DNA of 64,000 nt, from the NCBI GenBank assembly GCA_035529375.1, contig DATKWU010000009.1, positions 19,092 to 83,091 of the forward strand, given 5' to 3'. Every line of letters begins with the position of its first letter. Positions within the stretch are counted from its first letter, which is position 1. The translations under genes were made by a program, and so were the position numbers. The stretch comes from Patescibacteria group bacterium (GTDB lineage Bacteria; Patescibacteriota; Microgenomatia; PFEM01; JAHIFH01). The notes under the pieces were generated by a model that saw nothing but the letters and a program-made list of their open reading frames with translations, did not search any database and was not told the DNA's origin. Shown here in pieces: positions 1 through 64,000 of the stretch.

Positions 1-687
1 CGTTTTTCAGGAGTAAAAACTTATGTTGTATATAATGGGATTGACCGAAAAATTTTACCTTCAGATAATGAAATTAAGAAAAAAGAGAAAGAATTAATTG
101 AAGGTGTGGGAAAAAAATTAACTTCTGCGATCAAAATTGTCACAGTGATAAGCCTTAATGATGAGAGAAAACTTAAGGGACTTTTAAAAGCTAGGAGGCC
201 TATAGAAAAAATTTTGAAAAAATACAATTGTGTATATTTGATAGTCGCCTATGGAGCATTTTTAAACCAAGCCAAAAAGAAATACAGAGATTTAGAAAAA
301 GTTTATTTTTTTGAAAATCAGAGTAGAAATGAGGTTATGTCCATCTTATGCCTATCTGATATTTTTTATTATCCCACTTTGTTTGATTTGCATCCCAACA
401 CTCTCTTGGAGGCAGGGATTGCAGAGCTACCCGTCGTGACAAAAGCTACTGGTGGGATTCCGGAAATGATTCAGGACCGGAAAACAGGGCTGTTAGTTGA
501 CAATATTAGTCACCAATCCTACGATTATTTAGAGATATTAATTAAAGATCCTAAAAAAAGGAAGCAGCTGGGTAAAGAAAACAAAAAACTGATTTTGAGA
601 AAATTTAATTGGGATAATTTATTTAAAAAATATATTAGACTACTTGATAAATACCTTATTAACAATGTTTTTTCAAAAACCCCATAA
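1..687 (+). CDS. Glycosyltransferase family 4 (GT-B fold), C-terminal part; 5' end lies upstream of the window
   Basis: Frame 1 is open from nt 1 (RFSGVKTYVVYNGIDRKI...), the typical GT4 NGID region. C-terminal EAGIAELPVVTKATGGIPEMIQDRKTGLLVD is the classic GT4 nucleotide-sugar binding motif (E-x7-E region). Confidence 0.8.
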   Translation, partial: RFSGVKTYVVYNGIDRKILPSDNEIKKKEKELIEGVGKKLTSAIKIVTVISLNDERKLKGLLKARRPIEKILKKYNCVYLIVAYGAFLNQAKKKYRDLEKVYFFENQSRNEVMSILCLSDIFYYPTLFDLHPNTLLEAGIAELPVVTKATGGIPEMIQDRKTGLLVDNISHQSYDYLEILIKDPKKRKQLGKENKKLILRKFNWDNLFKKYIRLLDKYLINNVFSKTP

Positions 688-695
688 CTCTTAAT

Positions 696-1802
696 ATGCA
701 AAAAAACAATCGCTTAATTATTATAAGAAATGTATTTTTATTATTAACTGGATTGATTTACTTTATTCTTATACAATACAACAGTAGTTATAGTGAAGCT
801 CTCTTTTTTTTCATCTTTATTTTTGCGATTGGTTACTGTGCCAATTCTCTTCTTGAAATAAATACTAATTGGATGTTGGGAAACTTGATTTTAGCAATAA
901 TCATGAGCTTGAATCTCTCTGGTTTGATTAGTATCTATTCGAGTATGTTAGGCCATTTTAAGTATTCTCATTACTGGGGGGCTGGAGTTTATTTAATTCT
1001 CTCATCGGCTCTTTTTTTTGTTAAAGGAGACAGGAAAAAGTGGAAAAATAAACAAAATTACCTATCCAAAATAAGGGGAGAAATTATTCGTGATTTGTCA
1101 TACGCCCTAATTTGTTTAATAGCGTTTTTCATACTTTCGGCTAACATTTATTCAGAAAATAGATATCCTGCTTATGATCCGTGGACTGTCCATCCTGTTT
1201 CCCAAGAAATAATAAATGGGAATTTAAATTTTTTTGGCGAATTAAAGATTTGGGATCTTGATTTTTACAAAGGGTTCTATTTTACTCATGCATTCTATGC
1301 AAATAATTCCCCAATGCCTGTTCGTTACTGGGGCCTAATTTCTTTTTGCTTAATCTCTGGCTTATTTTATTTAATCTTTATAAATAATTATAATAATCTC
1401 TTAATTGGAATTTCAATTCTTTTTGCCTTGAGTAGTGGAAGAATTATATTTAGGTTTTCCATGCCCATTAGGGAAAACTTCGCTCTTGTCTTTTTGATTT
1501 TTTTTGTTTATTTATTGCATAAATTATTTAGAAAAAGAAGACAAAACATCTCAGCTTTATTGAAATTAATAATACCTCTAACATTATTGGGCTTTTCGCA
1601 TTCCTTCGCATCTGTATTCGTTTCACTTTTTATAATACTAAACATTTTTGAAGAGTTGTTAACTTTTTTTTCACTTCAGAAAAAAGAGGCTCTTTATCGC
1701 TCTATGCTTCTAGTCGGATCTCTCCTAATTGCAACAATTCTCTCCTATAAAGGTTTAGTTCTAATTTTAATAAAACTAATTTTAGGAGAAAGCTTTGTTT
1801 AA
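696..1802 (+). CDS. Polytopic integral membrane protein, function unknown (possibly O-antigen polymerase or ligase-like)
   Basis: 368-aa ORF almost entirely hydrophobic with about 10 predicted TM segments. It is tightly packed after the GT4 gene. No diagnostic motif recognised. Confidence 0.55.
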   Translation: MQKNNRLIIIRNVFLLLTGLIYFILIQYNSSYSEALFFFIFIFAIGYCANSLLEINTNWMLGNLILAIIMSLNLSGLISIYSSMLGHFKYSHYWGAGVYLILSSALFFVKGDRKKWKNKQNYLSKIRGEIIRDLSYALICLIAFFILSANIYSENRYPAYDPWTVHPVSQEIINGNLNFFGELKIWDLDFYKGFYFTHAFYANNSPMPVRYWGLISFCLISGLFYLIFINNYNNLLIGISILFALSSGRIIFRFSMPIRENFALVFLIFFVYLLHKLFRKRRQNISALLKLIIPLTLLGFSHSFASVFVSLFIILNIFEELLTFFSLQKKEALYRSMLLVGSLLIATILSYKGLVLILIKLILGESFV

Positions 1803-1820
1803 TTTAATTTCAGAAATAGT

Positions 1821-2726
1821 ATGAAAATAAAACTATGTCGTCAATTAGGTTGCAGCGCATTAAAATTTATGTATGCAATCCTTTTTGTTTTTTCTTCAGG
1901 ATTCATAACATACCATCAATTTATTATTTGGGAAAGGGGACTTAAGTATATAAATGCTAGTTTGTTTCTAATTTTTGTTATTAATATTTCGATAGTCATA
2001 CTTTCTATCTTCATCATTAAATTTAAAAGTTTTTTATTTGAAAATAAAATTATTATTTCATTTGCATTATCTACCTTTTTGACTTATAGCGGATACATAT
2101 ATTTGATAAACAGGGGGATAAGAGACGCTGCCTCGTTTCGTGGGATAGTCTATATTATTATCTCAACTTGCTTAGTCATTGTTTTAGTTTGGCAAAAAGT
2201 TTTAGAAAAATTTCTCGTGCTCAAGAAAAAAACATACATTTTAATTGTTATGGCGATTTCCATTAACTTAATTCCACAGGCAATACAAACCGCGCAAAAG
2301 CTTCGTATAGGACGAGGAGTTGCTATTTCACAAGCTGATGTTGACCTAATAAAAGAATTTAAAAATCGCTACAACGAAGATATTTATTTTATTTACAAAA
2401 GTGAAAAAAGCCTTATTAATTGTGCAGTCAAATATTATTTAATCGAACAGAGAAAAATGTTTGAGGAAGAAAATTTTACCAGTAACGAATTAGAGGAATT
2501 CTTTTTATCAAAATATAAAGAAAGAAACAAAAAAACATATTTTCTTTATGGAACTGAATATGGATTAGATCAGAATGGAACTGAATATGGATTAGATCAG
2601 AGGGTCCAAGAGGACCATCAAGTATTGGAGGAAACTTGCAAAAAGCTTGAATCCCATAACTGCAATTGCTTATTTGAAAAATTAGACAATTTTGCTTTAA
2701 TAACTATCGAAAATTGCATTGATTAA
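1821..2726 (+). CDS. Hypothetical membrane-anchored protein with internal tandem repeat
   Basis: 301-aa ORF. N-terminal half is hydrophobic (4-5 TM) and the C-terminal part is a charged soluble domain. Contains a perfect tandem peptide repeat GTEYGLDQ x2. Confidence 0.5.
   Translation: MKIKLCRQLGCSALKFMYAILFVFSSGFITYHQFIIWERGLKYINASLFLIFVINISIVILSIFIIKFKSFLFENKIIISFALSTFLTYSGYIYLINRGIRDAASFRGIVYIIISTCLVIVLVWQKVLEKFLVLKKKTYILIVMAISINLIPQAIQTAQKLRIGRGVAISQADVDLIKEFKNRYNEDIYFIYKSEKSLINCAVKYYLIEQRKMFEEENFTSNELEEFFLSKYKERNKKTYFLYGTEYGLDQNGTEYGLDQRVQEDHQVLEETCKKLESHNCNCLFEKLDNFALITIENCID
2550..2603 (+). repeat. 27-bp tandem direct repeat x2 (ggaactgaatatggattagatcag + 3 nt) inside the CDS 1821..2726
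   Basis: Direct reading: copy 1 at 2550-2573 and copy 2 at 2577-2600 are identical over 24 nt, with a period of 27 nt. The repeat is in-frame and encodes GTEYGLDQN/GTEYGLDQR. Confidence 0.9.
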
Positions 2727-3857
2727 TTTATGACGCTTTTTTCTAAGCGCCACGTTGCTAAATTTTTGTTCTGCCCTTTTTTGGGCTCTCTTTTCCATTT
2801 CGTGTATCTCTTTAGGATGAGAGATTGCGTATTTAATTTTTAAGGCAAGTGATCTGGAATCGCCTTTAGAAAAAATTAAACCCGTTTTTAAATCCTCAAC
2901 AAGGTATTCCACTCCGTCAAAGTTAGAAGAAATTACTAGAGCTCCAATTGCCATTGCTTCAATAATCACATTTGGCATAAATTCTGAATAAGATGGAAGA
3001 ACCAATACGTTTGACTTTCTTATAAGATCATAAACCTTTTCTTGTTCCTGATAGCCCCAAAACTTGATTTTTTTTAATTCTAATTTAGCAGCCATATTTT
3101 TAAGGTTATCCATCATTTCTCCATCCCCAATAATTTGACACTCCATCGAATAACCACGCTTTTGTAGGTAGGCAATAGATTCCAATAATATCTCTACTCC
3201 TTTTACTGGTTTCAGCCTGCCAACAAATATCAATTTAAAAGGCTCTTGATTTTTGGTTATTAACTTCTTTTTTGAATATTTATCAACGGCGGGACAAATA
3301 TTTGGTAATACATATAATTTTTTTGAATATTTTGGGAACTTTTTTAACAAAAGCGGAGAGGCGGTTATGACAAAGTCAGAATTTTTAATAACAAAGTTTT
3401 CTAACCTTCTAAAAATTTTTAGCAAAAGAGCTGGAAATTTCTTCTGATAGGTATCACTTCCTCCCGCAACCTTTATCACGCTTTTTTTCTTAAATAGCTT
3501 GCTTAGGATTATAACTTCAATTCCGTAGATCTCGTGTCCCCAAGGGTTAGTAATAATCTTGATTTTTGGATATTTTTTTAATACCAGAAGGGCTTTGATG
3601 AAAGAAGAAATCAAATAAAATATCGAATTAAAATACTTTCCGAATTGACCCTCAAAAAAAAATTGTTTAACCGAATGAATCAGGAGAAGTCCTGAACATC
3701 TTTTGAACAGCCTGCTTACGTTATCTGGTAGAACCATATGTAACCTATCAAAATAGTCAGAAAAAGATTCTATATAAAGTCCTAATTTCCTTTTATGTAA
3801 ATACTCTAAGCCGCTGTCTGCTTTAGTAGAGATTACTAGTACTTCACCCATAAACAA
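2697..3857 (-). CDS. Glycosyltransferase family 4 (GT-B)
   Basis: C-terminal motif VLPSYSEFMPNVIIEAMAIGALVISSNFDGVEYLVEDLKTGLIFSKGD is a canonical GT4 donor-binding signature. Length 386 aa. Confidence 0.85.
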   Translation of the reverse strand: MFMGEVLVISTKADSGLEYLHKRKLGLYIESFSDYFDRLHMVLPDNVSRLFKRCSGLLLIHSVKQFFFEGQFGKYFNSIFYLISSFIKALLVLKKYPKIKIITNPWGHEIYGIEVIILSKLFKKKSVIKVAGGSDTYQKKFPALLLKIFRRLENFVIKNSDFVITASPLLLKKFPKYSKKLYVLPNICPAVDKYSKKKLITKNQEPFKLIFVGRLKPVKGVEILLESIAYLQKRGYSMECQIIGDGEMMDNLKNMAAKLELKKIKFWGYQEQEKVYDLIRKSNVLVLPSYSEFMPNVIIEAMAIGALVISSNFDGVEYLVEDLKTGLIFSKGDSRSLALKIKYAISHPKEIHEMEKRAQKRAEQKFSNVALRKKRHKLINAIFDSY

Positions 3858-3862
3858 AAAAA

Positions 3863-4939
3863 TTAATTTTTAATTAGATTATGAAAAAGGCTGATATAGA
3901 TATCAGCTATATTAGCCCAACTGTATTTTTTTGCAGTCATTCTGGCTCTTTTTGCCATTTCTTCCCTTATCTCTGAGTGTCCCAATAATTTATCTATCAG
4001 TTGCGATAGCTGGCTTATATTCCCGTGTTCTACCACATAACCATTTTGACCATGCTTGATCATGAAGGACATTCCTACCTTATCGCTAACAATTGTGCTG
4101 GTTTCACTAGCCATTGCTTCAAGTGCAACTAGACCAAAAGACTCATATCTGCTAGGAAGAACAAACACATCCGTTCTTCTATAGGCGGATCTAAGCATTT
4201 TTTGATTAAATGGACCAGTAAAATATACTTTTTTTGAGAAATTATTTTCTGAAACCCAACTTTTTAGTTTTCTATCTTGGTCTTTAGGAGGGCCAATTAT
4301 ATAAAGTTTCCAGTTTTTAGTTTTAACTTTTTTTAAGGCCTTAAGTAGAAATAATAGATTTTTTACCTTTTTAGTACCACCAACGAAACTTATAACCTTT
4401 ACACCCCGACAATCATACTTATCAGAAAAAAGCTTTTTAGTAATCTCGTCATTCAAGAAAATATTCCCCACACCATGGGGGATAATATCTATTTTTTTTG
4501 GAGAAATGTTGTAATGGCTTGAGATGCTTAACTTCATAGATAAAGAAATTGTCACTATTTTGTCGGCAGTTTTTAAAATAAATCGCTCAATTATCTCTTT
4601 CCAAAATGGGTGACCTTCTCCCATTTGTCTTTCCAGAAAAATTAAACCATGGACAGTAACCTGAATCTTCTTGCGTCTTAAAAGCCCTACTATGGAAGAA
4701 AATAATATTGCAGGACTAAATCCGTGTAGTGAAAAAATATCTGCGTCAGAGTGAAAAGCTTCAAAAACAAAAAGAATCTTTTTTAAATATTTATTATAAT
4801 TTTTAAATTTTCTTGCAGGAATTGAAAGCTCTATTCCTTTATCCTCCCAGCTCTGTGTGAGGTTATAAATTACTCTCATCGGTCCTGTAAAAACTTGGTC
4901 TTTACTTTTGGGATATTGACCAATTATCATGACCTTCAT
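3863..4939 (-). CDS. Glycosyltransferase family 4 (GT-B)
   Basis: VFVLPSRYESFGLVALEAMASETSTIVSDKVGMSFMIKHGQNGYVVEH is the GT4 E-x7-E motif region. 358 aa. Has a 4-nt overlap with the downstream gene. Confidence 0.85.
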   Translation of the reverse strand: MKVMIIGQYPKSKDQVFTGPMRVIYNLTQSWEDKGIELSIPARKFKNYNKYLKKILFVFEAFHSDADIFSLHGFSPAILFSSIVGLLRRKKIQVTVHGLIFLERQMGEGHPFWKEIIERFILKTADKIVTISLSMKLSISSHYNISPKKIDIIPHGVGNIFLNDEITKKLFSDKYDCRGVKVISFVGGTKKVKNLLFLLKALKKVKTKNWKLYIIGPPKDQDRKLKSWVSENNFSKKVYFTGPFNQKMLRSAYRRTDVFVLPSRYESFGLVALEAMASETSTIVSDKVGMSFMIKHGQNGYVVEHGNISQLSQLIDKLLGHSEIREEMAKRARMTAKKYSWANIADIYISLFHNLIKN

Positions 4940-6480
4940 TTTCTTGATTTTTGTATGATTATGCTGAATAAATTGTAATTCTTCCCTAACCAGTTATTGA
5001 GCACGGCTGAGATATAAGACTTTTCAGCCCTGTATTTTTCTACTTTTATCTTCAGCTTTCTTCCCTTTAGAAAAGCCGTGAGGCTCTTGTAAATACCCTC
5101 TTTAGCATGAAAATCTGCCATTGTGTAATCTATTTGTCTTATTTCTTTGACTAGAGGGAAAACTCTGATTTTATAAATTAACCTGCCCACTAAAGATATT
5201 ATCCTTGTTAATAAAGAATCAGGGCTATTCTTCCCAAGGGGTTCGTGAGTTATATATATCACTCCCCCGTTTTTTAATTTATCTAGTGATTTTTCCAAGA
5301 CAGTACGGTAATCAGGCAAATGGTGCAAAACAGAACTAAAAGAAATAATGTCATACTTTTCAAAAGTGTCTTTTAGGAAGCTTTCTATGTCTTGATTTAT
5401 CATTTTTAAAAACTTATTTTTATCTGTCTTTTTTTTAAGCAGGGCTAACATTTTTTTTGATAAATCGAGGGCAGTAACATAACAGCCCTTTTTTAAGAAT
5501 TTTAAAGTTAGATTGCCAGTTCCACAGCCAACATCAAGAACAGACGGTTGATTAACCGAGACACTTTTTAAAATCAAATCTATATCTTTAATAACTCTCT
5601 TTTGTTCATATTTATTGAAAATCTCGGAGTGAATGAAATCATAGATTTCGGCTTCTTTTTCGTGAACCTTAATATTCTCTTTTAAAATTTTCTCACGCAG
5701 GCCAATTTTTTCTTTCTGGGCTGATACAGCCAGAGAATAACCATATCTAGATAATTTTGAATTTATCCTTGGTTCTATCTGACCGGTAGTTCTAACAAGA
5801 AGTTCTTTACAAAAATTAGGCAAAAGATAAGTCCACTGTCCCGGTATAAAACAGATGCCTTTTTTCTGTTTAACTTCAAAACCACTTTTCTTGAGAACCG
5901 ATACTACTTCGCCTTGCGTCTTCCAAACATCATAAGGATGTTTTTTTCCCACTTTTACTCCAAAAAAACCTAGTGATTTCCTAACAACTCCAAAAATATT
6001 CCTTGTTAAGCCATACATGCTTATTTTATTAGGGGTAGTAATAACAAACAGCCCATTCTTTTTTAAAACCCTTCTCATTTCTCTAATTGCCTTTCTCCAA
6101 TCAGGCATATGTTCTATTGTCTCGCTGCAGGAAACTTTATTAAAAGTGTTAGCTTTAAATGGAAGTTTGGTTGCGTCACCAGCGATAAACTCGACATTCT
6201 TCAAATTTTCCTTCTTGGCTTTTGCTTTAGCTGCTTTTATCATCCCCTCTGAAATATCAATCCCCACACACTTAGCTCCTTTTATAGAAAAAAGCTCAAT
6301 ATCTCTAGCATTACCACAACCAACATCTAAAATCAGCTCACCTTTGGAAGGATTAAGTAACTCCATCACTACCTTTTGCCTCATTTCTTGTTCATATTTC
6401 AGAATAGGATCACTTCTAATTCGAGTGTCTCTGCCGACGCTCATCTTGTCAAAAAAGTTTTTTATTACTCTCTCTTTCAT
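4936..6480 (-). CDS. Fusion of two class I SAM-dependent methyltransferase domains
   Basis: Domain 1 carries LDVGCGNARDIELF...VGIDISEGMIKAA...FNKVSCSETIEHMPD...LKKNGLFVITTPN (motifs I, II, post-II). Domain 2 carries VLDVGCGTGNLTLKFLKKGCYVTALDLSKKML...FSSVLHHLPD...LKNGGVIYITHEP. Both are Rossmann MTase signatures. Confidence 0.8.
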   Translation of the reverse strand: MKERVIKNFFDKMSVGRDTRIRSDPILKYEQEMRQKVVMELLNPSKGELILDVGCGNARDIELFSIKGAKCVGIDISEGMIKAAKAKAKKENLKNVEFIAGDATKLPFKANTFNKVSCSETIEHMPDWRKAIREMRRVLKKNGLFVITTPNKISMYGLTRNIFGVVRKSLGFFGVKVGKKHPYDVWKTQGEVVSVLKKSGFEVKQKKGICFIPGQWTYLLPNFCKELLVRTTGQIEPRINSKLSRYGYSLAVSAQKEKIGLREKILKENIKVHEKEAEIYDFIHSEIFNKYEQKRVIKDIDLILKSVSVNQPSVLDVGCGTGNLTLKFLKKGCYVTALDLSKKMLALLKKKTDKNKFLKMINQDIESFLKDTFEKYDIISFSSVLHHLPDYRTVLEKSLDKLKNGGVIYITHEPLGKNSPDSLLTRIISLVGRLIYKIRVFPLVKEIRQIDYTMADFHAKEGIYKSLTAFLKGRKLKIKVEKYRAEKSYISAVLNNWLGKNYNLFSIIIQKSRK

Positions 6481-6555
6481 GGATGTCGTCTTTTTATTAT
6501 AACAGGTTGCTTTTTTATTATGTCTCTTTTATCATAATTAAAGGTGTAGAAGCCA

Positions 6556-8118
6556 ATGAAAAATAACCAAAATCCCAAAACGAATCATGGCGTCCCCATA
6601 ACAAACTACCAGGAGCTTGCGGTAATTGCTAAGGAAAGTACCATCTCTTTCTCAGGAAATATTTTGGGAAGAGGAATGGGGCTTATTATCACCTTACTTC
6701 TGGCTCGATTATTTGGCGCCACCCTTTTTGGTATTTATAGCCTGGGGCAGGTGATATTTAATTTTAGCGCTACCATAGCCTGTTTTGGCTTAAGTTACGG
6801 AGCGATAAGATTTGTTTCTACGAATCTGGCTAAAAAGGACCAAGCACGAGTAAAAGGCGCCCTGTTTGAGGTTTCGGTGATTCCGTTAGTTTTAGGAACT
6901 TTTATCGCCCTCATTCTTTACCTTGGCGCAGAAAAGATTGCCCTCCTTTATGGCAAGCCAGAGCTTTTTCGGCCCCTAAGATTATTCGCTTTTGGGGTTC
7001 CTTTTTTCTCTTTATTTCAAGCTTTAAGTAGCGCCACCAGGGGTTTTAAAACAACCAAATACACAGTTTTAGGCGAAAAAATAATTACTCCTTTCCTCAA
7101 TATTTGTTTGATTATTCTTTTTTATTACTTTGGCCTTAAAATATTTGGCATGATTGGAGCATATATTATGTCAATCATCTTCGGGGCTTTGTTTTTTCTC
7201 TCCTCCCTTAAAAAGCTCTTTCCTAAGATAGTTATGGGTGAACTGAAGCCAAAATTTAGGACAAGAAAAATCCTGAAAACCTCTATCCCCTTAACTTTAT
7301 CCTCTACTCTCTTCTTTTTGGTTGCCTGGACAGATATTTTTATGGTGGGATATTTTTTGCCTACAGTAGAGGTAGGTGTATACAGACTGACAACCTTACT
7401 TTCTTCTCAGGTAATAGTTTTTCTTTTAGCCATAAATGCCATTTTCACTCCATTTATTTCAGAATATCATCAAGGGAAGAAGATAAAAGAACTAGAAAGC
7501 TTATATAAGGTTGTCACCCGCTGGGCTTTTTATTTTGCTTCTTTAGTTTTTCTTATTATTGCTATCGCTCCAAGAGAATTACTGCAAGTTTTTGGTGAAA
7601 ACTATATTTTGGGAAAAAATAGCATGATAACTCTTGCGGCGGGCCACTTGATAAGTGCGGGGGTGGGATCGGTGGGGTTTATCTTGATTATGACTGGTTA
7701 TCAAAACTGGGAATTGATCAATTCGCTAATCTTATTTATATTGACTCTGGCTACAAACATTATCCTCATTCCCCGTTTTGGTATTATCGGCGCTGCTATT
7801 GCCACTGCTTTTTCAATTGGTCTTATTAATATCGTTCGTCTCATAGAAGTTTATAAGACCTTAAAAATTCAGCCCTTTAATCTAAAATACTTTGAAGGAA
7901 TATTGGCAGGAGTAGTAACTTTTTTATTGGTTTCGGGTTTGAAAAATTATTTATTTACCAATTTCCACTATCTTGTCAGCCTCATGTTATCTCTATTATT
8001 TGTCCTAACAACATTTTCCCTACTTCTGCTGATTTTCGGTTTGGAGAAAGAAGACAGAGTTATATTAAATAAAATAAAACACAAGCTATGGCAAGGAAAA
8101 TTTTGGTCATTGGTTTAG
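6556..8118 (+). CDS. Wzx-like oligosaccharide flippase (polysaccharide biosynthesis protein, MOP superfamily)
   Basis: 520 aa with about 14 TM helices and the typical PST-family N-terminus (KESTISFSGNILGRGMGLIITLLLARLFGATLFGIYSLGQ). Confidence 0.75.
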   Translation: MKNNQNPKTNHGVPITNYQELAVIAKESTISFSGNILGRGMGLIITLLLARLFGATLFGIYSLGQVIFNFSATIACFGLSYGAIRFVSTNLAKKDQARVKGALFEVSVIPLVLGTFIALILYLGAEKIALLYGKPELFRPLRLFAFGVPFFSLFQALSSATRGFKTTKYTVLGEKIITPFLNICLIILFYYFGLKIFGMIGAYIMSIIFGALFFLSSLKKLFPKIVMGELKPKFRTRKILKTSIPLTLSSTLFFLVAWTDIFMVGYFLPTVEVGVYRLTTLLSSQVIVFLLAINAIFTPFISEYHQGKKIKELESLYKVVTRWAFYFASLVFLIIAIAPRELLQVFGENYILGKNSMITLAAGHLISAGVGSVGFILIMTGYQNWELINSLILFILTLATNIILIPRFGIIGAAIATAFSIGLINIVRLIEVYKTLKIQPFNLKYFEGILAGVVTFLLVSGLKNYLFTNFHYLVSLMLSLLFVLTTFSLLLLIFGLEKEDRVILNKIKHKLWQGKFWSLV

Positions 8119-9743
8119 ACGGAATGCCTGAAAGCCTAATTAAAAAATTAGGCAAACAGGGTATTATCCCTAATTTGTATCGCCTCTATAAAAAGGGCGT
8201 GTTTGGTAGTTTGGAAAGCACTATGCCCCCTATCACCGCTCCTGCTTGGGTATCTTTCGCTACGGGGGTTAATCCTGGAAAACATGGTTGTTTCAATTTT
8301 CTCAAATTATCTAAAGGTTCACTCAGCGTTAATAGGGCTATCACTTCTCGAGATATTAAATCTCCAACCCTTTACGAGATTCTTAATCTTCAAGGAAAAA
8401 AATCTATTCTAATCAACCTTCCAGTTTCTTTTCCTCCTATAACCAATGACATAATTTTAACCAGCATAATGTCTCGAGGAGAAAACTTTATTTTTCCCCA
8501 GTCGCTAAAAAAGGAAATGCCCATTTTAAAAAAATATCGAGTTAGTCCAAATCCTGAGATTGCTGCTTATGGAAGCAGAGAAAAGTTTGCTACCGAGGTG
8601 AGAAGAATCGAAAAAATTAGGTTTGACTGTGCTAAGCAATTATTTCAGAAGAAGGAATGGGATTTTTTCTTTTTATTAATCAGTAGTCCTGATTGGATTC
8701 AGCACAAATGTTTCGATAGGCTTGTTTCGGGTAAAATTTCTAAAAATTCAGAGTCTTGTAATATCTATCAAGACATTGACAAATCTCTTGGTTGGTTTTT
8801 AGAGAATATCAAAGACGACACCTCTTTAATTATTATTTCCGACCACGGTTTTAAAGTCTATGAAGGCTTCTTTTATGTTAACGCCTGGCTCCATAAAGAG
8901 GGTTTGCTTCAACTTCAAAAAGTGCGCGAAGATTTTGTCGAGACTCCAATCAGCCGATTAGCCGAGGAAAAGAGTTTGGCTAAGAAAAAGAAGAAAAGAA
9001 TTAAAATCGAAAGGTTATATAATTTTTTAGTCCGCCACCCATTCCTGTTTCGCAAAATCACCCCCTCATATCGTTACATAAAATCATTATTGCCTTTTTA
9101 CTTTGACCTCTCGGCTACCCAGAGACCGGATATTCCCTCTTCCAAAGCAGTATCCATTTCTATTGGGGCTAACGACATATACTTTCATGATAAAAACCGT
9201 TTTTCCGATGGACTATTAAGCGCTGATGCATATAGAAGGTTGTTGAAGGAAGTAAAAACAGAGCTTAGTCAATTAAAATCTCCGCTATCTCGAGAGAAAC
9301 TGTTCAAAAAGGTTTTTGCTAAAGATGAAATCTATTCCGGCGACTATACCTCATTTGCTCCCGATTTATTGTTGGAAGAAAAATCTTTTAAAACCAGCAA
9401 AGAGACAAGGCCAGCAATATTCTCTATTCAAATAGTTAATAGTCACTCTCCAGATGGAATCTTTATCGGCTACGGTTCCGAGTTTGTGAAAGGCAAAAGA
9501 ATTAAAAATCTCAAAATTTTTGACATCGCTCCTTTAATTCTCCATCTATTAGATATTCCCATTCCTAAAAACATGGATGGCCGGATTAGAAGGGAGCTCT
9601 TTGATAAAGACAGCTTCATGGCTAAACGGGCCATTAAAACTCAAAGCTATAGAATTAAAAAAACATTCCCCAAAAAATATAAAGAGGGAAAGGAGGATAC
9701 AGAAGAGGTTAAAAGACGTCTAAAGACGCTTGGATATTTCTAG
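8088..9743 (+). CDS. Alkaline phosphatase superfamily protein (type I phosphodiesterase / nucleotide pyrophosphatase-like, PF01663-type)
   Basis: N-terminus ILVIGLDGMPESL...IPNLYRL...MPPITAPAWVSFATGVNPGKHG matches the metal-ligand/nucleophile region of the NPP/AP family. 551 aa. Tandem paralog of the next gene. Confidence 0.7.
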   Translation: MARKILVIGLDGMPESLIKKLGKQGIIPNLYRLYKKGVFGSLESTMPPITAPAWVSFATGVNPGKHGCFNFLKLSKGSLSVNRAITSRDIKSPTLYEILNLQGKKSILINLPVSFPPITNDIILTSIMSRGENFIFPQSLKKEMPILKKYRVSPNPEIAAYGSREKFATEVRRIEKIRFDCAKQLFQKKEWDFFFLLISSPDWIQHKCFDRLVSGKISKNSESCNIYQDIDKSLGWFLENIKDDTSLIIISDHGFKVYEGFFYVNAWLHKEGLLQLQKVREDFVETPISRLAEEKSLAKKKKKRIKIERLYNFLVRHPFLFRKITPSYRYIKSLLPFYFDLSATQRPDIPSSKAVSISIGANDIYFHDKNRFSDGLLSADAYRRLLKEVKTELSQLKSPLSREKLFKKVFAKDEIYSGDYTSFAPDLLLEEKSFKTSKETRPAIFSIQIVNSHSPDGIFIGYGSEFVKGKRIKNLKIFDIAPLILHLLDIPIPKNMDGRIRRELFDKDSFMAKRAIKTQSYRIKKTFPKKYKEGKEDTEEVKRRLKTLGYF

Positions 9744-11022
9744 ATTTAACATCACGATGGAAAAAAGAACAGTTATTATCGGCATTGATGGTGTCCCTTT
9801 TGGTTTGATGAACAATTTATCGGAAAAAGGGGTAATGCCTCATTTTAAAAAATTAAAAAATGAAGGTGTTTTTAAAAAAATGCGTTCTTCTATTCCACCC
9901 ATTTCGTCTATCTCCTGGATTTCAATTATTACTGGTAAAAATCCTGGTGAACATGGAATTTTTGGTTTTATGGAACTTATGCCTAAAACTTATACTCTTC
10001 ACTTTCCTAATTTTAATGATGTCCAAGAAAAACCCTTTTGGTTAAAAAAGAGGAATAAAAAATTTGCTATTATTAATGTTCCCTCCACTTATCCACCCAA
10101 ACCTCTTAATGGTATTCATCTCTCTGGTTTTATCTCCCTAGATTTAGAAAAAGCTGTTTACCCTCCTGAGCTCTTTCCTAAATTAAAAGAAATGAATTAC
10201 CAAGTCGATGTTGATTCGAGCCTAGCCCACCAATCAATGAGCCTTTTCCTTAAGAAACTGAACGAAACCCTTGAAGCTCGGATTGAAGCTTATCGTTATC
10301 TTTGGAAAAAAGAAGATTGGGATGTTTTTATGTTTGTTTTTACTGGTACTGATCGAATTGGCCATTTTCTCTGGGATGCTTATCGAAATAAAAATCATCA
10401 ATATCATGCCGATTTTCTTGATCATTTTAATAGAATCGATAAAGTGATTGGGGAGATTAGTAAAAAACTAAGAAAAGATGATTCTTTGTTTATGCTTTCT
10501 GATCATGGTATGGGAAAAATGAAAGCTAATGTTAATATTAATTATTTCCTAAAAAAAAGAGGTTTTTTAGATCTTGACAAAAATCTCAAAAGCTATAATC
10601 AGATTACTGAAAAAACCAAAGCTTTTGCCCTCGAGCCAGCTAGAATTTATATTCATCGACAAGGAAAGTATCCTCGAGGAAAAGTAAATAAATCACAAAG
10701 AGAAAAAATTACTAAACAATTAGTCGAGGCTTTTAACTCTCTAAAATACGAAAATCGAAAAGTAATTAAAAAGATTTATCATAAAGAAGAAATTTACCAA
10801 GGAAAATGTTTAAATCAAGCACCAGATCTGGTCCTGTTACCTCGATCTGGATTCCGCTTTCGAGCTAATATTGATAAAGAAACTCTTTTTGAAAAAGATG
10901 TTTTTTCTGGAGAACATACTTTAGATGATTCTTTCCTCTTTGTTAGAAGTCCGCAAATAAGAGATTTACCAGAAAATCTAACCGTAGAAGATTTTGTGCC
11001 TCTTTTAGAAAAAACTTTCTAG
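9730..11022 (+). CDS. Alkaline phosphatase superfamily protein (type I phosphodiesterase / nucleotide pyrophosphatase-like), paralog of the preceding gene
   Basis: VIIGIDGVPFGLM...MPHFKKL...IPPISSISWISIITGKNPGEHG carries the same signature as 8088..9743, plus a later DRIGHF histidine motif. 430 aa. Confidence 0.7.
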   Translation: MDISRFNITMEKRTVIIGIDGVPFGLMNNLSEKGVMPHFKKLKNEGVFKKMRSSIPPISSISWISIITGKNPGEHGIFGFMELMPKTYTLHFPNFNDVQEKPFWLKKRNKKFAIINVPSTYPPKPLNGIHLSGFISLDLEKAVYPPELFPKLKEMNYQVDVDSSLAHQSMSLFLKKLNETLEARIEAYRYLWKKEDWDVFMFVFTGTDRIGHFLWDAYRNKNHQYHADFLDHFNRIDKVIGEISKKLRKDDSLFMLSDHGMGKMKANVNINYFLKKRGFLDLDKNLKSYNQITEKTKAFALEPARIYIHRQGKYPRGKVNKSQREKITKQLVEAFNSLKYENRKVIKKIYHKEEIYQGKCLNQAPDLVLLPRSGFRFRANIDKETLFEKDVFSGEHTLDDSFLFVRSPQIRDLPENLTVEDFVPLLEKTF

Positions 11023-11023
11023 A

Positions 11024-11052
11024 TTGCCAATGAGAGTAAAAATGTGTAAGAT
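11024..11052 (+). promoter_or_regulatory. Candidate sigma70-like promoter TTGCCA-17nt-TAAGAT, predicting a near-leaderless transcript for the ORF starting at 11063
   Basis: Direct reading: ttgcca at 11024-11029 and taagat at 11047-11052 with 17-nt spacing. The ATG at 11063 lies about 4-5 nt downstream of the predicted TSS. Confidence 0.3.
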
Positions 11053-11062
11053 ATAAACGATT

Positions 11063-12628
11063 ATGGCCAAACAAATTAAAAAAACTAGAAAAAAAGTAAA
11101 AAAAATGAAGAGAACAACATTTGTTTGTCACAATAAAAACAAAACTTGTTGGAATTGCCCGGCGGCTATCTTTAAGGGTAATGTTGATTTCCGCGCTTGT
11201 GGTCAAGAAAAAAAGGTTGAAAGTTTAAGAGAAGATGGTCAAATCGTGATTGAATGTTCCCGAAGACCTAAACTTGGTCATTATGAACCCAATATTACCT
11301 TTGAACAATGTCCAGAATGGGAAAAAACGAAATATGGTTATCTTCTCAAAAATATGAGAGTGATGATCTTGGGTATTGATGGCTATTTGGGATGGACATT
11401 AGCCCTAAAATTAGGCAAATTAGGTTTTCAAGTAAGCGGAATTGACAACTATACGCGACGAGATTCTGTTATGGAGAGATGCGCCCACACAATTGTTCCT
11501 ATTGCTCGAATGACTAAACGTCTCAAGACAGCAAGAAAAGTATTAGGGATTGATATTAACTTCCGGAAAATGGATATTTGTGATATTGAAAATCTAAAAA
11601 TTTTCCTTGAAGAAGAAAAACCAGAGGCAATTGTTCACTACGCAGAAATCCCTTCAGCTCCGTATAGTATGATCGATGTTGATCATGCCATCCAAGTCCA
11701 AAAAAATAATGTTATTGGTACTCTGGGACTCCTATGGACAATGAAGGATATCGTCCCCAATGCTTCCTTGATTAAATTAGGTACTTTGGGAGAATATGGC
11801 GCCCCATTAACAGGCAGGCCTCTTTTCGAGGGCATGTTCCCGGCTGATGCGATTTTAAAATGGGATAACCGAGAATGGAGCCTTGGAGGTGAATTAACCC
11901 CTCGAGATCCAGTCAGCCTTTACCATGTCAGCAAAGTTCAAGATACTTTTAATGTCTATGAGGCTTGTAAATATTGGTGGCTTCGGTCTTATGACGTCAT
12001 GCAGGGAGTGATTTACGGCGTTCATACTCAAGAGGTCTCAGCTAACCCTAAACTCCGCACCCGGTTGGATATTGACGAATGGTTTGGAACAGTTGTCAAT
12101 AGATTTGTTGCTCAGGTTATTTTAGGCCTTCCTTTAACTATTTATGGCAGTGGCAGTCAAATAAGAGGAATGATTGCTTTAGAAGATGCCATGGAATGTA
12201 TGGTCCGGTTAATTGCTTCGCCGCCTGAGCCAGGTCAATACGCCGTTGTCAATCAAATTTCTGGCCTTCATAAAATAAGCGAATTGGCTGAAACAATTGC
12301 TGAAGTAGGTAGGAAAAAATTTGGTCTGAAAGCAAAAATTCAGAGATTGGAAAATCCTAGGGTTGAAACTGAAGAACACCCTTTTGAAGTTGTCTCCAGA
12401 AATCTTCCTCAATTAGGTTTCAAACCAAAAGTTAGTTTGGAAAAAGAAATTACCAGAATGTTTAAACTTTTAACCAAACGGGAGATTAAAGAAAGAATCA
12501 AGGCCAAAGCTCAACTAGTTTGGCCTAAAACAAGATGGTCAGGAGAAAAAAGAAAATCTGAAGTATTAGAGATATACAAGCCAGGAACTAAAAAAGTAAA
12601 AGGCTATAAAGGCAAACTAGATATCTAA
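11063..12628 (+). CDS. sqdB: UDP-sulfoquinovose synthase (SQD1/Agl3 family, SDR superfamily) with about 97-aa Cys-rich N-terminal extension; alternative start at 11354 (MRVMILG)
   Basis: Strong colinear matches to SQD1 motifs: MILGIDGYLGW (Rossmann GxxGxxG), HYAEIPSAPYSMID, NNVIGTL, KLGTLGEYGAP, VSLYHVSK (catalytic YxxxK), VMQGVIYGVHT, RTRLDIDEWFGTVVNRF, GLPLTIYGSGSQIRG, ENPRVETEEH. The N-terminal 97 aa (C22, C29, C32, C46, C65, C83) has no SQD1 counterpart. Confidence 0.85.
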   Translation: MAKQIKKTRKKVKKMKRTTFVCHNKNKTCWNCPAAIFKGNVDFRACGQEKKVESLREDGQIVIECSRRPKLGHYEPNITFEQCPEWEKTKYGYLLKNMRVMILGIDGYLGWTLALKLGKLGFQVSGIDNYTRRDSVMERCAHTIVPIARMTKRLKTARKVLGIDINFRKMDICDIENLKIFLEEEKPEAIVHYAEIPSAPYSMIDVDHAIQVQKNNVIGTLGLLWTMKDIVPNASLIKLGTLGEYGAPLTGRPLFEGMFPADAILKWDNREWSLGGELTPRDPVSLYHVSKVQDTFNVYEACKYWWLRSYDVMQGVIYGVHTQEVSANPKLRTRLDIDEWFGTVVNRFVAQVILGLPLTIYGSGSQIRGMIALEDAMECMVRLIASPPEPGQYAVVNQISGLHKISELAETIAEVGRKKFGLKAKIQRLENPRVETEEHPFEVVSRNLPQLGFKPKVSLEKEITRMFKLLTKREIKERIKAKAQLVWPKTRWSGEKRKSEVLEIYKPGTKKVKGYKGKLDI

Positions 12629-12632
12629 AAAA

Positions 12633-12944
12633 ATGGATATTTCTACTAGCGAATTCTCTAAAGAGGTCTTAGAATCAAAAACTCCTGTTTTGGTTGAATT
12701 TTGGGCTTCTTGGTGCCTTCCCTGCCAGACAGCCAATTCTTTGTTAGAAGAAATTAAAAAGGAATATAAAAAGAAAATAAAAGTTATTAAAATAAACCTT
12801 GATAAAAATCCAACTTTCTCATCTAAATATAATGTTAAAGGCTTACCCACTTTTATGATTTTTAAAAAAGGAAAGGAAAAAGAAAGAAAGATAGGCGCTC
12901 AATCAAAAGACAATCTTTGTCAAATGATTGAGAAATTTATTTAA
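12633..12944 (+). CDS. trxA: Thioredoxin with atypical WCLPC active site
   Basis: 103 aa. VLVEFWASWCLPCQ plus the downstream GLPTFMIFKKGKE (cis-Pro loop region) is the thioredoxin fold signature. The canonical WCGPC is replaced by WCLPC. Confidence 0.85.
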   Translation: MDISTSEFSKEVLESKTPVLVEFWASWCLPCQTANSLLEEIKKEYKKKIKVIKINLDKNPTFSSKYNVKGLPTFMIFKKGKEKERKIGAQSKDNLCQMIEKFI

Positions 12945-12947
12945 AAA

Positions 12948-13892
12948 ATGAAAATCTTAATTACCGGCGGCTGTGGTTTTATTGGTGTCAATTTAGTCAA
13001 TTATTTACTCAAAAAAACAAATTGGCAAATTAATGTTTTAGATAATCTTAGTATTGGCAAACTTAAAGATTTAAAGACGATTAGTAAAAATTCCAAAAAA
13101 AGAGTTAATTTTTTCAAAGGCGATATTAGAAACAAAAAGGATGTTGAAAAAGCAATAGTTAATTGTCATTACCTTGTCCATTTAGCTGCCCAAACTGGTG
13201 TTATCTCTTCTCAAAAAGATCCTTTTCAAGACGCTGAAATTAATATTTTTGGAACACTCAATCTGCTAGAAGCAAGTAGGAAAAAGGGGTTAGAAAAATT
13301 TATTTTTGCTTCATCTGCCGCTCCGTTAGGCGAACAACAACCACCTCTTGATGAAAAAAAAGTCCCTCAGCCCCTTGCTCCTTATGGAGCTAGTAAATTA
13401 GCTGGTGAAGGCTATTGCAGCGCCTACGCTGGTTCTTTTGGCCTAAAAACTACTGCTTTGAGATTCTCTAGCGCCTATGGTCCCTGGTCTTATCTAAAAG
13501 GAAGTGTTGTCGCTAAGTTTATTAAACAAATAATAAATAAAGAAGCCGTCACTATTTATGGGGATGGTGAGCAAACCCGAGACTTTGTTTATGTTGAGGA
13601 TATTTGTCAGGCTATTTATTTAAGTTTAACCAAGAAACTTACCAATAATTTTAATCTTTTCCAGATTGGAACAGGAAAAGAAACAACTGTTAATAAATTA
13701 TTTCAATTATTAGAAAAAGAATTCTCAAAAAGGAATTACAAGGTGATAAAACCTAAATATGAAAAATCAAGACCAGGTGAAATTAAAAAGAATTATACTA
13801 ATATCTCTAAAGCTAAAAAAATCCTCGATTATAAGCCTCAAACAGAACTTACTGAAGGAATTAAAAAAACGCTTGATTGGTTTCTAAAATAA
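12948..13892 (+). CDS. NAD-dependent nucleotide-sugar epimerase/dehydratase (GalE/UXS-like SDR)
   Basis: MKILITGGCGFIGVNLV (GxxGxxG), PYGASKLAGE (YxxxK), GDGEQTRDFVYVEDI are typical of extended SDR sugar epimerases. 314 aa. Confidence 0.85.
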   Translation: MKILITGGCGFIGVNLVNYLLKKTNWQINVLDNLSIGKLKDLKTISKNSKKRVNFFKGDIRNKKDVEKAIVNCHYLVHLAAQTGVISSQKDPFQDAEINIFGTLNLLEASRKKGLEKFIFASSAAPLGEQQPPLDEKKVPQPLAPYGASKLAGEGYCSAYAGSFGLKTTALRFSSAYGPWSYLKGSVVAKFIKQIINKEAVTIYGDGEQTRDFVYVEDICQAIYLSLTKKLTNNFNLFQIGTGKETTVNKLFQLLEKEFSKRNYKVIKPKYEKSRPGEIKKNYTNISKAKKILDYKPQTELTEGIKKTLDWFLK

Positions 13893-13942
13893 ATTAACTT
13901 TTTCGCTTGAAGATTCTTTTTTATCCATATTTCTATTAGAAT

Positions 13943-13980
13943 TTATCACTAAAAACTAAAGTGTTATACTCTAGTATAAT
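13943..13980 (+). promoter_or_regulatory. Candidate promoter (TTATCA-16nt-TATACT, and a TATAAT abutting the ATG) for the gene 13981..15822
   Basis: Direct reading of the 88-nt intergenic spacer. It is AT-rich, with tatact at 13965-13970 and tataat at 13975-13980 immediately before the ATG at 13981. Confidence 0.25.
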
Positions 13981-15822
13981 ATGTTGATAATAATCAAGAA
14001 GTCAATAAAATATATTTTTCTAATTTTAGGAGTTTCGATTATTTTCCTGTTTAATATTTGGTTAATTAACCAGGGTTCTGGTTTCACTATTCCTAGAGAG
14101 CTTCTTTTCCGAACTCAAGCTGACATCATGAAACCTCTTATTGCCTTTCCAGTTATCCTTGTTTTCTTATTGTTAATCAATAAGTTATTCTCTTCAAAAA
14201 TTAAAAAACTTAGTCATAAACAAAAAACGATTTTAATCTTCCTTTTTTGTTTAGTTTCTGCTTTCAGTCTTTCTTGGACTGTTCAAACAAATCCCGATTC
14301 AGGAACATATCTCGTTGAGTCCAATTATTTAGTTAAAAACGGTGTTATCAAATATTTCAGAGACTGGGGAACTTTTAGTTGTCGATTGACGATGCCAGTA
14401 ATGCCTTTCTTATACGGAACGTCTTTTAAATTAATCAGCAATAAAGCAATAGCCGTAATCCTAGTTAATTTATTAATTTTTCTGGGAATAATTGTTAATA
14501 CTTATCTAATTGGCCGCAGGCTCTTAAATAGTAGAGCGGCCATTTATATAATCATCTTATTTTCAACGACACCCTTTATTATTACCCAATCTCATTTGAT
14601 GCTACTTGATCTCGGCCTGACATTTTTTTTAAGTCTATCTTTTTATTTAATTCTGAAAAATATTGATGAACCTTCATATAAAAAAGGTTTATTAGCAGGT
14701 TTGATATTCTTTATCGCCTCTCTAACAAAAGCAACCGGAATACTTTATTTAACCGCTTTATTCTTATCGTTCTTAATCTGGATTATTATTTGTCAAGAAA
14801 ATAAAAAAACGATCATTTGTTATCTTTTTTCATGGATAACAATGGGTTTCCTTGATCTTATTTATGCTATCTGGAAAAAAGATCTTTATTTTAAAACTTT
14901 AATTACTAATAAGGATATTATTCCCGCTTTTCTGCCCTTAATAATTGTAGGATTATTTTTATTATTAAGCCTTCTATTTTTAATTAAAGGCTATTGGCCC
15001 AAACTCAAGAAGAAGCAATTAAACAAATTTTTTTTAATCGGGATAATTATCTTTTATCTGATTATCTCATTGCTATTTTTATGGGGAGGAAAAAAGGCTT
15101 TTTATCTAAGAACAATATTTATTGGCACTAATATTCCTATCGCTCTCCTTTTTTACTCATCTTTTTATTTTGCTTACAAAAAGAAATTCATGGTACCAAT
15201 AATCTTGATTCCTTGGTTAGCAACGGTAAATTTTATTCATTTTACGATGTTTAAGCATCAACTTTATTCTTATCCAGTAATATTATTACTAGCTGTTTTT
15301 TCTTTAACTTCGTTTTTTAAAAACAAGCAAAAACAAATCAGAGCCATGTTAGTCATCCTTGCTTTTTCTTTGACAATTACCTACTTTTTCTTTTTACCAA
15401 TGATTAATAAGCATGTCAAAAACAATATTAGAGATAGTGTTAGATATGTAAACCAATACGAACCACAAGAAGTTGTTGTTCTTTTTTTCCCTGTAGGGGA
15501 ATTGGGAGAGATGTTTCAAAAGTCACTTGAAAGAACCAGTCGATGCCCTCAACCGCCAAGCATTACTGATTTAATGGCTTTTTATACCAATACTCCTATT
15601 ACTTACGAAAAAACAGACGATTTTATCAACAAATTAGAAAATGGCATCCAGCCCGAGGCTGTATTTTTAGTCTACCATCTCGATCTTCCTGTTGTTGAGA
15701 ATAAAAAGTTAGAAGCCCTGTTAAATGAAAATTATATTGAAGGGCCAATGTTCGACGAAAATAGAGGAGCGGGCGTCTGGCATGTCAAAATTAAGCTTTA
15801 TTACCCTTCAAGGCAAGAATAG
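13981..15822 (+). CDS. Polytopic membrane protein, putative GT-C-type glycosyltransferase with C-terminal soluble domain
   Basis: 613 aa with more than 12 TM segments. The motif IASLTKATGILYL resembles the TK(P)xGIL loop shared with the GT-C-like ORFs at 54856 and 18849. About 130 aa at the C-terminus are hydrophilic. Confidence 0.5.
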   Translation: MLIIIKKSIKYIFLILGVSIIFLFNIWLINQGSGFTIPRELLFRTQADIMKPLIAFPVILVFLLLINKLFSSKIKKLSHKQKTILIFLFCLVSAFSLSWTVQTNPDSGTYLVESNYLVKNGVIKYFRDWGTFSCRLTMPVMPFLYGTSFKLISNKAIAVILVNLLIFLGIIVNTYLIGRRLLNSRAAIYIIILFSTTPFIITQSHLMLLDLGLTFFLSLSFYLILKNIDEPSYKKGLLAGLIFFIASLTKATGILYLTALFLSFLIWIIICQENKKTIICYLFSWITMGFLDLIYAIWKKDLYFKTLITNKDIIPAFLPLIIVGLFLLLSLLFLIKGYWPKLKKKQLNKFFLIGIIIFYLIISLLFLWGGKKAFYLRTIFIGTNIPIALLFYSSFYFAYKKKFMVPIILIPWLATVNFIHFTMFKHQLYSYPVILLLAVFSLTSFFKNKQKQIRAMLVILAFSLTITYFFFLPMINKHVKNNIRDSVRYVNQYEPQEVVVLFFPVGELGEMFQKSLERTSRCPQPPSITDLMAFYTNTPITYEKTDDFINKLENGIQPEAVFLVYHLDLPVVENKKLEALLNENYIEGPMFDENRGAGVWHVKIKLYYPSRQE

Positions 15823-16909
15823 AACCTGATAACAAAACCCAAAAAATTAAGAAATTAACTACTAATGTTAAAAAGCCATCAGTAGCAATGTTTATTTCAA
15901 TATAAGCTGAAGAAAATTCGATTACCTGCCTACCTATTTGTAAAATCAAAAAAAGAGCTAAAACAATTGTAAAAAAATTTTCTGCTACTTCAAAATTGAA
16001 AACCGGCTTTCTTCTAAACAGATGAAAGAGATAAAAGAAAAAGGGAACGAAAAAAAATAAATCTGCTAAAATAAAATTAAGACTGCTGGCTATATTGATA
16101 AACTTCTTAAATAAAAAACGAACCAGAATTAATTTATTGGCTAATAATTGTTCTTGATCAAAATGGTATTTAACCCTAAAAATGGGAAACTGAGGACTAA
16201 TAGCGACTGCGTTCTCGGGCTCTCCTTTAGTTGACTCTATCTCAAAGTGGTAAATTTTCCTATTAGAATTTTCAATTTTCGGAAAACCAAAAGGAAACAA
16301 TTCATCGGGCTGGAATTGGTCAACCTTATATTCATTTTCATAATACCAAGATTCATTACCCTTTTCTTTTAGTCTGAAAATCAAAACATCATCATTAATC
16401 CTACCAAAGGTATTAAAACGAATGGAAATTATTCCTAAATTATCTTCATAAGCAGTAAATTCTCCATCGATTTTTTCGCCAGTTAATAATTCATTTGTTT
16501 TCCAAGAAACTAAACTAGTCCGTTTCTGATCTTGAAATAAAATTGGCAAAGCTTCACCAGAATTAAAAACATTAATAAAGGAAAAACCTAGGCCTAAGAA
16601 TAATAAAAAACCCGGTATTAAAGACCAAGCTACCCATTTCTTATTTATAAATTGCTTAATCTTTCTACTTAAAACAGTTAACTGATTAAAAAAATCTTTC
16701 TTGATTATTTCAAATTCTTTAAAGCCCCTAGCCTCAACTACAATCAGAACTATCAATAATAAGCCAAGTGAGAAAATTATTCTCGCCAAAAGAGAAACAT
16801 CTAAATCTAAACCAAGTCTCAGCTTATCTGCAAGGACTAAACTTACAGAAACGAAAAGAAGAGCACCAAGAAATCTTTTTAAATAATCTATAATTCGTTT
16901 AAACATCAT
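15791..16909 (-). CDS. Hypothetical membrane protein with central soluble domain
   Basis: 372 aa. TM segments at both ends flank about 170 aa of soluble sequence. One soluble segment (YHFEIESTKGEPENAVAIS) resembles FYLESPESNVNDAVEI in ORF 28085..28732. Confidence 0.5.
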   Translation of the reverse strand: MMFKRIIDYLKRFLGALLFVSVSLVLADKLRLGLDLDVSLLARIIFSLGLLLIVLIVVEARGFKEFEIIKKDFFNQLTVLSRKIKQFINKKWVAWSLIPGFLLFLGLGFSFINVFNSGEALPILFQDQKRTSLVSWKTNELLTGEKIDGEFTAYEDNLGIISIRFNTFGRINDDVLIFRLKEKGNESWYYENEYKVDQFQPDELFPFGFPKIENSNRKIYHFEIESTKGEPENAVAISPQFPIFRVKYHFDQEQLLANKLILVRFLFKKFINIASSLNFILADLFFFVPFFFYLFHLFRRKPVFNFEVAENFFTIVLALFLILQIGRQVIEFSSAYIEINIATDGFLTLVVNFLIFWVLLSGSILALKGNKA

Positions 16910-17484
16910 TAATAATAATTTAACAGTTCGTCAGGATCTTTTACTTCGAACCAAAGACTATTACTTATTACTCCATCACTTCTAATCAAACGGAGACTAA
17001 AAGTTCCAAATTCTTTGGGTACTTGTTGTTTGCCTACAACCAATTCGTCGGCCCAGCTTTCAATTAATAATTCCTGATCACCAATCATCACTTTTCCTCT
17101 CCTATGATCGGGAAAGAAATTTTTACCCTTTATTTCAATAGTATTACCCTGAATTCCCCAAAGAGGAGGAAAGATTGAATAAATTTTAGGCAAGAGCCCT
17201 CTTTCTAGCTTCTGATCACGCCATTCTCGATAAACAAAACCAGCCAGAATTATTATTCCAATTAAGAGAAGTGATAAAAATTTCTTTTTTCTCAGAATTT
17301 TCCCCCATTCAACAAAACTTAAGAAAAAAATAAAAACTATCAATAGCGAAGTCGCTATTAAGGGAGGAATTTTAGGCGTTAACATCCAAATTTCAGTCAA
17401 AATAAACTCAATCGGCAAATAAAACAAAATAAAAATACTGACGGCTAAAATGGCGGCAATTAAGTAGTTTAAAATTTTCTCCAT
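16909..17484 (-). CDS. Small membrane protein with C-terminal IPT/TIG-like domain
   Basis: 191 aa with 2-3 N-terminal TM segments. The C-terminal GNTIEIKGKNFFPDHRRGKVMIGDQELLIESWADELVVGKQ...FSLRLIRSDGVISNSLWFEV fits the IPT/TIG beta-sandwich pattern. Has a 1-nt ATGA-type overlap with the upstream gene. Confidence 0.5.
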   Translation of the reverse strand: MEKILNYLIAAILAVSIFILFYLPIEFILTEIWMLTPKIPPLIATSLLIVFIFFLSFVEWGKILRKKKFLSLLLIGIIILAGFVYREWRDQKLERGLLPKIYSIFPPLWGIQGNTIEIKGKNFFPDHRRGKVMIGDQELLIESWADELVVGKQQVPKEFGTFSLRLIRSDGVISNSLWFEVKDPDELLNYY

Positions 17485-17542
17485 TATTATCTCAATTTAT
17501 TGTAAAGCTTAATAATAACCAGTTCAATTTGAAAATTAACCT

Positions 17543-18832
17543 TTAGTTCTTAAAAGCTAAAGATAGCTTTTTTGATTCCCATAAATAATAGCCTGAAAGG
17601 CTGATTAGTAGTCCAATCAAAACAGTGATTGATACCCAAATCATTTCCGTTAAGTTCTGGTGAAAAATTGAAAGAAAGATTATTTGAGCTAAAGCAGCTA
17701 TGCTTGGAAAGAAAACTACCCTAGTCTTCTTGATTGATAAATAGTAGTTAACTAAAAGATAGGTTAAGGAATAGAGGCTGAAAAAAACCGCAAAAAGGGG
17801 TAAAGCATGAGTTGCCGATAAATATTGACGGCCATAAAGAATATTAATCATTAATTTGGGAAAGAGAAAATAAACTGAGGTAATCCCAAGACAAACAAAA
17901 AGAACCAAACCTAGGCTTTGAAAAAGCAATTTTTGGTATTGTTTCCCTCTGGCTTCATGTTCTGAAACCATAGGAAACATCACTAAAGAAACTGGCATTG
18001 AGCCAAAAAAGATTATCTTACCTAAAACTGCTAGAGCCGCGTAAAAGCCAGCTTCTTGAGCTGAAAGGAAATGTCTGGCTAAGACAATGTCCGTGGTGTA
18101 AAGCGAGGTAAAAGCCAAAATTGAGAGAAAAACAGGCAAAGCATAAATAACCACTTTTCTTTCATTAAAATCATTCTTTTCTATCTTTTTACCTAAAATC
18201 TTTTTAACAAACCAAAAACTGAGAATAAAACCAATAGCCGAGCCAATGACAACAGCAGTCAGAGCCCCAAAAATCTGATAACCCAGATAAACCAGAAAAA
18301 TACTTAAAACTAGTTTAATAATGAAGGCCGATGTTTCGGCCAAAAAATAGCGCTTGAAAAAAAGAAAACCCTGAAGAGTAGCTAAATTAATGTAAAGAAA
18401 AAGAGATAAAAAAGAGGAAAGACCAATAAAAAAGAGAAAAAAGTTTGATTGGAGATGAAGAAAGGAGGTAGTTAAAGGAGAAATAATTAGAAAAATTAAC
18501 AAAATAAGCGAACCAAAAACAAGGGCTTTTTTTATTGTCCATTGATAAAAATAATCCACCACTAATAATTTTCCTTGGCCTCTTAATTCAGAAACAAATT
18601 TAGTGACCACCAATCTAATGGTGGCAATAGGTATACTTAAAAGATAGGCCACGCCGATTAGAGCGGCCAAGGCGCCGTAATCAATCGGTCCTAACATCCT
18701 TCCCATTAAAAGATGAAAAAGGTAATTGGAAAAATTACCCAACAAACTGCCAAAAAACAGAATACCACTCCCCATCACTAATTGATTTTTAGAGATTTTT
18801 GTTAATTGTTCTCTTAAAAGATTAATTTTCAT
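17543..18832 (-). CDS. Wzx-like flippase / polysaccharide biosynthesis protein (MOP superfamily)
   Basis: 429 aa with about 12 TM. The PST-type N-terminus is QLVMGSGILFFGSLLGNFSNYLFHLLMGRMLGPIDYGALAALIG. Confidence 0.7.
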   Translation of the reverse strand: MKINLLREQLTKISKNQLVMGSGILFFGSLLGNFSNYLFHLLMGRMLGPIDYGALAALIGVAYLLSIPIATIRLVVTKFVSELRGQGKLLVVDYFYQWTIKKALVFGSLILLIFLIISPLTTSFLHLQSNFFLFFIGLSSFLSLFLYINLATLQGFLFFKRYFLAETSAFIIKLVLSIFLVYLGYQIFGALTAVVIGSAIGFILSFWFVKKILGKKIEKNDFNERKVVIYALPVFLSILAFTSLYTTDIVLARHFLSAQEAGFYAALAVLGKIIFFGSMPVSLVMFPMVSEHEARGKQYQKLLFQSLGLVLFVCLGITSVYFLFPKLMINILYGRQYLSATHALPLFAVFFSLYSLTYLLVNYYLSIKKTRVVFFPSIAALAQIIFLSIFHQNLTEMIWVSITVLIGLLISLSGYYLWESKKLSLAFKN

Positions 18833-18848
18833 TTTTTAAAATCAATTC

Positions 18849-20039
18849 TTAGGCTAACCAAAAACCCCGGGTAAAAAATAAGACAGCCATAATTAATAAA
18901 GGAATGACTATTATTGGATAAAGGATTCTCACCCAGCGATATTTCTCTGCCCAAATGGAAAGAAGAATAAAACCAGGGAAAAGAACAAGAACATAACGAG
19001 GCATTGAACAAAAAGTCCCGGTAAGAGTCGGCAATAGATAGGCAAGCGCCATAAAAGTAAAATAGGCAAACCATCTTCTTAGGTAGGTAAAGACAATCAA
19101 GAAAAAGAAGAGAGTCCCGCTTAAAAACTCTAAAATAACAGTTAGATAGACTGGCGAGGTTTTATCAACCGTGATCAACATCTTTAGATAACGCCAAAAA
19201 ACCTGATAAAGCAAAACCAATTTGCTCGTCTCCCTACCCGCCCCAAAATAGGGCTGAACCCGAGCAAAAAGTAAAGGATCCAAAAAATTAATTCTTAAGT
19301 AGGACATATAACCAATTAACCCTAAAGGAATAAATAATAAAGGCATGAGATTAGAAGTAAAATATTTCAAATCTCTTTTTTCTTTTTGATCAAATCCGGA
19401 TTGAAAAGCTAGTTCAACAACTAGAGCCGGAAAAAGAAAGACACCCGTCAAGCGGGTTGAAGCCGCCAATAAACCGAAAATGCCGGCTAACCACCAATTT
19501 TTGGTCTTGGCAAAATAAAAACTGGCTAAAATCAAAACTAAGAACAATGATTCGGTATAAACAGCGGCCAAGTAAAAAGAAGTGGGAAAAATTAACAAAT
19601 AAAGAATCGCCCGCCTAGCAATTCTTCGATTGAAATCTAGTCTAACTAATTTAAAAAAAAGAAAAAGACTAAAAAATAAACTGATCGAAGAGATAAACAA
19701 ACCCGCTAATAAAAGCCTACCTCTAAAAATGGGGCTAAAACCGATGAATTCAATTAACTTAGGATAAAGCGGGAAAAAGGCTTGTTGATAAATTCCATAA
19801 CCCTTTTTAGCAATATCTAAATAATCAATTCCTTCAAAATTAGCTCGACAGCAAAGCCATTGAGGATCAAGGGCTACTCTCCCGGTATAAAGATACTCCG
19901 TCATCGTGGGAAAAAAGCGTTCACCCAGAGCAATTAAGCCAGATAGCAAGACTTGCCAGATAATAAAAACTGACAGAATGAAAAAGAGAAGACCTTTATT
20001 TTGCCTTAACCACTTTTTGATAGACTTTATAAGTTTCAT
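18849..20039 (-). CDS. GT-C-type membrane glycosyltransferase, PIG-V/DUF2029-like mannosyltransferase family
   Basis: 396 aa, polytopic. Carries the ANFEGIDYLDIAKKGYG motif (WDG-x-Y-IA-x-GY-like loop of the PIG-V/DUF2029 family) and a STRLTGVFLF loop. Confidence 0.55.
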   Translation of the reverse strand: MKLIKSIKKWLRQNKGLLFFILSVFIIWQVLLSGLIALGERFFPTMTEYLYTGRVALDPQWLCCRANFEGIDYLDIAKKGYGIYQQAFFPLYPKLIEFIGFSPIFRGRLLLAGLFISSISLFFSLFLFFKLVRLDFNRRIARRAILYLLIFPTSFYLAAVYTESLFLVLILASFYFAKTKNWWLAGIFGLLAASTRLTGVFLFPALVVELAFQSGFDQKEKRDLKYFTSNLMPLLFIPLGLIGYMSYLRINFLDPLLFARVQPYFGAGRETSKLVLLYQVFWRYLKMLITVDKTSPVYLTVILEFLSGTLFFFLIVFTYLRRWFAYFTFMALAYLLPTLTGTFCSMPRYVLVLFPGFILLSIWAEKYRWVRILYPIIVIPLLIMAVLFFTRGFWLA

Positions 20040-21072
20040 TGGCTACTTTTTCCCAACTGAACTTCTTGGCTTGATTTAAACCTCTTTTAATTAATTTCTC
20101 TCTTAAATCTTCATCTTCAATGGCTACCGCCAGGCCATTGGTTATATCATTTATATCATAAGGATCAACCAGCACCGCTGCTTGGCCAGAAATTTCCGGT
20201 AAACTTGCCTCTTTGCTGGTCACCACTGGCGTTCCACAAGCCATGGCTTGGATAACCGGCAAACCAAAACCTTCATAAAAAGAAGGCTGGCAATAAACCG
20301 TGGCGAGGTTATAAAGAACCACCAAGTCCTCATCAGACACGTAACCGACTCGAATCACCTCTTTATCCTGGCCATATTGCTTGATTAACTGAACCAAAGG
20401 CTGATCTTCAATATGGGTTTGATCAAATTCCTTTTGCGCTGCTTGCTTGCCGACAATCACTAAAGGCAGCTTCATCGCCTTACAAGCCTTAACTAAACCT
20501 AAAACATTCTTATTGTAATTAACGTCACCAACATAAAGAACGAATTTAACCGGTAAATTATATTTCTTCCTTACCTTTGCCAACTTCTTTTTTTCTTCGA
20601 TTGGTTGAAAAATTTCACTAGCCGCCAAATAAACAACCTCGATTTTCTCCTCAGGATAAGCTAGATAATGAGCAATGTCTTTTTTAGAATTCTTTGAATC
20701 AGTAATCACCCGATTGACTGTCTTGAGAGTCATTTTTTGCGCCTCAAATTTTAATCTACCTTTAATCCCGGGAGGATAATGTTCAGGAAAAACTAAAGGG
20801 GTCGTGTCATGGATAGTGACCACAGTTTTTTTCTTTCTCATTAAAGGTAAAGTTTTGAAAAATAAGTCAAAATAGGGATAGTGAACTAAATCACAATCTT
20901 TGGGAATTTCTCCTGCCTCAACTGAAACCACTTCAAAATCAGCTCTTTTAATTGCCTGAAGAGCTTGGAGCAAGCTTTGAGTATAAGCACCAATTCCTCG
21001 AAATTGATGACCTGTTTTTAATGGTGAAATATCAAGAGCAACTTTCATTATTTTTTTAACAAATAACGCCAA
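19996..21072 (-). CDS. Glycosyltransferase family 4 (GT-B)
   Basis: QPSFYEGFGLPVIQAMACGTPVVTSKEASLPEISGQAAVLVDPYD is the GT4 E-x7-E signature. 358 aa. Confidence 0.85.
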   Translation of the reverse strand: MALFVKKIMKVALDISPLKTGHQFRGIGAYTQSLLQALQAIKRADFEVVSVEAGEIPKDCDLVHYPYFDLFFKTLPLMRKKKTVVTIHDTTPLVFPEHYPPGIKGRLKFEAQKMTLKTVNRVITDSKNSKKDIAHYLAYPEEKIEVVYLAASEIFQPIEEKKKLAKVRKKYNLPVKFVLYVGDVNYNKNVLGLVKACKAMKLPLVIVGKQAAQKEFDQTHIEDQPLVQLIKQYGQDKEVIRVGYVSDEDLVVLYNLATVYCQPSFYEGFGLPVIQAMACGTPVVTSKEASLPEISGQAAVLVDPYDINDITNGLAVAIEDEDLREKLIKRGLNQAKKFSWEKVANETYKVYQKVVKAK

Positions 21073-21917
21073 TAGGCTCTAGGAAATCTTAAAGCCGAGA
21101 AAAAAGAAAAAACAATTCCCTGAAAGCCATCAAGAATGCCTTTATGCCTAAAAAGAGTTAAGAAAAACCAATAAATTGGTTTGATCAAAAAGTAATTCAG
21201 GGATTGAATTGGATTCTTGCTTAATTTTTTTTCTTTAAATTCAGCGACAATCAAATTAATATATTTACTATTCCTTTGAAGATATTTTTTAAAGGTGGTG
21301 TCCGCATAATGAAGGAGATCATTTTGCAACCAACCAACCTTGCCTTTAATCACAATCTGTTCATGAACATCCTGACAAGGAAAGTGGGCTTTGCCATTCT
21401 TGACCAGCCGAATAACGCCATCAGGATAAACCCCGCCATAACGAAGATATTTACCTAGAAAATAATTTAATCGGGCCACAAAAAAGCCAGCGTATTCACC
21501 TTTATCTTGACCAATCCTTCCGTCTCTTTTTTCGACTATTCTTTGGTGTCTTAAAAACAATTCTCTCTTGGTAATTATTTTTTGGTACCTATTAATTTTT
21601 TTATCACTTAAAGAAGTAATCATTTTAATCTCTTTAGATAATGCCTCAGTTACTCTTTCATCCGCATCTAACTGTAAAATCCATTCTCCCTGGCAGGCTT
21701 CTAGAGCTTTTTGTTTATTGATGTGAAAGATAGGCGGATTATTAGTAATCGTTACCTTGGCTCCATATTCTTTAGCAATCTCAACCGTCTTATCTTGAGA
21801 AGAACCATCAACAATAATAATTTCATCAGCCAAATCTTTGACTAATTCAAGACATTCCCCTAGATTTTCTTCTTCATTATAGGTAGCCAAAGCAACTGAG
21901 ATTTTATCTTTTTTCAT
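21048..21917 (-). CDS. Glycosyltransferase family 2 (GT-A)
   Basis: ISVALATYNEEENL...IIIVDGSSQDKT...LQLDADERV covers the GT2 DxD/NEE region. 289 aa. Confidence 0.8.
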   Translation of the reverse strand: MKKDKISVALATYNEEENLGECLELVKDLADEIIIVDGSSQDKTVEIAKEYGAKVTITNNPPIFHINKQKALEACQGEWILQLDADERVTEALSKEIKMITSLSDKKINRYQKIITKRELFLRHQRIVEKRDGRIGQDKGEYAGFFVARLNYFLGKYLRYGGVYPDGVIRLVKNGKAHFPCQDVHEQIVIKGKVGWLQNDLLHYADTTFKKYLQRNSKYINLIVAEFKEKKLSKNPIQSLNYFLIKPIYWFFLTLFRHKGILDGFQGIVFSFFSALRFPRAYWRYLLKK

Positions 21918-23062
21918 TTGATTCCCATTTTTTTAGTTTCAACTTTCTCTGGCAACATAAATTGAACCGAATCATCAGCTGTCACACCTCTTTCATCAGC
22001 AATAATTAAATTAATAGCGTGAACAATAGCTAGATGAGCAATTTGAATTTTGGAGGAAGATGGACCTTCAGGTTTAGCATTACTTTTAATAATCTGCTTT
22101 GCCTGTTTACCTAAGGGCGTATCAATATTCTCGGTAATGGCAACCGTGATGGCTTTCTTTTTCTTAGCCTGTCTTAAGATTTCATAAACAAAACCTGTGC
22201 CACCACTAGCAGAGATACCAATAACCACGTCTCCCTTATTAATAGCAAAACCAGCGTAACGAGCCAAACCTCCTTCTTCTTCACCTAGCCCTTTAGCAAA
22301 AGATACTGGTTGGGAATCAGCTAAATCATTAGTAAAAACCATAATCGGTAAACCGGTTTCAAGTCCCTGACCAGCCATTTCTCTGGCTACTAAAGCTGAA
22401 GCACCAGCACCAGTGACAATTACCTTTTTCCCTTTTTTAATTTGCCTCATAATCAACCTGGCCGTCTTTACAATTCCCTCTTTACTACTTTCCAAGGTAT
22501 CGGTCAATCCCTTCTGTTCCTCTTTAAAAACCCGCTCTATTTTAGACTCGATTGTCCGACAGCCATTAAAATCAATTGAAACCATTAAGGGTTTGTTAAT
22601 GTCAATTAACTGACCAACACTGTCAATCAAAGTTAAGTTATTGTAAGGAGTTTCTGTAAATTCTAAGGTTGTTCCTGGTAAATCACCCACCTTGTAAGAA
22701 GTTTTACAGAGATAATTAATCAAACTTGTTTTGCCAGCATTAAAAACGCCAAGAACCATAACTTTATCTCCCTTTTTGAAAAATTTATTGATCTTTTTTT
22801 CAAGTTTAGGTAGATTATGAAAAGTTTTTAAGGAAATCGGTAAAATTTCCTCTCTTAACTCTTTTTTTGTTTTTGATAAAGTCGTCCTTTTAACCCGATC
22901 GTCTTTATTACCAATCACCAGATAGTTCATTCCTTTTGTTTCACAGGCATCAATAAAAGACTTCGTTGTATTTATCTGCGGATCAACCAAATTAATAATC
23001 AAAATTGCTCCGGTCGGATCAGCTAATAAATAGGGGGCGGCTAGTTTTTTGGCTACTCTCAT
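21914..23062 (-). CDS. Fusion protein: circularly permuted GTPase domain (YlqF/RsgA-like motif order) + C-terminal SIS (sugar isomerase) domain
   Basis: N-terminal half shows G4 IGNKDD before G1 VLGVFNAGKTSLIN, followed by PGTT and LIDSVG; this is the cpGTPase order G4-G1-G2/G3. The C-terminal half has VIVTGAGASALVAREMAGQ...GDVVIGISASGGTGFVYEILRQAKKKK, as in the SIS domains of GmhA/KpsF. Confidence 0.6.
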   Translation of the reverse strand: MRVAKKLAAPYLLADPTGAILIINLVDPQINTTKSFIDACETKGMNYLVIGNKDDRVKRTTLSKTKKELREEILPISLKTFHNLPKLEKKINKFFKKGDKVMVLGVFNAGKTSLINYLCKTSYKVGDLPGTTLEFTETPYNNLTLIDSVGQLIDINKPLMVSIDFNGCRTIESKIERVFKEEQKGLTDTLESSKEGIVKTARLIMRQIKKGKKVIVTGAGASALVAREMAGQGLETGLPIMVFTNDLADSQPVSFAKGLGEEEGGLARYAGFAINKGDVVIGISASGGTGFVYEILRQAKKKKAITVAITENIDTPLGKQAKQIIKSNAKPEGPSSSKIQIAHLAIVHAINLIIADERGVTADDSVQFMLPEKVETKKMGIK

Positions 23063-24705
23063 TTCTCGGTAATCCTAAAAGCTATTTTACCATTTAAGAA
23101 ATAAATTTCTTTGATTATTTTAGTAGAATCAGGAATTTCTTCATCAGTGCCAATAATAAGAACGTTTTCTTCTTTTTCTAAGGCTTCAAAATCAATTTGC
23201 TCAAAATGGTATTTATCGAAATCACGGACGGTCGAAAAACCAAATCGATCACGAGGGGTTAACCTAACCTCTTGCTGAAATTTTTCCGGAGGGTATTGCA
23301 AATAAAAAAGAAATAAAATATAGGGTTGATCATACTTATCTGTAACGTAAATTCGTTCGTACTTCTCCCCGACTGTCTGAACATAACTCACTAACTGATC
23401 AAAACCATCCTCCCAAGCGTCCGGGTAAGTTTTGGGATAATGGAGATAGTATTGATGCAAATAACCACTGACACTCCAAATCAAAATAATAATCGCCAAA
23501 GCCCAGGCAATTCTCATCAATTTTTGACTTACCTTGTCTTTAAGCCACAACCAACCCTGGTAAAAACCATAAGCACTCACGATAACTAAGGGAACCACCA
23601 TTGATAAAGACCGAAGAGCATGGGGAGTTTGAAAAGTCATCGCTGCCGGTATCGGCGCCACCATCAACCAAAGAAGAAGCACAAGCCAATTTTCTGGCCT
23701 CTTTTTCAAAAGAAAGTAAATTCCCAAAACAACTAAAGGAATATCAAATAAATACATTTGACCTGTCTCGGGAACACGGTTTCTCTCAATAACGTCACCA
23801 CTAATAAACAAAAACTCTCCCTGAAAATGATCAAACCAATTTTTCCCAAAGGCAATCGTATAGGCTAAGTAGCGGTTGTGAATTAGACGCACCGGTAAAG
23901 CCATATTAGTGGCGTGCTGACCTCTCAGTTCATTAATCCGCCAGAGCGGTCCAGTATCCGCTATCAGGCCCACACCAGCAAACCGCGAAACTCCGGCTGG
24001 ACCAAGGAAACTAATCAACAAGGGAATTAAAATTACCAACCCCATAATACCGCTCATCAAAATTGCCTGGTAGTTTTTTCGCTTGAACAATTTGTCTCGA
24101 TAAAGAAAAACTAATCCCAAACCCAGAAGCGGAACAACTATCCGGGCACTATGGTAGGTATAAAAAGACAAAGAATAAGCTAAAACAGCCAGAATAAAAA
24201 ATCTTGGGTTTTTTAAGCCTTTAAAGAATAGCCAAGTACCCAAAATAATCAAGAAAGTGGCGGCGTTTGCTTCCCAACCGCCGCGGGAAAAATGGAGGTG
24301 CCAGGGAGAAATGGCTAAAAAGAAAGCGGCGATTAAACTCAAACGTTCGTCAGCAAATAGTTCTTTGACCAAAAGAAAAACCAGCCAAACGCTGAAAATA
24401 CCCAAAAGCGCTGACGGTAATCTGACGGCCAGGACATTAAGGCCGAGTAACTTAACAAAGGGTAAAACTAAATAGAAATAAAGACCTGGCTTGTAATCGC
24501 CAAAGGACTTGAAGTGCAAAGGCCAGGAAACGCCATGTTCATCCCTGCCGGTGAGGAGAAGAGAGTAAGCATTATAACCAATGGCCGCTTCATCAGCATT
24601 AAGTCCAGCCGGATATCGACTGAGATCCCAAAACCTTAAAACCGCTGCCAAAAGCAGAATTAAGACTAAAAACATCATGATTAATTTTGGTTTTCTGTTT
24701 TTCAT
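23059..24705 (-). CDS. GT-C glycosyltransferase, PMT/ArnT-like (GT39/GT83-like phospholipid-carrier-dependent glycosyltransferase), paralog 1 of 3
   Basis: 548 aa, polytopic. The first-loop motif RFWDLSRYPAGLNADEAAIGYNAYSLLLTGRDEHG contains the DE acidic motif typical of PMT/ArnT. Has a C-terminal soluble domain. Confidence 0.75.
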   Translation of the reverse strand: MKNRKPKLIMMFLVLILLLAAVLRFWDLSRYPAGLNADEAAIGYNAYSLLLTGRDEHGVSWPLHFKSFGDYKPGLYFYLVLPFVKLLGLNVLAVRLPSALLGIFSVWLVFLLVKELFADERLSLIAAFFLAISPWHLHFSRGGWEANAATFLIILGTWLFFKGLKNPRFFILAVLAYSLSFYTYHSARIVVPLLGLGLVFLYRDKLFKRKNYQAILMSGIMGLVILIPLLISFLGPAGVSRFAGVGLIADTGPLWRINELRGQHATNMALPVRLIHNRYLAYTIAFGKNWFDHFQGEFLFISGDVIERNRVPETGQMYLFDIPLVVLGIYFLLKKRPENWLVLLLWLMVAPIPAAMTFQTPHALRSLSMVVPLVIVSAYGFYQGWLWLKDKVSQKLMRIAWALAIIILIWSVSGYLHQYYLHYPKTYPDAWEDGFDQLVSYVQTVGEKYERIYVTDKYDQPYILFLFYLQYPPEKFQQEVRLTPRDRFGFSTVRDFDKYHFEQIDFEALEKEENVLIIGTDEEIPDSTKIIKEIYFLNGKIAFRITEK

Positions 24706-26378
24706 TCTGTCTCCACCACCCGGTAAGCTAATCGACCATCAAGAAAATAGATTTCTTCTAATAATCTCGCTCCCGGTGTTTGGCTAATATCTCCGATTGG
24801 GAGTTCAAATTCGTCGCCGATAAAAAGACAATTTTGACATTGCCTGTCTTCTGGCCAATAAATATTTCTAAATTCGATATTGTCAATTTTCTCGACCAGA
24901 CCAACATCGCCCCAAGGGTTTTCTTTCAAATAAGCCTGGGCTTGGTAATCTTTGGGTGGATATTGAGTGTAGAAAAGATAAAAGATATATGGCTGGCCAT
25001 ATTCCTGGGTAACAACGATTTTTTCATATTTCTCTTTTCCTTCTTTAATCATCTCAGCGATGGCCTCCGTACCATAATTCCAGCCAGCGGAATTCTTCTC
25101 GGCAGAATGAAGATAATAAAGATCAAGATAAAGAGTTAGACAAAAAAGATAACCTAAGACAGTTAAAAAAATCCCCAGGAAAAAAAGTTTTTTGGATTTT
25201 TGTTTAAGCCAAGAAAAAACCACATTGATTCCCATCGCCGTAAAAACCACCAAAGGAATCACTAGCCAATAAGACCTCAACCCATGGACCGCATCGCGGG
25301 TTATGGCCGCGGGGACGGGGCTGGCAATCAACCACCAAAAGAAAAGATTCTTTCCCCGTCTTTTTTCTTTGGCTAAGGCATAACCGATGCCAACAAGAAG
25401 AAAAGGAATTTCAAGATAATACATCATCCCCATATAAGGGGTGCTATGTCGGGGTGACTGCCAATCGCCTTCAAAAAAAAGAAACTTGCCGGTCAAATGG
25501 TTAAAGTAGTGATCCGCCACCAAGCGGGCTTTATTTAAAACCTCATGGTGATAGAAATTAAAATTTAATTGGGGAAAACTCTCTTCTTGGGCAATAATTG
25601 CTGAGACTTCTTCCTCAGACCGGGTATAGGAAAAAATCTGGGTCACTTTGGCTCTCCGGGCGCTGCCTTGAAACGAAGACAAAAGAGGCAAGAGGAGAAG
25701 CATCAACAGAATTAATCCCAGGATTTTTTTCTGCTTAGGCAAATTCATTATTTTTTGTCGATAGATGGCCAAGGCCCCAAACATAAAAACGACTAAGAAA
25801 ACCTTGGCCCCATGGTAAACATAAAAGGAAGCGGCCAGGAAAACAAAGGTCAGCAGAAAAAATCTGGTGGCCCTGGTTTCCAGAGACTTAAGGAAAAAGA
25901 TAACTCCTAAAACAATCGTCAACAGAGCTAAATTAACTTCCCAAGCGCCCCGAGAAAAATGAATCTGCCAAGGAGAAATGGCTAAAAGCAAGGCAGCCAG
26001 ATAAGGCAGACAAACAAACTCTTTTCTTTTATTCAAAAGCATTTTGGTTAAGAAAAACAGAGCGATGACCGTCCCCACCCCGGCTAAAGCCGAGGGTAAT
26101 CTGATGGCAAAGGTGTTTAAGCCAAAAACAGCCACTGAAGGCAGGAGATAGTAAACAAAAAGCCCTGGCTTGTAATCACCAAAAGATTTAAAAGTCAAAG
26201 GTAAAAGCTGGCCATATTCATCCCGACCGGTCTCTAAAATCGAATAAGCATTATAACCTAAAGCTGGTTCATCCCAAGTGAGGCCGACGGGGTAATCGCC
26301 GAGTTTGTAAACTCTTAAAGAAAACGCCAAAACGGCAATCAAAATTAAGGGCCAATATTTTTTCAAGAATTTTTTCAT
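24702..26378 (-). CDS. GT-C glycosyltransferase, PMT/ArnT-like, paralog 2 of 3
   Basis: RVYKLGDYPVGLTWDEPALGYNAYSILETGRDEYG shares the loop motif and the overall architecture with 23059..24705. 558 aa. Confidence 0.75.
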   Translation of the reverse strand: MKKFLKKYWPLILIAVLAFSLRVYKLGDYPVGLTWDEPALGYNAYSILETGRDEYGQLLPLTFKSFGDYKPGLFVYYLLPSVAVFGLNTFAIRLPSALAGVGTVIALFFLTKMLLNKRKEFVCLPYLAALLLAISPWQIHFSRGAWEVNLALLTIVLGVIFFLKSLETRATRFFLLTFVFLAASFYVYHGAKVFLVVFMFGALAIYRQKIMNLPKQKKILGLILLMLLLLPLLSSFQGSARRAKVTQIFSYTRSEEEVSAIIAQEESFPQLNFNFYHHEVLNKARLVADHYFNHLTGKFLFFEGDWQSPRHSTPYMGMMYYLEIPFLLVGIGYALAKEKRRGKNLFFWWLIASPVPAAITRDAVHGLRSYWLVIPLVVFTAMGINVVFSWLKQKSKKLFFLGIFLTVLGYLFCLTLYLDLYYLHSAEKNSAGWNYGTEAIAEMIKEGKEKYEKIVVTQEYGQPYIFYLFYTQYPPKDYQAQAYLKENPWGDVGLVEKIDNIEFRNIYWPEDRQCQNCLFIGDEFELPIGDISQTPGARLLEEIYFLDGRLAYRVVETE

Positions 26379-26394
26379 TTTTCTAACTTCCTTT

Positions 26395-28092
26395 CTAGGG
26401 TTTTAAAACTAAGATTTCAAAAGCCGGCTGGCCATCAAGGAAATTGATTGTTTCTATCTTCTGCCAGTCTTGAGAATAATTATTAGGACTGGTAATCAGT
26501 AAATAATTATTCTGCTTAAATTCTTCGGTTTGACTCTTTTCTTTGATTTCCCAATCATTTAAAAAGACAAACTTATCAAAAGCATCGACCCAGTACCAGT
26601 CAGTTTTAAAATAGCGAACCAGATTGGAATCAGATTGATATTTGGCTGGATCCCAATAAAGATAAAAGAGCAAAAATTCATGGGGCTCACCATATCTTTT
26701 GGTTATCAAAATCTTATCATAATCCCGATAATGCTCTTGAATAAAACTGGCGACTTGTTTATAGCCATACTGCCAGGACCAGGAATAATTCTGGCGATAA
26801 GTACCAAAATAGAGGCTTAAATAATTAAAGGTGAAAACAAAAATCATTAAGATAAAAAGAACAATAAAAATAGTACCTAATTTCTTTTTTTTCTGATTGA
26901 GAAATTGAGCTAATTGAAAAACCCCAAGGCCAATCAAAATCTGGGGTAAAGGCAACATGAGCGAGGCCCTTAGAACATGACTACCTCCCCGGGTGATGGC
27001 CGCCGGCAGCGGCGCCAGCAAAAGCCAAATCAAGATAACTAAAGCAAATTTCTTCTTTTTAAGAAGAGCCAAAAAGATTAAAACACCAAGACCAAGATAG
27101 AAAAAAGGCATTTCTACTGGAAACAAAACCCCATGATTGGGAACGCTAAATTGATATTGGCTTCCGCCTTCTAAAAAAAGAAAACGAGGTGAAAAATAGC
27201 CAAGATAATTAGTCAAAAAGTGAGTCGTAAAGTAAATTGGTCGATTGTAAACCAGTCGAGCCATCAGTGAAGGCAGGTTTGAATTCAAACGACTTTCAAC
27301 AATCTCGTTAATCGCCCCTTGGTCAATAATCGAAATCCAATTGGCCCGCGCCCTAGCCTCAGAGCCTAAAAGAATGGGAACCAAAGGTAAAAAGAAAATG
27401 GCCAGCAAGAGAATCGTTAAGATTAAATATTTTTTCTTTTTCGACCACCATTTTGCCCACTCTTCTTTATAAAGCCAAATTAAAGCCAAAATCATTAAGG
27501 GTGTAAAAATGCGGGCGTTATGATAAGAATAAACCGAAAGTCCCAGGCTTAAGGCGGCCAGCGGTAAAAACCAGGCTTTTTTCTGACGATAAAAAAAGCA
27601 AGCCAGGCCGGCAATAATAAAAAACACGCTTAAATTAGACTGAACCACAAATCGCGAAGAAAAAAGAGACCAAGGGCTAACGGCAAGCAAAAAGGACGCC
27701 AAAAGACTGATGCCTGGAGACAAGCCTAAACCTTGAACCAAGAAAAAACAAGCCAGGACCGAAAAGGTGCCCCAAAGGACATGAGGAAAGCGAATTCCCA
27801 ATTCATTTAAGCCAAAAACGGCAATACTGGGCAGAGAAAAGTAAAGGTTGGCTGGTAAAGGATAGTCACCGTAAGCCCGAAAATTGGCCAAAGGCAGGAA
27901 TTGTCCCCATTCATCTCTGCCGGTCTTTAAAATAGAAAAGGCATTGTAACCATGACTAACTTCATCCCAATTCAAAGCCGGCGGCATTCGCTCCAAGTCC
28001 ACCAGTCTTAATCCCAAGGCCAAAAAGAAAATCAAAATCAAAAAAAATTTGGTTTTTCTTTTCATCAACCAATCATCAATCAGTTCAAACAA
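26395..28092 (-). CDS. GT-C glycosyltransferase, PMT/ArnT-like, paralog 3 of 3
   Basis: RLVDLERMPPALNWDEVSHGYNAFSILKTGRDEWG shows the same family signature. 565 aa. Confidence 0.75.
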   Translation of the reverse strand: MFELIDDWLMKRKTKFFLILIFFLALGLRLVDLERMPPALNWDEVSHGYNAFSILKTGRDEWGQFLPLANFRAYGDYPLPANLYFSLPSIAVFGLNELGIRFPHVLWGTFSVLACFFLVQGLGLSPGISLLASFLLAVSPWSLFSSRFVVQSNLSVFFIIAGLACFFYRQKKAWFLPLAALSLGLSVYSYHNARIFTPLMILALIWLYKEEWAKWWSKKKKYLILTILLLAIFFLPLVPILLGSEARARANWISIIDQGAINEIVESRLNSNLPSLMARLVYNRPIYFTTHFLTNYLGYFSPRFLFLEGGSQYQFSVPNHGVLFPVEMPFFYLGLGVLIFLALLKKKKFALVILIWLLLAPLPAAITRGGSHVLRASLMLPLPQILIGLGVFQLAQFLNQKKKKLGTIFIVLFILMIFVFTFNYLSLYFGTYRQNYSWSWQYGYKQVASFIQEHYRDYDKILITKRYGEPHEFLLFYLYWDPAKYQSDSNLVRYFKTDWYWVDAFDKFVFLNDWEIKEKSQTEEFKQNNYLLITSPNNYSQDWQKIETINFLDGQPAFEILVLKP

Positions 28093-28732
28093 ATAAACCT
28101 AAGATTAAAATCAAGGCTAATAAAGCCAAATAATTAAAAACAAAAACGCCATCTCCTTGCAAACGAAAGAGCCAGTCGGTTATTATTTCTTTAACCAAAG
28201 CTTGTTTGTTACCGGGATAATAATTGACAATAAAACGCAAGTCAGCTTCTTTTTCCTCTTCAGAAAAAATCATTTTCCCTGATGAGTAAACATCCTGTTT
28301 GTTATAAACTATTTCAACAGCATCGTTGACATTAGATTCAGGTGACTCCAAATAAAAATAGTAGCTTTTTTCAGCGGAATCAGGAATAGGTTCAAATTGG
28401 AATTTAATTGTGCTGGGGTCGCCGATATTAAAACCATTGATTTTCAATTCTCTCAGATTCTGAGGCTGGTTAGCTTCCTGAAGATAAAAATAAACTGGCT
28501 GTTGATTTCTTAAGCTCCTGTTTTTTAAGTTAATAATGATCATCTCGAGATTATTCTTACCAGCCACAAAGGTTTGGCCGACTTGACGCTGGCCGTAGAT
28601 TTGGTAAAGCTCTTCACCTCTGGTTTGAGCAAGATCAACCCGGTGTTTGATGATAAAAACGGAAATCAAAAACAAAAAGAAGATAAAAATCACTATTAAG
28701 AAAAAGATGGCCAGCCAAATTTTTTTGTTCAT
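28085..28732 (-). CDS. Hypothetical membrane-anchored protein (single N-terminal TM + soluble domain)
   Basis: 215 aa. The N-terminal TM is IWLAIFFLIVIFIFFLFLISVFII. The soluble domain shares a short motif with ORF 15791..16909. A second hydrophobic stretch sits at the C-terminus. Confidence 0.5.
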   Translation of the reverse strand: MNKKIWLAIFFLIVIFIFFLFLISVFIIKHRVDLAQTRGEELYQIYGQRQVGQTFVAGKNNLEMIIINLKNRSLRNQQPVYFYLQEANQPQNLRELKINGFNIGDPSTIKFQFEPIPDSAEKSYYFYLESPESNVNDAVEIVYNKQDVYSSGKMIFSEEEKEADLRFIVNYYPGNKQALVKEIITDWLFRLQGDGVFVFNYLALLALILILGLFV

Positions 28733-29985
28733 GATTTTTTAAAACTTTGCCAAATCAGCCAAAAAGAAGTTCCCGCCAGAACACTATGAAATAAACTCTG
28801 TAAAAGTTGGGGGTCAAAAATTTGCCTCTGTTTTAAGATCATAAAGGGACTCGAAAGGCTTAAAAAAGAGGGATTGATTGGCGTTAATAAACCGAATGTC
28901 TGGGCGATATCATCAAAAAGAAAGACCACGCCAAAAAAAGCTAAATAAAAAATTACTTGCGGCAAGAGTGTCTTTGGTTGTTGGACTAATAAGATGGTCA
29001 AAAAAGGCAGTAACCAAACAATCCATTGAGGGTGAAAGTGACTTAAAGAAAAAATTAACAATAAAACAGTCAAGAAAACGGGAATGGTTTTTTCTCTTCT
29101 ACCCAGCCATGATTTTTGGGTAAAGAAAAACAAACCGGTCCCCAAAGCCACGAAGATAATCAGATTTTCACCAAAACCAAGACTAATTCCGGCCTGAAAA
29201 AGACGCTGGTTCAAACCCGAAAAAAGGACTGACTGGCGAAACCCGCCTGAATTGAAAAAGGGTAATAAAGTCGCTAAATAAAGACCACCTCCGGCCAGGA
29301 GAACAAAAATTATTTTCTTTAACCGACGACTGGATAAAATCGCTAGGAAGGGCAATAACAGTAAAGGATAGGTCTTAAAAGCAGCCGCCAAACCCAAAAG
29401 TAGGCCGCTGCGCCAAACTTGATTTTGATTTAAATAAGCAACTGACCACAAAACCAAAAAGGCCGGTAAAATATCAAAATTCGATAAGCCATAGAGGGTA
29501 TACCAAACGACGGGGTTAAAAAGCCAAAAAACAAAAACCTTTTTCTTTTGAGCTTCGGTCTTAAAAAAAGAAGTTAACAAAAAGGCAGTCGCCAAATCTA
29601 AAACCAGGTAAGGTAATTTCAAGATAAAAAGATAGCGAAAAAGATGAGGGTTAAAAATTTGATTTGGTCCCCAATCAAAAAGCCAGTGGACAAAATCACT
29701 GCCTAACAACGGCCGAAAAGCAAATTGAAAACTACCGAAAACAAAATAAACCAGGGGCGGATAATTAAAAGTATCAGTATAGGGCAGGCTTGAAACGTGA
29801 TTGGCCAAATACTGATAAAGATCGATCACTTTTTGGGAAAGGAAGTAAAAATGAAAATGCTGGCTTTTGATGTCCGGGTGATAGAAAAAAGGCATCATTA
29901 AAAGACGAAGAAAAAGGGCTGGGAGCAGCGCCCGGCCATAAAAGGAAGTCAAAAATTTCTTAATCTGGCTTATCACTCTAATCAT
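28729..29985 (-). CDS. Polytopic membrane protein, paralog of 34801..36072 (putative GT-C-like)
   Basis: 418 aa. The motifs FYHPDIKSQ and YPPLVYFVFG are shared with 34801..36072 (VHPDIRAID, YPPLAYLIPG). Confidence 0.5.
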   Translation of the reverse strand: MIRVISQIKKFLTSFYGRALLPALFLRLLMMPFFYHPDIKSQHFHFYFLSQKVIDLYQYLANHVSSLPYTDTFNYPPLVYFVFGSFQFAFRPLLGSDFVHWLFDWGPNQIFNPHLFRYLFILKLPYLVLDLATAFLLTSFFKTEAQKKKVFVFWLFNPVVWYTLYGLSNFDILPAFLVLWSVAYLNQNQVWRSGLLLGLAAAFKTYPLLLLPFLAILSSRRLKKIIFVLLAGGGLYLATLLPFFNSGGFRQSVLFSGLNQRLFQAGISLGFGENLIIFVALGTGLFFFTQKSWLGRREKTIPVFLTVLLLIFSLSHFHPQWIVWLLPFLTILLVQQPKTLLPQVIFYLAFFGVVFLFDDIAQTFGLLTPINPSFLSLSSPFMILKQRQIFDPQLLQSLFHSVLAGTSFWLIWQSFKKS

Positions 29986-30127
29986 TATTTTAATCTTTCG
30001 CCAATCATCAGTAAAGCCTTGATCAAAATTATCATCTAAAGCTATTGTCTGGTAAAAACTTCCCTGAATATTGAAAAGAAACTACCTCTAGAGGAGTCAA
30101 AAATTGCCTAAGTCAACCAAAATTTTA

Positions 30128-30934
30128 CTAATTTTTTCCAATTAATTTTCGCCATTTTTGCCCCAAACCAATAATTAAAGTTAACAAGTAATATTTTAAT
30201 AAGCCGTTATACTTTTTACTGCTTTCCACTAACCACTGATGGGTTATTTCAGGGAAATCTTTACCCGCCGCACCGTGGTGGTGAAGGATCTTAGCTGAAG
30301 GCAAATAATAAACAGCTAAACCGGCTTTATTTGCTTGGCGACAATAATCTAAGTCTTCAAAATAAAAGAAATATTTTTCATTTAACAAACCAATTTTTTT
30401 AATTATCTTTCGAGGAATCACCATCGCCGCTCCGGTGACCGCATCGACTTTGACTGGCTTTTTGGTTCGGGGATAATATTTTTGATAACTATCTTTTTGG
30501 CCCAACCAAAATTCTTTAATCGCCCTAAAAAGAGAAGGAAAATGATAAACAGAGGGCTGAATCGAACCATCAGGATTAATTAACTGCAAACCAGTAATTG
30601 CTTGAGGATGGTCTTGGACAAATTTGATTGTTTCTTCCAAAGTCCCTTCCAAAACTTGAGTGTCAACGTTAAGTAAAAGTAGAAACTTTCCTTGAGCCCG
30701 TTTTATCCCCCGATTAACCGCACCCGTAAAACCCCAGTTTTGATCAAGCAAGATGGCCTGGACTGTTCCTCTCTGAAGGTTTTTTTTCAAAAAATCAACA
30801 CTGCTGTCCTTTGAACCATTATCAACCACAATCACTTCCATTTTTAACCTGCCCTTATTCTTTTCAAGAGAATCAAGACACTCTTGAAGAAGTTTTTTGG
30901 TATTAAAATTGGGAATAATAATTGATAAGTCCAT
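30128..30934 (-). CDS. Glycosyltransferase family 2 (GT-A)
   Basis: LSIIIPNFNTKKLLQECLDSL...VIVVDNGSKDSS...LLLNVDTQ are GT2 signatures. 268 aa. Confidence 0.8.
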   Translation of the reverse strand: MDLSIIIPNFNTKKLLQECLDSLEKNKGRLKMEVIVVDNGSKDSSVDFLKKNLQRGTVQAILLDQNWGFTGAVNRGIKRAQGKFLLLLNVDTQVLEGTLEETIKFVQDHPQAITGLQLINPDGSIQPSVYHFPSLFRAIKEFWLGQKDSYQKYYPRTKKPVKVDAVTGAAMVIPRKIIKKIGLLNEKYFFYFEDLDYCRQANKAGLAVYYLPSAKILHHHGAAGKDFPEITHQWLVESSKKYNGLLKYYLLTLIIGLGQKWRKLIGKN

Positions 30935-30935
30935 C

Positions 30936-31796
30936 TTAAAGATTAAGAATCTTTTTATCAGAAATAATGGCTTCTTCTTGTTCTTTAAATCTCTTGGGAA
31001 TCAAGCCAGGAAGTTTAATCAAGGCCGCCAAGATAACCTTAAGATAACCCGGATTTCTTAAACGATAAAAAATGCCGGCAATGTGTTTAGGCATTAATTT
31101 CGGAGCAGTTAAGTTTTTCCAGATAAACAAAAGCTGGTTTCGTTCTTGAATCAGAGAAACATAGCTTTTTCTTAATTTCTTAAAAGTACTTTCGTGTTGA
31201 TGAGTGACTTGAGCTCGAGGATCCCATAAACACCGCCAGCCTCTTTTTTGGGCGCGGTAACATAAATCAATATCCTCCCAGTAAAATTTGAAACTCTCAT
31301 CAAAACCACCCAAACGTTTCCACATCGACTTTCTAAAGGCAGCACTCCCACCACTTGCCCAAAAAGTTTGATGAGGGGTTTTGGTTTTTCTGCCGGCGGT
31401 ATAAATAATGTAACCTTTTAAAAAATAGCCTTTGGTCCAACTAAGCTTTGGGCTGTTAGTTTCATTAAAAGAAACGGCAAAAACACTTGGATCTTGAAAA
31501 TCTTCTTTTAGGGGCTTGAGTAAATCTTTTCGGGGAACAACATCAAGATTAAGGAGAATAATAATCTCATGCTTAGCGATTTCAACTCCGCGATTAACAT
31601 TACCCGCAAAACCTAAGCGGCGGTGGGGAATCAGTTTAACTTTGGGAAAGTTTTTCTTTAAATAATCAAGACTGCCATCCTTAGAATTATCATCAGTGAC
31701 AATCACCTCATCAGCCCCAATGGCGATAATTTTTCTTAGGTTTTTTTTGAACAGATCTAAATTGTTCCAACTGGGAATGACTACGGAAAATTTCAT
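30936..31796 (-). CDS. Glycosyltransferase family 2 (GT-A)
   Basis: FSVVIPSWNNLDLFKKNL...VIVTDDNSKDGS...ILLNLDVVP are GT2 signatures. 286 aa. Confidence 0.8.
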   Translation of the reverse strand: MKFSVVIPSWNNLDLFKKNLRKIIAIGADEVIVTDDNSKDGSLDYLKKNFPKVKLIPHRRLGFAGNVNRGVEIAKHEIIILLNLDVVPRKDLLKPLKEDFQDPSVFAVSFNETNSPKLSWTKGYFLKGYIIYTAGRKTKTPHQTFWASGGSAAFRKSMWKRLGGFDESFKFYWEDIDLCYRAQKRGWRCLWDPRAQVTHQHESTFKKLRKSYVSLIQERNQLLFIWKNLTAPKLMPKHIAGIFYRLRNPGYLKVILAALIKLPGLIPKRFKEQEEAIISDKKILNL

Positions 31797-32437
31797 TTTT
31801 TTTGGGCTTTAACTGCTTTTATCATGCCAAGTAAAAAAAATTTTCTGGCGACAATTATGAGTCCTGATTTTTTTATCAGCTTTTCTAATTTTATCTGGTC
31901 AAATTTTTGAATATGCGTCCCTTTCCAAATTTTACCTCGGCTTCTGACCCAAAAAAACCAAATAATCCGGAAAAGTAGATTTTCGCTAGGTACCAGAAAA
32001 ACAACATATCCCCCTTTTTTAAGAACCCTTTTAATCTCGGCCAAAACTTTTTCCGGCTTAAAAACGTGCTCCAATACCTCAAGGGCAAAAACCGCATCAA
32101 ACTCATTATTATCAAAAGGTAAATCTTCAGCTTGAGCAACTCTAAATCTTAATTTTTTACTTCTAGCAAACTTTTTTTTGGCGTAAGCAACTGATGGAGG
32201 AAGAACGTCAATGCCAACAACTAAATCGGCTTTAGAATAATCAAGAATAACCTTAGTAAAAGTTCCATCGGCACAGCCGATATCTAAAATCTTCCCTCCT
32301 GTAGGTTTAGTTAACTCACCGACATTCTTAAATCTTCGGTAATGCCAGAACCGCTGAAAAATATTTTCTTTTATTCCTCTTTCATACCAATCAGGAGGAA
32401 TATTTTGGTGAAGCTCGGCGGCGGTTTTTGGTTTCAT
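31793..32437 (-). CDS. Class I SAM-dependent methyltransferase
   Basis: ILDIGCADGTFTKVIL...VVGIDVLPPSVAYAKKK...FDAVFALEVLEHVFKPEKVLAEIKRVLKKGGYVVFLVP are MTase motifs I-III. 214 aa. Confidence 0.85.
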   Translation of the reverse strand: MKPKTAAELHQNIPPDWYERGIKENIFQRFWHYRRFKNVGELTKPTGGKILDIGCADGTFTKVILDYSKADLVVGIDVLPPSVAYAKKKFARSKKLRFRVAQAEDLPFDNNEFDAVFALEVLEHVFKPEKVLAEIKRVLKKGGYVVFLVPSENLLFRIIWFFWVRSRGKIWKGTHIQKFDQIKLEKLIKKSGLIIVARKFFLLGMIKAVKAQKK

Positions 32438-34808
32438 AAAGAAAAAGTCCTCCTAGAATAATCAGGCTAATCAATGAAACTGCCAGTCCTATTCTAAATG
32501 ATAGAGGATCATAAATAAAGCGAATTTTATGTTTACCTGCCGGCACAAAAATTGCCCGAAAAGCAAAATTGGCACGATAAATCAGTGTTTCTTTGTCGTC
32601 TATAAAGACTTTCCAACCAGGATAAAAACTGTCAACCAAAAAAAGCCAACCTGGGTTTTCATTTTCTAATTGAATTATCTCTTGACCTGGCTCATATTCA
32701 AGCCAAACAATTTCTTCTTTTTCTTTAGGGACCTCTAATTCCTTTTCAATTTCTGATTCTGGCTCTTTTTCCAAGATAATCTCATTGCTTAAATCAAAGT
32801 CTGAACTACCTAAGAGGTTAATTATCTTTTCTGGGTCAGATTCAACCCGATAACTATAAACCATAAAAGCTCTTGGAAGACACTGGCTATTCTCTAAAAC
32901 CTCAACTGTTCCGTCTTCAAAAACTTTATTAAATTTTGCTAATTGAAACAAACTTCCTGGTTTCCCAGTTTTATCAGGGACATACCTTCCTCCTTCTTTA
33001 ATCTGTTTAACCGCTAGGATAAAACAGGTGTTGGTCAAATCGAATAACTGAGAGTCATATTTCTCAATTGCCCCGTATCGACCCATCATTCTAGCAACCT
33101 TACCTCCGTTAATAACATTAATTAACCGAGCCCATCTCTCGGGATAAACAGCATCATAGCCCGAAGCCGATTCTAACCCATAAGGCATCCACATACTAAT
33201 AGGAATCGCATCGCCGGTATTAATCCTTACCGGTTTCTTTTGTTCCTGAAGAAATTCTAAAACCGGCGTAGTTGGAAAAATTATTCTTGCTTCTGAAAAG
33301 GGAGTAAATTTCCAACCAAAACGAAAAAGCTCAAAAACAAGCAAGAAAAAAAGGAGCCAAATTGAAAGCTTTTTTAAAAAGCTAACCCTCAACAGCCATA
33401 AAAGTGCTAAAGTAGCAACCGATAAAGCAAGCGGTAAGATTAAATTTCGCAGGCTGACTTTAAGATTAACTACCTCATTTAAAGAAAAAGGCATAATTTG
33501 CCGAGAAAGAAAAATCCCAATCATCAATCCCAAAATAATCAGACCAAAAACTAGCGGAATCCTCGCGATTCGAATTTTCTTTTTTTCACTAACAATTGAT
33601 TCAACCGCCAGCGCAGCTAAGACTGCAATAGAAAAATTAGTCAAACAAAGAATTCTTGTTGCCGTTGCTGCTTTTAAACCTAAAAAACCCAAATTACTAA
33701 CGACCTTAGCAATTGGTGTGGGCAAAGCTAGGATAAGAGAACCAATAAACAACCCACCAAAGAAATAAACTAACCTTTTTCTTTGACTTCTAAAAACAAC
33801 CACCATTGCTAAAATCAAGCCAATTATTCCCGAATAGCCAACCCCATTGGTATAATTTCCCGGACCCCAATAGTTATAAGTAGCTGGATTACCAAAAAAA
33901 TCAGGCGCAATTAAGGTAATCAGTTGCTGCCAAGGTAAAAAAGCAACCTCAAGCCCCCCCGAAACTCCTTCTTCCACTCGCTGGGAGAGAGAAAATAATT
34001 CCCAGCCAGGGATTAGCTGAACCGCACTGAGAGTTAAACCCAATAAAACCAATATTCCCAAAATCAGATGTGTTTTAATCGAATCCCGGTTAAAAATCTT
34101 GAAATCAAGCCTAAACCAAAAATAGAACAAAAGTAAGGCTAAAGTATAAATAACCACCTGGGGATAACCCATAAAAATCTGAAGAGATAAAGCCAAACTT
34201 AAGAACAGTCCCCAAATCAGCTGTTTCTTCTCTAACCATCTATCTAATAAAAACAAAAGTAGCGGAATAAAAACAATAACATAACCATGAATATTATATT
34301 CCAGCCAAATCAAGGAGAATCCAGAAAAAGCAAAAATCATTCCTCCAAAAATCGAGGCAATTTTGGTCAACTTCAAATTTCTTAGGAACAAATAGGTAAA
34401 AATAGCAATTAATAAGGGTTGGAGTACTGTTTGCCATGCCCAGGCGTAAGGCTTAGACAAGAACAGATAAAACAAATTAGTCGGATTTAAAGCTCCGCTC
34501 TGAAAGTTGGCTAACAAAGGATAACCACCAAATTGCAAGGGGTTCCATAAAGGCAATTTTCCCTGTCTAAACAAGTCAGCTATAAAACTCTTGAGTGGAT
34601 AGAAAAGCGAAGGAACATCAGCTAAGAGCGGATTTTTAACCGGAACGCCAGTAGGAAATCCCCAATTGTAATCGAGCCAAGGATAATAGACACCAACAAT
34701 AAAATCAGCTGGAAAAGGAATTAATCCCTTGAAGAAGAACTTCCAGAAAAAGACGATTATCAAGAACGCAATTAAAATAATCGGCCAAAACTTTTTAATC
34801 TTAGACAT
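32391..34808 (-). CDS. yfhO: YfhO-family membrane protein (GT-C-like glycosyltransferase)
   Basis: 805 aa. The hallmark N-terminal region LFYPLKSFIADLFRQGKLPLWNPLQFGGYPLLANFQSGALNPTNLFY matches the YfhO family, followed by about 12 TM and a large C-terminal soluble domain. Confidence 0.75.
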   Translation of the reverse strand: MSKIKKFWPIILIAFLIIVFFWKFFFKGLIPFPADFIVGVYYPWLDYNWGFPTGVPVKNPLLADVPSLFYPLKSFIADLFRQGKLPLWNPLQFGGYPLLANFQSGALNPTNLFYLFLSKPYAWAWQTVLQPLLIAIFTYLFLRNLKLTKIASIFGGMIFAFSGFSLIWLEYNIHGYVIVFIPLLLFLLDRWLEKKQLIWGLFLSLALSLQIFMGYPQVVIYTLALLLFYFWFRLDFKIFNRDSIKTHLILGILVLLGLTLSAVQLIPGWELFSLSQRVEEGVSGGLEVAFLPWQQLITLIAPDFFGNPATYNYWGPGNYTNGVGYSGIIGLILAMVVVFRSQRKRLVYFFGGLFIGSLILALPTPIAKVVSNLGFLGLKAATATRILCLTNFSIAVLAALAVESIVSEKKKIRIARIPLVFGLIILGLMIGIFLSRQIMPFSLNEVVNLKVSLRNLILPLALSVATLALLWLLRVSFLKKLSIWLLFFLLVFELFRFGWKFTPFSEARIIFPTTPVLEFLQEQKKPVRINTGDAIPISMWMPYGLESASGYDAVYPERWARLINVINGGKVARMMGRYGAIEKYDSQLFDLTNTCFILAVKQIKEGGRYVPDKTGKPGSLFQLAKFNKVFEDGTVEVLENSQCLPRAFMVYSYRVESDPEKIINLLGSSDFDLSNEIILEKEPESEIEKELEVPKEKEEIVWLEYEPGQEIIQLENENPGWLFLVDSFYPGWKVFIDDKETLIYRANFAFRAIFVPAGKHKIRFIYDPLSFRIGLAVSLISLIILGGLFLYETKNRRRASPKYSS

Positions 34809-36072
34809 TCTTTTTCTCGGAGAGCAGTTGCCAGGCTAAAATAATAGCGGTAGCTGCAAATAAAGACCGGAGCAGGCTTTTAAGAGTAAAAATGTCGGTC
34901 ATGCTTGATAACCAACTAGTCAGAGAACCAAATTCAGCCAGAGAAGGGGAAACTGGAGCCAGCAAACCCAAATGAAGCGAGGGTTCAAAAAAGAATAATA
35001 AAGCCAGATAACAGCCGAAGAGAATCCCAATTTGAACAAAATATTTTCTGCCCTTATCAATCACCAGCCAAATTAAAAAGGGGGTTAACCATAAAAACCA
35101 TTGGGGGTGGTAATGAGTCACCGAGAAAAAAAGAAGCATTAAAGTCAGACCTATTTGCCAAAGAGCTTCTTTTTTACCAGTCAGTTTATTAGCCAAAAAT
35201 AGCAAGAGAAAATAACCAAGAGCAAAAATTGAGAGATATTCTGCCCCTGACAAAGGCAATTTCATGTAAAGCATTTTTTCTGTTTGACTGGCCAAAAAGG
35301 CTGACTGCCGATACATTGGTGAAAAAAGAAAATAGGGAATAACAATCACTAAATAAGGGGCGGCGCCAATGACCAGGAGTTTAATTCGCCGCCAAAATCC
35401 TTTTTCCAAAACCAAAGCAAAAATAGGCAAAAAGAGTAAGGGGACTAACTTAAAGGCGCCACCAAGACCTAACATTAAAACCGACCATTCTTTTCTTTCT
35501 TTAAAGGCAAAGAAAATCGCGGCCACGATCATTAAGGTCGGGAAAATATCTATCTGGCCCATGGCAAAAGTAGCATAAAGAGTTAAAGGATTAACCATCC
35601 ATAATTTAAAAGCAATTTCTGCCTTTTTTTGAGTAAACAACCGATAAAGCAAAAAAGCTAACAGGAAATCAAAAAGAAGGTAGGGCAACTTAAGTAAAAA
35701 GAGAGTCTTAAATAAAATCACGGCGTGATAAGTAGCTCCCATATCTAAGAGAAAGAGGTTATTAAAAGAAAAATTATATAAAGGACCTAAGAGAAACATG
35801 AAGACACCAGGAATTAAATAGGCTAAAGGAGGATAGATAAACAAATCTGACCCATAAATTGTGACAAATAAATTACCGGGGTCTAATCGAGAAAGGTGGT
35901 CATAAAAAGTCAGCCATTCCCCTTTTTGAGAGATCAGATAGGCGCCAAAATCAATGGCGCGAATATCGGGGTGAACCGTTAAAGGCATTAAGATCAATCT
36001 TAAAGCCAAACCAATTAAAATCCATTTGAGAAAAAACTTTTTCATTGAGCTAATTTTACTATTTCCTGGCAA
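34801..36072 (-). CDS. Polytopic membrane protein, paralog of 28729..29985 (putative GT-C-like)
   Basis: 423 aa. See the shared motifs listed for 28729..29985. Confidence 0.5.
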   Translation of the reverse strand: MPGNSKISSMKKFFLKWILIGLALRLILMPLTVHPDIRAIDFGAYLISQKGEWLTFYDHLSRLDPGNLFVTIYGSDLFIYPPLAYLIPGVFMFLLGPLYNFSFNNLFLLDMGATYHAVILFKTLFLLKLPYLLFDFLLAFLLYRLFTQKKAEIAFKLWMVNPLTLYATFAMGQIDIFPTLMIVAAIFFAFKERKEWSVLMLGLGGAFKLVPLLFLPIFALVLEKGFWRRIKLLVIGAAPYLVIVIPYFLFSPMYRQSAFLASQTEKMLYMKLPLSGAEYLSIFALGYFLLLFLANKLTGKKEALWQIGLTLMLLFFSVTHYHPQWFLWLTPFLIWLVIDKGRKYFVQIGILFGCYLALLFFFEPSLHLGLLAPVSPSLAEFGSLTSWLSSMTDIFTLKSLLRSLFAATAIILAWQLLSEKKNV

Positions 36073-37115
36073 AAATGTTCTTGAGAAAAAACCTGGGCTC
36101 TTTTTTTCGCCCCGGCTGCTAATCTTTCTCTTAATTTATTATCCCTAGCAACTTTTAAGGTCTGCTCAATTAATTCTTCTTTACTCTTCCATAATAAACC
36201 ATCTTTCTGGTGATTAACAATTTCCGGCTGGCCGCCTTTGTTAATCACAATCGGCACACAACCAGCCGCCATGGCCTCAACCGTCGTAATCCCAAAATGC
36301 TCTACTTTCTCTGGATTCTGCTCCTCATCAACACCAAAACCAGCCGCTGTCCAAAAAATTTTGGCTTGAGCATAAAGCTTTTTTAATTCTGAAAAAGGCG
36401 GACTTTCAATAATTTCGACTGGCAGTTTTTTAGCTTTCTGTTTAAGTAAATCAAAAGCTTCATCCTTGCCAATATCTGTCCCACCAGCTAAAATCAACTG
36501 CCAATCACCTAATTCTTTAGCTATCTGGCCAAAAACATCTATTAAAACATCTTGTCTCTTAGACTGTATTAATTGAGAAAACCGACCAACCGAAAAGATA
36601 ATATTCTTCTTTTCCCCAGACTTAAACTCTTTAACCGCTACCGGTGGATAGACAATCTGGCTTTGGACGCCATATTCCTTATCAATAAATCTTTTGGTTA
36701 ATTGAGAATTGCAAATAATAGTCTTAATTCTCTTTAATTTAACTTTATTCAAAGGCTTCCTTCCGCCAACATCATGAAAGGGGACTTGAAAATGAAGAAG
36801 GTTCTTTTTGGCAAAAAGCGAAGGGATACTCCCATCAGAAACATAAAAAAGCAAATCATAGTTTTTCATTAAGGACATCTTTTTAAAGAAATTTTCCTTA
36901 AAAAAATTAGGAACAAAGCTAATTTTTTTTAAATCAATTCCTAATCTCTTTTCCAGCTTCTTCCCTATTCCCCTATCATCCCAAAAAACATCCACTTGCC
37001 AGCCTTTTTTAGCCAAACAATGAGCCACGGTTATGGCGTAGCGTTCCCCACCACCCAAAGTATCTAAATAGGGATCAAAGATACCGGCCTTTTTCATTTT
37101 TGCTGCCTCTCCCAT
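36042..37115 (-). CDS. Glycosyltransferase family 4 (GT-B)
   Basis: EHFGITTVEAMAAGCVPIVINKGGQPEIVNHQKDGLLW is the GT4 E-x7-E signature. 357 aa. Confidence 0.85.
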   Translation of the reverse strand: MGEAAKMKKAGIFDPYLDTLGGGERYAITVAHCLAKKGWQVDVFWDDRGIGKKLEKRLGIDLKKISFVPNFFKENFFKKMSLMKNYDLLFYVSDGSIPSLFAKKNLLHFQVPFHDVGGRKPLNKVKLKRIKTIICNSQLTKRFIDKEYGVQSQIVYPPVAVKEFKSGEKKNIIFSVGRFSQLIQSKRQDVLIDVFGQIAKELGDWQLILAGGTDIGKDEAFDLLKQKAKKLPVEIIESPPFSELKKLYAQAKIFWTAAGFGVDEEQNPEKVEHFGITTVEAMAAGCVPIVINKGGQPEIVNHQKDGLLWKSKEELIEQTLKVARDNKLRERLAAGAKKRAQVFSQEHFCQEIVKLAQ

Positions 37116-37858
37116 AATCTGGCATAAGTAATAAAACGACTAAACATTTGGAAAATAATTTCAATCCAACCAACAGTACCATCTCGCCAGCCCTGTTGCC
37201 TTATCGCTCGTTTCCAAAATTCGCCGACCATAATTCTTAAAATCCGCCACCAAGTAACGGGCGGATGATGAGCTTGGTAAAGCAAATCTGCTTCGATTTT
37301 TGACCATTGTCTGGTTTTTTCGACCATTGAAGACAAATCTCGGTGAGTCAGATGAAGCATCGGTTCTTTCAAGTGACTTAATTCACCTTCATAAATTGGC
37401 TCTTCATGCAATCTGCCTCGCCACTCTTTTAGTTTGTCCTTCTTAAATAACCTCTTGACATAATCAGGCCAAGAACCCCCATACTTAACTTCTTTGCCAA
37501 GGTAAAAATTCCTTCTGGGGATAGCAAAAGCACTGCCTTCTCTTTTTTTCATTAATCCTTCTATCTCTCTTCTCAATCCAGGTGTCACCCGCTCGTCAGC
37601 ATCGAGGTAAAAGATCCAATCACCTTTAGCAACCTCTAAACCCTTATTCCTCCAACTAGCATAATCCGGCTTTTTTAAAGGAACCTCTATAATCTCTGCT
37701 TTATATTTTTTTGCAATTTCTATTGTTTTGTCAGTCGAACCAGTATCAACCAAAATAATTTCGTCAGTCCACTTAACTGATTCCAAACAGTCTCTAATCA
37801 TCGCTTCTTCATTCCGAGCAATAATAATAACGCTAAGCTTCATAACTCCCCTTTCCAA
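37094..37858 (-). CDS. Glycosyltransferase family 2 (GT-A)
   Basis: LSVIIIARNEEAMIRDCLESVKWTDEIILVDTGSTDKT...FYLDADERVTP. 254 aa. Paralog of 38741..39643. Confidence 0.8.
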   Translation of the reverse strand: MERGVMKLSVIIIARNEEAMIRDCLESVKWTDEIILVDTGSTDKTIEIAKKYKAEIIEVPLKKPDYASWRNKGLEVAKGDWIFYLDADERVTPGLRREIEGLMKKREGSAFAIPRRNFYLGKEVKYGGSWPDYVKRLFKKDKLKEWRGRLHEEPIYEGELSHLKEPMLHLTHRDLSSMVEKTRQWSKIEADLLYQAHHPPVTWWRILRIMVGEFWKRAIRQQGWRDGTVGWIEIIFQMFSRFITYARLWERQQK

Positions 37859-38741
37859 ATCTATTAATTAAGAAGTCACGGAAACCAATTTTTTGCCAGG
37901 GTCGACCAATAAGCAAACGGCTCAACCCCCATTTAAATAAAGCTAATTTAGCTCGTAAAGGCGCATAACGAAGACCAAACAAAAGACGGTTTCTAGTCAA
38001 ATAATAATCATGTAAAGAGCCGCCAACCTCACTTGAACTGGCATTAAAATGCCACATTTTTGCTTGAGGAACGAATAAAAGCTGAAAACCCGCTTTTTTA
38101 GCCCGAACCGAGTAATCAGAATCCTCATAATAAGCAAAATATTTTTTATCTAAAAAGCCAATTTTCTCGATCACTTTTCTTTTAATTAACATCGCACAAC
38201 CCGAAATATAATCGGTTTCTTCTATTTGGTCATATTGTCCCTGATCAACTTCGTCAACGCCGCGATGTTGAGTCAGAACGTTCTGCCAATCAACGATGCC
38301 TCCAACAAACCAAAGAACCTTGCCTCTCTCTGACTCTTGATAACGATCACGATGAAACTCATGTCCAGGGGCAAAATAGATTTTTGGACTCAAAAGACCA
38401 GCTTTCTTTCTTTTTTCTGCTACTTTAAATAGATGAACTAGTAGATTTTCATCTAAAATCGTGTCGTTGTTAATAATAAAAATATAATCAGCTTTGTCAT
38501 CAAAAGCTTTTTTCATCCCTAAGTTATAACCGCCAGCAAAACCGAGATTCTCTTTGGTTTCTAAAAAGATAAACTTAGGAAATTTTTTCTTCAAATCATT
38601 AATCTTCTCTTGAGGATTATTATTAACAACAATTGTTTCCAGCTCAAAACCTTTGCTTTTCAGTTTATTAATTGATTGAAGGCATTGAAGAGTTAAATCC
38701 TTACTTTTATAGTGAACCGTAACAATCGTAATTTTCTTCAT
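37833..38741 (-). CDS. Glycosyltransferase family 2 (GT-A)
   Basis: ITIVTVHYKSKDLTLQCLQSI...IVVNNNPQE...IINNDTIL are GT2 signatures. 302 aa. Confidence 0.8.
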   Translation of the reverse strand: MKKITIVTVHYKSKDLTLQCLQSINKLKSKGFELETIVVNNNPQEKINDLKKKFPKFIFLETKENLGFAGGYNLGMKKAFDDKADYIFIINNDTILDENLLVHLFKVAEKRKKAGLLSPKIYFAPGHEFHRDRYQESERGKVLWFVGGIVDWQNVLTQHRGVDEVDQGQYDQIEETDYISGCAMLIKRKVIEKIGFLDKKYFAYYEDSDYSVRAKKAGFQLLFVPQAKMWHFNASSSEVGGSLHDYYLTRNRLLFGLRYAPLRAKLALFKWGLSRLLIGRPWQKIGFRDFLINRFGKGSYEA

Positions 38742-39643
38742 TAACTTAATTTGCGTTTAACTCTTAGCTGAAGCTTTTTCAGGGGATTCTTGAGCTCTTT
38801 TATGGCGGTGGTTGTCCACCAATAGGCTGTTTCCTTACCCAGAGCCTTCATTTCACTAACAAAATCTTGCAAAGGCAGTTCTTCGGCTTTAAAACCTTGT
38901 TTTTCCCAAATTTTGAGATACAAGATAAACTCGGAAAAAGCTTGGAGCAAAGCCAAAACCAAACCATGGAGACCATCTTTGTAACCTTCACCCGCAAAAA
39001 AACGGCTCAAAAATTCACCTGTTGGTTTCTTAATTAGATCCGGCCATTGAAATTTATAACCAGATTCAACTAACCCCTCAAGTTGAATATCAGTATAACG
39101 ATTAACTCTCTCTAAATACTGGGAAATTGATTGATAGTGATAGTGAACAATCGCTTGGCTTTCTTTAGCTTCTAAATCTTTCCCCTTACCTCTGGTCAGG
39201 GGAATACTATGAATCTTATCAGACCATTCAACCGCGCCTTTTTTGAAAAAACGAATATTCCAATCCGGCCACCAACGAGAATGTTTAATCCATTTACCAA
39301 AAATAATGTTTTTTCTGGGCAAACGGAAGAAACTCGCTCCTTGAGGCTTGGTCGCTAATCTTTTTAGCGTCTTGGCTAGTAAAGGAGGCACTTCTTCATC
39401 AGCATCGAGGATAAGAAACCAATTCCCTTTCGCCTTGGCAATAGAAAAATTTCTAACGGGTTCAACATAGCGAGGATAAGGATGAGAAAAAACCTTGGCC
39501 CCAAGCTTCTTGGCGATCGCCGCTGTCTTATCGATTGATTCAGTATCGACCACAATCATTTCATCCGCCCATTTAACTGAATCAAGACAGCGTCTAATAT
39601 TTTTTTCTTCGTTATAAGCAACAATAACCACCGAAATTGACAT
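38741..39643 (-). CDS. Glycosyltransferase family 2 (GT-A)
   Basis: ISVVIVAYNEEKNIRRCLDSVKWADEMIVVDTESIDKT...LILDADEEVPP. 300 aa. Confidence 0.8.
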   Translation of the reverse strand: MSISVVIVAYNEEKNIRRCLDSVKWADEMIVVDTESIDKTAAIAKKLGAKVFSHPYPRYVEPVRNFSIAKAKGNWFLILDADEEVPPLLAKTLKRLATKPQGASFFRLPRKNIIFGKWIKHSRWWPDWNIRFFKKGAVEWSDKIHSIPLTRGKGKDLEAKESQAIVHYHYQSISQYLERVNRYTDIQLEGLVESGYKFQWPDLIKKPTGEFLSRFFAGEGYKDGLHGLVLALLQAFSEFILYLKIWEKQGFKAEELPLQDFVSEMKALGKETAYWWTTTAIKELKNPLKKLQLRVKRKLS

Positions 39644-39651
39644 ATTTCTCC

Positions 39652-41346
39652 TTAAATGATACCACGAACCTGATAAATTCTCGCCTGATCATTCCCAAAA
39701 ACCTGATCGATGCCTAATTGCTCTTCCGTCAGCCTAAATTCCTGTTGATCAACCAGATAAATGTAGCCAATCTGATTATTTAACAAAAAGCCCCTGGCCC
39801 AGATCTCGTTATCAGTGGTAAAAAATTTAATTTCATCTTCAGCTCTTTTTTCAAAATCATAGCCAGAAATAATCAGATTCATTTCGTCTTCTAAAAAAGT
39901 TTGTTTATTAGCCAAAGCCGAAACATAGGCCGTTGTTTCATAAGCATATAAGGGAATTGGGGTCTGCTTAAATCTTTGTTTTTCAAAAGGATTGTAAAAA
40001 TAAGTCAAAACCACGGCTTTTTTCTGATTTTTGAGAAAGGAGAGGGCCTCTAATTCACCTTGAGAGATGGCCGTGGGCGGTGGCCAGCCTAAATAGCCTC
40101 TAAGGGTCGCTAAGCTCGTAGGTATGGTTAATAAAATAACTAAGCCTAATAAAAACCACTTGAAATTGGCCTTGATTTTCATTAAATCAGCTAGAGCTAC
40201 GGCCGCATAAAAATTAGCAAAAAACAAGAAATAATAGAAAAACTGAATCGTGTTCCAGGCCGTGCCTTTTTGAACAAAAACAAGGGGAATCAATAAACCA
40301 AGAGCACCACCAATCATAATCAAGACATCAAGTTCCGTGAAATCTTTTTTAAGATTTTTCTTAATTAAAGTTACCAAACCAACCATTCTCATTCCCAAAT
40401 TTCCCACTAGAAAGATAATCAATCCTCCCAGTTCCAACACAAAAAGCCTGAAAACCATTTTATTTTCAGTAAAAGCATATCTGGCAACCGCTAATCTGGG
40501 TAAGTAAAGCCGATCAGGCGTTTCGATCATCGTATGAATAAACCAGAAAGGCTGGAAAACGAGTAAAGAAGCGGCTTCCCGATTAATAAGTAAGAAGGTA
40601 ATCAAAGAAGTTATCAAAGCAATCAAAAAGATCAACCAAAACTCTTTCTTTTTCTTAAAAAGAGCAAAAACAAACAGCGCTGGTAAAGCAATAATGCCGG
40701 CATAAACCTTAATATTAATCAAAATCCCAAAAAGCAAACCTAAACTAATTATCTGCCAAAGCTGTCCTTTTTTTAGCCGCAACAAACCTAAAATCCCAGC
40801 CAATAAAACTACTAAGGATAAGGCAAAAGAGGGATTAATCAAAGTGGAAATTGACTGCATTGACCAAAACAAAGATTCGCCCCCTAATTCTTTGGTCCGC
40901 CATAAGGTAATCAAAAAACCAAAAGAGCCAGCAAAATAATTGAAAAAGGCCAACCAAAAACCAGTCCAAAAATCCTTGCGCCAAAAATAACCAACTAAAA
41001 ACGAAAGCAAGCCAATACCCAGAGCCAAGAAAACAGGGAAAACCTGAAAATAGAGATAGCGAATCGGAATTGTGGTTAATCTATTAAAAACAGCTAAGAA
41101 AAGGTCGTAAAAATAGTGGTAATTAGTTAATTCAAAACCAGCTAGAGTTGGATGAGGCGGTGGAAAACCTTCTAAAACTTGATTCGCTAGGGCTAGGTGC
41201 CAAACCGCGTCATGACCATTGGGTCCCCAAAAACCCATGCCAAAATCATAGATTAAACCGCTCCGGAACATGGTGACTCCTTGAGCTAGAACGCCGAAAA
41301 AAAGGAGAATGGCTAAAAAGATTTTAGATTTTCTTTTTAATTGCAT
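39652..41346 (-). CDS. Large polytopic membrane protein, function unknown (possibly GT-C-type)
   Basis: 564 aa with more than 12 TM. An N-terminal loop FWGPNGHDAVWHLALANQVLEGFPPPHPTLAGF precedes a C-terminal soluble domain. Confidence 0.5.
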   Translation of the reverse strand: MQLKRKSKIFLAILLFFGVLAQGVTMFRSGLIYDFGMGFWGPNGHDAVWHLALANQVLEGFPPPHPTLAGFELTNYHYFYDLFLAVFNRLTTIPIRYLYFQVFPVFLALGIGLLSFLVGYFWRKDFWTGFWLAFFNYFAGSFGFLITLWRTKELGGESLFWSMQSISTLINPSFALSLVVLLAGILGLLRLKKGQLWQIISLGLLFGILINIKVYAGIIALPALFVFALFKKKKEFWLIFLIALITSLITFLLINREAASLLVFQPFWFIHTMIETPDRLYLPRLAVARYAFTENKMVFRLFVLELGGLIIFLVGNLGMRMVGLVTLIKKNLKKDFTELDVLIMIGGALGLLIPLVFVQKGTAWNTIQFFYYFLFFANFYAAVALADLMKIKANFKWFLLGLVILLTIPTSLATLRGYLGWPPPTAISQGELEALSFLKNQKKAVVLTYFYNPFEKQRFKQTPIPLYAYETTAYVSALANKQTFLEDEMNLIISGYDFEKRAEDEIKFFTTDNEIWARGFLLNNQIGYIYLVDQQEFRLTEEQLGIDQVFGNDQARIYQVRGII

Positions 41347-42823
41347 AGATTAATTTCTGACTATCAATAATCAATTGCTGGCCGACCATTAGATAAATAA
41401 CCCCAAAATAAACTAAGCCGCCTAAGATAATAGAAAAAATCAGACCAAAAAGACCTTTAGCTAAGAATGATTCAAAAAGGAAAACAACGACTGCCATGAT
41501 TAAACTGGCGATTAAAGGTTTGATAATCGAACCAATAAAATTAAATTTAATATGTTGCTTGGTAATCCAAATCGCCACCACCGAACTAAAGGCAACCAGA
41601 GCCGAGGCCGCGGCGACGCCGTTAAAACCAAACTTAAGTGCTAAAAGAGGAAAGAAAATCCAAGTTAAAATTGTCCACATGACCATTAATTTAAAAACGG
41701 TTTTAATCTTGCCAATCGCCGTCAAAGCATTGGTCAGAGGTGTCGTCACCGCTCCCCAAAGACTGTTAATGGCGTAAAGATACAAAGCCAAGATCGCTAT
41801 TTCCCACTTACTGTAACGAGGTATAATCATCACCAAAGGCCGGGCTACCAAACAAAGACCAATCACTAAAGGAAAAACTAAGAGGGTAATAAAAAACAAG
41901 GTTTTTTCAATTGCCCGAGTTAACTCTTTCTTGTCATCTTGCATTCGGGCATAAGCGGGAAAAGTAACTTTAATAACCGCATCCATCACAAAACGAAGGG
42001 GCATTTGGGCCCACTTTTGCGCCCAGCCAAGGATACCAACACCAGTCGCCCCGATAATCTTCCAAAGAAAAACATTCATTAAACGATCTTTAATCACGGC
42101 TAAAAAAGAGTTGGTCTGATAAGGAACACCAAAGCGAAGCAGATGTTTTAAAGAATCTTTTTCAAAAGCAAAACCAATCTTCCAAGGAGAAAGCAAATAA
42201 ATCAAGATAACACCAACAAAGCCCCGAGCTAAAACGGCCCAGGCATAACTGGTGACGCCAAAGCCTTGCCAAGCTAAGAAAACGGCTAAACCATAAAAAA
42301 GCAAACTTTCAACAATTTCGACGACAACTAATAAATCAAATCTTAACTTTCTTTCTAACAAAACCGAAGGAATTGTTTTTAAAGAAGCTAGGAAAAAACC
42401 AACTGTCAAAGCCCAAAGTAACCAAATTCCAGACTGACTAATATTATAAAAACCGCGCAACCAGGGGGTGAGGAGGAAAACCAAAATAACTAAAGTTAAG
42501 ACTAGAGCTTGTTGAATCGTAAAAGTACTCCGAATATCCGCTAATTTCGGCTTCTCTTTTTTCTGAATCAAGGCTGCCGCCAAACCAATGTCAGAAAAAT
42601 AGCCTAGAATGGCAATTAATTCAGAAACAGCAAAAAAAAGACCAATCTCGGCCTGATTTAAAAAAACAGTCAGAATAAAAAAACCAAGAAAAGAAATAAT
42701 TTGAAGAATAAAAGTCCGTCCGGTTAGAGCCACGACCCCTTTGACGGCCCGTCCCTTAACTGTCTCTAAATCAATCTCCAGAGCGCTTTCGGGCATGCCT
42801 GCGATCATTTCTTCCATGCCCAT
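41324..42823 (-). CDS. Wzx-like flippase / polysaccharide biosynthesis protein (MOP superfamily)
   Basis: 499 aa with about 14 TM. The typical PST N-terminus is KGVVALTGRTFILQIISFLGFFILTVFLNQAEIGLFFAV. Confidence 0.7.
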   Translation of the reverse strand: MGMEEMIAGMPESALEIDLETVKGRAVKGVVALTGRTFILQIISFLGFFILTVFLNQAEIGLFFAVSELIAILGYFSDIGLAAALIQKKEKPKLADIRSTFTIQQALVLTLVILVFLLTPWLRGFYNISQSGIWLLWALTVGFFLASLKTIPSVLLERKLRFDLLVVVEIVESLLFYGLAVFLAWQGFGVTSYAWAVLARGFVGVILIYLLSPWKIGFAFEKDSLKHLLRFGVPYQTNSFLAVIKDRLMNVFLWKIIGATGVGILGWAQKWAQMPLRFVMDAVIKVTFPAYARMQDDKKELTRAIEKTLFFITLLVFPLVIGLCLVARPLVMIIPRYSKWEIAILALYLYAINSLWGAVTTPLTNALTAIGKIKTVFKLMVMWTILTWIFFPLLALKFGFNGVAAASALVAFSSVVAIWITKQHIKFNFIGSIIKPLIASLIMAVVVFLFESFLAKGLFGLIFSIILGGLVYFGVIYLMVGQQLIIDSQKLIYAIKKKI

Positions 42824-42840
42824 ATTTTAGCATAAAGCTA

Positions 42841-43626
42841 ATGAAAGGTGATAAAATATCAACAATGAAAAAAGTTAGTTTCAAAAGTAATGGTTTTAAG
42901 CTTGTCGGCATTCTTCATTCACCTTCTAAATCAACAAAAAAAGCAATTATTATGGCTCACGGATTAAAGGTTGATAAAGACGAAGGTGGTATTTTTATTC
43001 GAACTGCTAACAAACTAACTCAATTAGGAGTAGCAGTCTTCCGATTTGATTTTAGAGGTTGTGGTGAAAGCGAAGGAAAATTCGCCGATAGAACTATTCG
43101 CAGTGATATCCAGGATTTAGCCAATGCCTTCGGATTCATGGAATATGAAGGTTATCAGAAATTCAGTTTATTAGGAGCCAGTTGGGGTGGTGGTATTGGA
43201 GTTTTGTTTCTTAAAGATAATCCTAAGTTTATTAAATCATTAGTATTATGGAATCCTGCTCTTGATTATAAAAGCGGAATAAACAAACTTATCATTCCTT
43301 ATTTAAAAAGGAAAATTATTGAAATGATTAAAAAACGCACTTTTAAGATAAAAGCAGAAAAATTTGATTTCAACAAAAAATTAGTTATCCAGATGATAAA
43401 ATATAAACCTTATCAAGCTCTCAGACAAATTAGTTGTCCAACTTTAATCATTCATGGCGATAAAGACGAAAAAGTTCCGTTAGAAGACTCAATTAAATAC
43501 TACAAATTAACCAAAGGTCCATCAAAGCTAGAAATAATTAAAGGTTCCTCACATGGATTCCATATACCAGAGGCCGAAAAGAAAGTAATGGAGCTTACCT
43601 TAAACTTCTTCAAAGAAAACTGTTAA
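42841..43626 (+). CDS. Alpha/beta hydrolase fold protein
   Basis: The nucleophile elbow LLGASWGGGI (G-x-S-x-G), a late HG motif (GSSHGFH), and the length (261 aa) fit the dienelactone-hydrolase/BAAT-like alpha/beta hydrolases. Confidence 0.75.
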   Translation: MKGDKISTMKKVSFKSNGFKLVGILHSPSKSTKKAIIMAHGLKVDKDEGGIFIRTANKLTQLGVAVFRFDFRGCGESEGKFADRTIRSDIQDLANAFGFMEYEGYQKFSLLGASWGGGIGVLFLKDNPKFIKSLVLWNPALDYKSGINKLIIPYLKRKIIEMIKKRTFKIKAEKFDFNKKLVIQMIKYKPYQALRQISCPTLIIHGDKDEKVPLEDSIKYYKLTKGPSKLEIIKGSSHGFHIPEAEKKVMELTLNFFKENC

Positions 43627-45323
43627 TTTCTCTTTCTCTCCTGCCAAGCAAGCACAAAAAACAAACAAACAAAACTTAAGAGACTAATAGCATTAGCTAT
43701 TCCCCTTAATCTTGTGTTCCTGAACCAGCCAGTGACGGTCCGTTTGTTGACCGGCACCTCAACTTGAATTAAGCCTGTCTCTGGATTAACTTGGTGGTTT
43801 ACTTTTTCTGAATCAACAAAAATCTCCCAATTGGGAAAATCGAAAACAGGCACTTCAACAATTGAATTCTGATCACCGATAACATCAATGGTAAAACGCC
43901 AAAAATTTGACCTTTTATTAAAATCTCTCACCTTTGCTTCACCGGCAATCACCCAGGGTTCTGTTGGCGCCAGGTCGGTGGGAATTTTTTCTACCTGCTT
44001 TGGTACATAATCTGAAAGGGTGGCCATTGATTGGAGCCGCCATTCTTCTCCAGAAAGCTTCTCCTGATCAGTGAGTGGTGAATAATATTCTTCCGGATGA
44101 AAATAATCCAGATTCAAAACTAGAACCAAAAGGATTAAAACCAGACTTAAAAACAATTGGCTTCTTTTCTTTTCCGAAAAGGCGACTAAGCCGCCAACTA
44201 AGAATGAGCTGGCAAACATCGCTAAAGCTAAGAAGCGCCAGGGAAATTGGACGAATGATAAAAGGGGAATTGCTTCCCAAATAAAAACTGATTTAGCATG
44301 AGTCATAAAAACAGTGATGGCAAAAAGAAAAAAGAAAAAAACCAAGGACCAAGAAAGCTTTCTTTTTCGTTGCCACCAAAGATAAAGAAAAATTCCGCCA
44401 GTAATAATGACCAACCACCAGTGCGGCCAGCCGATTTGAAAGGCAAGATCATCATCAGGCCCAAGCCGAGAAGGACCATAACCCCAGCTTCGATCTAAGA
44501 ATAACTGTCTCACCGTGGCAAAATGATGACGAAAATCATAATAACCTGAAGTATGCATCTCGATCGTCACCAGCGATTTCTCAAAAAAGGCTGGCAAGAT
44601 AAAGAAAGCCGCCAGACCCGCCGCCCAAACAAAAACAATGCCTAAAGGAATAATTTTTTTCCAATCTTTTGTTTGAACAAGCCAATAGAAACCCCAAACA
44701 AAGGCAATGGGAACAAAAAGCAAGGCCATGATATTGTGAGAAAGAAATAAAAAAGTCAAAGAAAAAAGACTGGTTAAAAAGAAGGAAAATTTACCCGTCT
44801 TAACAAATTTGTAAATTCCCCAGAGAATCAGAGGGAAAAAAACAATCGCCCAAGATTCGGTCAAGGCCCCCCGAACATAAACATCAACCGCGTGATAAGG
44901 AGCGAGAACATAAAAGACACCAGCTACCATTCCTGCCCACTTGCCAAAAAACTCTTTAGTCAGAAGATACATAAAGATTCCTGATAGCAAAAAACTTAGG
45001 AAAAAAAGAATCTTAGCCACGTCAAGGAAATTCATCCCCAGTAAACGGAAAACCATGCCTAAATAGTAGGGAAAAACAGGGTGATAGTTATAAATCGGAT
45101 GACCATAACCAGCCCCCATGTCAGGCACCCAGCGACAAGGAATTTGGCCATCCTGAAAACATCTTTCCATCTCATAGAGACGCATGACCTGGACATCATC
45201 ATGCATCGAAAAATAACCTGGCCTAAGCAAAGCTAAGCCCGCCAAAATAGCTATGATTATTACCAAAATGAAAGGAATTTGATTTCTAATTTTATTTAAT
45301 TTATTTAGGTTTTCTTTTTTCAT
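43623..45323 (-). CDS. Polytopic membrane protein of a YfhO-related/GT-C-like family, tandem paralog A
   Basis: 566 aa. The N-terminal motif MHDDVQVMRLYEMERCFQDGQIPCRWVPDMGAGYGHPIYNYHP is shared with 45301..46992 and with the N-domain of 49339..52533. Confidence 0.55.
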   Translation of the reverse strand: MKKENLNKLNKIRNQIPFILVIIIAILAGLALLRPGYFSMHDDVQVMRLYEMERCFQDGQIPCRWVPDMGAGYGHPIYNYHPVFPYYLGMVFRLLGMNFLDVAKILFFLSFLLSGIFMYLLTKEFFGKWAGMVAGVFYVLAPYHAVDVYVRGALTESWAIVFFPLILWGIYKFVKTGKFSFFLTSLFSLTFLFLSHNIMALLFVPIAFVWGFYWLVQTKDWKKIIPLGIVFVWAAGLAAFFILPAFFEKSLVTIEMHTSGYYDFRHHFATVRQLFLDRSWGYGPSRLGPDDDLAFQIGWPHWWLVIITGGIFLYLWWQRKRKLSWSLVFFFFLFAITVFMTHAKSVFIWEAIPLLSFVQFPWRFLALAMFASSFLVGGLVAFSEKKRSQLFLSLVLILLVLVLNLDYFHPEEYYSPLTDQEKLSGEEWRLQSMATLSDYVPKQVEKIPTDLAPTEPWVIAGEAKVRDFNKRSNFWRFTIDVIGDQNSIVEVPVFDFPNWEIFVDSEKVNHQVNPETGLIQVEVPVNKRTVTGWFRNTRLRGIANAISLLSFVCLFFVLAWQERKRN

Positions 45324-46992
45324 TGATTAACCAACCGCCGATAAACAAAAGACTCGACAAAGTAAGAAAATCACCTATTATTCTGATTGGCGTTCTCTTT
45401 AGTTTGACATAAAAGTCATGTTCTCCTTCAGCGACGGCAAAGGTAATTAGCCCCAAATCATTTTGATAGTCAATCGGAGTTTCTTGACCATCAACCCGTA
45501 ATTCAAATTTGGGAAAATAAAACAAAGGCAATTGAATCTTGGCTTGTTCAGAAATAACCTTAATTTCTCCTTTTTGCCAGTCAGTCCCCTTTTCAAAATA
45601 GAAAACTTCCGCCTCACCAACAATCACTTCTGGCTGGGCTGGCGCTTTTCCCGCCGGCGGCGCTTTAGCAAAAACCGGCAAGTAATCAAAGATACTCGCC
45701 GTTACTTGTTTCTCCCAAAGTTCTCCAGAAAACTTATCTTGGTCAGTAATATCGAGCCAACCTATCGGCCTAAAATAGTTAACATTCAAGATGATCACTC
45801 CTGAAATCAATAAAATCCCCACTAACAGAGAATATTTTTTAAAATAAGAAACTATTGCTCCCGCCATCGTGGAAAAAGCAAAAATAACTAAGGCTAAAAA
45901 ACGCCAGGGAAACTGAAGGTAGGCTAAAAGGCTAATTTTATTCCAGATAAAAGTTGATCGCTGGTGAGCTAAAAAAGCACTGGCAAGCCCGACCGCTCCT
46001 AAAAAAATCAGGGTGAAAAAGGAAAACTTTTCCTTTTTCCAGAGTCGAAGACTAAAAACAAGAGCTAAAAAAGCAAAAAGCCAATGAAAAGTGCCGATCG
46101 CAAAAGTAAAATCATCGCCAGGCCCAAAGACGCTCGAACCATAGCCCCAATGGGTCGAAAAGAATAATTGGCGGAGAGAAACAAAGTGAGCCAGATAATT
46201 AAAGTAGCCGGAAAGCATTGATTCAACATGAACAAGATTTTTTTCAAAAACAACTGGTAAGATAAAAAAACCAGCCAGGCCGATACCAAGAATCGCCCCT
46301 CCAAGAATTTTGGGCAATAATTTCCACTCTCGATAATACCAAAGCAAAAACAGTCCCCAAAAAGCCGCGACGGGTGTAAAAATCAAAGAAGTAATATTAT
46401 GAGTTAAAAGCAGTCCTCCGTAACTCAAAGCCAAAAAGATAAGATATTTCGTCTTTTTTTGACGAACAAATTCAAGGATCGCCCAAAAAATTAATGGCAA
46501 AAAAACCAGGGCTGTAAATTCTCCTACGGCTCCCCGACTGTAAATGTCAGTCGCTCGATAGGGTGCATAAACATAAAAAACAGCCGCCACTAACCCGCCA
46601 AAATCGCCCCAAAGGGACCTTGACAGTAAAAACATGGCTAATCCGGAGAAAATAAAGGTCAAAATAAATTCAATCTTAATTGAAGCCAGGAAAGAAAAAC
46701 CAACCAAGTGAAAAACTTCCATCAGATAATAAGCTAAGGGAGGATAATAAATAAAGAGAGGATAGCCATAACCATAACCCAAATCAGGTACCCAGCGACA
46801 GGGAATTTGGCCATCCCGAAGACATTGATCAATCCCTAAAACCCTGATGGGCTGCATATCGTCATGCATCGGAAAATAACCAGGTCTCATCAGAGAATTA
46901 AAAGAAAAAAAGGCTAAAAAAAGCACCAGGAAAATAAAAAGAGGCAGTTTTAATTTTTTCATTAGTTTTAATTTTTTCATTTTTTCTGCCAA
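45301..46992 (-). CDS. Polytopic membrane protein of the same family, tandem paralog B
   Basis: 563 aa. MHDDMQPIRVLGIDQCLRDGQIPCRWVPDLGYGYGYPLFIYYP. Confidence 0.55.
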   Translation of the reverse strand: MAEKMKKLKLMKKLKLPLFIFLVLFLAFFSFNSLMRPGYFPMHDDMQPIRVLGIDQCLRDGQIPCRWVPDLGYGYGYPLFIYYPPLAYYLMEVFHLVGFSFLASIKIEFILTFIFSGLAMFLLSRSLWGDFGGLVAAVFYVYAPYRATDIYSRGAVGEFTALVFLPLIFWAILEFVRQKKTKYLIFLALSYGGLLLTHNITSLIFTPVAAFWGLFLLWYYREWKLLPKILGGAILGIGLAGFFILPVVFEKNLVHVESMLSGYFNYLAHFVSLRQLFFSTHWGYGSSVFGPGDDFTFAIGTFHWLFAFLALVFSLRLWKKEKFSFFTLIFLGAVGLASAFLAHQRSTFIWNKISLLAYLQFPWRFLALVIFAFSTMAGAIVSYFKKYSLLVGILLISGVIILNVNYFRPIGWLDITDQDKFSGELWEKQVTASIFDYLPVFAKAPPAGKAPAQPEVIVGEAEVFYFEKGTDWQKGEIKVISEQAKIQLPLFYFPKFELRVDGQETPIDYQNDLGLITFAVAEGEHDFYVKLKRTPIRIIGDFLTLSSLLFIGGWLINEKRKPK

Positions 46993-48581
46993 AATTCTTT
47001 CTTAACTTTAAAAAATAATAATTTATCCTCAATCCCCTTAGGGTTAATCGCTTTAGGATATTCTTGAATTAACTCCAACCCAGAAGCTTCCGGTGCTATC
47101 TGCAAACGACTCTGGTTGACCACCAGATAAACCTCATTATCAACCAAAGAATTGACTAAGCTGGGAGGAACACTAACAATTGGATAACCCACCCCAATCA
47201 CGGTTACGCCTGGGACTTTTTCCAAATAAATCTGCAAACCATCAGGCAGGGTTCCAAAAAAGCCTTCTGTGCCGACCAAGACACTTTTTTCTTTGGCTTT
47301 TTCCTTAACCAAGTCAGCAATTTCCTTAATTCCTTGGCCGGCTGACCATTCTTCAAGATAACCAGAACGCATTCTTCTTGGCAACGGCGCTTTTTCTGGT
47401 TGGGTCAATAAGAAATAATTATAATAAAGAGAAGGAATGATAATTAACAAAATCAGCAACCAAGAAACTGATAAACTAGATTGGACTTTTTTTTGGAACG
47501 AAACAGCCAATTTCTCAATCACCGCCACATAGAAATAGGCCGCTAAGATAATTAAAGGCCAAACAGTGAAAAGAATATAACGGGGCGTAAAGACCTTGGC
47601 AAAAACGGCTTGACCAAATAAGGGCAAAGTACTGATGAGAAAAAGCCAAGTGGCCTGTTGCCAATTTTCTCTCTTAAGCCACATCCAGGCTAAAGCCGCC
47701 AAAGCCAAAATTAAGATTGGCCAAGTCAGAAGATTAGGTAACCATCTAACCAAATCAAAAAAATGGGGTTTAAGAGGATCGAGAGGGTGAGCCAGAATAT
47801 CTTTAAACGAAAAGACGTAATCTTTATTTCGTAAAGCGATCATCTGGAAGTTAGCACCTAAACGGAGTAAATTATAAATCCCAAAAGCAAAAGCATAAAC
47901 CACACCCCAAAGAGAAACTGCCTGGCCAAAATGACGCCACTTCGCCAATTTTTTCAGCCGTCTAGTGGGAAAGGGATGAAATAAAAAAACAGTTGGTAAT
48001 AAAATGGCAAAAAAGAGCGCTGGTGATTTGGTGATTAAAGCGGCGCCCAAAATCATCCCGCTAATCATCGCCAGATCAAGACGCAAATGGCGAATTAAAA
48101 GAATCCCAAAATAAAAAACCCAAATCCCCCACATCGCCAATAAAGAATCAACTAAAGCCATCCGGTCAAAAAAAACAAAAAAGGGCACTATCGCATAAAA
48201 CAGGGCAGCGATTAAAGCCGTCTTTTTATCTTTAAAAAGAGCCAGAGTTAAAAGAAAAATACCAATTAAGGAGCCTAAGCCGGCCATGACTGATAAAAAT
48301 CTGCCAGCCGCCAGCGGGTTCTTAATCACCGCCAAAATTCCCATTAAAAGCCACATGAACAGGGGCTGTTTGCCGTCAGAAAGAGGTAAAAAACGCAGCG
48401 TCGGTTCGGCCTTCATTACTTGAGACCAGCGAATATAAATGGCCTCATCAGCAAAAATAGGGAGAATGGTTAAATTAATCAGTCGTAAGAAAAAGAAAAT
48501 CACTAAAATAACCATCCCCAAGCCCAACACCCAACCATAATCTTTTTTTAGCCTTTTAATCATAATCGCCTCGCCAGTCAT
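46977..48581 (-). CDS. GT-C glycosyltransferase, ArnT/PMT-like (GT83/GT39-like)
   Basis: 534 aa. The first loop INLTILPIFADEAIYIRWSQ carries the conserved acidic DE motif of ArnT-like enzymes. Has about 12 TM plus a C-terminal soluble domain. Confidence 0.7.
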   Translation of the reverse strand: MTGEAIMIKRLKKDYGWVLGLGMVILVIFFFLRLINLTILPIFADEAIYIRWSQVMKAEPTLRFLPLSDGKQPLFMWLLMGILAVIKNPLAAGRFLSVMAGLGSLIGIFLLTLALFKDKKTALIAALFYAIVPFFVFFDRMALVDSLLAMWGIWVFYFGILLIRHLRLDLAMISGMILGAALITKSPALFFAILLPTVFLFHPFPTRRLKKLAKWRHFGQAVSLWGVVYAFAFGIYNLLRLGANFQMIALRNKDYVFSFKDILAHPLDPLKPHFFDLVRWLPNLLTWPILILALAALAWMWLKRENWQQATWLFLISTLPLFGQAVFAKVFTPRYILFTVWPLIILAAYFYVAVIEKLAVSFQKKVQSSLSVSWLLILLIIIPSLYYNYFLLTQPEKAPLPRRMRSGYLEEWSAGQGIKEIADLVKEKAKEKSVLVGTEGFFGTLPDGLQIYLEKVPGVTVIGVGYPIVSVPPSLVNSLVDNEVYLVVNQSRLQIAPEASGLELIQEYPKAINPKGIEDKLLFFKVKKEFWQKK

Positions 48582-49308
48582 TGATTTTAACTCTTAAAAT
48601 CTCGAAAAGCATTTCCTTCGACTCTTTGATAAAATTTTTTTGTTTGCCGCCAACCACATCTCTATCTTCCCAGGCCACCGGCACCTCTTTAATCCGATAG
48701 CCTTTTTTTTCAGCCACAAAAAGCATTTCGACATCCCAAGCACCTACCCGCCAACCTTTTATTTCAGTTATTTGTTTAAAAATCCGCATCTTTCTAAAAA
48801 CCTCCTTACCGGCCTTCCTCTTAAAAGCCTTAAAACCACACTGGGTATCAATAATTTTGGGTAGGAAAAAGATTTGCCGAAAAGACCGGAAACCCCAGGA
48901 AATAATTTTCCGGTACCAAGGAAAGCGTTTCCTTTCTTTGCCTCGAGAGCCAATCACAATCTTAAAATCTTCTTCAAACCAGGGAAGTAATTTTTCCATC
49001 TCTTTAATGGGGACTGACAAATCCATATCCGTAAATAAGATAATCTCTCCTTTTGCTTTTTCCAAACCCGACTTAATGGCAAAAGGCTTACCAGCATGTT
49101 TATTTTTCTTTATTTTGAAACGAGAATGATATTGAGAGAATTTTTCAACCATTTTTAAACTCTTATCAGTTGAACCGTCATCAGAAACAATGACTTCACT
49201 AACATAATCTTGTTTTTTAAGATATTGATCAATTTCCTCTAAAACGCCTCTTTTGAGATTTTTCTCCTCGTTGAACATGGGAATAACAACAGAAAGATAG
49301 GGCTTCAT
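48556..49308 (-). CDS. GT2 polyprenyl-phosphate glycosyltransferase (DPM1/GtrB/ArnC-like)
   Basis: 250 aa. LSVVIPMFNEEKNL...EVIVSDDGSTDKS...ILFTDMDLS has the GtrB/ArnC-like size and motifs. It sits immediately upstream of, and overlaps, an ArnT-like GT-C gene. Confidence 0.75.
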   Translation of the reverse strand: MKPYLSVVIPMFNEEKNLKRGVLEEIDQYLKKQDYVSEVIVSDDGSTDKSLKMVEKFSQYHSRFKIKKNKHAGKPFAIKSGLEKAKGEIILFTDMDLSVPIKEMEKLLPWFEEDFKIVIGSRGKERKRFPWYRKIISWGFRSFRQIFFLPKIIDTQCGFKAFKRKAGKEVFRKMRIFKQITEIKGWRVGAWDVEMLFVAEKKGYRIKEVPVAWEDRDVVGGKQKNFIKESKEMLFEILRVKINDWRGDYD

Positions 49309-49338
49309 TTTTCTTTAAAGAAATTATACCTTATCCGC

Positions 49339-52300
49339 CTAAGGTTTAAAACCTGGAGGGATTTTGAGCCCAATGCCTCCATAAATTTCCTCAACTTCTT
49401 GAGGAGGAATGACTATTTGAAAAAGAGGGTCATCAGGATTTTGGCTTGGTTTGACTTGATAAAAGTCAAAGAGATAACGATAGCCGGCATTCATTCCCAG
49501 AGGGACTGAATAAGAAACATTGAATTTTTCTTCCTTGGCAATCTCGCCAATTCTCAAAACTACTTTTTCCTTATAATTTAAGCCTAATTGTTTGGACCCA
49601 AGTTGATTGACTAACTGACTACCTCTGAATAATAAAAGAAACAAGATTAAGAGAAAAACCAGTTGCCATTTTCTCATCACTTTAATTAAAAAGAGAGTCA
49701 AAAACAAAGCTAAAAAGGGATAAAGGAAATTAAAATAATATTCTGAAGGTCTCTGGCCAAAAATAGTAAAACCAAAAGGAAAGATTAACCAAAGAATGGT
49801 GGTGGCTAAATAAAACTTTTTCTTAAACTCTTCCGATTCTTTCTGCCAAAGAAAGATAATTATTCCCAAGGGCAAAAGATAAAATAAGAGAGGGAAAAAA
49901 GGAAGGTTAAAACCGCCAAAACCAGAGCTAATATTTCGCCAAACGGGCAGCCAGGCAAATAAATCGACTCCCCCGTTTTTCGGGGTAAGAAAATTAATCA
50001 ATGATCTGGTATTTAAGAACTGATGGCGCCAATCAAAAAGAAAAAGCGGTAAAAAAGTCAAGCCGATACCGATTAAAAAAGTAATTATTCTTTTGAAATT
50101 CAGTTTTTTATTAATCAGGAAAACTAAACTAAAAGGAATTAAATAGATTAATTGAAAATGAAAGTTAATTCCCATGCCGATTACTAAACCAAGGATTAAG
50201 CTAAAGACAAGAGAAGGTTTCTTAAAATACTTTGCCAAGAAAAACCAACTAAAGATAACCATTAAGGGCACTAAAATTGGATTCCAGGCAATTTGATCAA
50301 TCTCAATTAAGGATGGATGGAGTGACCAAATCAGGAGAAAAATCAAAGCGATTTGGCGATCAAACAACTTTTGCAATAGCCAATAAGCCAAAGCAAAAAA
50401 AGAAAGATTATAAAAGACAATAAATAAAACAATTGCTTGGGGATGAAGGGTAGTGATGAAGTAAAAAGGAGTTAAAAGATAGGTAAAATAAGGACCAAGG
50501 AAAAAGCCTTCTGGCCCCAAAACTCGAGGACCGATTAAAGTCAACTTCCCTTCCGTCAAGATCTGCTTAACGACCAAGGCGTCTCGTTCTTGATCCCAAT
50601 CAAAAATGACTCTTTCGTTAAGATGATAAAAACGGAAAAAAGAAAAAATTAGGAAAACAAGTAAAAGAGGAATCAGAAAAGAAAATTTTTTGAATTTTGG
50701 CAAATTTAATTTCGTTTTCCAAAAAAGTAAAACTAACCATGAAAGTAAAAAGAAGAGGCTAAGGCCATTGAAAAATTTCTGGGTTGGTGTTTGGACAATT
50801 CTCCATTCAACAGAATTATCACCTACATCTAACTTCACATTTTTTAAACAAATTCTGCCTTGACAATTAAAGTCATTTTGAACCAAATTTTGGTTAAAAA
50901 ATAACTGATAAGCTCCAGGAAAATATTCCAAATTGAGCCTGATGTCAGTCTCCAGCTCAACTGGACTCTCAAGAGTGATTTTGCCAAAGGTGTTGCCGCG
51001 TTCTACCTGATACGGGATTTCCACTCCTTCTTCTAAAGTCTTTATTGTTCCGCTCTGTTGGGCAAAAGGCGGCGGTTGATATTCTTCTGGAGAAGGTTTA
51101 ATTCTAGCAACGAAAGCATCGGCTTTTTCTATTGGGCCGACAAGAATGAAAGGTTCTTCAAAAGTACATCCCTTCTCGCTTTCACGATATAAAACATCAT
51201 CTTCAAAAGTAGTGGTGGAAAACCGGTGAATGTGGCGGCTTTCAAATTGGTAATAGGGGGTGATATCGTTGGTCGGTTGGGATAAAAGATGATTTCTATT
51301 ACCCACCAGGGCAAAAAAGATAAAAATAAAGGCTAAGCCTAAAGAAACCTTTTTCTCCTTTATCTTAGCTAAAAGAAATCCAGCGAGAGCGGCAATCGTA
51401 AAGCTAGTCACCCCCAAAAGTCGCCAAGAGAATTGAATTTTTTGAAGAAAAACTACTCTTTCCCAAAGAAAAAGCGAGTAAGGCAAGATAAGAAAAATTA
51501 AAAATAAGGAAAGAAAAAACCAGGAAAGAATCAGCGAATTTTCAAGGAAATATTGTCGTCTTTTTTTACTTCTTAGCCACTCCCAAACAAGAAACAAACC
51601 AGAGAAAAAAAGAACTAACCATTGGGCATAACCAAGCATAAAGGACATTTGATCATATTTTGTTCCCGGAGAAGAGTAATAATAGCCCCAAGGAGAACGA
51701 ATTAACTGTCTTAAAGTAGGAAAATGGTCCTGATAATTAATTGTCTGGAGGGTCGCGAGTCTAGTTTGACCTTGTTCCACCCAGGCGGGACCAATAAAAA
51801 AGGCAGCTAAACCAAAAAAACTTAAAAAAACCAAAAGGATAAAAACAATTTTCGTTTTGTCAAAAAACTTAAGCAAAATCATTTTATAAAGAATAAAAAA
51901 AGCAATAATCGGCAAGAGAAACATCGCCGCAAAGTTGTGGGAAATTAATAATAAGCTACCAACAATCACGGTTAAAAATCCTTTTAAATAAAGCGATTTA
52001 CCTTTGAGCTTGTCTTCAAACAAACCACTGATCAGAAAAAGCAATAACGGTAAAATCAGATAACTCATAAATTCGGGGCTGCCACGGACGAAAATTAGTA
52101 AAAAACGATAGGGGACAAAAAGATAGAGAATGGCGCCAACAAAACTGGCTAAGTAGTTTTTAGTCTCTCTTGAAAGCCAAAGATAAAAAAAGACGGGAGT
52201 CAAGAGAAGGGTGAAAAAATAAATAAACTTCAAAGAGAGAATCACATCGTTTACCAAAAAGTTGATAAGAAAAACGAGATAATAAATCAGGGGGTAGAAA

Positions 52301-52533
52301 AAATTATAGATAGGGATACCACCGTAATGATTTAAACTCCCGGCCCAGCGAAGAGGAAAATGGCCTTCTTTCAAAGTCGTAATTGCATCAAAACTCCGGG
52401 CGATATGGTGGTCGCCATCGTGGGTAAAAAAAGCATAGTGAGTAAAAAGACCTTTTGAGCAATAAACTCCCAGAAAAGCTAACACCAAAATAGCAATCAG
52501 CGAGAATTTATTTTTTTTCAAGAATTTCTTCAT
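49339..52533 (-). CDS. 1064-aa fusion of two GT-C-type membrane domains (N: YfhO-related HDD-family; C: ArnT-like DE-motif family)
   Basis: The N-terminus THDGDHHIARSFDAITTLKEGHFPLRWAGSLNHYGGIPIYNFFYP parallels ORFs 43623/45301. Around residue 600, FYHLNERVIFDWDQERDALVVKQILTEGKLTLIGPRV parallels the N-terminus of ORF 52508 (FYRLPEYMTFLGDEGRDALVWLRMIRNGKFVLIGPV). Confidence 0.6.
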   Translation of the reverse strand: MKKFLKKNKFSLIAILVLAFLGVYCSKGLFTHYAFFTHDGDHHIARSFDAITTLKEGHFPLRWAGSLNHYGGIPIYNFFYPLIYYLVFLINFLVNDVILSLKFIYFFTLLLTPVFFYLWLSRETKNYLASFVGAILYLFVPYRFLLIFVRGSPEFMSYLILPLLLFLISGLFEDKLKGKSLYLKGFLTVIVGSLLLISHNFAAMFLLPIIAFFILYKMILLKFFDKTKIVFILLVFLSFFGLAAFFIGPAWVEQGQTRLATLQTINYQDHFPTLRQLIRSPWGYYYSSPGTKYDQMSFMLGYAQWLVLFFSGLFLVWEWLRSKKRRQYFLENSLILSWFFLSLFLIFLILPYSLFLWERVVFLQKIQFSWRLLGVTSFTIAALAGFLLAKIKEKKVSLGLAFIFIFFALVGNRNHLLSQPTNDITPYYQFESRHIHRFSTTTFEDDVLYRESEKGCTFEEPFILVGPIEKADAFVARIKPSPEEYQPPPFAQQSGTIKTLEEGVEIPYQVERGNTFGKITLESPVELETDIRLNLEYFPGAYQLFFNQNLVQNDFNCQGRICLKNVKLDVGDNSVEWRIVQTPTQKFFNGLSLFFLLSWLVLLFWKTKLNLPKFKKFSFLIPLLLVFLIFSFFRFYHLNERVIFDWDQERDALVVKQILTEGKLTLIGPRVLGPEGFFLGPYFTYLLTPFYFITTLHPQAIVLFIVFYNLSFFALAYWLLQKLFDRQIALIFLLIWSLHPSLIEIDQIAWNPILVPLMVIFSWFFLAKYFKKPSLVFSLILGLVIGMGINFHFQLIYLIPFSLVFLINKKLNFKRIITFLIGIGLTFLPLFLFDWRHQFLNTRSLINFLTPKNGGVDLFAWLPVWRNISSGFGGFNLPFFPLLFYLLPLGIIIFLWQKESEEFKKKFYLATTILWLIFPFGFTIFGQRPSEYYFNFLYPFLALFLTLFLIKVMRKWQLVFLLILFLLLFRGSQLVNQLGSKQLGLNYKEKVVLRIGEIAKEEKFNVSYSVPLGMNAGYRYLFDFYQVKPSQNPDDPLFQIVIPPQEVEEIYGGIGLKIPPGFKP

Positions 52534-54088
52534 TAGGGTAAGAGTGGATCAATTTGTAAATTTTAATCCCTTTGACTTCCCACTCTTGGTCAATTTTAGA
52601 CCAACCAAAATTAGCGATTTCTGCTTGAGGATCAGTGGTCGGCTGACAAGGCAGTTTTTCGCAGACAACAAAAAGCTGGTCCGTAATCGTCTCTTCAGTT
52701 CTTAGGGGTTCGATTGCCGTTGGCGGTATCCCCCACTTCTCCATAAAAAAGGCATAAGCCGCCGCGTAATTTCTTTCGGCAATTAAACCAAGATTAAAAG
52801 GCTTGCCCTTGGCTTGACCAACGAGAAATTGGGCTATTTCCTGAGTCCTCCCTAATTGATTATTCGAAGCTCTTTTTAAAAGATTGTTTTGACAGGCTAA
52901 AGAGATAAGAAAAGTGAAAATAACGAAAAAAATAATTTTCCCGTAGATTTTTTTCTGCCAAGTTTGAGACAAAACCCAACCAACTAAAAGAAAAGGCGCG
53001 GGAAAGAAAAAGCCGAAATAATGATCATAGATATGCTGTTTGTAATTACCTAAACCAAACAAACCAACAATTAACCAAATTAAGATGAGAAACAGGGGTT
53101 TGTTTTCCTGCCAAATCTTTGACCAGTTTGGCTTTCTAGAATAACGATTAAAACTAAAACCAACTAATCCTAAAATTGTTAGAATTACCAGCCAACCACC
53201 ATAGGCTTCGTTTTTAGCGGCAATTAATCTTGTCCATACCTGTGAAGCTAAATTCCAGATTTGAGGAATAGCTTTATAAAACTTAAGATTAACGGTTGTC
53301 TGACGAACAGTGAAAAAGGCTTTAAAAGCCTTAAAATTAATAAAATTATGACGTAAATCAAACCAAGCTAAAGGAAGAATTGTCAGAACGCCAAAAATTA
53401 AAACACAGACCAGAGTGTAAAGAAACAAAGATTTTATTTTAGCCTTGTTTTTCAAGACGTCTTTTAAAGTTAAAAGCCAAAAGAAACTGACTGTCGGAAT
53501 TAAAAGTAAACCCAGATAATGAGATTGCAGGGCAAAGGATAAACCAAGACCAACAATCGGAATCCACCAAAATCTTTGTTTGAGCCAAAATTGATAAACA
53601 CCATAAATTGTTAGTAAAGCGAAAAAAGGCATAATATTAGGATTCCAAGAAGAACGAGAGTAAACAATGACCACCGGTGAAACCGCGTAGAGTAAGGCCG
53701 CAATTAAACCAGCTTGTTGATCAAACCATTCACGGCCGACCCACCAAACAAAACCGATAGTCACCACCCCTAAGAAAGCTACCATCGCACTCGGACCAAT
53801 TGGTGATAAACCAAAAAGAAAAAACCAAGGTAAGGCAAAATAATAATATAAAGGGCCAAGATACATATTACCAATGGAAGTCACCGGACCAATTAAAACA
53901 AACTTTCCGTTTCTAATCATCCTTAACCAAACAAGAGCGTCTCGACCTTCATCACCCAAAAAAGTCATGTACTCAGGGAGGCGATAAAAACGTAAAAAAG
54001 CACCAACCAGAAGAATCAGACTTAAAATGATGACTTCAGTCTGATTATTTTTAACAAACTTGACTATTTTCTTTTTAAATATCTTCAT
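52508..54088 (-). CDS. GT-C glycosyltransferase, ArnT/PMT-like
   Basis: 526 aa. The FLGDEGRDALVW acidic loop follows TM1 and is followed by about 12 TM. Confidence 0.7.
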   Translation of the reverse strand: MKIFKKKIVKFVKNNQTEVIILSLILLVGAFLRFYRLPEYMTFLGDEGRDALVWLRMIRNGKFVLIGPVTSIGNMYLGPLYYYFALPWFFLFGLSPIGPSAMVAFLGVVTIGFVWWVGREWFDQQAGLIAALLYAVSPVVIVYSRSSWNPNIMPFFALLTIYGVYQFWLKQRFWWIPIVGLGLSFALQSHYLGLLLIPTVSFFWLLTLKDVLKNKAKIKSLFLYTLVCVLIFGVLTILPLAWFDLRHNFINFKAFKAFFTVRQTTVNLKFYKAIPQIWNLASQVWTRLIAAKNEAYGGWLVILTILGLVGFSFNRYSRKPNWSKIWQENKPLFLILIWLIVGLFGLGNYKQHIYDHYFGFFFPAPFLLVGWVLSQTWQKKIYGKIIFFVIFTFLISLACQNNLLKRASNNQLGRTQEIAQFLVGQAKGKPFNLGLIAERNYAAAYAFFMEKWGIPPTAIEPLRTEETITDQLFVVCEKLPCQPTTDPQAEIANFGWSKIDQEWEVKGIKIYKLIHSYPNEEILEKK

Positions 54089-54806
54089 TTTTTAATTTCT
54101 TTAATTTTTTTCTTAATCTAAAAAGATCAGTCAAACCACCCAGAATCACTTTTAAGCTTGCTCCCGTGGCTTGGCCTTCTTGCCTGGGAAGATGACGGAC
54201 CCCTATTTCTACAATTTTGAAGCCCGCCTTTTTGGCTTTGATTAATAACTCACTGGTAATAAAAGGACCTCTTTCGGATTCAAGTGCCGGTATTTTTTCA
54301 ATTACTTCTTTTTTAATCATTTTAAAACCACAATCAATGTCTTTTACTTTTAAACCAAAAAGAAAATAAACCGCTGGTTGCCATAAATATTTTGACCCCC
54401 AAATCCGATAAAAAGGCACTTGGCGCTTCAGGTAATAACCAATTACCAAATCCGCCTTAGTTTCCTGTTGAGTTTTAATGAATTCTGTCACTTCACTAAA
54501 ATCAAACTGACCGTCACCATCAGTAAAAACAATCCAGGGATATTGAGAATGATAAAGACCGGATTTAAGCGCCGCCCCATAGCCACGATTGGGGGTGTGG
54601 GTAATCAAGCGAATACGGGATTCTTTTTTTATCAAGCTCCTAACAATCTCACCCGTCTTATCAGTTGAACCATCATCAATCACCATTACTTCCCATTTTT
54701 TGGCTACCTGGGGAATAATCTTAAGAGCTTTAGTGACGGTAGCCTCAATATTAGCTTCTTCATTGTAGGCCGGAAAGAAAACCGAAAGGGCGTCTAGCTT
54801 CTCCAT
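54075..54806 (-). CDS. GT2 polyprenyl-phosphate glycosyltransferase (DPM1/GtrB/ArnC-like)
   Basis: 243 aa. LSVFFPAYNEEANI...VMVIDDGSTDKT...IVFTDGDGQ. It is adjacent to, and overlaps, a GT-C gene. Confidence 0.75.
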   Translation of the reverse strand: MEKLDALSVFFPAYNEEANIEATVTKALKIIPQVAKKWEVMVIDDGSTDKTGEIVRSLIKKESRIRLITHTPNRGYGAALKSGLYHSQYPWIVFTDGDGQFDFSEVTEFIKTQQETKADLVIGYYLKRQVPFYRIWGSKYLWQPAVYFLFGLKVKDIDCGFKMIKKEVIEKIPALESERGPFITSELLIKAKKAGFKIVEIGVRHLPRQEGQATGASLKVILGGLTDLFRLRKKLKKLKNEDI

Positions 54807-54855
54807 CAGTTAGAATTATAGCAAATAGGAATGAGCTTATGCTATTATAGAGACG

Positions 54856-56019
54856 ATGAAAGTCATCAAAAAATCTTGGCGCGATCTCCTGATTATTAGC
54901 CTGGTCAGCTTAGCTTCAACCGCCCTTATCTGGCTACCTTTTTTCTTAAGACTACCTCGCTTTTGGAATATTAACTTACCGGCCGGAGGAATGGCGACGA
55001 TTATGAAAAATTTTGACGGCCTTTATTACGTGGTGATTGCCAAATCTCTTTACAATCCAGAGATTATTAAGAACCTTGTTCCTTTTGATTTACCGGTTAT
55101 CTATTATGCCGCCCACTTTCCTCTTTATCCCCTTTTAATCAGAATTGGCAGTCTGGTTATCAATTCCCTTTGGTCAATGCTTTCGATTAGCGTTCTGGCG
55201 GCCCTCTTATCGGCTTTTGTTTTTTATCTTTTTCTTAAAGAATTCAGACTCTCAAAAGAACCTCTCTGGCTAGCAATTGTTTACCTTCTATTTCCGGCTC
55301 GCTGGCTGATTGTCCGCTCCGTCGGTTCACCCGAACCTCTATTCATTCTTTTCTTGCTTCTCTCCTTTTACTTTTTTAAGAAGAAAAATTGGTGGCTGGC
55401 TGGGAGTTTTGGGGCCCTGGCCCAACTAACCAAACCGCCGGGAATTTTGCTTTTTCTGGCTTACGGAATCTACATCTTCTGGCAAAATTGGCAGGCAATT
55501 AAAGAAGATTGGCAAACCAAACTAAGTCAGCTAACTAAAACCTATGCTCCTCTTTTCTTGATCCCTTTAGCTCTTTTAGTAGTCTCCCTATACTATTTAT
55601 ATATCTATGGCGATTTCTTTGCCTATTTTCATTCAGGTGACAATATTCATCTTTTCTGGCCACCCTTGCAAATTTTTAATGCGGCTGCCGCCTGGGTAGG
55701 CACTTATTGGCTAGAAGAAGCAATTTATATTTATTTAATAGGAATTTTAGGGGTGATTTATTTGTTTAAACAAAAACGTTATGAACTGGGATTTTTTACG
55801 GCGGTCTTTTATTTCACCACTCTTTTTATCTCTCACCGGGATATTAGTCGTTACAGCCTACCCATGCTCCCTTTCATTCTGATTGCTTTTGACAAATTTT
55901 TAGTCAGAAAAGAATTTAAAATTGCTTTTGGAGTAATTCTCTTACCAATCTATCTTTATGCTATCAATTTCATTACGGGGAATACTTTAGCCATTGCTGA
56001 CTGGACTCCATTTTTATAA
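54856..56019 (+). CDS. GT-C-type membrane glycosyltransferase, PIG-V/DUF2029-like
   Basis: 387 aa, polytopic. The motifs NFDGLYYVVIAKSLYN and LAQLTKPPGILLFLAYG are shared in pattern with ORF 18849..20039. Confidence 0.55.
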   Translation: MKVIKKSWRDLLIISLVSLASTALIWLPFFLRLPRFWNINLPAGGMATIMKNFDGLYYVVIAKSLYNPEIIKNLVPFDLPVIYYAAHFPLYPLLIRIGSLVINSLWSMLSISVLAALLSAFVFYLFLKEFRLSKEPLWLAIVYLLFPARWLIVRSVGSPEPLFILFLLLSFYFFKKKNWWLAGSFGALAQLTKPPGILLFLAYGIYIFWQNWQAIKEDWQTKLSQLTKTYAPLFLIPLALLVVSLYYLYIYGDFFAYFHSGDNIHLFWPPLQIFNAAAAWVGTYWLEEAIYIYLIGILGVIYLFKQKRYELGFFTAVFYFTTLFISHRDISRYSLPMLPFILIAFDKFLVRKEFKIAFGVILLPIYLYAINFITGNTLAIADWTPFL

Positions 56020-56913
56020 CTTCCTCACAACCCCCTTCTCCGCATTAACATCAACTAGATCACCATCTTTCAAGGCTTTAGTCGCTATCTGCGTTCCCAC
56101 TACGCAAGGAATTTTCATTTCTCTTGAAATAATAGCCGCATGACACAATATTCCGCCTTCGTCTGTCACAATTGCTGAAGTTTTTTGAATAATAGTGGTA
56201 AATTTAGGGGAAGTCATCTTAGTAACTAAAATCTCACCCTTATTAAACCTTTCTATTCTTGCAGGATCCAAAATAACCCGAACTCTACCACTGGCTTTTC
56301 CTTTAGAAGCAACTATTCCAGAGATTTTCTTAATTTTTTCCGGAGCTTTCGGAATTTTTCTTTTTTTAATAAGGAAGCTATATTTTTTGATTAAATCACC
56401 ATAGGTTTCAGCTAGTTTTTTCTCTCCTCTCCTCAAAAATACTTTTCTTTGGTCATCAACAGAAGTAAGAACTCGTGCGCCCTTATCTTCTCCCCATCCC
56501 TTATCGTTGCACTGAGAGAGAAGGAGGTTTAATTCTCCCAAGCACCCCCACGGAGTGTGAACTAGGATTTGTTTTCTATTAGGAAGAGAATACCTGATAG
56601 TCTTCTTAGACCTTTTCTCAAAATCTAACGGTGATCCGGGAATAATATCAACCTCAAACCCCGTCTTTTTTACAAATTGGTGATATTGTCTAGCGGATTT
56701 TGTTCCTTTAGGCGGATGAATCTCAAGCCCCTCTCCCACTTTCCAGGGAAGTTTATTTTTATTGACTAGAATATTGAAATGCCCTTCCCTAACTTTTACT
56801 TCATAGCCTAAAAGTCTGTAGGCGTACTGAGAAGTAAACACCCAATCGTCTTGAGATAATCCCCAATCCTTGAGAAGCTCTTCTAAACTCTCTAATGCTT
56901 TTTCTATTCCCAT
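56014..56913 (-). CDS. Protein with C-terminal PEP-utilizing-enzyme mobile (phosphohistidine) domain; N-terminal domain unknown
   Basis: The C-terminus GEILVTKMTSPKFTTIIQKTSAIVTDEGGILCHAAIISREMKIPCVVGT matches the swivelling phosphohistidine domain of PEP synthase/PPDK. 299 aa. Confidence 0.6.
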   Translation of the reverse strand: MGIEKALESLEELLKDWGLSQDDWVFTSQYAYRLLGYEVKVREGHFNILVNKNKLPWKVGEGLEIHPPKGTKSARQYHQFVKKTGFEVDIIPGSPLDFEKRSKKTIRYSLPNRKQILVHTPWGCLGELNLLLSQCNDKGWGEDKGARVLTSVDDQRKVFLRRGEKKLAETYGDLIKKYSFLIKKRKIPKAPEKIKKISGIVASKGKASGRVRVILDPARIERFNKGEILVTKMTSPKFTTIIQKTSAIVTDEGGILCHAAIISREMKIPCVVGTQIATKALKDGDLVDVNAEKGVVRKL

Positions 56914-56923
56914 AAAAAGACAC

Positions 56924-58090
56924 CTATCCTATCCTTCTTTGAATCCGGCCAAAAAGTTTAGATTTTCTTGTTTTCCAGATAAAAGTGGTATACATAAAGA
57001 AATTGTAAGGAAGAACCAGAAAACCAATCGCCAAGATTAAGAATATTTGACGCCATTGATCGCCAAAGAAACTCGTCCCGGCCCAAACAACGATCGTCTG
57101 GATAATCAAAGCTCCCATCGAAGTTAAATTAAACTGAATGAATTTGTAGGGCAGTTGTTTTAGCGAAACAATCTTTTTCTCGGCAAAAGTCCAGATATTA
57201 TTGAGAATAAAATTGCTAATAATAGCCAATTCGGTAGCAATGGCTGTGGCCGGACCAGGCGAAAAGCCAGCCCGATAGAAAACTTCTAAACCGATGGCGT
57301 TAACTAAATAACCAATAAAGCCAACTACGGCAAATTTCATGAATTGAATGGTCTTAGGATCTTGAAGCCGCAAAAGAATCACGGAAATAAGAGTCACAAT
57401 CACGTCTTTGCTACTTAACTTAGATCTGCCGATTTCCCGAACTTTGAATCTCAAGGGAATTTCCACTATTTTAGCTTTATTTTGAACTAATTGATAAAGA
57501 ATTTGGGTTTTGTAGAAAAAACCACTGGAAAGGCGAGAAAAATCAATCTGATCAAGAACGCCTCTAGTTCTGGTCAACTTCAAACCTGTGGTCGTGTCTT
57601 TAACAATATTAATCTTAGGAAAAAAGAGAACGATTCGACTAAAAAGACCACCAAAAGTGGTTAAAATCTTTCTAAAAAGACCCCATTCTTTGGGGATTAA
57701 GCCGCCTTTAATAAACCTTGAGCCGATAACATGATCATAACCTTGGTCAAATTTTTTGACTAAATCAATAATGTATTGAGGGTCGTGCTGAAAATCAGCG
57801 TCAAATTCAATTACCGCCACCGCCTCCATCTTTTCCATTGCCTGCTTCATTCCCCGAATATAAGCTGCCCCTAAACCCTCTTTCTTACCTAAAGAAAGCT
57901 CTACATTCTTGTACTTCTTCATCTTCTCTTTAACCACCTCCGCCGTCCCGTCAGGCGAATGATCATCAACCACTAAAATACTCATCTCATATTTCTTGAT
58001 CTTAGGAAAAACCTCTTTTTCTAAGACTTCAATCATCTTGGCAATATTTTCTTTCTCGTTGTAAGTAGGAATAATGACAACAATCTTCAT
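56924..58090 (-). CDS. Polyprenyl-phosphate (dolichyl-phosphate-type) mannosyl/glycosyl transferase GT2 fused to C-terminal GtrA-like membrane domain
   Basis: N-terminus IVVIIPTYNEKENI...ILVVDDHSPDGT...GAAYIRGM is DPM1-like. The C-terminus FMKFAVVGFIGYLVNAIGLEVFYRAGFSPGPATAIATELAIISNFILNNIWTF is the GtrA-family signature. Confidence 0.8.
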   Translation of the reverse strand: MKIVVIIPTYNEKENIAKMIEVLEKEVFPKIKKYEMSILVVDDHSPDGTAEVVKEKMKKYKNVELSLGKKEGLGAAYIRGMKQAMEKMEAVAVIEFDADFQHDPQYIIDLVKKFDQGYDHVIGSRFIKGGLIPKEWGLFRKILTTFGGLFSRIVLFFPKINIVKDTTTGLKLTRTRGVLDQIDFSRLSSGFFYKTQILYQLVQNKAKIVEIPLRFKVREIGRSKLSSKDVIVTLISVILLRLQDPKTIQFMKFAVVGFIGYLVNAIGLEVFYRAGFSPGPATAIATELAIISNFILNNIWTFAEKKIVSLKQLPYKFIQFNLTSMGALIIQTIVVWAGTSFFGDQWRQIFLILAIGFLVLPYNFFMYTTFIWKTRKSKLFGRIQRRIG

Positions 58091-58130
58091 GGTTTTACTC
58101 TAACAGATAATCCTGATAAAATGCAAACGT

Positions 58131-58796
58131 ATGAAGATCGATATTCTCACCCTCTTTCCAAAGATGTTTAAGGGCCCCTTTGCTGAGAGTATTATTAAAC
58201 GGGCCCAGGAGAAAGAATTAACAAAGATTAAAATTCATGATCTGAGAAAGTGGACAAAAGACAAACACCAAACCGTTGATGACCGACCTTTTGGTGGCGG
58301 CCCAGGGATGATCTTAATGGTTGAACCTATCTACCAGGCTCTAAAAGAACTTCGGCAAAAACAAACTAAAACAATTCTTTTAACCCCTCAAGGTAAAATC
58401 TTTAAACAAACCATGGCTAAAAAACTGGCCAAGGAAAAACATCTAATTTTTATTTGCGGTCATTACGAAGGGGTGGATGAAAGAATCCGGAAACATTTAG
58501 TTGACGAAGAAATCTCGATTGGCGATTATGTTCTGACGGGTGGCGAACTACCAGCCATGATTGTCATTGACACCATTATCAGACTAATTCCTGGTGTTTT
58601 AAAAAAAGAAGAAGCGGTTAAAAACGAGTCTTTTACTAATAATCTCCTGGAGTACCCTCAATATACCCGACCGGCTAAATTTAAAGGCTGGCAAGCTCCA
58701 GAGATTCTTCTCTCCGGCAACCATCAAAAAATCAAAGAGTGGCGCCAAAAGAAAGCCAAAGAAAAAACTAAAAAAAGAAGGCCGGATTTGCTTTAA
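58131..58796 (+). CDS. trmD: tRNA (guanine37-N1)-methyltransferase TrmD
   Basis: IDILTLFPKMF, DDRPFGGGPGMIL, ICGHYEGVDERI, SIGDYVLTGGELPAMIVIDTIIRL are all hallmark TrmD motifs. 221 aa. Confidence 0.95.
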   Translation: MKIDILTLFPKMFKGPFAESIIKRAQEKELTKIKIHDLRKWTKDKHQTVDDRPFGGGPGMILMVEPIYQALKELRQKQTKTILLTPQGKIFKQTMAKKLAKEKHLIFICGHYEGVDERIRKHLVDEEISIGDYVLTGGELPAMIVIDTIIRLIPGVLKKEEAVKNESFTNNLLEYPQYTRPAKFKGWQAPEILLSGNHQKIKEWRQKKAKEKTKKRRPDLL

Positions 58797-59680
58797 TTAG
58801 ACAATTGTATTTTCATCTTCTCCAGTCCTTCTCTTAAAGTCTTCATCTTAATACCTAATTCCTTCTCTATTTTTTCATTAGAAAGGCCTAAAAACTTATG
58901 CCAAGGACGATCTGATTTTGATTGTTTCTTTTGATATTCTGCTAAAGAACCTTTTTTGACTAACTTTTTATCAAAACCAAAAACATCAGCTATCTCCAGA
59001 GCTAAATCATAGGGTGATTGAAAACTTGAAGAGACTAAATGAAAAACGCCTTTTGGTTTTGATTCAAGAATCTTTTCTAACCCAAAAGCAATATCGTCAA
59101 TGAAGGTTGGTGTCGTAATCTGATCAGCAAACATCGGATAAAGACTCTTTTCTTCGAAACCCTTAATCATTCTCCTAATCAAATCAATTTTGGGTTCAAA
59201 TTTGGCCCGATAAGGAAAAGCAATTCTCAAGATACAAAAATTATTTGTCAGTTTTTTTATTTCTTCTTCAGCCCAATATTTAGTCTGGCCATACCATTCG
59301 ATTGGCTGAGGTTTATCCGTTTCTTTGTAGGCTGTTTTTTTCTTGCCATCAAAAATAAAATCAGTGGAAAAATGAATTAGATATTTGTTATATTGCTGAC
59401 ATAATTGAGCCAGATTGCGCGTTCCCACAACATTAATTTGATAACAAGGTCCTTTTTTATCACCGCGTTGTTCCCAGGCCTGATTAACATCAGTAAAAGC
59501 AGCCAAATGAATTAAGGAATCAGCCTGACTAGAACCAATAATTTTCTCTAACTGATCTTTATCAGTAATATCAATATTGGTGGTTAAATCCAGATTTTGG
59601 AAATCAAATTTTTTTCCAAGAAGCTCAACAATTCTTGAACCAACTAAGCCTGACAAACCAGTACCTAAAACCTTTTTCAT
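58793..59680 (-). CDS. rfbD: dTDP-4-dehydrorhamnose reductase-like NAD(P)-dependent sugar-nucleotide reductase (RmlD family)
   Basis: GTGLSGLVGSRIV, IHLAAFTDVNQAWEQ, HFSTDFIFDG, YGQTKYWAEE match the RmlD pattern (AAxTxVDxAE, STDYVFDG, YGxSK). Confidence 0.7.
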   Translation of the reverse strand: MKKVLGTGLSGLVGSRIVELLGKKFDFQNLDLTTNIDITDKDQLEKIIGSSQADSLIHLAAFTDVNQAWEQRGDKKGPCYQINVVGTRNLAQLCQQYNKYLIHFSTDFIFDGKKKTAYKETDKPQPIEWYGQTKYWAEEEIKKLTNNFCILRIAFPYRAKFEPKIDLIRRMIKGFEEKSLYPMFADQITTPTFIDDIAFGLEKILESKPKGVFHLVSSSFQSPYDLALEIADVFGFDKKLVKKGSLAEYQKKQSKSDRPWHKFLGLSNEKIEKELGIKMKTLREGLEKMKIQLSN

Positions 59681-60225
59681 TTCTTTTTAACTAAGTCCCA
59701 ACTAAAAATAGCGTTATTTAGAGACTTAACTTTTATCTCTTTAAAAGAAATTCTGCCTTCATCCTGAGGATTATATTCTTTGGTTGGATGATTAACTAAC
59801 TCCGCTTCACCAGGACCGGGCGCCATAATGCCGTGATAAACTCCTTCAGGAATAGTAATGGTATAAACAGGCACCGTTTTTTTTACTTTTATCTTCAAAT
59901 CAGCTCCTTTTGCTTCAACCACTTCAAGTCTTCCATAAGTAGAAGAATTTTTTCTCATATCCAAAAGTAAAATCCACATTGTCCCGCGGACAATGGTAAA
60001 ACGATCTTTTTGATGTTTATGGAAATGATATTGATCCTTATCTCTTGCCTGACCAGGTCTGGTCACTGAGTTGTAGCTGTAAATACTTTTGCTTTTCTCC
60101 TTAGCAGAATCAAAAGTCTCAACTAAAAAACCTCTTGGATCATAAAAAATTGTTCTCTTGATAACCTTAACCTTTTTTATTTTAATTTTTTCCGGACTAA
60201 TCAGAACAATTCTATTTTTCTTCAT
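59677..60225 (-). CDS. rfbC: dTDP-4-dehydrorhamnose 3,5-epimerase-like cupin (RmlC family)
   Basis: FYDPRGFLVETFD and the HFHKHQKDRFTIVRGTMWILLLDMRKNSSTYG region parallel RmlC. 182 aa. Has a 4-nt overlap with the RmlD-like gene. Confidence 0.6.
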   Translation of the reverse strand: MKKNRIVLISPEKIKIKKVKVIKRTIFYDPRGFLVETFDSAKEKSKSIYSYNSVTRPGQARDKDQYHFHKHQKDRFTIVRGTMWILLLDMRKNSSTYGRLEVVEAKGADLKIKVKKTVPVYTITIPEGVYHGIMAPGPGEAELVNHPTKEYNPQDEGRISFKEIKVKSLNNAIFSWDLVKKK

Positions 60226-60231
60226 TTTTTA

Positions 60232-61122
60232 TCACCACCCTCCACTAGCACCGCCGCCGCCGCCACTACCACCGCTAAAACCACCAAAGCCTCCGCCGCC
60301 ACTACCACCGCTACCGCCACTAAAGAAGCCACCCCAGCTCTTGGTAAAATTGGTCGGTTTCTTTTTCTTTTTCAGTTTTTTGTAATTCTTGGAAAGAACA
60401 TAATCTAAAAGAAGACCAAAGATACCGAGACTAAAAGTCAGAAGGGCAAAGGATAAGATTGTCCCGATAATTAGGCCTAAAACACCTCCCATTATTCCTC
60501 CAATTACACCGCCTGGCCAAAATCTTTTACTTCTTCCTAGAAAAGAAGAAGCGTAAATCAGAATAATAAAACTAATAATAATCAAGGGTAAAATTGCCAA
60601 AGCCTTTACCTGAATTTCTTCCTGACTAGAAGGTACTTCGCCAGAAGTAATGTATCCCTGGATTTTTTCGACAGCTAGTTTGATTCCTTGATCATAATTA
60701 TCTTCTTTAAAAGCCGGTTTCATTTCTTCCCGAATAATTTTACCGGCTCGGCCATCAGTAATCACTGGCTCTAAACCATAACCAACCTCGATTCTTATCT
60801 TTCTTTCTTCCTTAGATACTAGAATCAGGAGGCCGTTATCTTTTTCTTTTTTACCTATGCCCCACTCTTCAAATAAACGAACCGCGTAATCTTCAATTGA
60901 ATCACCTTCTAAGGAATTAATCGTTACCACCGCAATTTCGGCGGTTGTTTTTTCCTCAAACTCAGTTAAATTTTGTTCTAAAGAATCACGGTAATCAGGG
61001 GAAAGAAGCTGGGCAAAATCATTAACATAGCCAGTTGGTTCAGGAAAATCCTGAGCCAACACCGGCAAGGCTACTAGGAAAAATCCTAGCAATAAAAGAA
61101 CTGGCAGTTTAAAAAACTTCAT
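60232..61122 (-). CDS. TPM-domain (TLP18.3/Psb32/YgcG-like) protein with TM segments and Gly-rich C-terminal tail
   Basis: YVNDFAQLLSPDYRDSLEQNLTEFEEKTTAEIAVVTINSLEGDSIEDYAVRLFEEWGIGKKEKDNGLLILVS...IRIEVGYGLE is the TPM/DUF477 signature. The C-terminus is GGFGGFSGGSGGGGGASGGW. Confidence 0.8.
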   Translation of the reverse strand: MKFFKLPVLLLLGFFLVALPVLAQDFPEPTGYVNDFAQLLSPDYRDSLEQNLTEFEEKTTAEIAVVTINSLEGDSIEDYAVRLFEEWGIGKKEKDNGLLILVSKEERKIRIEVGYGLEPVITDGRAGKIIREEMKPAFKEDNYDQGIKLAVEKIQGYITSGEVPSSQEEIQVKALAILPLIIISFIILIYASSFLGRSKRFWPGGVIGGIMGGVLGLIIGTILSFALLTFSLGIFGLLLDYVLSKNYKKLKKKKKPTNFTKSWGGFFSGGSGGSGGGGFGGFSGGSGGGGGASGGW

Positions 61123-61691
61123 TCAGGTTTCTCCGGCTGAATATTAACCTCAGGCGCTTGTTCCGCTCCCTCAACGGCTTCGAAATAAGAGCGCTCGTTA
61201 AAACCAAAAGTACCGGCAATCAGATTTGCCGGAAACTTCTTGATAGTTGTATTGTAATCTCGAACTAAATCATTGTAGCGTCGTCTTTCGACGGCGACTC
61301 GATTTTCTGTCCCAGCCAATTCATCCATTAATTGAGAAACATTTTCGGCTGAACGTAATTCAGGATAATTCTCCATGACCACCAGCAATCTACCTAAAGC
61401 CGACTCTACTTGAGTGGCGGCCTTAGCTTTTTCTTCAACCGTGGCCGCGCCTGAATAGCGAGTTCTCGCTTCGGCAATTTGACCAAAAACCGCTTGTTCT
61501 TGGCTCATAATGCCTTCAACTGATTTGACCAAATTAGGAATTAAGTCAAAACGACGCTGGTATTGAGTCTCGACCTGGGCCCACTGATTCTCAATTGCTT
61601 GGTTTTGGGTAACCAGATTATTGTAAAAAGTCGCCAAACTTAAACCAGCAAAGAGAACAACTGCGCCAATAATAATCAAAATTTTCTTCAA
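61119..61691 (-). CDS. lemA: LemA family membrane protein
   Basis: An N-terminal TM is followed by NQAIENQWAQVETQYQRRFDLIPNLV...ENYPELRS, typical of LemA. It is the classic partner of the TPM-domain gene downstream. 190 aa. Confidence 0.8.
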   Translation of the reverse strand: MKKILIIIGAVVLFAGLSLATFYNNLVTQNQAIENQWAQVETQYQRRFDLIPNLVKSVEGIMSQEQAVFGQIAEARTRYSGAATVEEKAKAATQVESALGRLLVVMENYPELRSAENVSQLMDELAGTENRVAVERRRYNDLVRDYNTTIKKFPANLIAGTFGFNERSYFEAVEGAEQAPEVNIQPEKPE

Positions 61692-61709
61692 ATTTCTTCA
61701 CCCCCCTTC

Positions 61710-62216
61710 TTAGGTGTGCTTGTCAGCAACAACAAAAGCGCCATAAGCTTCCGGTTTAGTTTTGGCCACAAAACCATTACCATTAACCATACCAACGACT
61801 TCCTTAATCATTTCTCGAGTCGGACCAACATCACCGACATCAATGTGAATTTCCAGTTTATATCTTTCCCCATTTAATTTCTGGGTTAATTGAGGAACAA
61901 TTTTTTCGGCTAAACGAATTGAAAGAAGGGTTTCTGTATAAATTTTATCTCGAAGACTTTTTAAATTGGTAACTTTCTTTTTCTGCCAGAAATAACGACC
62001 GCCCTTACTTTTCCGGTGAATGACTACGGCCGTAACAAAACTCACTTTCTCGCCACCAGTCAATTTTTTAGTCTTTGAGTCCGTGCCAATCACCAGCCGA
62101 TAAGAATAGTCCGGCTGTTCACTCATAAAAGCCACTAAATCATCAACCACTTTATCAATGGCCATCTTACCTTTAGTAGGACTAATAAAAAAATTACCTG
62201 CCCTCATCACAGCCAT
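61710..62216 (-). CDS. Hypothetical protein (possibly YkuK/DUF458-like RNase-H-fold family; weak)
   Basis: 168-aa soluble ORF with clean start and stop, divergent from rtcB. The family assignment is from memory only. Confidence 0.4.
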   Translation of the reverse strand: MAVMRAGNFFISPTKGKMAIDKVVDDLVAFMSEQPDYSYRLVIGTDSKTKKLTGGEKVSFVTAVVIHRKSKGGRYFWQKKKVTNLKSLRDKIYTETLLSIRLAEKIVPQLTQKLNGERYKLEIHIDVGDVGPTREMIKEVVGMVNGNGFVAKTKPEAYGAFVVADKHT

Positions 62217-62248
62217 ATTTTATCATAAATCCCTGTTATAATAAAACC

Positions 62249-63661
62249 ATGGAGATTCAACTTAAAAACATTGGTCTTAACCGCTGGCAGATAGAAAAAC
62301 TTCCCCAAATGAGAGCCGATGTTGTAGTTTACGTTAAAGAAGAACTCTTGGCAAAAGTCAAAGAAGACCGGTCTCTAGAACAACTCGCTCAAGCGGCTTC
62401 TTTACCCAAGCTTGTCTCACCGGTCATTGCCATGCCTGATGTCCATGAAGGTTTTGGTTTACCGATTGGCGGCATCATGGTCACTAATGGTCTTGTTTCT
62501 TCAGGCGCGGTTGGGATGGATATTAACTGCGGTATTAGGTTTCTCTATAGTCAACTTAAATATGATCCCAAACTCTTTCCCTCAGAAACTCTAAAATTAT
62601 TAATCAATAGAATTCAAAGAGAAATTCCTGTTGGTTTAGGTCAAAGACGCCGAGAAGCTATTCCCAATCTACCTTTCCGGGAAATTGTTTATCACGGTGC
62701 CCAGGCTTTGATTAAAAAGGGTTATGGCGAAAAAGAAGACGTGGAATCAATTGAAGAAAACGGTCGAATGGCTGGCGCTGATCCCAATAATCTCTCTGAA
62801 AGAGCCATCAAGCGAGCTGAAAAAGAAGTCGGGACACTCGGTTCTGGTAACCACTTTATTGAAATCCAGGTTTTAGAGAAAATTTATGATCAAGATTTGG
62901 CTAAAAAATGGGGCCTTTTTGAAAACCAGATTTGCGTGATGATCCACACTGGTTCCCGGGCTCTTGGTCATCAAACCTGTATTGATTACACTAAGAGATT
63001 CTCTGAAGAAGAAGCCAATTATGGTATTAAAGCGCCTATTCCTAATTTAGCGGCTCTACCAACTGATTCACCGGCTGGAACCGCTTATCTTTCGGCCATG
63101 GCCGCTTGTGTTAATTTTGCCTTTGCTAATCGTCAATTAATCAGTCATTATGTTCGTGATGTTTTTAAAAGATTATTTAAAACCAAAGAAGCAAAATTAA
63201 CTCTTCTTTATGATGTCGCTCATAATATTGCCAAATGGGAAAAACATCAAGGTAAAGAAGTTCTGGTTCACCGTAAGGGGGCGACCCGGGCTTTACCAGC
63301 CAACCATGAACAAAATCCTAAACATTACTTAGAAACCGGCCATCCTTCGTTGGTGCCTGGCAGCATGGGCGCACCTTCTTATATTATGGTTGGTTTGCCT
63401 GACACCAGAGAAACTTATTTCTCCATTAATCATGGCGCCGGTCGGGCCATGAGTCGAAGCGAAGCCAAAAGAAGAATTAAAAAAGAGGAATTCGAAAAAC
63501 AAATGGGAGGAATTATTTATAATAAACCCTTTCATGTCATTGCTGATGAAGCCCCCCAGGCTTATAAAGATATAAACTTGGTGATTGAGACCTTAGTTGA
63601 AGCAGGTTTAAGCAAAAAAGTTTGTCACCTTCGACCCCTAGCGGTGATTAAAGGCGATTAA
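62249..63661 (+). CDS. rtcB: RNA-splicing ligase RtcB
   Basis: MPDVHEGFGLPIGG, DINCGIR, GTLGSGNHFIEIQ, MIHTGSRALGHQ and SINHGAGR correspond to the conserved metal-binding and active-site histidine motifs of RtcB. 470 aa. Confidence 0.95.
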   Translation: MEIQLKNIGLNRWQIEKLPQMRADVVVYVKEELLAKVKEDRSLEQLAQAASLPKLVSPVIAMPDVHEGFGLPIGGIMVTNGLVSSGAVGMDINCGIRFLYSQLKYDPKLFPSETLKLLINRIQREIPVGLGQRRREAIPNLPFREIVYHGAQALIKKGYGEKEDVESIEENGRMAGADPNNLSERAIKRAEKEVGTLGSGNHFIEIQVLEKIYDQDLAKKWGLFENQICVMIHTGSRALGHQTCIDYTKRFSEEEANYGIKAPIPNLAALPTDSPAGTAYLSAMAACVNFAFANRQLISHYVRDVFKRLFKTKEAKLTLLYDVAHNIAKWEKHQGKEVLVHRKGATRALPANHEQNPKHYLETGHPSLVPGSMGAPSYIMVGLPDTRETYFSINHGAGRAMSRSEAKRRIKKEEFEKQMGGIIYNKPFHVIADEAPQAYKDINLVIETLVEAGLSKKVCHLRPLAVIKGD

Positions 63662-63703
63662 CCCCTTTAAAAGTTCCTCTCTGTTTGTTAAGATAAACTA
63701 GAA

Positions 63704-64000
63704 ATGTTAAATACATCCTTGGTTCTTCACGCTAATCTTCAATACGCCGAAATTCCTACTGCAGAAATTCCTAAAATTATCAAAGAAAGTTATTTACCTA
63801 CTCTTAAAGGTCTTTTAAAAATTCCCAAATCCAAAATTTCTTTTAACTTTACCGGTGTCACTCTGGAAATTTTGGAAAAGGAATATCCAGAAATAATTGA
63901 TTTAATTAAAAGAGGAATTGAAAAAGGCCAGTTTGAATTGCTGGGTTTTGCTTACTCTCAACCGATTCTTCCTCTTATTCAGGAAGTTGACATTAATCTT
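63704..64000 (+). CDS. N-terminal part of a probable GH57-family glycoside hydrolase (alpha-amylase / glucanotransferase / branching-enzyme type); 3' end lies beyond the window
   Basis: MLNTSLVLHANLQYAEIP... resembles the GH57 N-terminus pattern (LVLHAHLPY). The ORF is open to the window end. Confidence 0.4.
   Translation, partial: MLNTSLVLHANLQYAEIPTAEIPKIIKESYLPTLKGLLKIPKSKISFNFTGVTLEILEKEYPEIIDLIKRGIEKGQFELLGFAYSQPILPLIQEVDINL

What the first reader, a model, noticed from the sequence alone, without database searches (positions are those of the whole stretch)
43623..54088. HDD-motif membrane protein family: two tandem paralogs plus a 1064-aa fusion to an ArnT-like domain
ORFs 43623..45323 and 45301..46992 share an N-terminal motif (MHDDxQ...GQIPCRWVPDxGxGYGxP) and have a similar length of about 565 aa. 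The same motif (THDGDHH...PLRWAGSLNHYGGIP) opens the 1064-aa ORF 49339..52533. The second half of that ORF restarts with an ArnT-like loop (FDWDQERDALV) homologous to the N-terminus of the neighbouring ORF 52508..54088 (LGDEGRDALV). It therefore looks like a natural fusion of two different GT-C-type modules. That could catalyse two successive transfers or couple two activities on one polypeptide.
Basis: seen in the sequence. Interest (0 to 1): 0.5.

Follow-up and report, generated by a model that had tools for sequence, protein, structure and literature searches.

The report
Two membrane glycosyltransferases fused into one
A 1064-residue membrane protein in a tiny uncultured (CPR/Microgenomates) bacterium is a genuine end-to-end fusion of two different lipid-sugar-dependent glycosyltransferases; close relatives encode them as two overlapping neighbour genes, which suggests the two enzymes work as a pair in building the cell-surface glycan.

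Summary
ORFs 43623-45323 and 45301-46992 are 41% identical paralogues (E=4e-141) of Pfam PF10131, a GT-C-clan family of unknown function.

Residues 1-608 of the 1064-aa ORF (49339-52533, minus strand) are a third PF10131 module. Residues 614-1064 are a PMT_2-type GT-C module, 27% identical over about 445 aligned positions to neighbour ORF 52508-54088 (E=2e-32).

The fusion is not an artefact:
- An independent MAG (94% nt identity) has the same in-frame junction.
- About 75 further protein clusters from Shapirobacteria, Woesebacteria and other Microgenomates are full-length fusions.

Close relatives (57-74% identity) carry the same two modules as adjacent genes with overlapping stop/start, in the same operon. 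A bootstrapped tree shows at least two independent fused/split switches. A net 44-nt deletion accounts for this lineage's fusion.

The operon also encodes two polyprenyl-phosphate-sugar-synthase-like GT2 enzymes, more GT-Cs and a Wzx flippase.

The most likely function is a two-site, outward-facing glycosyltransferase pair for an envelope glycan. Substrates are unknown. This is a new architectural variant of a known enzyme class and is of moderate interest.

The parts
49339..52533 (-). 1064-aa fusion gene: PF10131-type GT-C module joined in frame to a PMT_2-type GT-C module
   Evidence: ORF. Pfam PF10131 at residues 76-236 (27.1 bits, cut-off 26.4) and PMT_2 at residues 681-827 (24.3 bits, cut-off 26.1). 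AF2 model has pLDDT 88.2 and pTM 0.75. 76 full-length homologues aligned.
50710..52533 (-). Module 1 (residues 1-608): PF10131 GT-C domain comprising a TM bundle, an extracytoplasmic beta-sandwich and a C-terminal TM helix
52405..52422 (-). Loop-1 motif HDGDHH (residues 38-43) directly after TM1; H38-D39 is the putative catalytic or metal-binding site of module 1
   Evidence: H38 and D39 are invariant in 76 fused proteins. H38 is invariant and D39 at least 90% conserved when stand-alone PF10131 proteins are added. Translation verified. The catalytic role is inferred from the position of the loop-1 acidic residue in GT-C enzymes.
50794..51216 (-). Extracytoplasmic all-beta (sandwich-like) domain of module 1 (residues ~440-580), with invariant C456, C557 and C562
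   Evidence: AF2 strands at 492-579. Acidic loop, KR=15 vs DE=26. Weak fold matches to accessory beta-sandwich domains of GH127/GH146/GH66 enzymes. Cysteine conservation.
50710..50787 (-). C-terminal TM helix of module 1 (residues 583-608); it returns the chain to the cytoplasm and makes the fusion topologically possible
   Evidence: AF2 helix at 583-608. Hydropathy. The stand-alone paralogues end with the same TM helix plus a basic tail.
50695..50709 (-). Junction/linker (LNLPK, residues 609-613) within a short basic cytoplasmic stretch KTKLNLPKFKK
   Evidence: The only internal stretch with pLDDT below 50 apart from 287-294. Linker length and sequence are not conserved among fused orthologues. 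Relative to split relative L001, the window and L005 lack a net 44 nt here.
49342..50694 (-). Module 2 (residues 614-1064): PMT_2-type GT-C domain with a small C-terminal alpha/beta domain
50581..50598 (-). Loop-1 motif WDQERD (residues 646-651) after TM1 of module 2; putative catalytic acidic cluster
   Evidence: W646, D647, R650 and D651 are invariant and E649 is 97% conserved in 76 fused proteins. The counterpart in neighbour ORF 52508 is GDEGRD.
45301..46992 (-). Stand-alone PF10131 paralogue B (563 aa)
   Evidence: PF10131 at 40.8 bits. 41% identical to paralogue A.
43623..45323 (-). Stand-alone PF10131 paralogue A (566 aa)
   Evidence: PF10131 at 36.6 bits. A lineage-variable accessory: 2 copies here and in L005, 1 in L009 and L018, 0 in most loci.
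52508..54088 (-). PMT_2-type GT-C (526 aa), closest paralogue of module 2
   Evidence: PMT_2 at 48.9 bits. E=2e-32 to module 2. Conserved directly upstream of the fusion in most loci checked.
54075..54806 (-). GT2a, a small soluble-type GT2; probable polyprenyl-phosphate sugar synthase
   Evidence: Glycos_transf_2, E=1.9e-32. Best solved relatives are ArnC, Dol-P-Man synthase and GtrB.
48556..49308 (-). GT2b, a second small GT2; probable polyprenyl-phosphate sugar synthase
   Evidence: Glycos_transf_2, E=5.2e-29. Best solved relatives are Dol-P-Man synthase, GtrB and ArnC.
46977..48581 (-). PMT_2-type GT-C (534 aa); not detectably similar to module 2 by BLASTP
   Evidence: PMT_2 at 46.4 bits. 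No significant BLASTP match to the fusion. Conserved after GT2b.
54856..56019 (+). Divergently transcribed PMT-like GT-C (387 aa), conserved at the head of the operon
   Evidence: PMT at 24.5 bits; NCBIfam 'cell surface glycopolymer formation protein' family at 1.7e-15, below its cut-off. Synteny.
41324..42823 (-). Wzx/MOP-family flippase, conserved downstream in the same locus
   Evidence: Polysacc_synt_3, E=5e-51; MOP flippase, E=2.2e-42. Synteny.
39652..41346 (-). Conserved 564-aa polytopic membrane protein with no family assignment
   Evidence: No Pfam or NCBIfam hit. Syntenic in L006, L009, L017, L018 and L020. No similarity to the PF10131 profile.

Best explanation
The 1064-aa ORF is a real, evolutionarily recurrent, in-frame fusion of two distinct GT-C-fold membrane glycosyltransferases. 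Module 1 is a PF10131-type enzyme (about 13 TM helices, an extracytoplasmic beta-sandwich and a final TM helix). Module 2 is a PMT_2-type enzyme.

In sister lineages the same two modules are separate adjacent genes whose stop and start codons overlap. In this lineage a net 44-nt deletion removed the overlap and put both in one frame. The fusion is topologically neutral, because PF10131 proteins end with a TM helix that returns the chain to the cytoplasm, which is where TM1 of the next GT-C has to begin.

The pair sits in a tightly overlapping operon that is conserved across Microgenomates: GT2a, PMT_2, [PF10131::PMT_2], GT2b, PMT_2, 0-2 extra PF10131 copies, Wzx, and an unknown membrane protein.

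Inferred mechanism:
1. The two small GT2 enzymes load sugars onto polyprenyl phosphate at the cytoplasmic face.
2. The lipid-linked sugars are flipped across the membrane.
3. The two active sites of the fusion, each at the outer membrane surface and built on an invariant acidic loop-1 motif, transfer sugars to the same extracytoplasmic acceptor (a wall-associated glycopolymer or glycoprotein). They act in consecutive or coupled steps, as a covalent counterpart of GT-C heterodimers such as Pmt1-Pmt2 or EmbA-EmbB.

Shown: homology, fold, fusion/split distribution, conserved synteny and conserved motifs. Inferred: donor type, both modules being active, physical and functional coupling, and the acceptor.
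For: - Homology of each half to its predicted neighbour: E=5e-40, 1e-34 and 2e-32. Pfam PF10131 and PMT_2. PF10131 belongs to GT-C clan CL0111 (PMC7801869).
- Real fusion: about 75 further full-length clusters at 37-44% identity. Independent MAG L005 has the same in-frame junction with surrounding substitutions.
- Split state in identical synteny: L001, L003/L015, L019, L021 and L023. Many stand-alone N-type and C-type representatives exist.
- Repeated switching: bootstrap 100% for ((Q,L005 fused),L001 split) and for (L007 fused,L019 split).
- Both modules stay under selection: invariant H38, D39, R46, R62, R150, E154, H199, N200 and E253 in module 1; W646, D647, R650, D651, D746, N751, H792 and D834 in module 2.
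- Topology: C-terminal TM helix, then a basic linker, then TM1.
- pTM 0.75 for the whole chain is above what module 1 alone could contribute (about 0.52), which hints at a defined inter-module arrangement.
- Donor enzymes: the best solved relatives of GT2a and GT2b are ArnC, Dol-P-Man synthase and GtrB.
- The general scheme of GT-A plus flippase plus GT-C for extracytoplasmic glycosylation is described in PMC8035078.
Against: - There is no biochemical evidence for any PF10131 protein; the literature search found only one paper, and it lists the family as function unknown.
- The linker is unconserved and modelled with low confidence. The state flips repeatedly, so covalent linkage itself is evidently not required. 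The fusion could be a near-neutral consequence of overlapping genes in a compact genome.
- Inter-module contact could not be examined because no coordinates or PAE were available.
- Module 2 of the window protein falls just below the PMT_2 gathering score (24.3 vs 26.1).
- An in-frame TTG at residue 610 means separate translation of module 2 cannot be formally excluded.
- Donor and acceptor identities are entirely inferred.
Confidence: 0.7

Rival explanations
1. Neutral gene fusion. The two GT-C genes are merely neighbours in a compact operon with overlapping stop/start codons. Small indels fuse or split them at no cost. The two modules work independently on different steps or acceptors and have no physical coupling.
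For: - Repeated fused/split switching.
- The linker is variable in length and sequence and has low pLDDT.
- Nearly all genes of the operon overlap by 14-26 nt.
- PF10131 modules are also found fused to other partners: another PF10131, YfhO-like and PMT-like modules. This suggests a general propensity to fuse rather than a specific partnership.
Against: - The N-type and C-type genes are always adjacent and in the same order wherever both were found.
- The fused form persists across deeply diverged lineages at 37-44% identity.
- Full-length pTM of 0.75 suggests a defined arrangement.
Confidence: 0.2
2. Only one module is catalytic. The other is a pseudo-enzyme that acts as a scaffold or acceptor-binding or donor-delivery subunit. 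Non-catalytic GT-C-fold proteins are known, for example PIG-U/GAB1 in GPI transamidase.
For: - PMC8035078 speculates that small GT-Cs may need a partner protein for acceptor recognition.
- Module 1 carries the beta-sandwich that could bind the acceptor glycan.
Against: Both modules keep invariant acidic/His/Arg clusters in loop 1 and further invariant polar residues in the TM core across 76 sequences. This pattern is typical of active sites rather than scaffolds.
Confidence: 0.12
3. It is a protein O-mannosyltransferase (CAZy GT39), as some public records name the orthologues ('glycosyltransferase family 39 protein').
For: - NCBI names for P0023, P0053 and P0059.
- PMT_2 Pfam hits.
Against: - The fusion has no PF02366 (PMT) hit.
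- The label derives from a generic Pfam domain.
- Profile search against PDB sequences found nothing.
Confidence: 0.08
4. Sequencing or assembly artefact: a missed stop or frameshift joins two genes.
For: The junction lies in A/T-rich low-complexity DNA with homopolymer runs. Close relatives are split.
Against: - An independent MAG (L005, 93.8% nt identity) has the same in-frame junction with several nearby substitutions.
- P0001 (92% identity, ENA) is also 1064 aa.
- About 75 diverged fused clusters come from many projects.
- The difference from the split relative is a net 44 nt, not a 1-nt slip.
Confidence: 0.02

Closest known systems
Pfam PF10131 (PTPS_related), GT-C clan CL0111
   Same: Module 1 and the two tandem paralogues score above the family's gathering threshold. 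The polytopic N-terminal core is followed by a soluble extracytoplasmic domain.
   Different: The family has no characterised member and no solved structure. Here it is fused to a second GT-C. The loop-1 motif is HDGDHH in the fused subfamily and MHDD in the stand-alone paralogues.
Heterodimeric GT-C enzymes: yeast Pmt1-Pmt2 (PDB 6P25/6P2R) and mycobacterial EmbA-EmbB (PDB 7BVC/7BVF)
   Different: Those partners are close paralogues on separate polypeptides. Here the partners belong to two different Pfam families (hhalign E only 2.4e-4) and are covalently joined or translationally coupled. An actual interface was not demonstrated here.
Multi-component transmembrane glycosylation systems (GtrB/CsbB-type GT-A + GtrA/Wzx flippase + GT-C such as YfhO, GacL, GtlB; PMC8035078)
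   Same: The operon logic matches: polyprenyl-phosphate-sugar-synthase-like GT2 genes lie next to GT-C genes, with a Wzx flippase and a GT2-GtrA fusion nearby. This resembles the GT-A/GT-C gene pairs csdAB/CD/EF of L. lactis.
   Different: This case has far more GT-C modules: 7 in the immediate cluster and at least 13 in the 64-kb window. It has two GT2 donors, and its GT2s lack TM segments. One GT-C pair is fused. The organism is a CPR bacterium whose envelope glycans are uncharacterised.
ArnT (GT83) and bacterial/eukaryotic PMT (GT39), i.e. the PMT_2/PMT Pfam families
   Different: No ArnT- or PMT-specific NCBIfam model matched. The fusion has no PF02366 hit. The loop-1 motif is W-D-x-E-R-D rather than the PMT 'DE' motif. 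Identity to solved members is 8-14%.

Membership tests
GT-C superfamily (Pfam clan CL0111): module 1 | Significant match to a clan member family above its curated threshold | tested here: met
   PF10131 at 27.1 bits vs cut-off 26.4 for the fusion; 36.6 and 40.8 bits for the paralogues. Clan membership of PF10131 is stated in PMC7801869.
GT-C superfamily: module 1 | GT-C fold: structural similarity to solved GT-C enzymes | tested here: met
GT-C superfamily: module 1 | Conserved acidic residue in the first extracytoplasmic loop after TM1 | tested here: met
   H38-D39 are invariant in 76 fused proteins. H38 is invariant and D39 at least 90% conserved with stand-alone members added. The motif lies right after TM1. 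The catalytic role itself was not tested.
GT-C superfamily: module 2 | Significant match to a clan member family above its curated threshold | tested here: inconclusive
   PMT_2 scores 24.3 bits, below the 26.1 cut-off, for the window protein. Orthologue P0059 scores 36.8 bits. Paralogue ORF 52508, which matches module 2 at E=2e-32, scores 48.9 bits.
GT-C superfamily: module 2 | GT-C fold and loop-1 acidic motif | tested here: met
GT-C superfamily: both modules | Use of a polyprenyl-phosphate-linked sugar donor at the extracytoplasmic face | not testable with these tools
   Indirect support only: the adjacent GT2 enzymes most resemble ArnC, Dol-P-Man synthase and GtrB.
Protein O-mannosyltransferase (CAZy GT39 / Pfam PF02366 PMT) | Match to the PMT family model | tested here: not met
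   The fusion has no PF02366 hit at E<=0.1. Only the neighbours 52508, 46977 and 54856 give weak PMT hits.
Protein O-mannosyltransferase (GT39) | Transfer of mannose from polyprenyl-P-Man to Ser/Thr of proteins | not testable with these tools
   No biochemical data. The NCBI 'family 39' names on orthologues derive from the generic PMT_2 domain.
ArnT (GT83) lipid A aminoarabinose transferase | Match to ArnT-specific curated models | tested here: not met
Oligosaccharyltransferase STT3/AglB/PglB | WWDxG motif in the C-terminal soluble domain | tested here: not met
   No 'WWD' anywhere in the protein. The soluble domain of module 1 is an all-beta sandwich. STT3 Pfam hits paralogue A only weakly (17.8 bits, below the 24.5 cut-off).
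Multi-component transmembrane glycosylation system (GT-A + flippase + GT-C) | Co-located polyprenyl-P-sugar synthase-type GT-A, candidate flippase and GT-C genes | tested here: met
   GT2a and GT2b; Wzx at 41324-42823 and GT2-GtrA at 56924-58090; GT-C genes. Gene order is conserved in most of the 18 related loci checked. Function was not tested.

The most novel reading that the evidence does not exclude
The fused (or translationally coupled) PF10131::PMT_2 pair could be an obligate pseudo-heterodimeric, two-active-site extracytoplasmic glycan synthase. It would alternately draw on the two polyprenyl-phosphate sugars made by GT2a and GT2b to polymerise or elaborate a disaccharide-repeat envelope polymer essential to Microgenomates. 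That would be a GT-C-based assembly line unlike Wzy- or ABC-dependent routes. More generally, the C-terminal TM helix of PF10131 would serve as a 'connector' that lets GT-C enzymes be chained end to end, as seen with PF10131, YfhO-like and PMT-like partners.
Probability: 0.12. Interest if true: 0.75.

Novelty: new variant of a known kind. Interest (0 to 1): 0.42.

Why it matters
GT-C enzymes build N-glycans, O-mannose, the mycobacterial arabinan targeted by ethambutol, and lipid A and teichoic-acid decorations. Several of them work as dimers of separate subunits.

A natural, repeatedly evolved covalent fusion of two different GT-C families is a 'Rosetta-stone' indication that a PF10131 enzyme and a PMT_2 enzyme are functional partners. 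This gives the first contextual handle on PF10131, a large family with no known function: the combined two-module profile drew about 18,000 hits, which also include PMT_2-type relatives.

It also points to a conserved, probably important, envelope-glycan operon in CPR/Microgenomates bacteria, whose cell surfaces are almost unstudied.

A single-chain two-GT-C protein would be a convenient target for cryo-EM and for reconstituting two consecutive lipid-linked sugar transfers. On its own, though, it remains an uncharacterised membrane enzyme with generic database annotation, so the immediate surprise for a specialist is moderate.

Tried and rejected
- A profile search of the 76-sequence alignment against all PDB sequences gave no hit at E<=1, so the fold had to be established from predicted structures.
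- The AFDB50 fold library was unavailable. I could therefore not see how UniProt names fused members.
- Locus L028 first looked 'split' but is a run of masked N and was reclassified as fused.
- L031 has the two hits in reversed order and on a mis-binned contig; I left it uninterpreted.
- The first bootstrap run with Biopython timed out and was redone with a numpy implementation.
- I tested whether the conserved 564-aa membrane protein 39652-41346 is a cryptic PF10131 relative, because it has a 'GHD' after TM1. hhalign gave E=0.16, so this was rejected.
- I tested whether module 2 is related to the other PMT_2 gene, 46977-48581. There was no significant BLASTP match.
- Literature searches for PF10131/PTPS_related, for GT-C with Patescibacteria, and for tandem or dual GT-C fusions found no paper on this architecture. 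The library is incomplete, so this is not proof of absence.
- The window has no tRNAs that could help with taxonomy.
- An OST identity was considered because STT3 and AglB top the Foldseek list. It was rejected because there is no WWDxG motif and the soluble domain is different.

Full report
**1. Observation**

The similarities are far beyond chance:
- ORF 43623-45323 vs ORF 45301-46992: 41% identity over 549 residues, E=4e-141.
- Residues 34-397 of the 1064-aa ORF vs the first paralogue: 31%, E=5e-40.
- Residues 15-539 vs the second paralogue: 28%, E=1e-34.
- Residues 620-1030 vs ORF 52508-54088: 27% over 445 aligned positions, E=2e-32.

The other PMT_2 gene of the cluster (46977-48581) shows no significant similarity to the fusion.

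**2. What the modules are**

Pfam places the 'HDD' proteins in PF10131 (PTPS_related): 36.6, 40.8 and 27.1 bits against a cut-off of 26.4. The second half of the fusion and its neighbour fall in PMT_2. PF10131 belongs to the GT-C clan CL0111 and is listed as 'function unknown' in the only paper found that mentions it (PMC7801869).

A profile of 76 fused proteins found no solved structure by sequence, so I used predicted structures.
- The full-length model is confident: pLDDT 88.2, pTM 0.75. The only low-confidence stretches are residues 1-4, 287-294 and the linker 610-612.
- With the full-length model, several chains score markedly higher than with module 1 alone: Pmt4 22.8, ALG12 19.8, ALG3 17.1 vs 12.0, GPI-MT-I 16.1 vs 13.7, ALG6 12.9 vs 9.8. 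This indicates that module 2 is independently a GT-C fold.
- The two modules are only remotely related to each other: hhalign E=2.4e-4, colinear over 324 columns.

'Two different GT-C-type modules' is therefore accurate.

**3. Anatomy**

Module 1 (residues 1-608) is laid out as follows:
- TM1.
- A loop carrying H38-D39 (HDGDHH).
- A helical TM bundle up to about residue 416.
- An acidic extracytoplasmic region (residues 415-585) that contains an all-beta sandwich (strands 492-579) and invariant C456, C557 and C562.
- A final TM helix at 583-608.

A short basic stretch (KTKLNLPKFKK) leads straight into TM1 of module 2 (residues 614-635). After that come the loop motif W646-D-Q-E-R-D651, a second TM bundle and a small C-terminal alpha/beta domain.

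The stand-alone PF10131 paralogues also end in a TM helix plus a basic tail. The chain is therefore already back in the cytoplasm, where the next N-in GT-C must begin, so the fusion needs no topological adjustment.

Across 76 fused proteins, both modules retain many invariant polar residues:
- Module 1: H38, D39, R46, R62, R150, E154, H199, N200, E253.
- Module 2: W646, D647, R650, D651, D746, N751, H792, D834.

**4. Real fusion or artefact**

The search of 5.8 billion protein clusters returned P0001 (92% identity, 1064 aa) and about 75 further full-length clusters of roughly 994-1071 aa. These have 37-44% identity and 95-100% coverage, and come from Shapirobacteria, Woesebacteria, Microgenomatus and unclassified Patescibacteria.

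An independent MAG contig (L005) is 93.8% identical at the nucleotide level over the gene. It carries the same in-frame junction with several nearby substitutions. An assembly or frameshift artefact is therefore excluded for practical purposes.

**5. Split state and evolution**

Several of the closest relatives are split. P0003 (74% identity to module 1, 622 aa) is followed by a 465-aa PMT_2-like gene that overlaps it by 4 nt. P0065 (57%, 617 aa) is followed by a 466-aa gene that overlaps by 14 nt. Both have the same flanking genes as in the window.

Among species-representative genomes:
- Fused: L005-L014, L016-L018, L020, and L028 (masked Ns).
- Split but adjacent: L015, L019, L021, L023 and the more distant L036. 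L001, from the contig look-up of P0003, is also split.

A bootstrapped NJ tree of the concatenated modules gives 100% support for ((window, L005: fused), L001: split), 100% for adding split L015, and 100% for (L007 fused, L019 split). There were therefore at least two independent changes of state within the window's own clade.

Relative to L001, the window and L005 lack a net 44 nt spanning the stop/start overlap. In L001 the downstream gene lies in frame +2, and 44 = 2 mod 3, so this length difference is exactly what is needed to join the frames.

The exhaustive search of 1.84 billion representatives shows only about 8 fused representatives among the top 150. There are many stand-alone N-type proteins (~545-585 aa) and C-type proteins (~450-470 aa), so the split form is common.

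**6. Context**

The operon is tight, with overlaps of 14-26 nt and a single 30-nt gap. Its gene order is conserved across most of the 18 related loci checked:

(-)PMT-like GT-C | GT2a | PMT_2 | [PF10131::PMT_2, fused or split] | GT2b | PMT_2 | 0-2 stand-alone PF10131 | Wzx | 564-aa unknown membrane protein.

There are two copies here and in L005, one in L009 and L018, and none in most other loci.

The best solved relatives of GT2a and GT2b are ArnC, Dol-P-Man synthase and GtrB, all polyprenyl-phosphate glycosyltransferases. This matches the 'multi-component transmembrane glycosylation system' scheme of GT-A + flippase + GT-C (PMC8035078).

The whole 64-kb window is an envelope-glycan island with at least 13 GT-C modules.

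**7. Mechanism (inferred)**

1. The GT2 enzymes charge polyprenyl phosphate with sugars.
2. After flipping, the two outward-facing active sites of the fusion transfer sugars onto a common extracytoplasmic acceptor in consecutive or coupled steps.
3. The beta-sandwich of module 1 plausibly helps to hold the glycan acceptor.

Three observations suggest that the two proteins act as a pair:
- The N-then-C adjacency is strict.
- The split forms are translationally coupled.
- The full-length pTM of 0.75 exceeds the roughly 0.52 that module 1 alone could contribute.

This would be analogous to the Pmt1-Pmt2 or EmbA-EmbB heterodimers. The variable, low-confidence linker and the repeated switching show that covalent linkage is not itself essential.

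The main rival is a near-neutral fusion of independent neighbours. Other rivals are one module being a pseudo-enzyme, or a plain GT39 O-mannosyltransferase. The GT39 label has no specific support: the fusion has no PF02366 hit, and the fold matches do not discriminate between specificities.

**8. Known versus new**

Orthologues are already in public databases, as 'hypothetical protein' or 'glycosyltransferase family 39 protein'. Both modules belong to known families. I found no paper describing tandem GT-C fusions or any function for PF10131, but the searchable library is incomplete.

Public data hold other end-to-end GT-C fusions that involve PF10131:
- PF10131::PF10131 (P0117, P0124). The window's tandem paralogues therefore also occur fused elsewhere.
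- YfhO-like::PF10131 (P0099, P0101, P0103).
- PF10131::PMT-like (P0194).

I rate the finding as a new architectural variant of a known enzyme class. It is real and evolutionarily informative, it is of moderate interest, and its substrates are unknown.

Noticed in passing
window 13981-56019 (many genes): The 64-kb window is one large envelope-glycan island with at least 13 GT-C-type modules. These are PMT_2 at 13981-15822(+), 23059-24705 and 24702-26378; PMT at 26395-28092; GT87 at 28729-29985 and 34801-36072; YfhO at 32391-34808; and the seven modules in the cluster studied. This is a remarkable density for a small-genome CPR bacterium.
   Followed up: partly
window 39652-41346 (-): A 564-aa polytopic membrane protein has no Pfam or NCBIfam match. 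It is conserved next to Wzx in at least five related loci. It could be an unrecognised polymerase, ligase or GT-C. hhalign found no similarity to the PF10131 profile (E=0.16).
   Followed up: partly
proteins P0117, P0124, P0146, P0194, P0099, P0101, P0103 (public databases): Other end-to-end GT-C fusions involve PF10131. These are PF10131::PF10131 (each half 29-38% identical to the window's tandem paralogues), a 1670-aa protein with at least two PF10131 copies plus DUF3105, PF10131::PMT-like (the 54856-56019 type), and YfhO-like::PF10131. PF10131 therefore looks like a generally fusion-prone GT-C module.
   Followed up: partly
L016 (JBBTWD010000002.1), 712-aa stop-to-stop ORF upstream of the fused gene: The GT2a-like and PMT_2a-like genes appear joined in a single 712-aa open frame. 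This could be a GT-A::GT-C (donor synthase plus transferase) fusion. It was not checked for sequencing error.
   Followed up: no
window 52321-52323 (residue 71 of the fusion): Cys71 in loop 1 is near-invariant in the family and present in L001, L015, L007 and L006, but it is Gly in the window protein. The invariant C456, C557 and C562 remain. A probable loop-1-to-beta-domain disulfide has apparently been lost in this lineage.
   Followed up: partly
window 56924-58090 (-): A GT2 domain is fused to a GtrA/DPMS transmembrane domain (388 aa). It is a third candidate polyprenyl-phosphate sugar synthase with a built-in GtrA-like, possibly flippase, module just upstream of the cluster. RmlD (58793-59680) lies nearby.
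   Followed up: no
window 4936-6480 (-) and 8088-11022 (+): A 514-aa protein carries two tandem SAM-methyltransferase domains. Two adjacent Phosphodiest/alkaline-phosphatase-superfamily proteins follow. All lie within the same glycan island and may be glycan-modifying enzymes (methylation, phospho-substituent transfer).
   Followed up: no
loci L005, L006, L012, L018, L028 and others (genome contigs record titles): Several MAG records carrying this typical Microgenomates operon are titled 'uncultured Gammaproteobacteria', 'Pseudomonadales', 'Alphaproteobacteria' or 'Candidatus Methanoperedens'. These are probably placeholder or wrong taxonomic labels, or mis-binned contigs.
   Followed up: no
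window 50704-50706 (residue L610): An in-frame TTG codon lies in the linker, a few codons before TM1 of module 2, with a purine-rich stretch (GGAAAA) upstream. Separate translation of module 2 from an internal start cannot be excluded from sequence alone.
   Followed up: no
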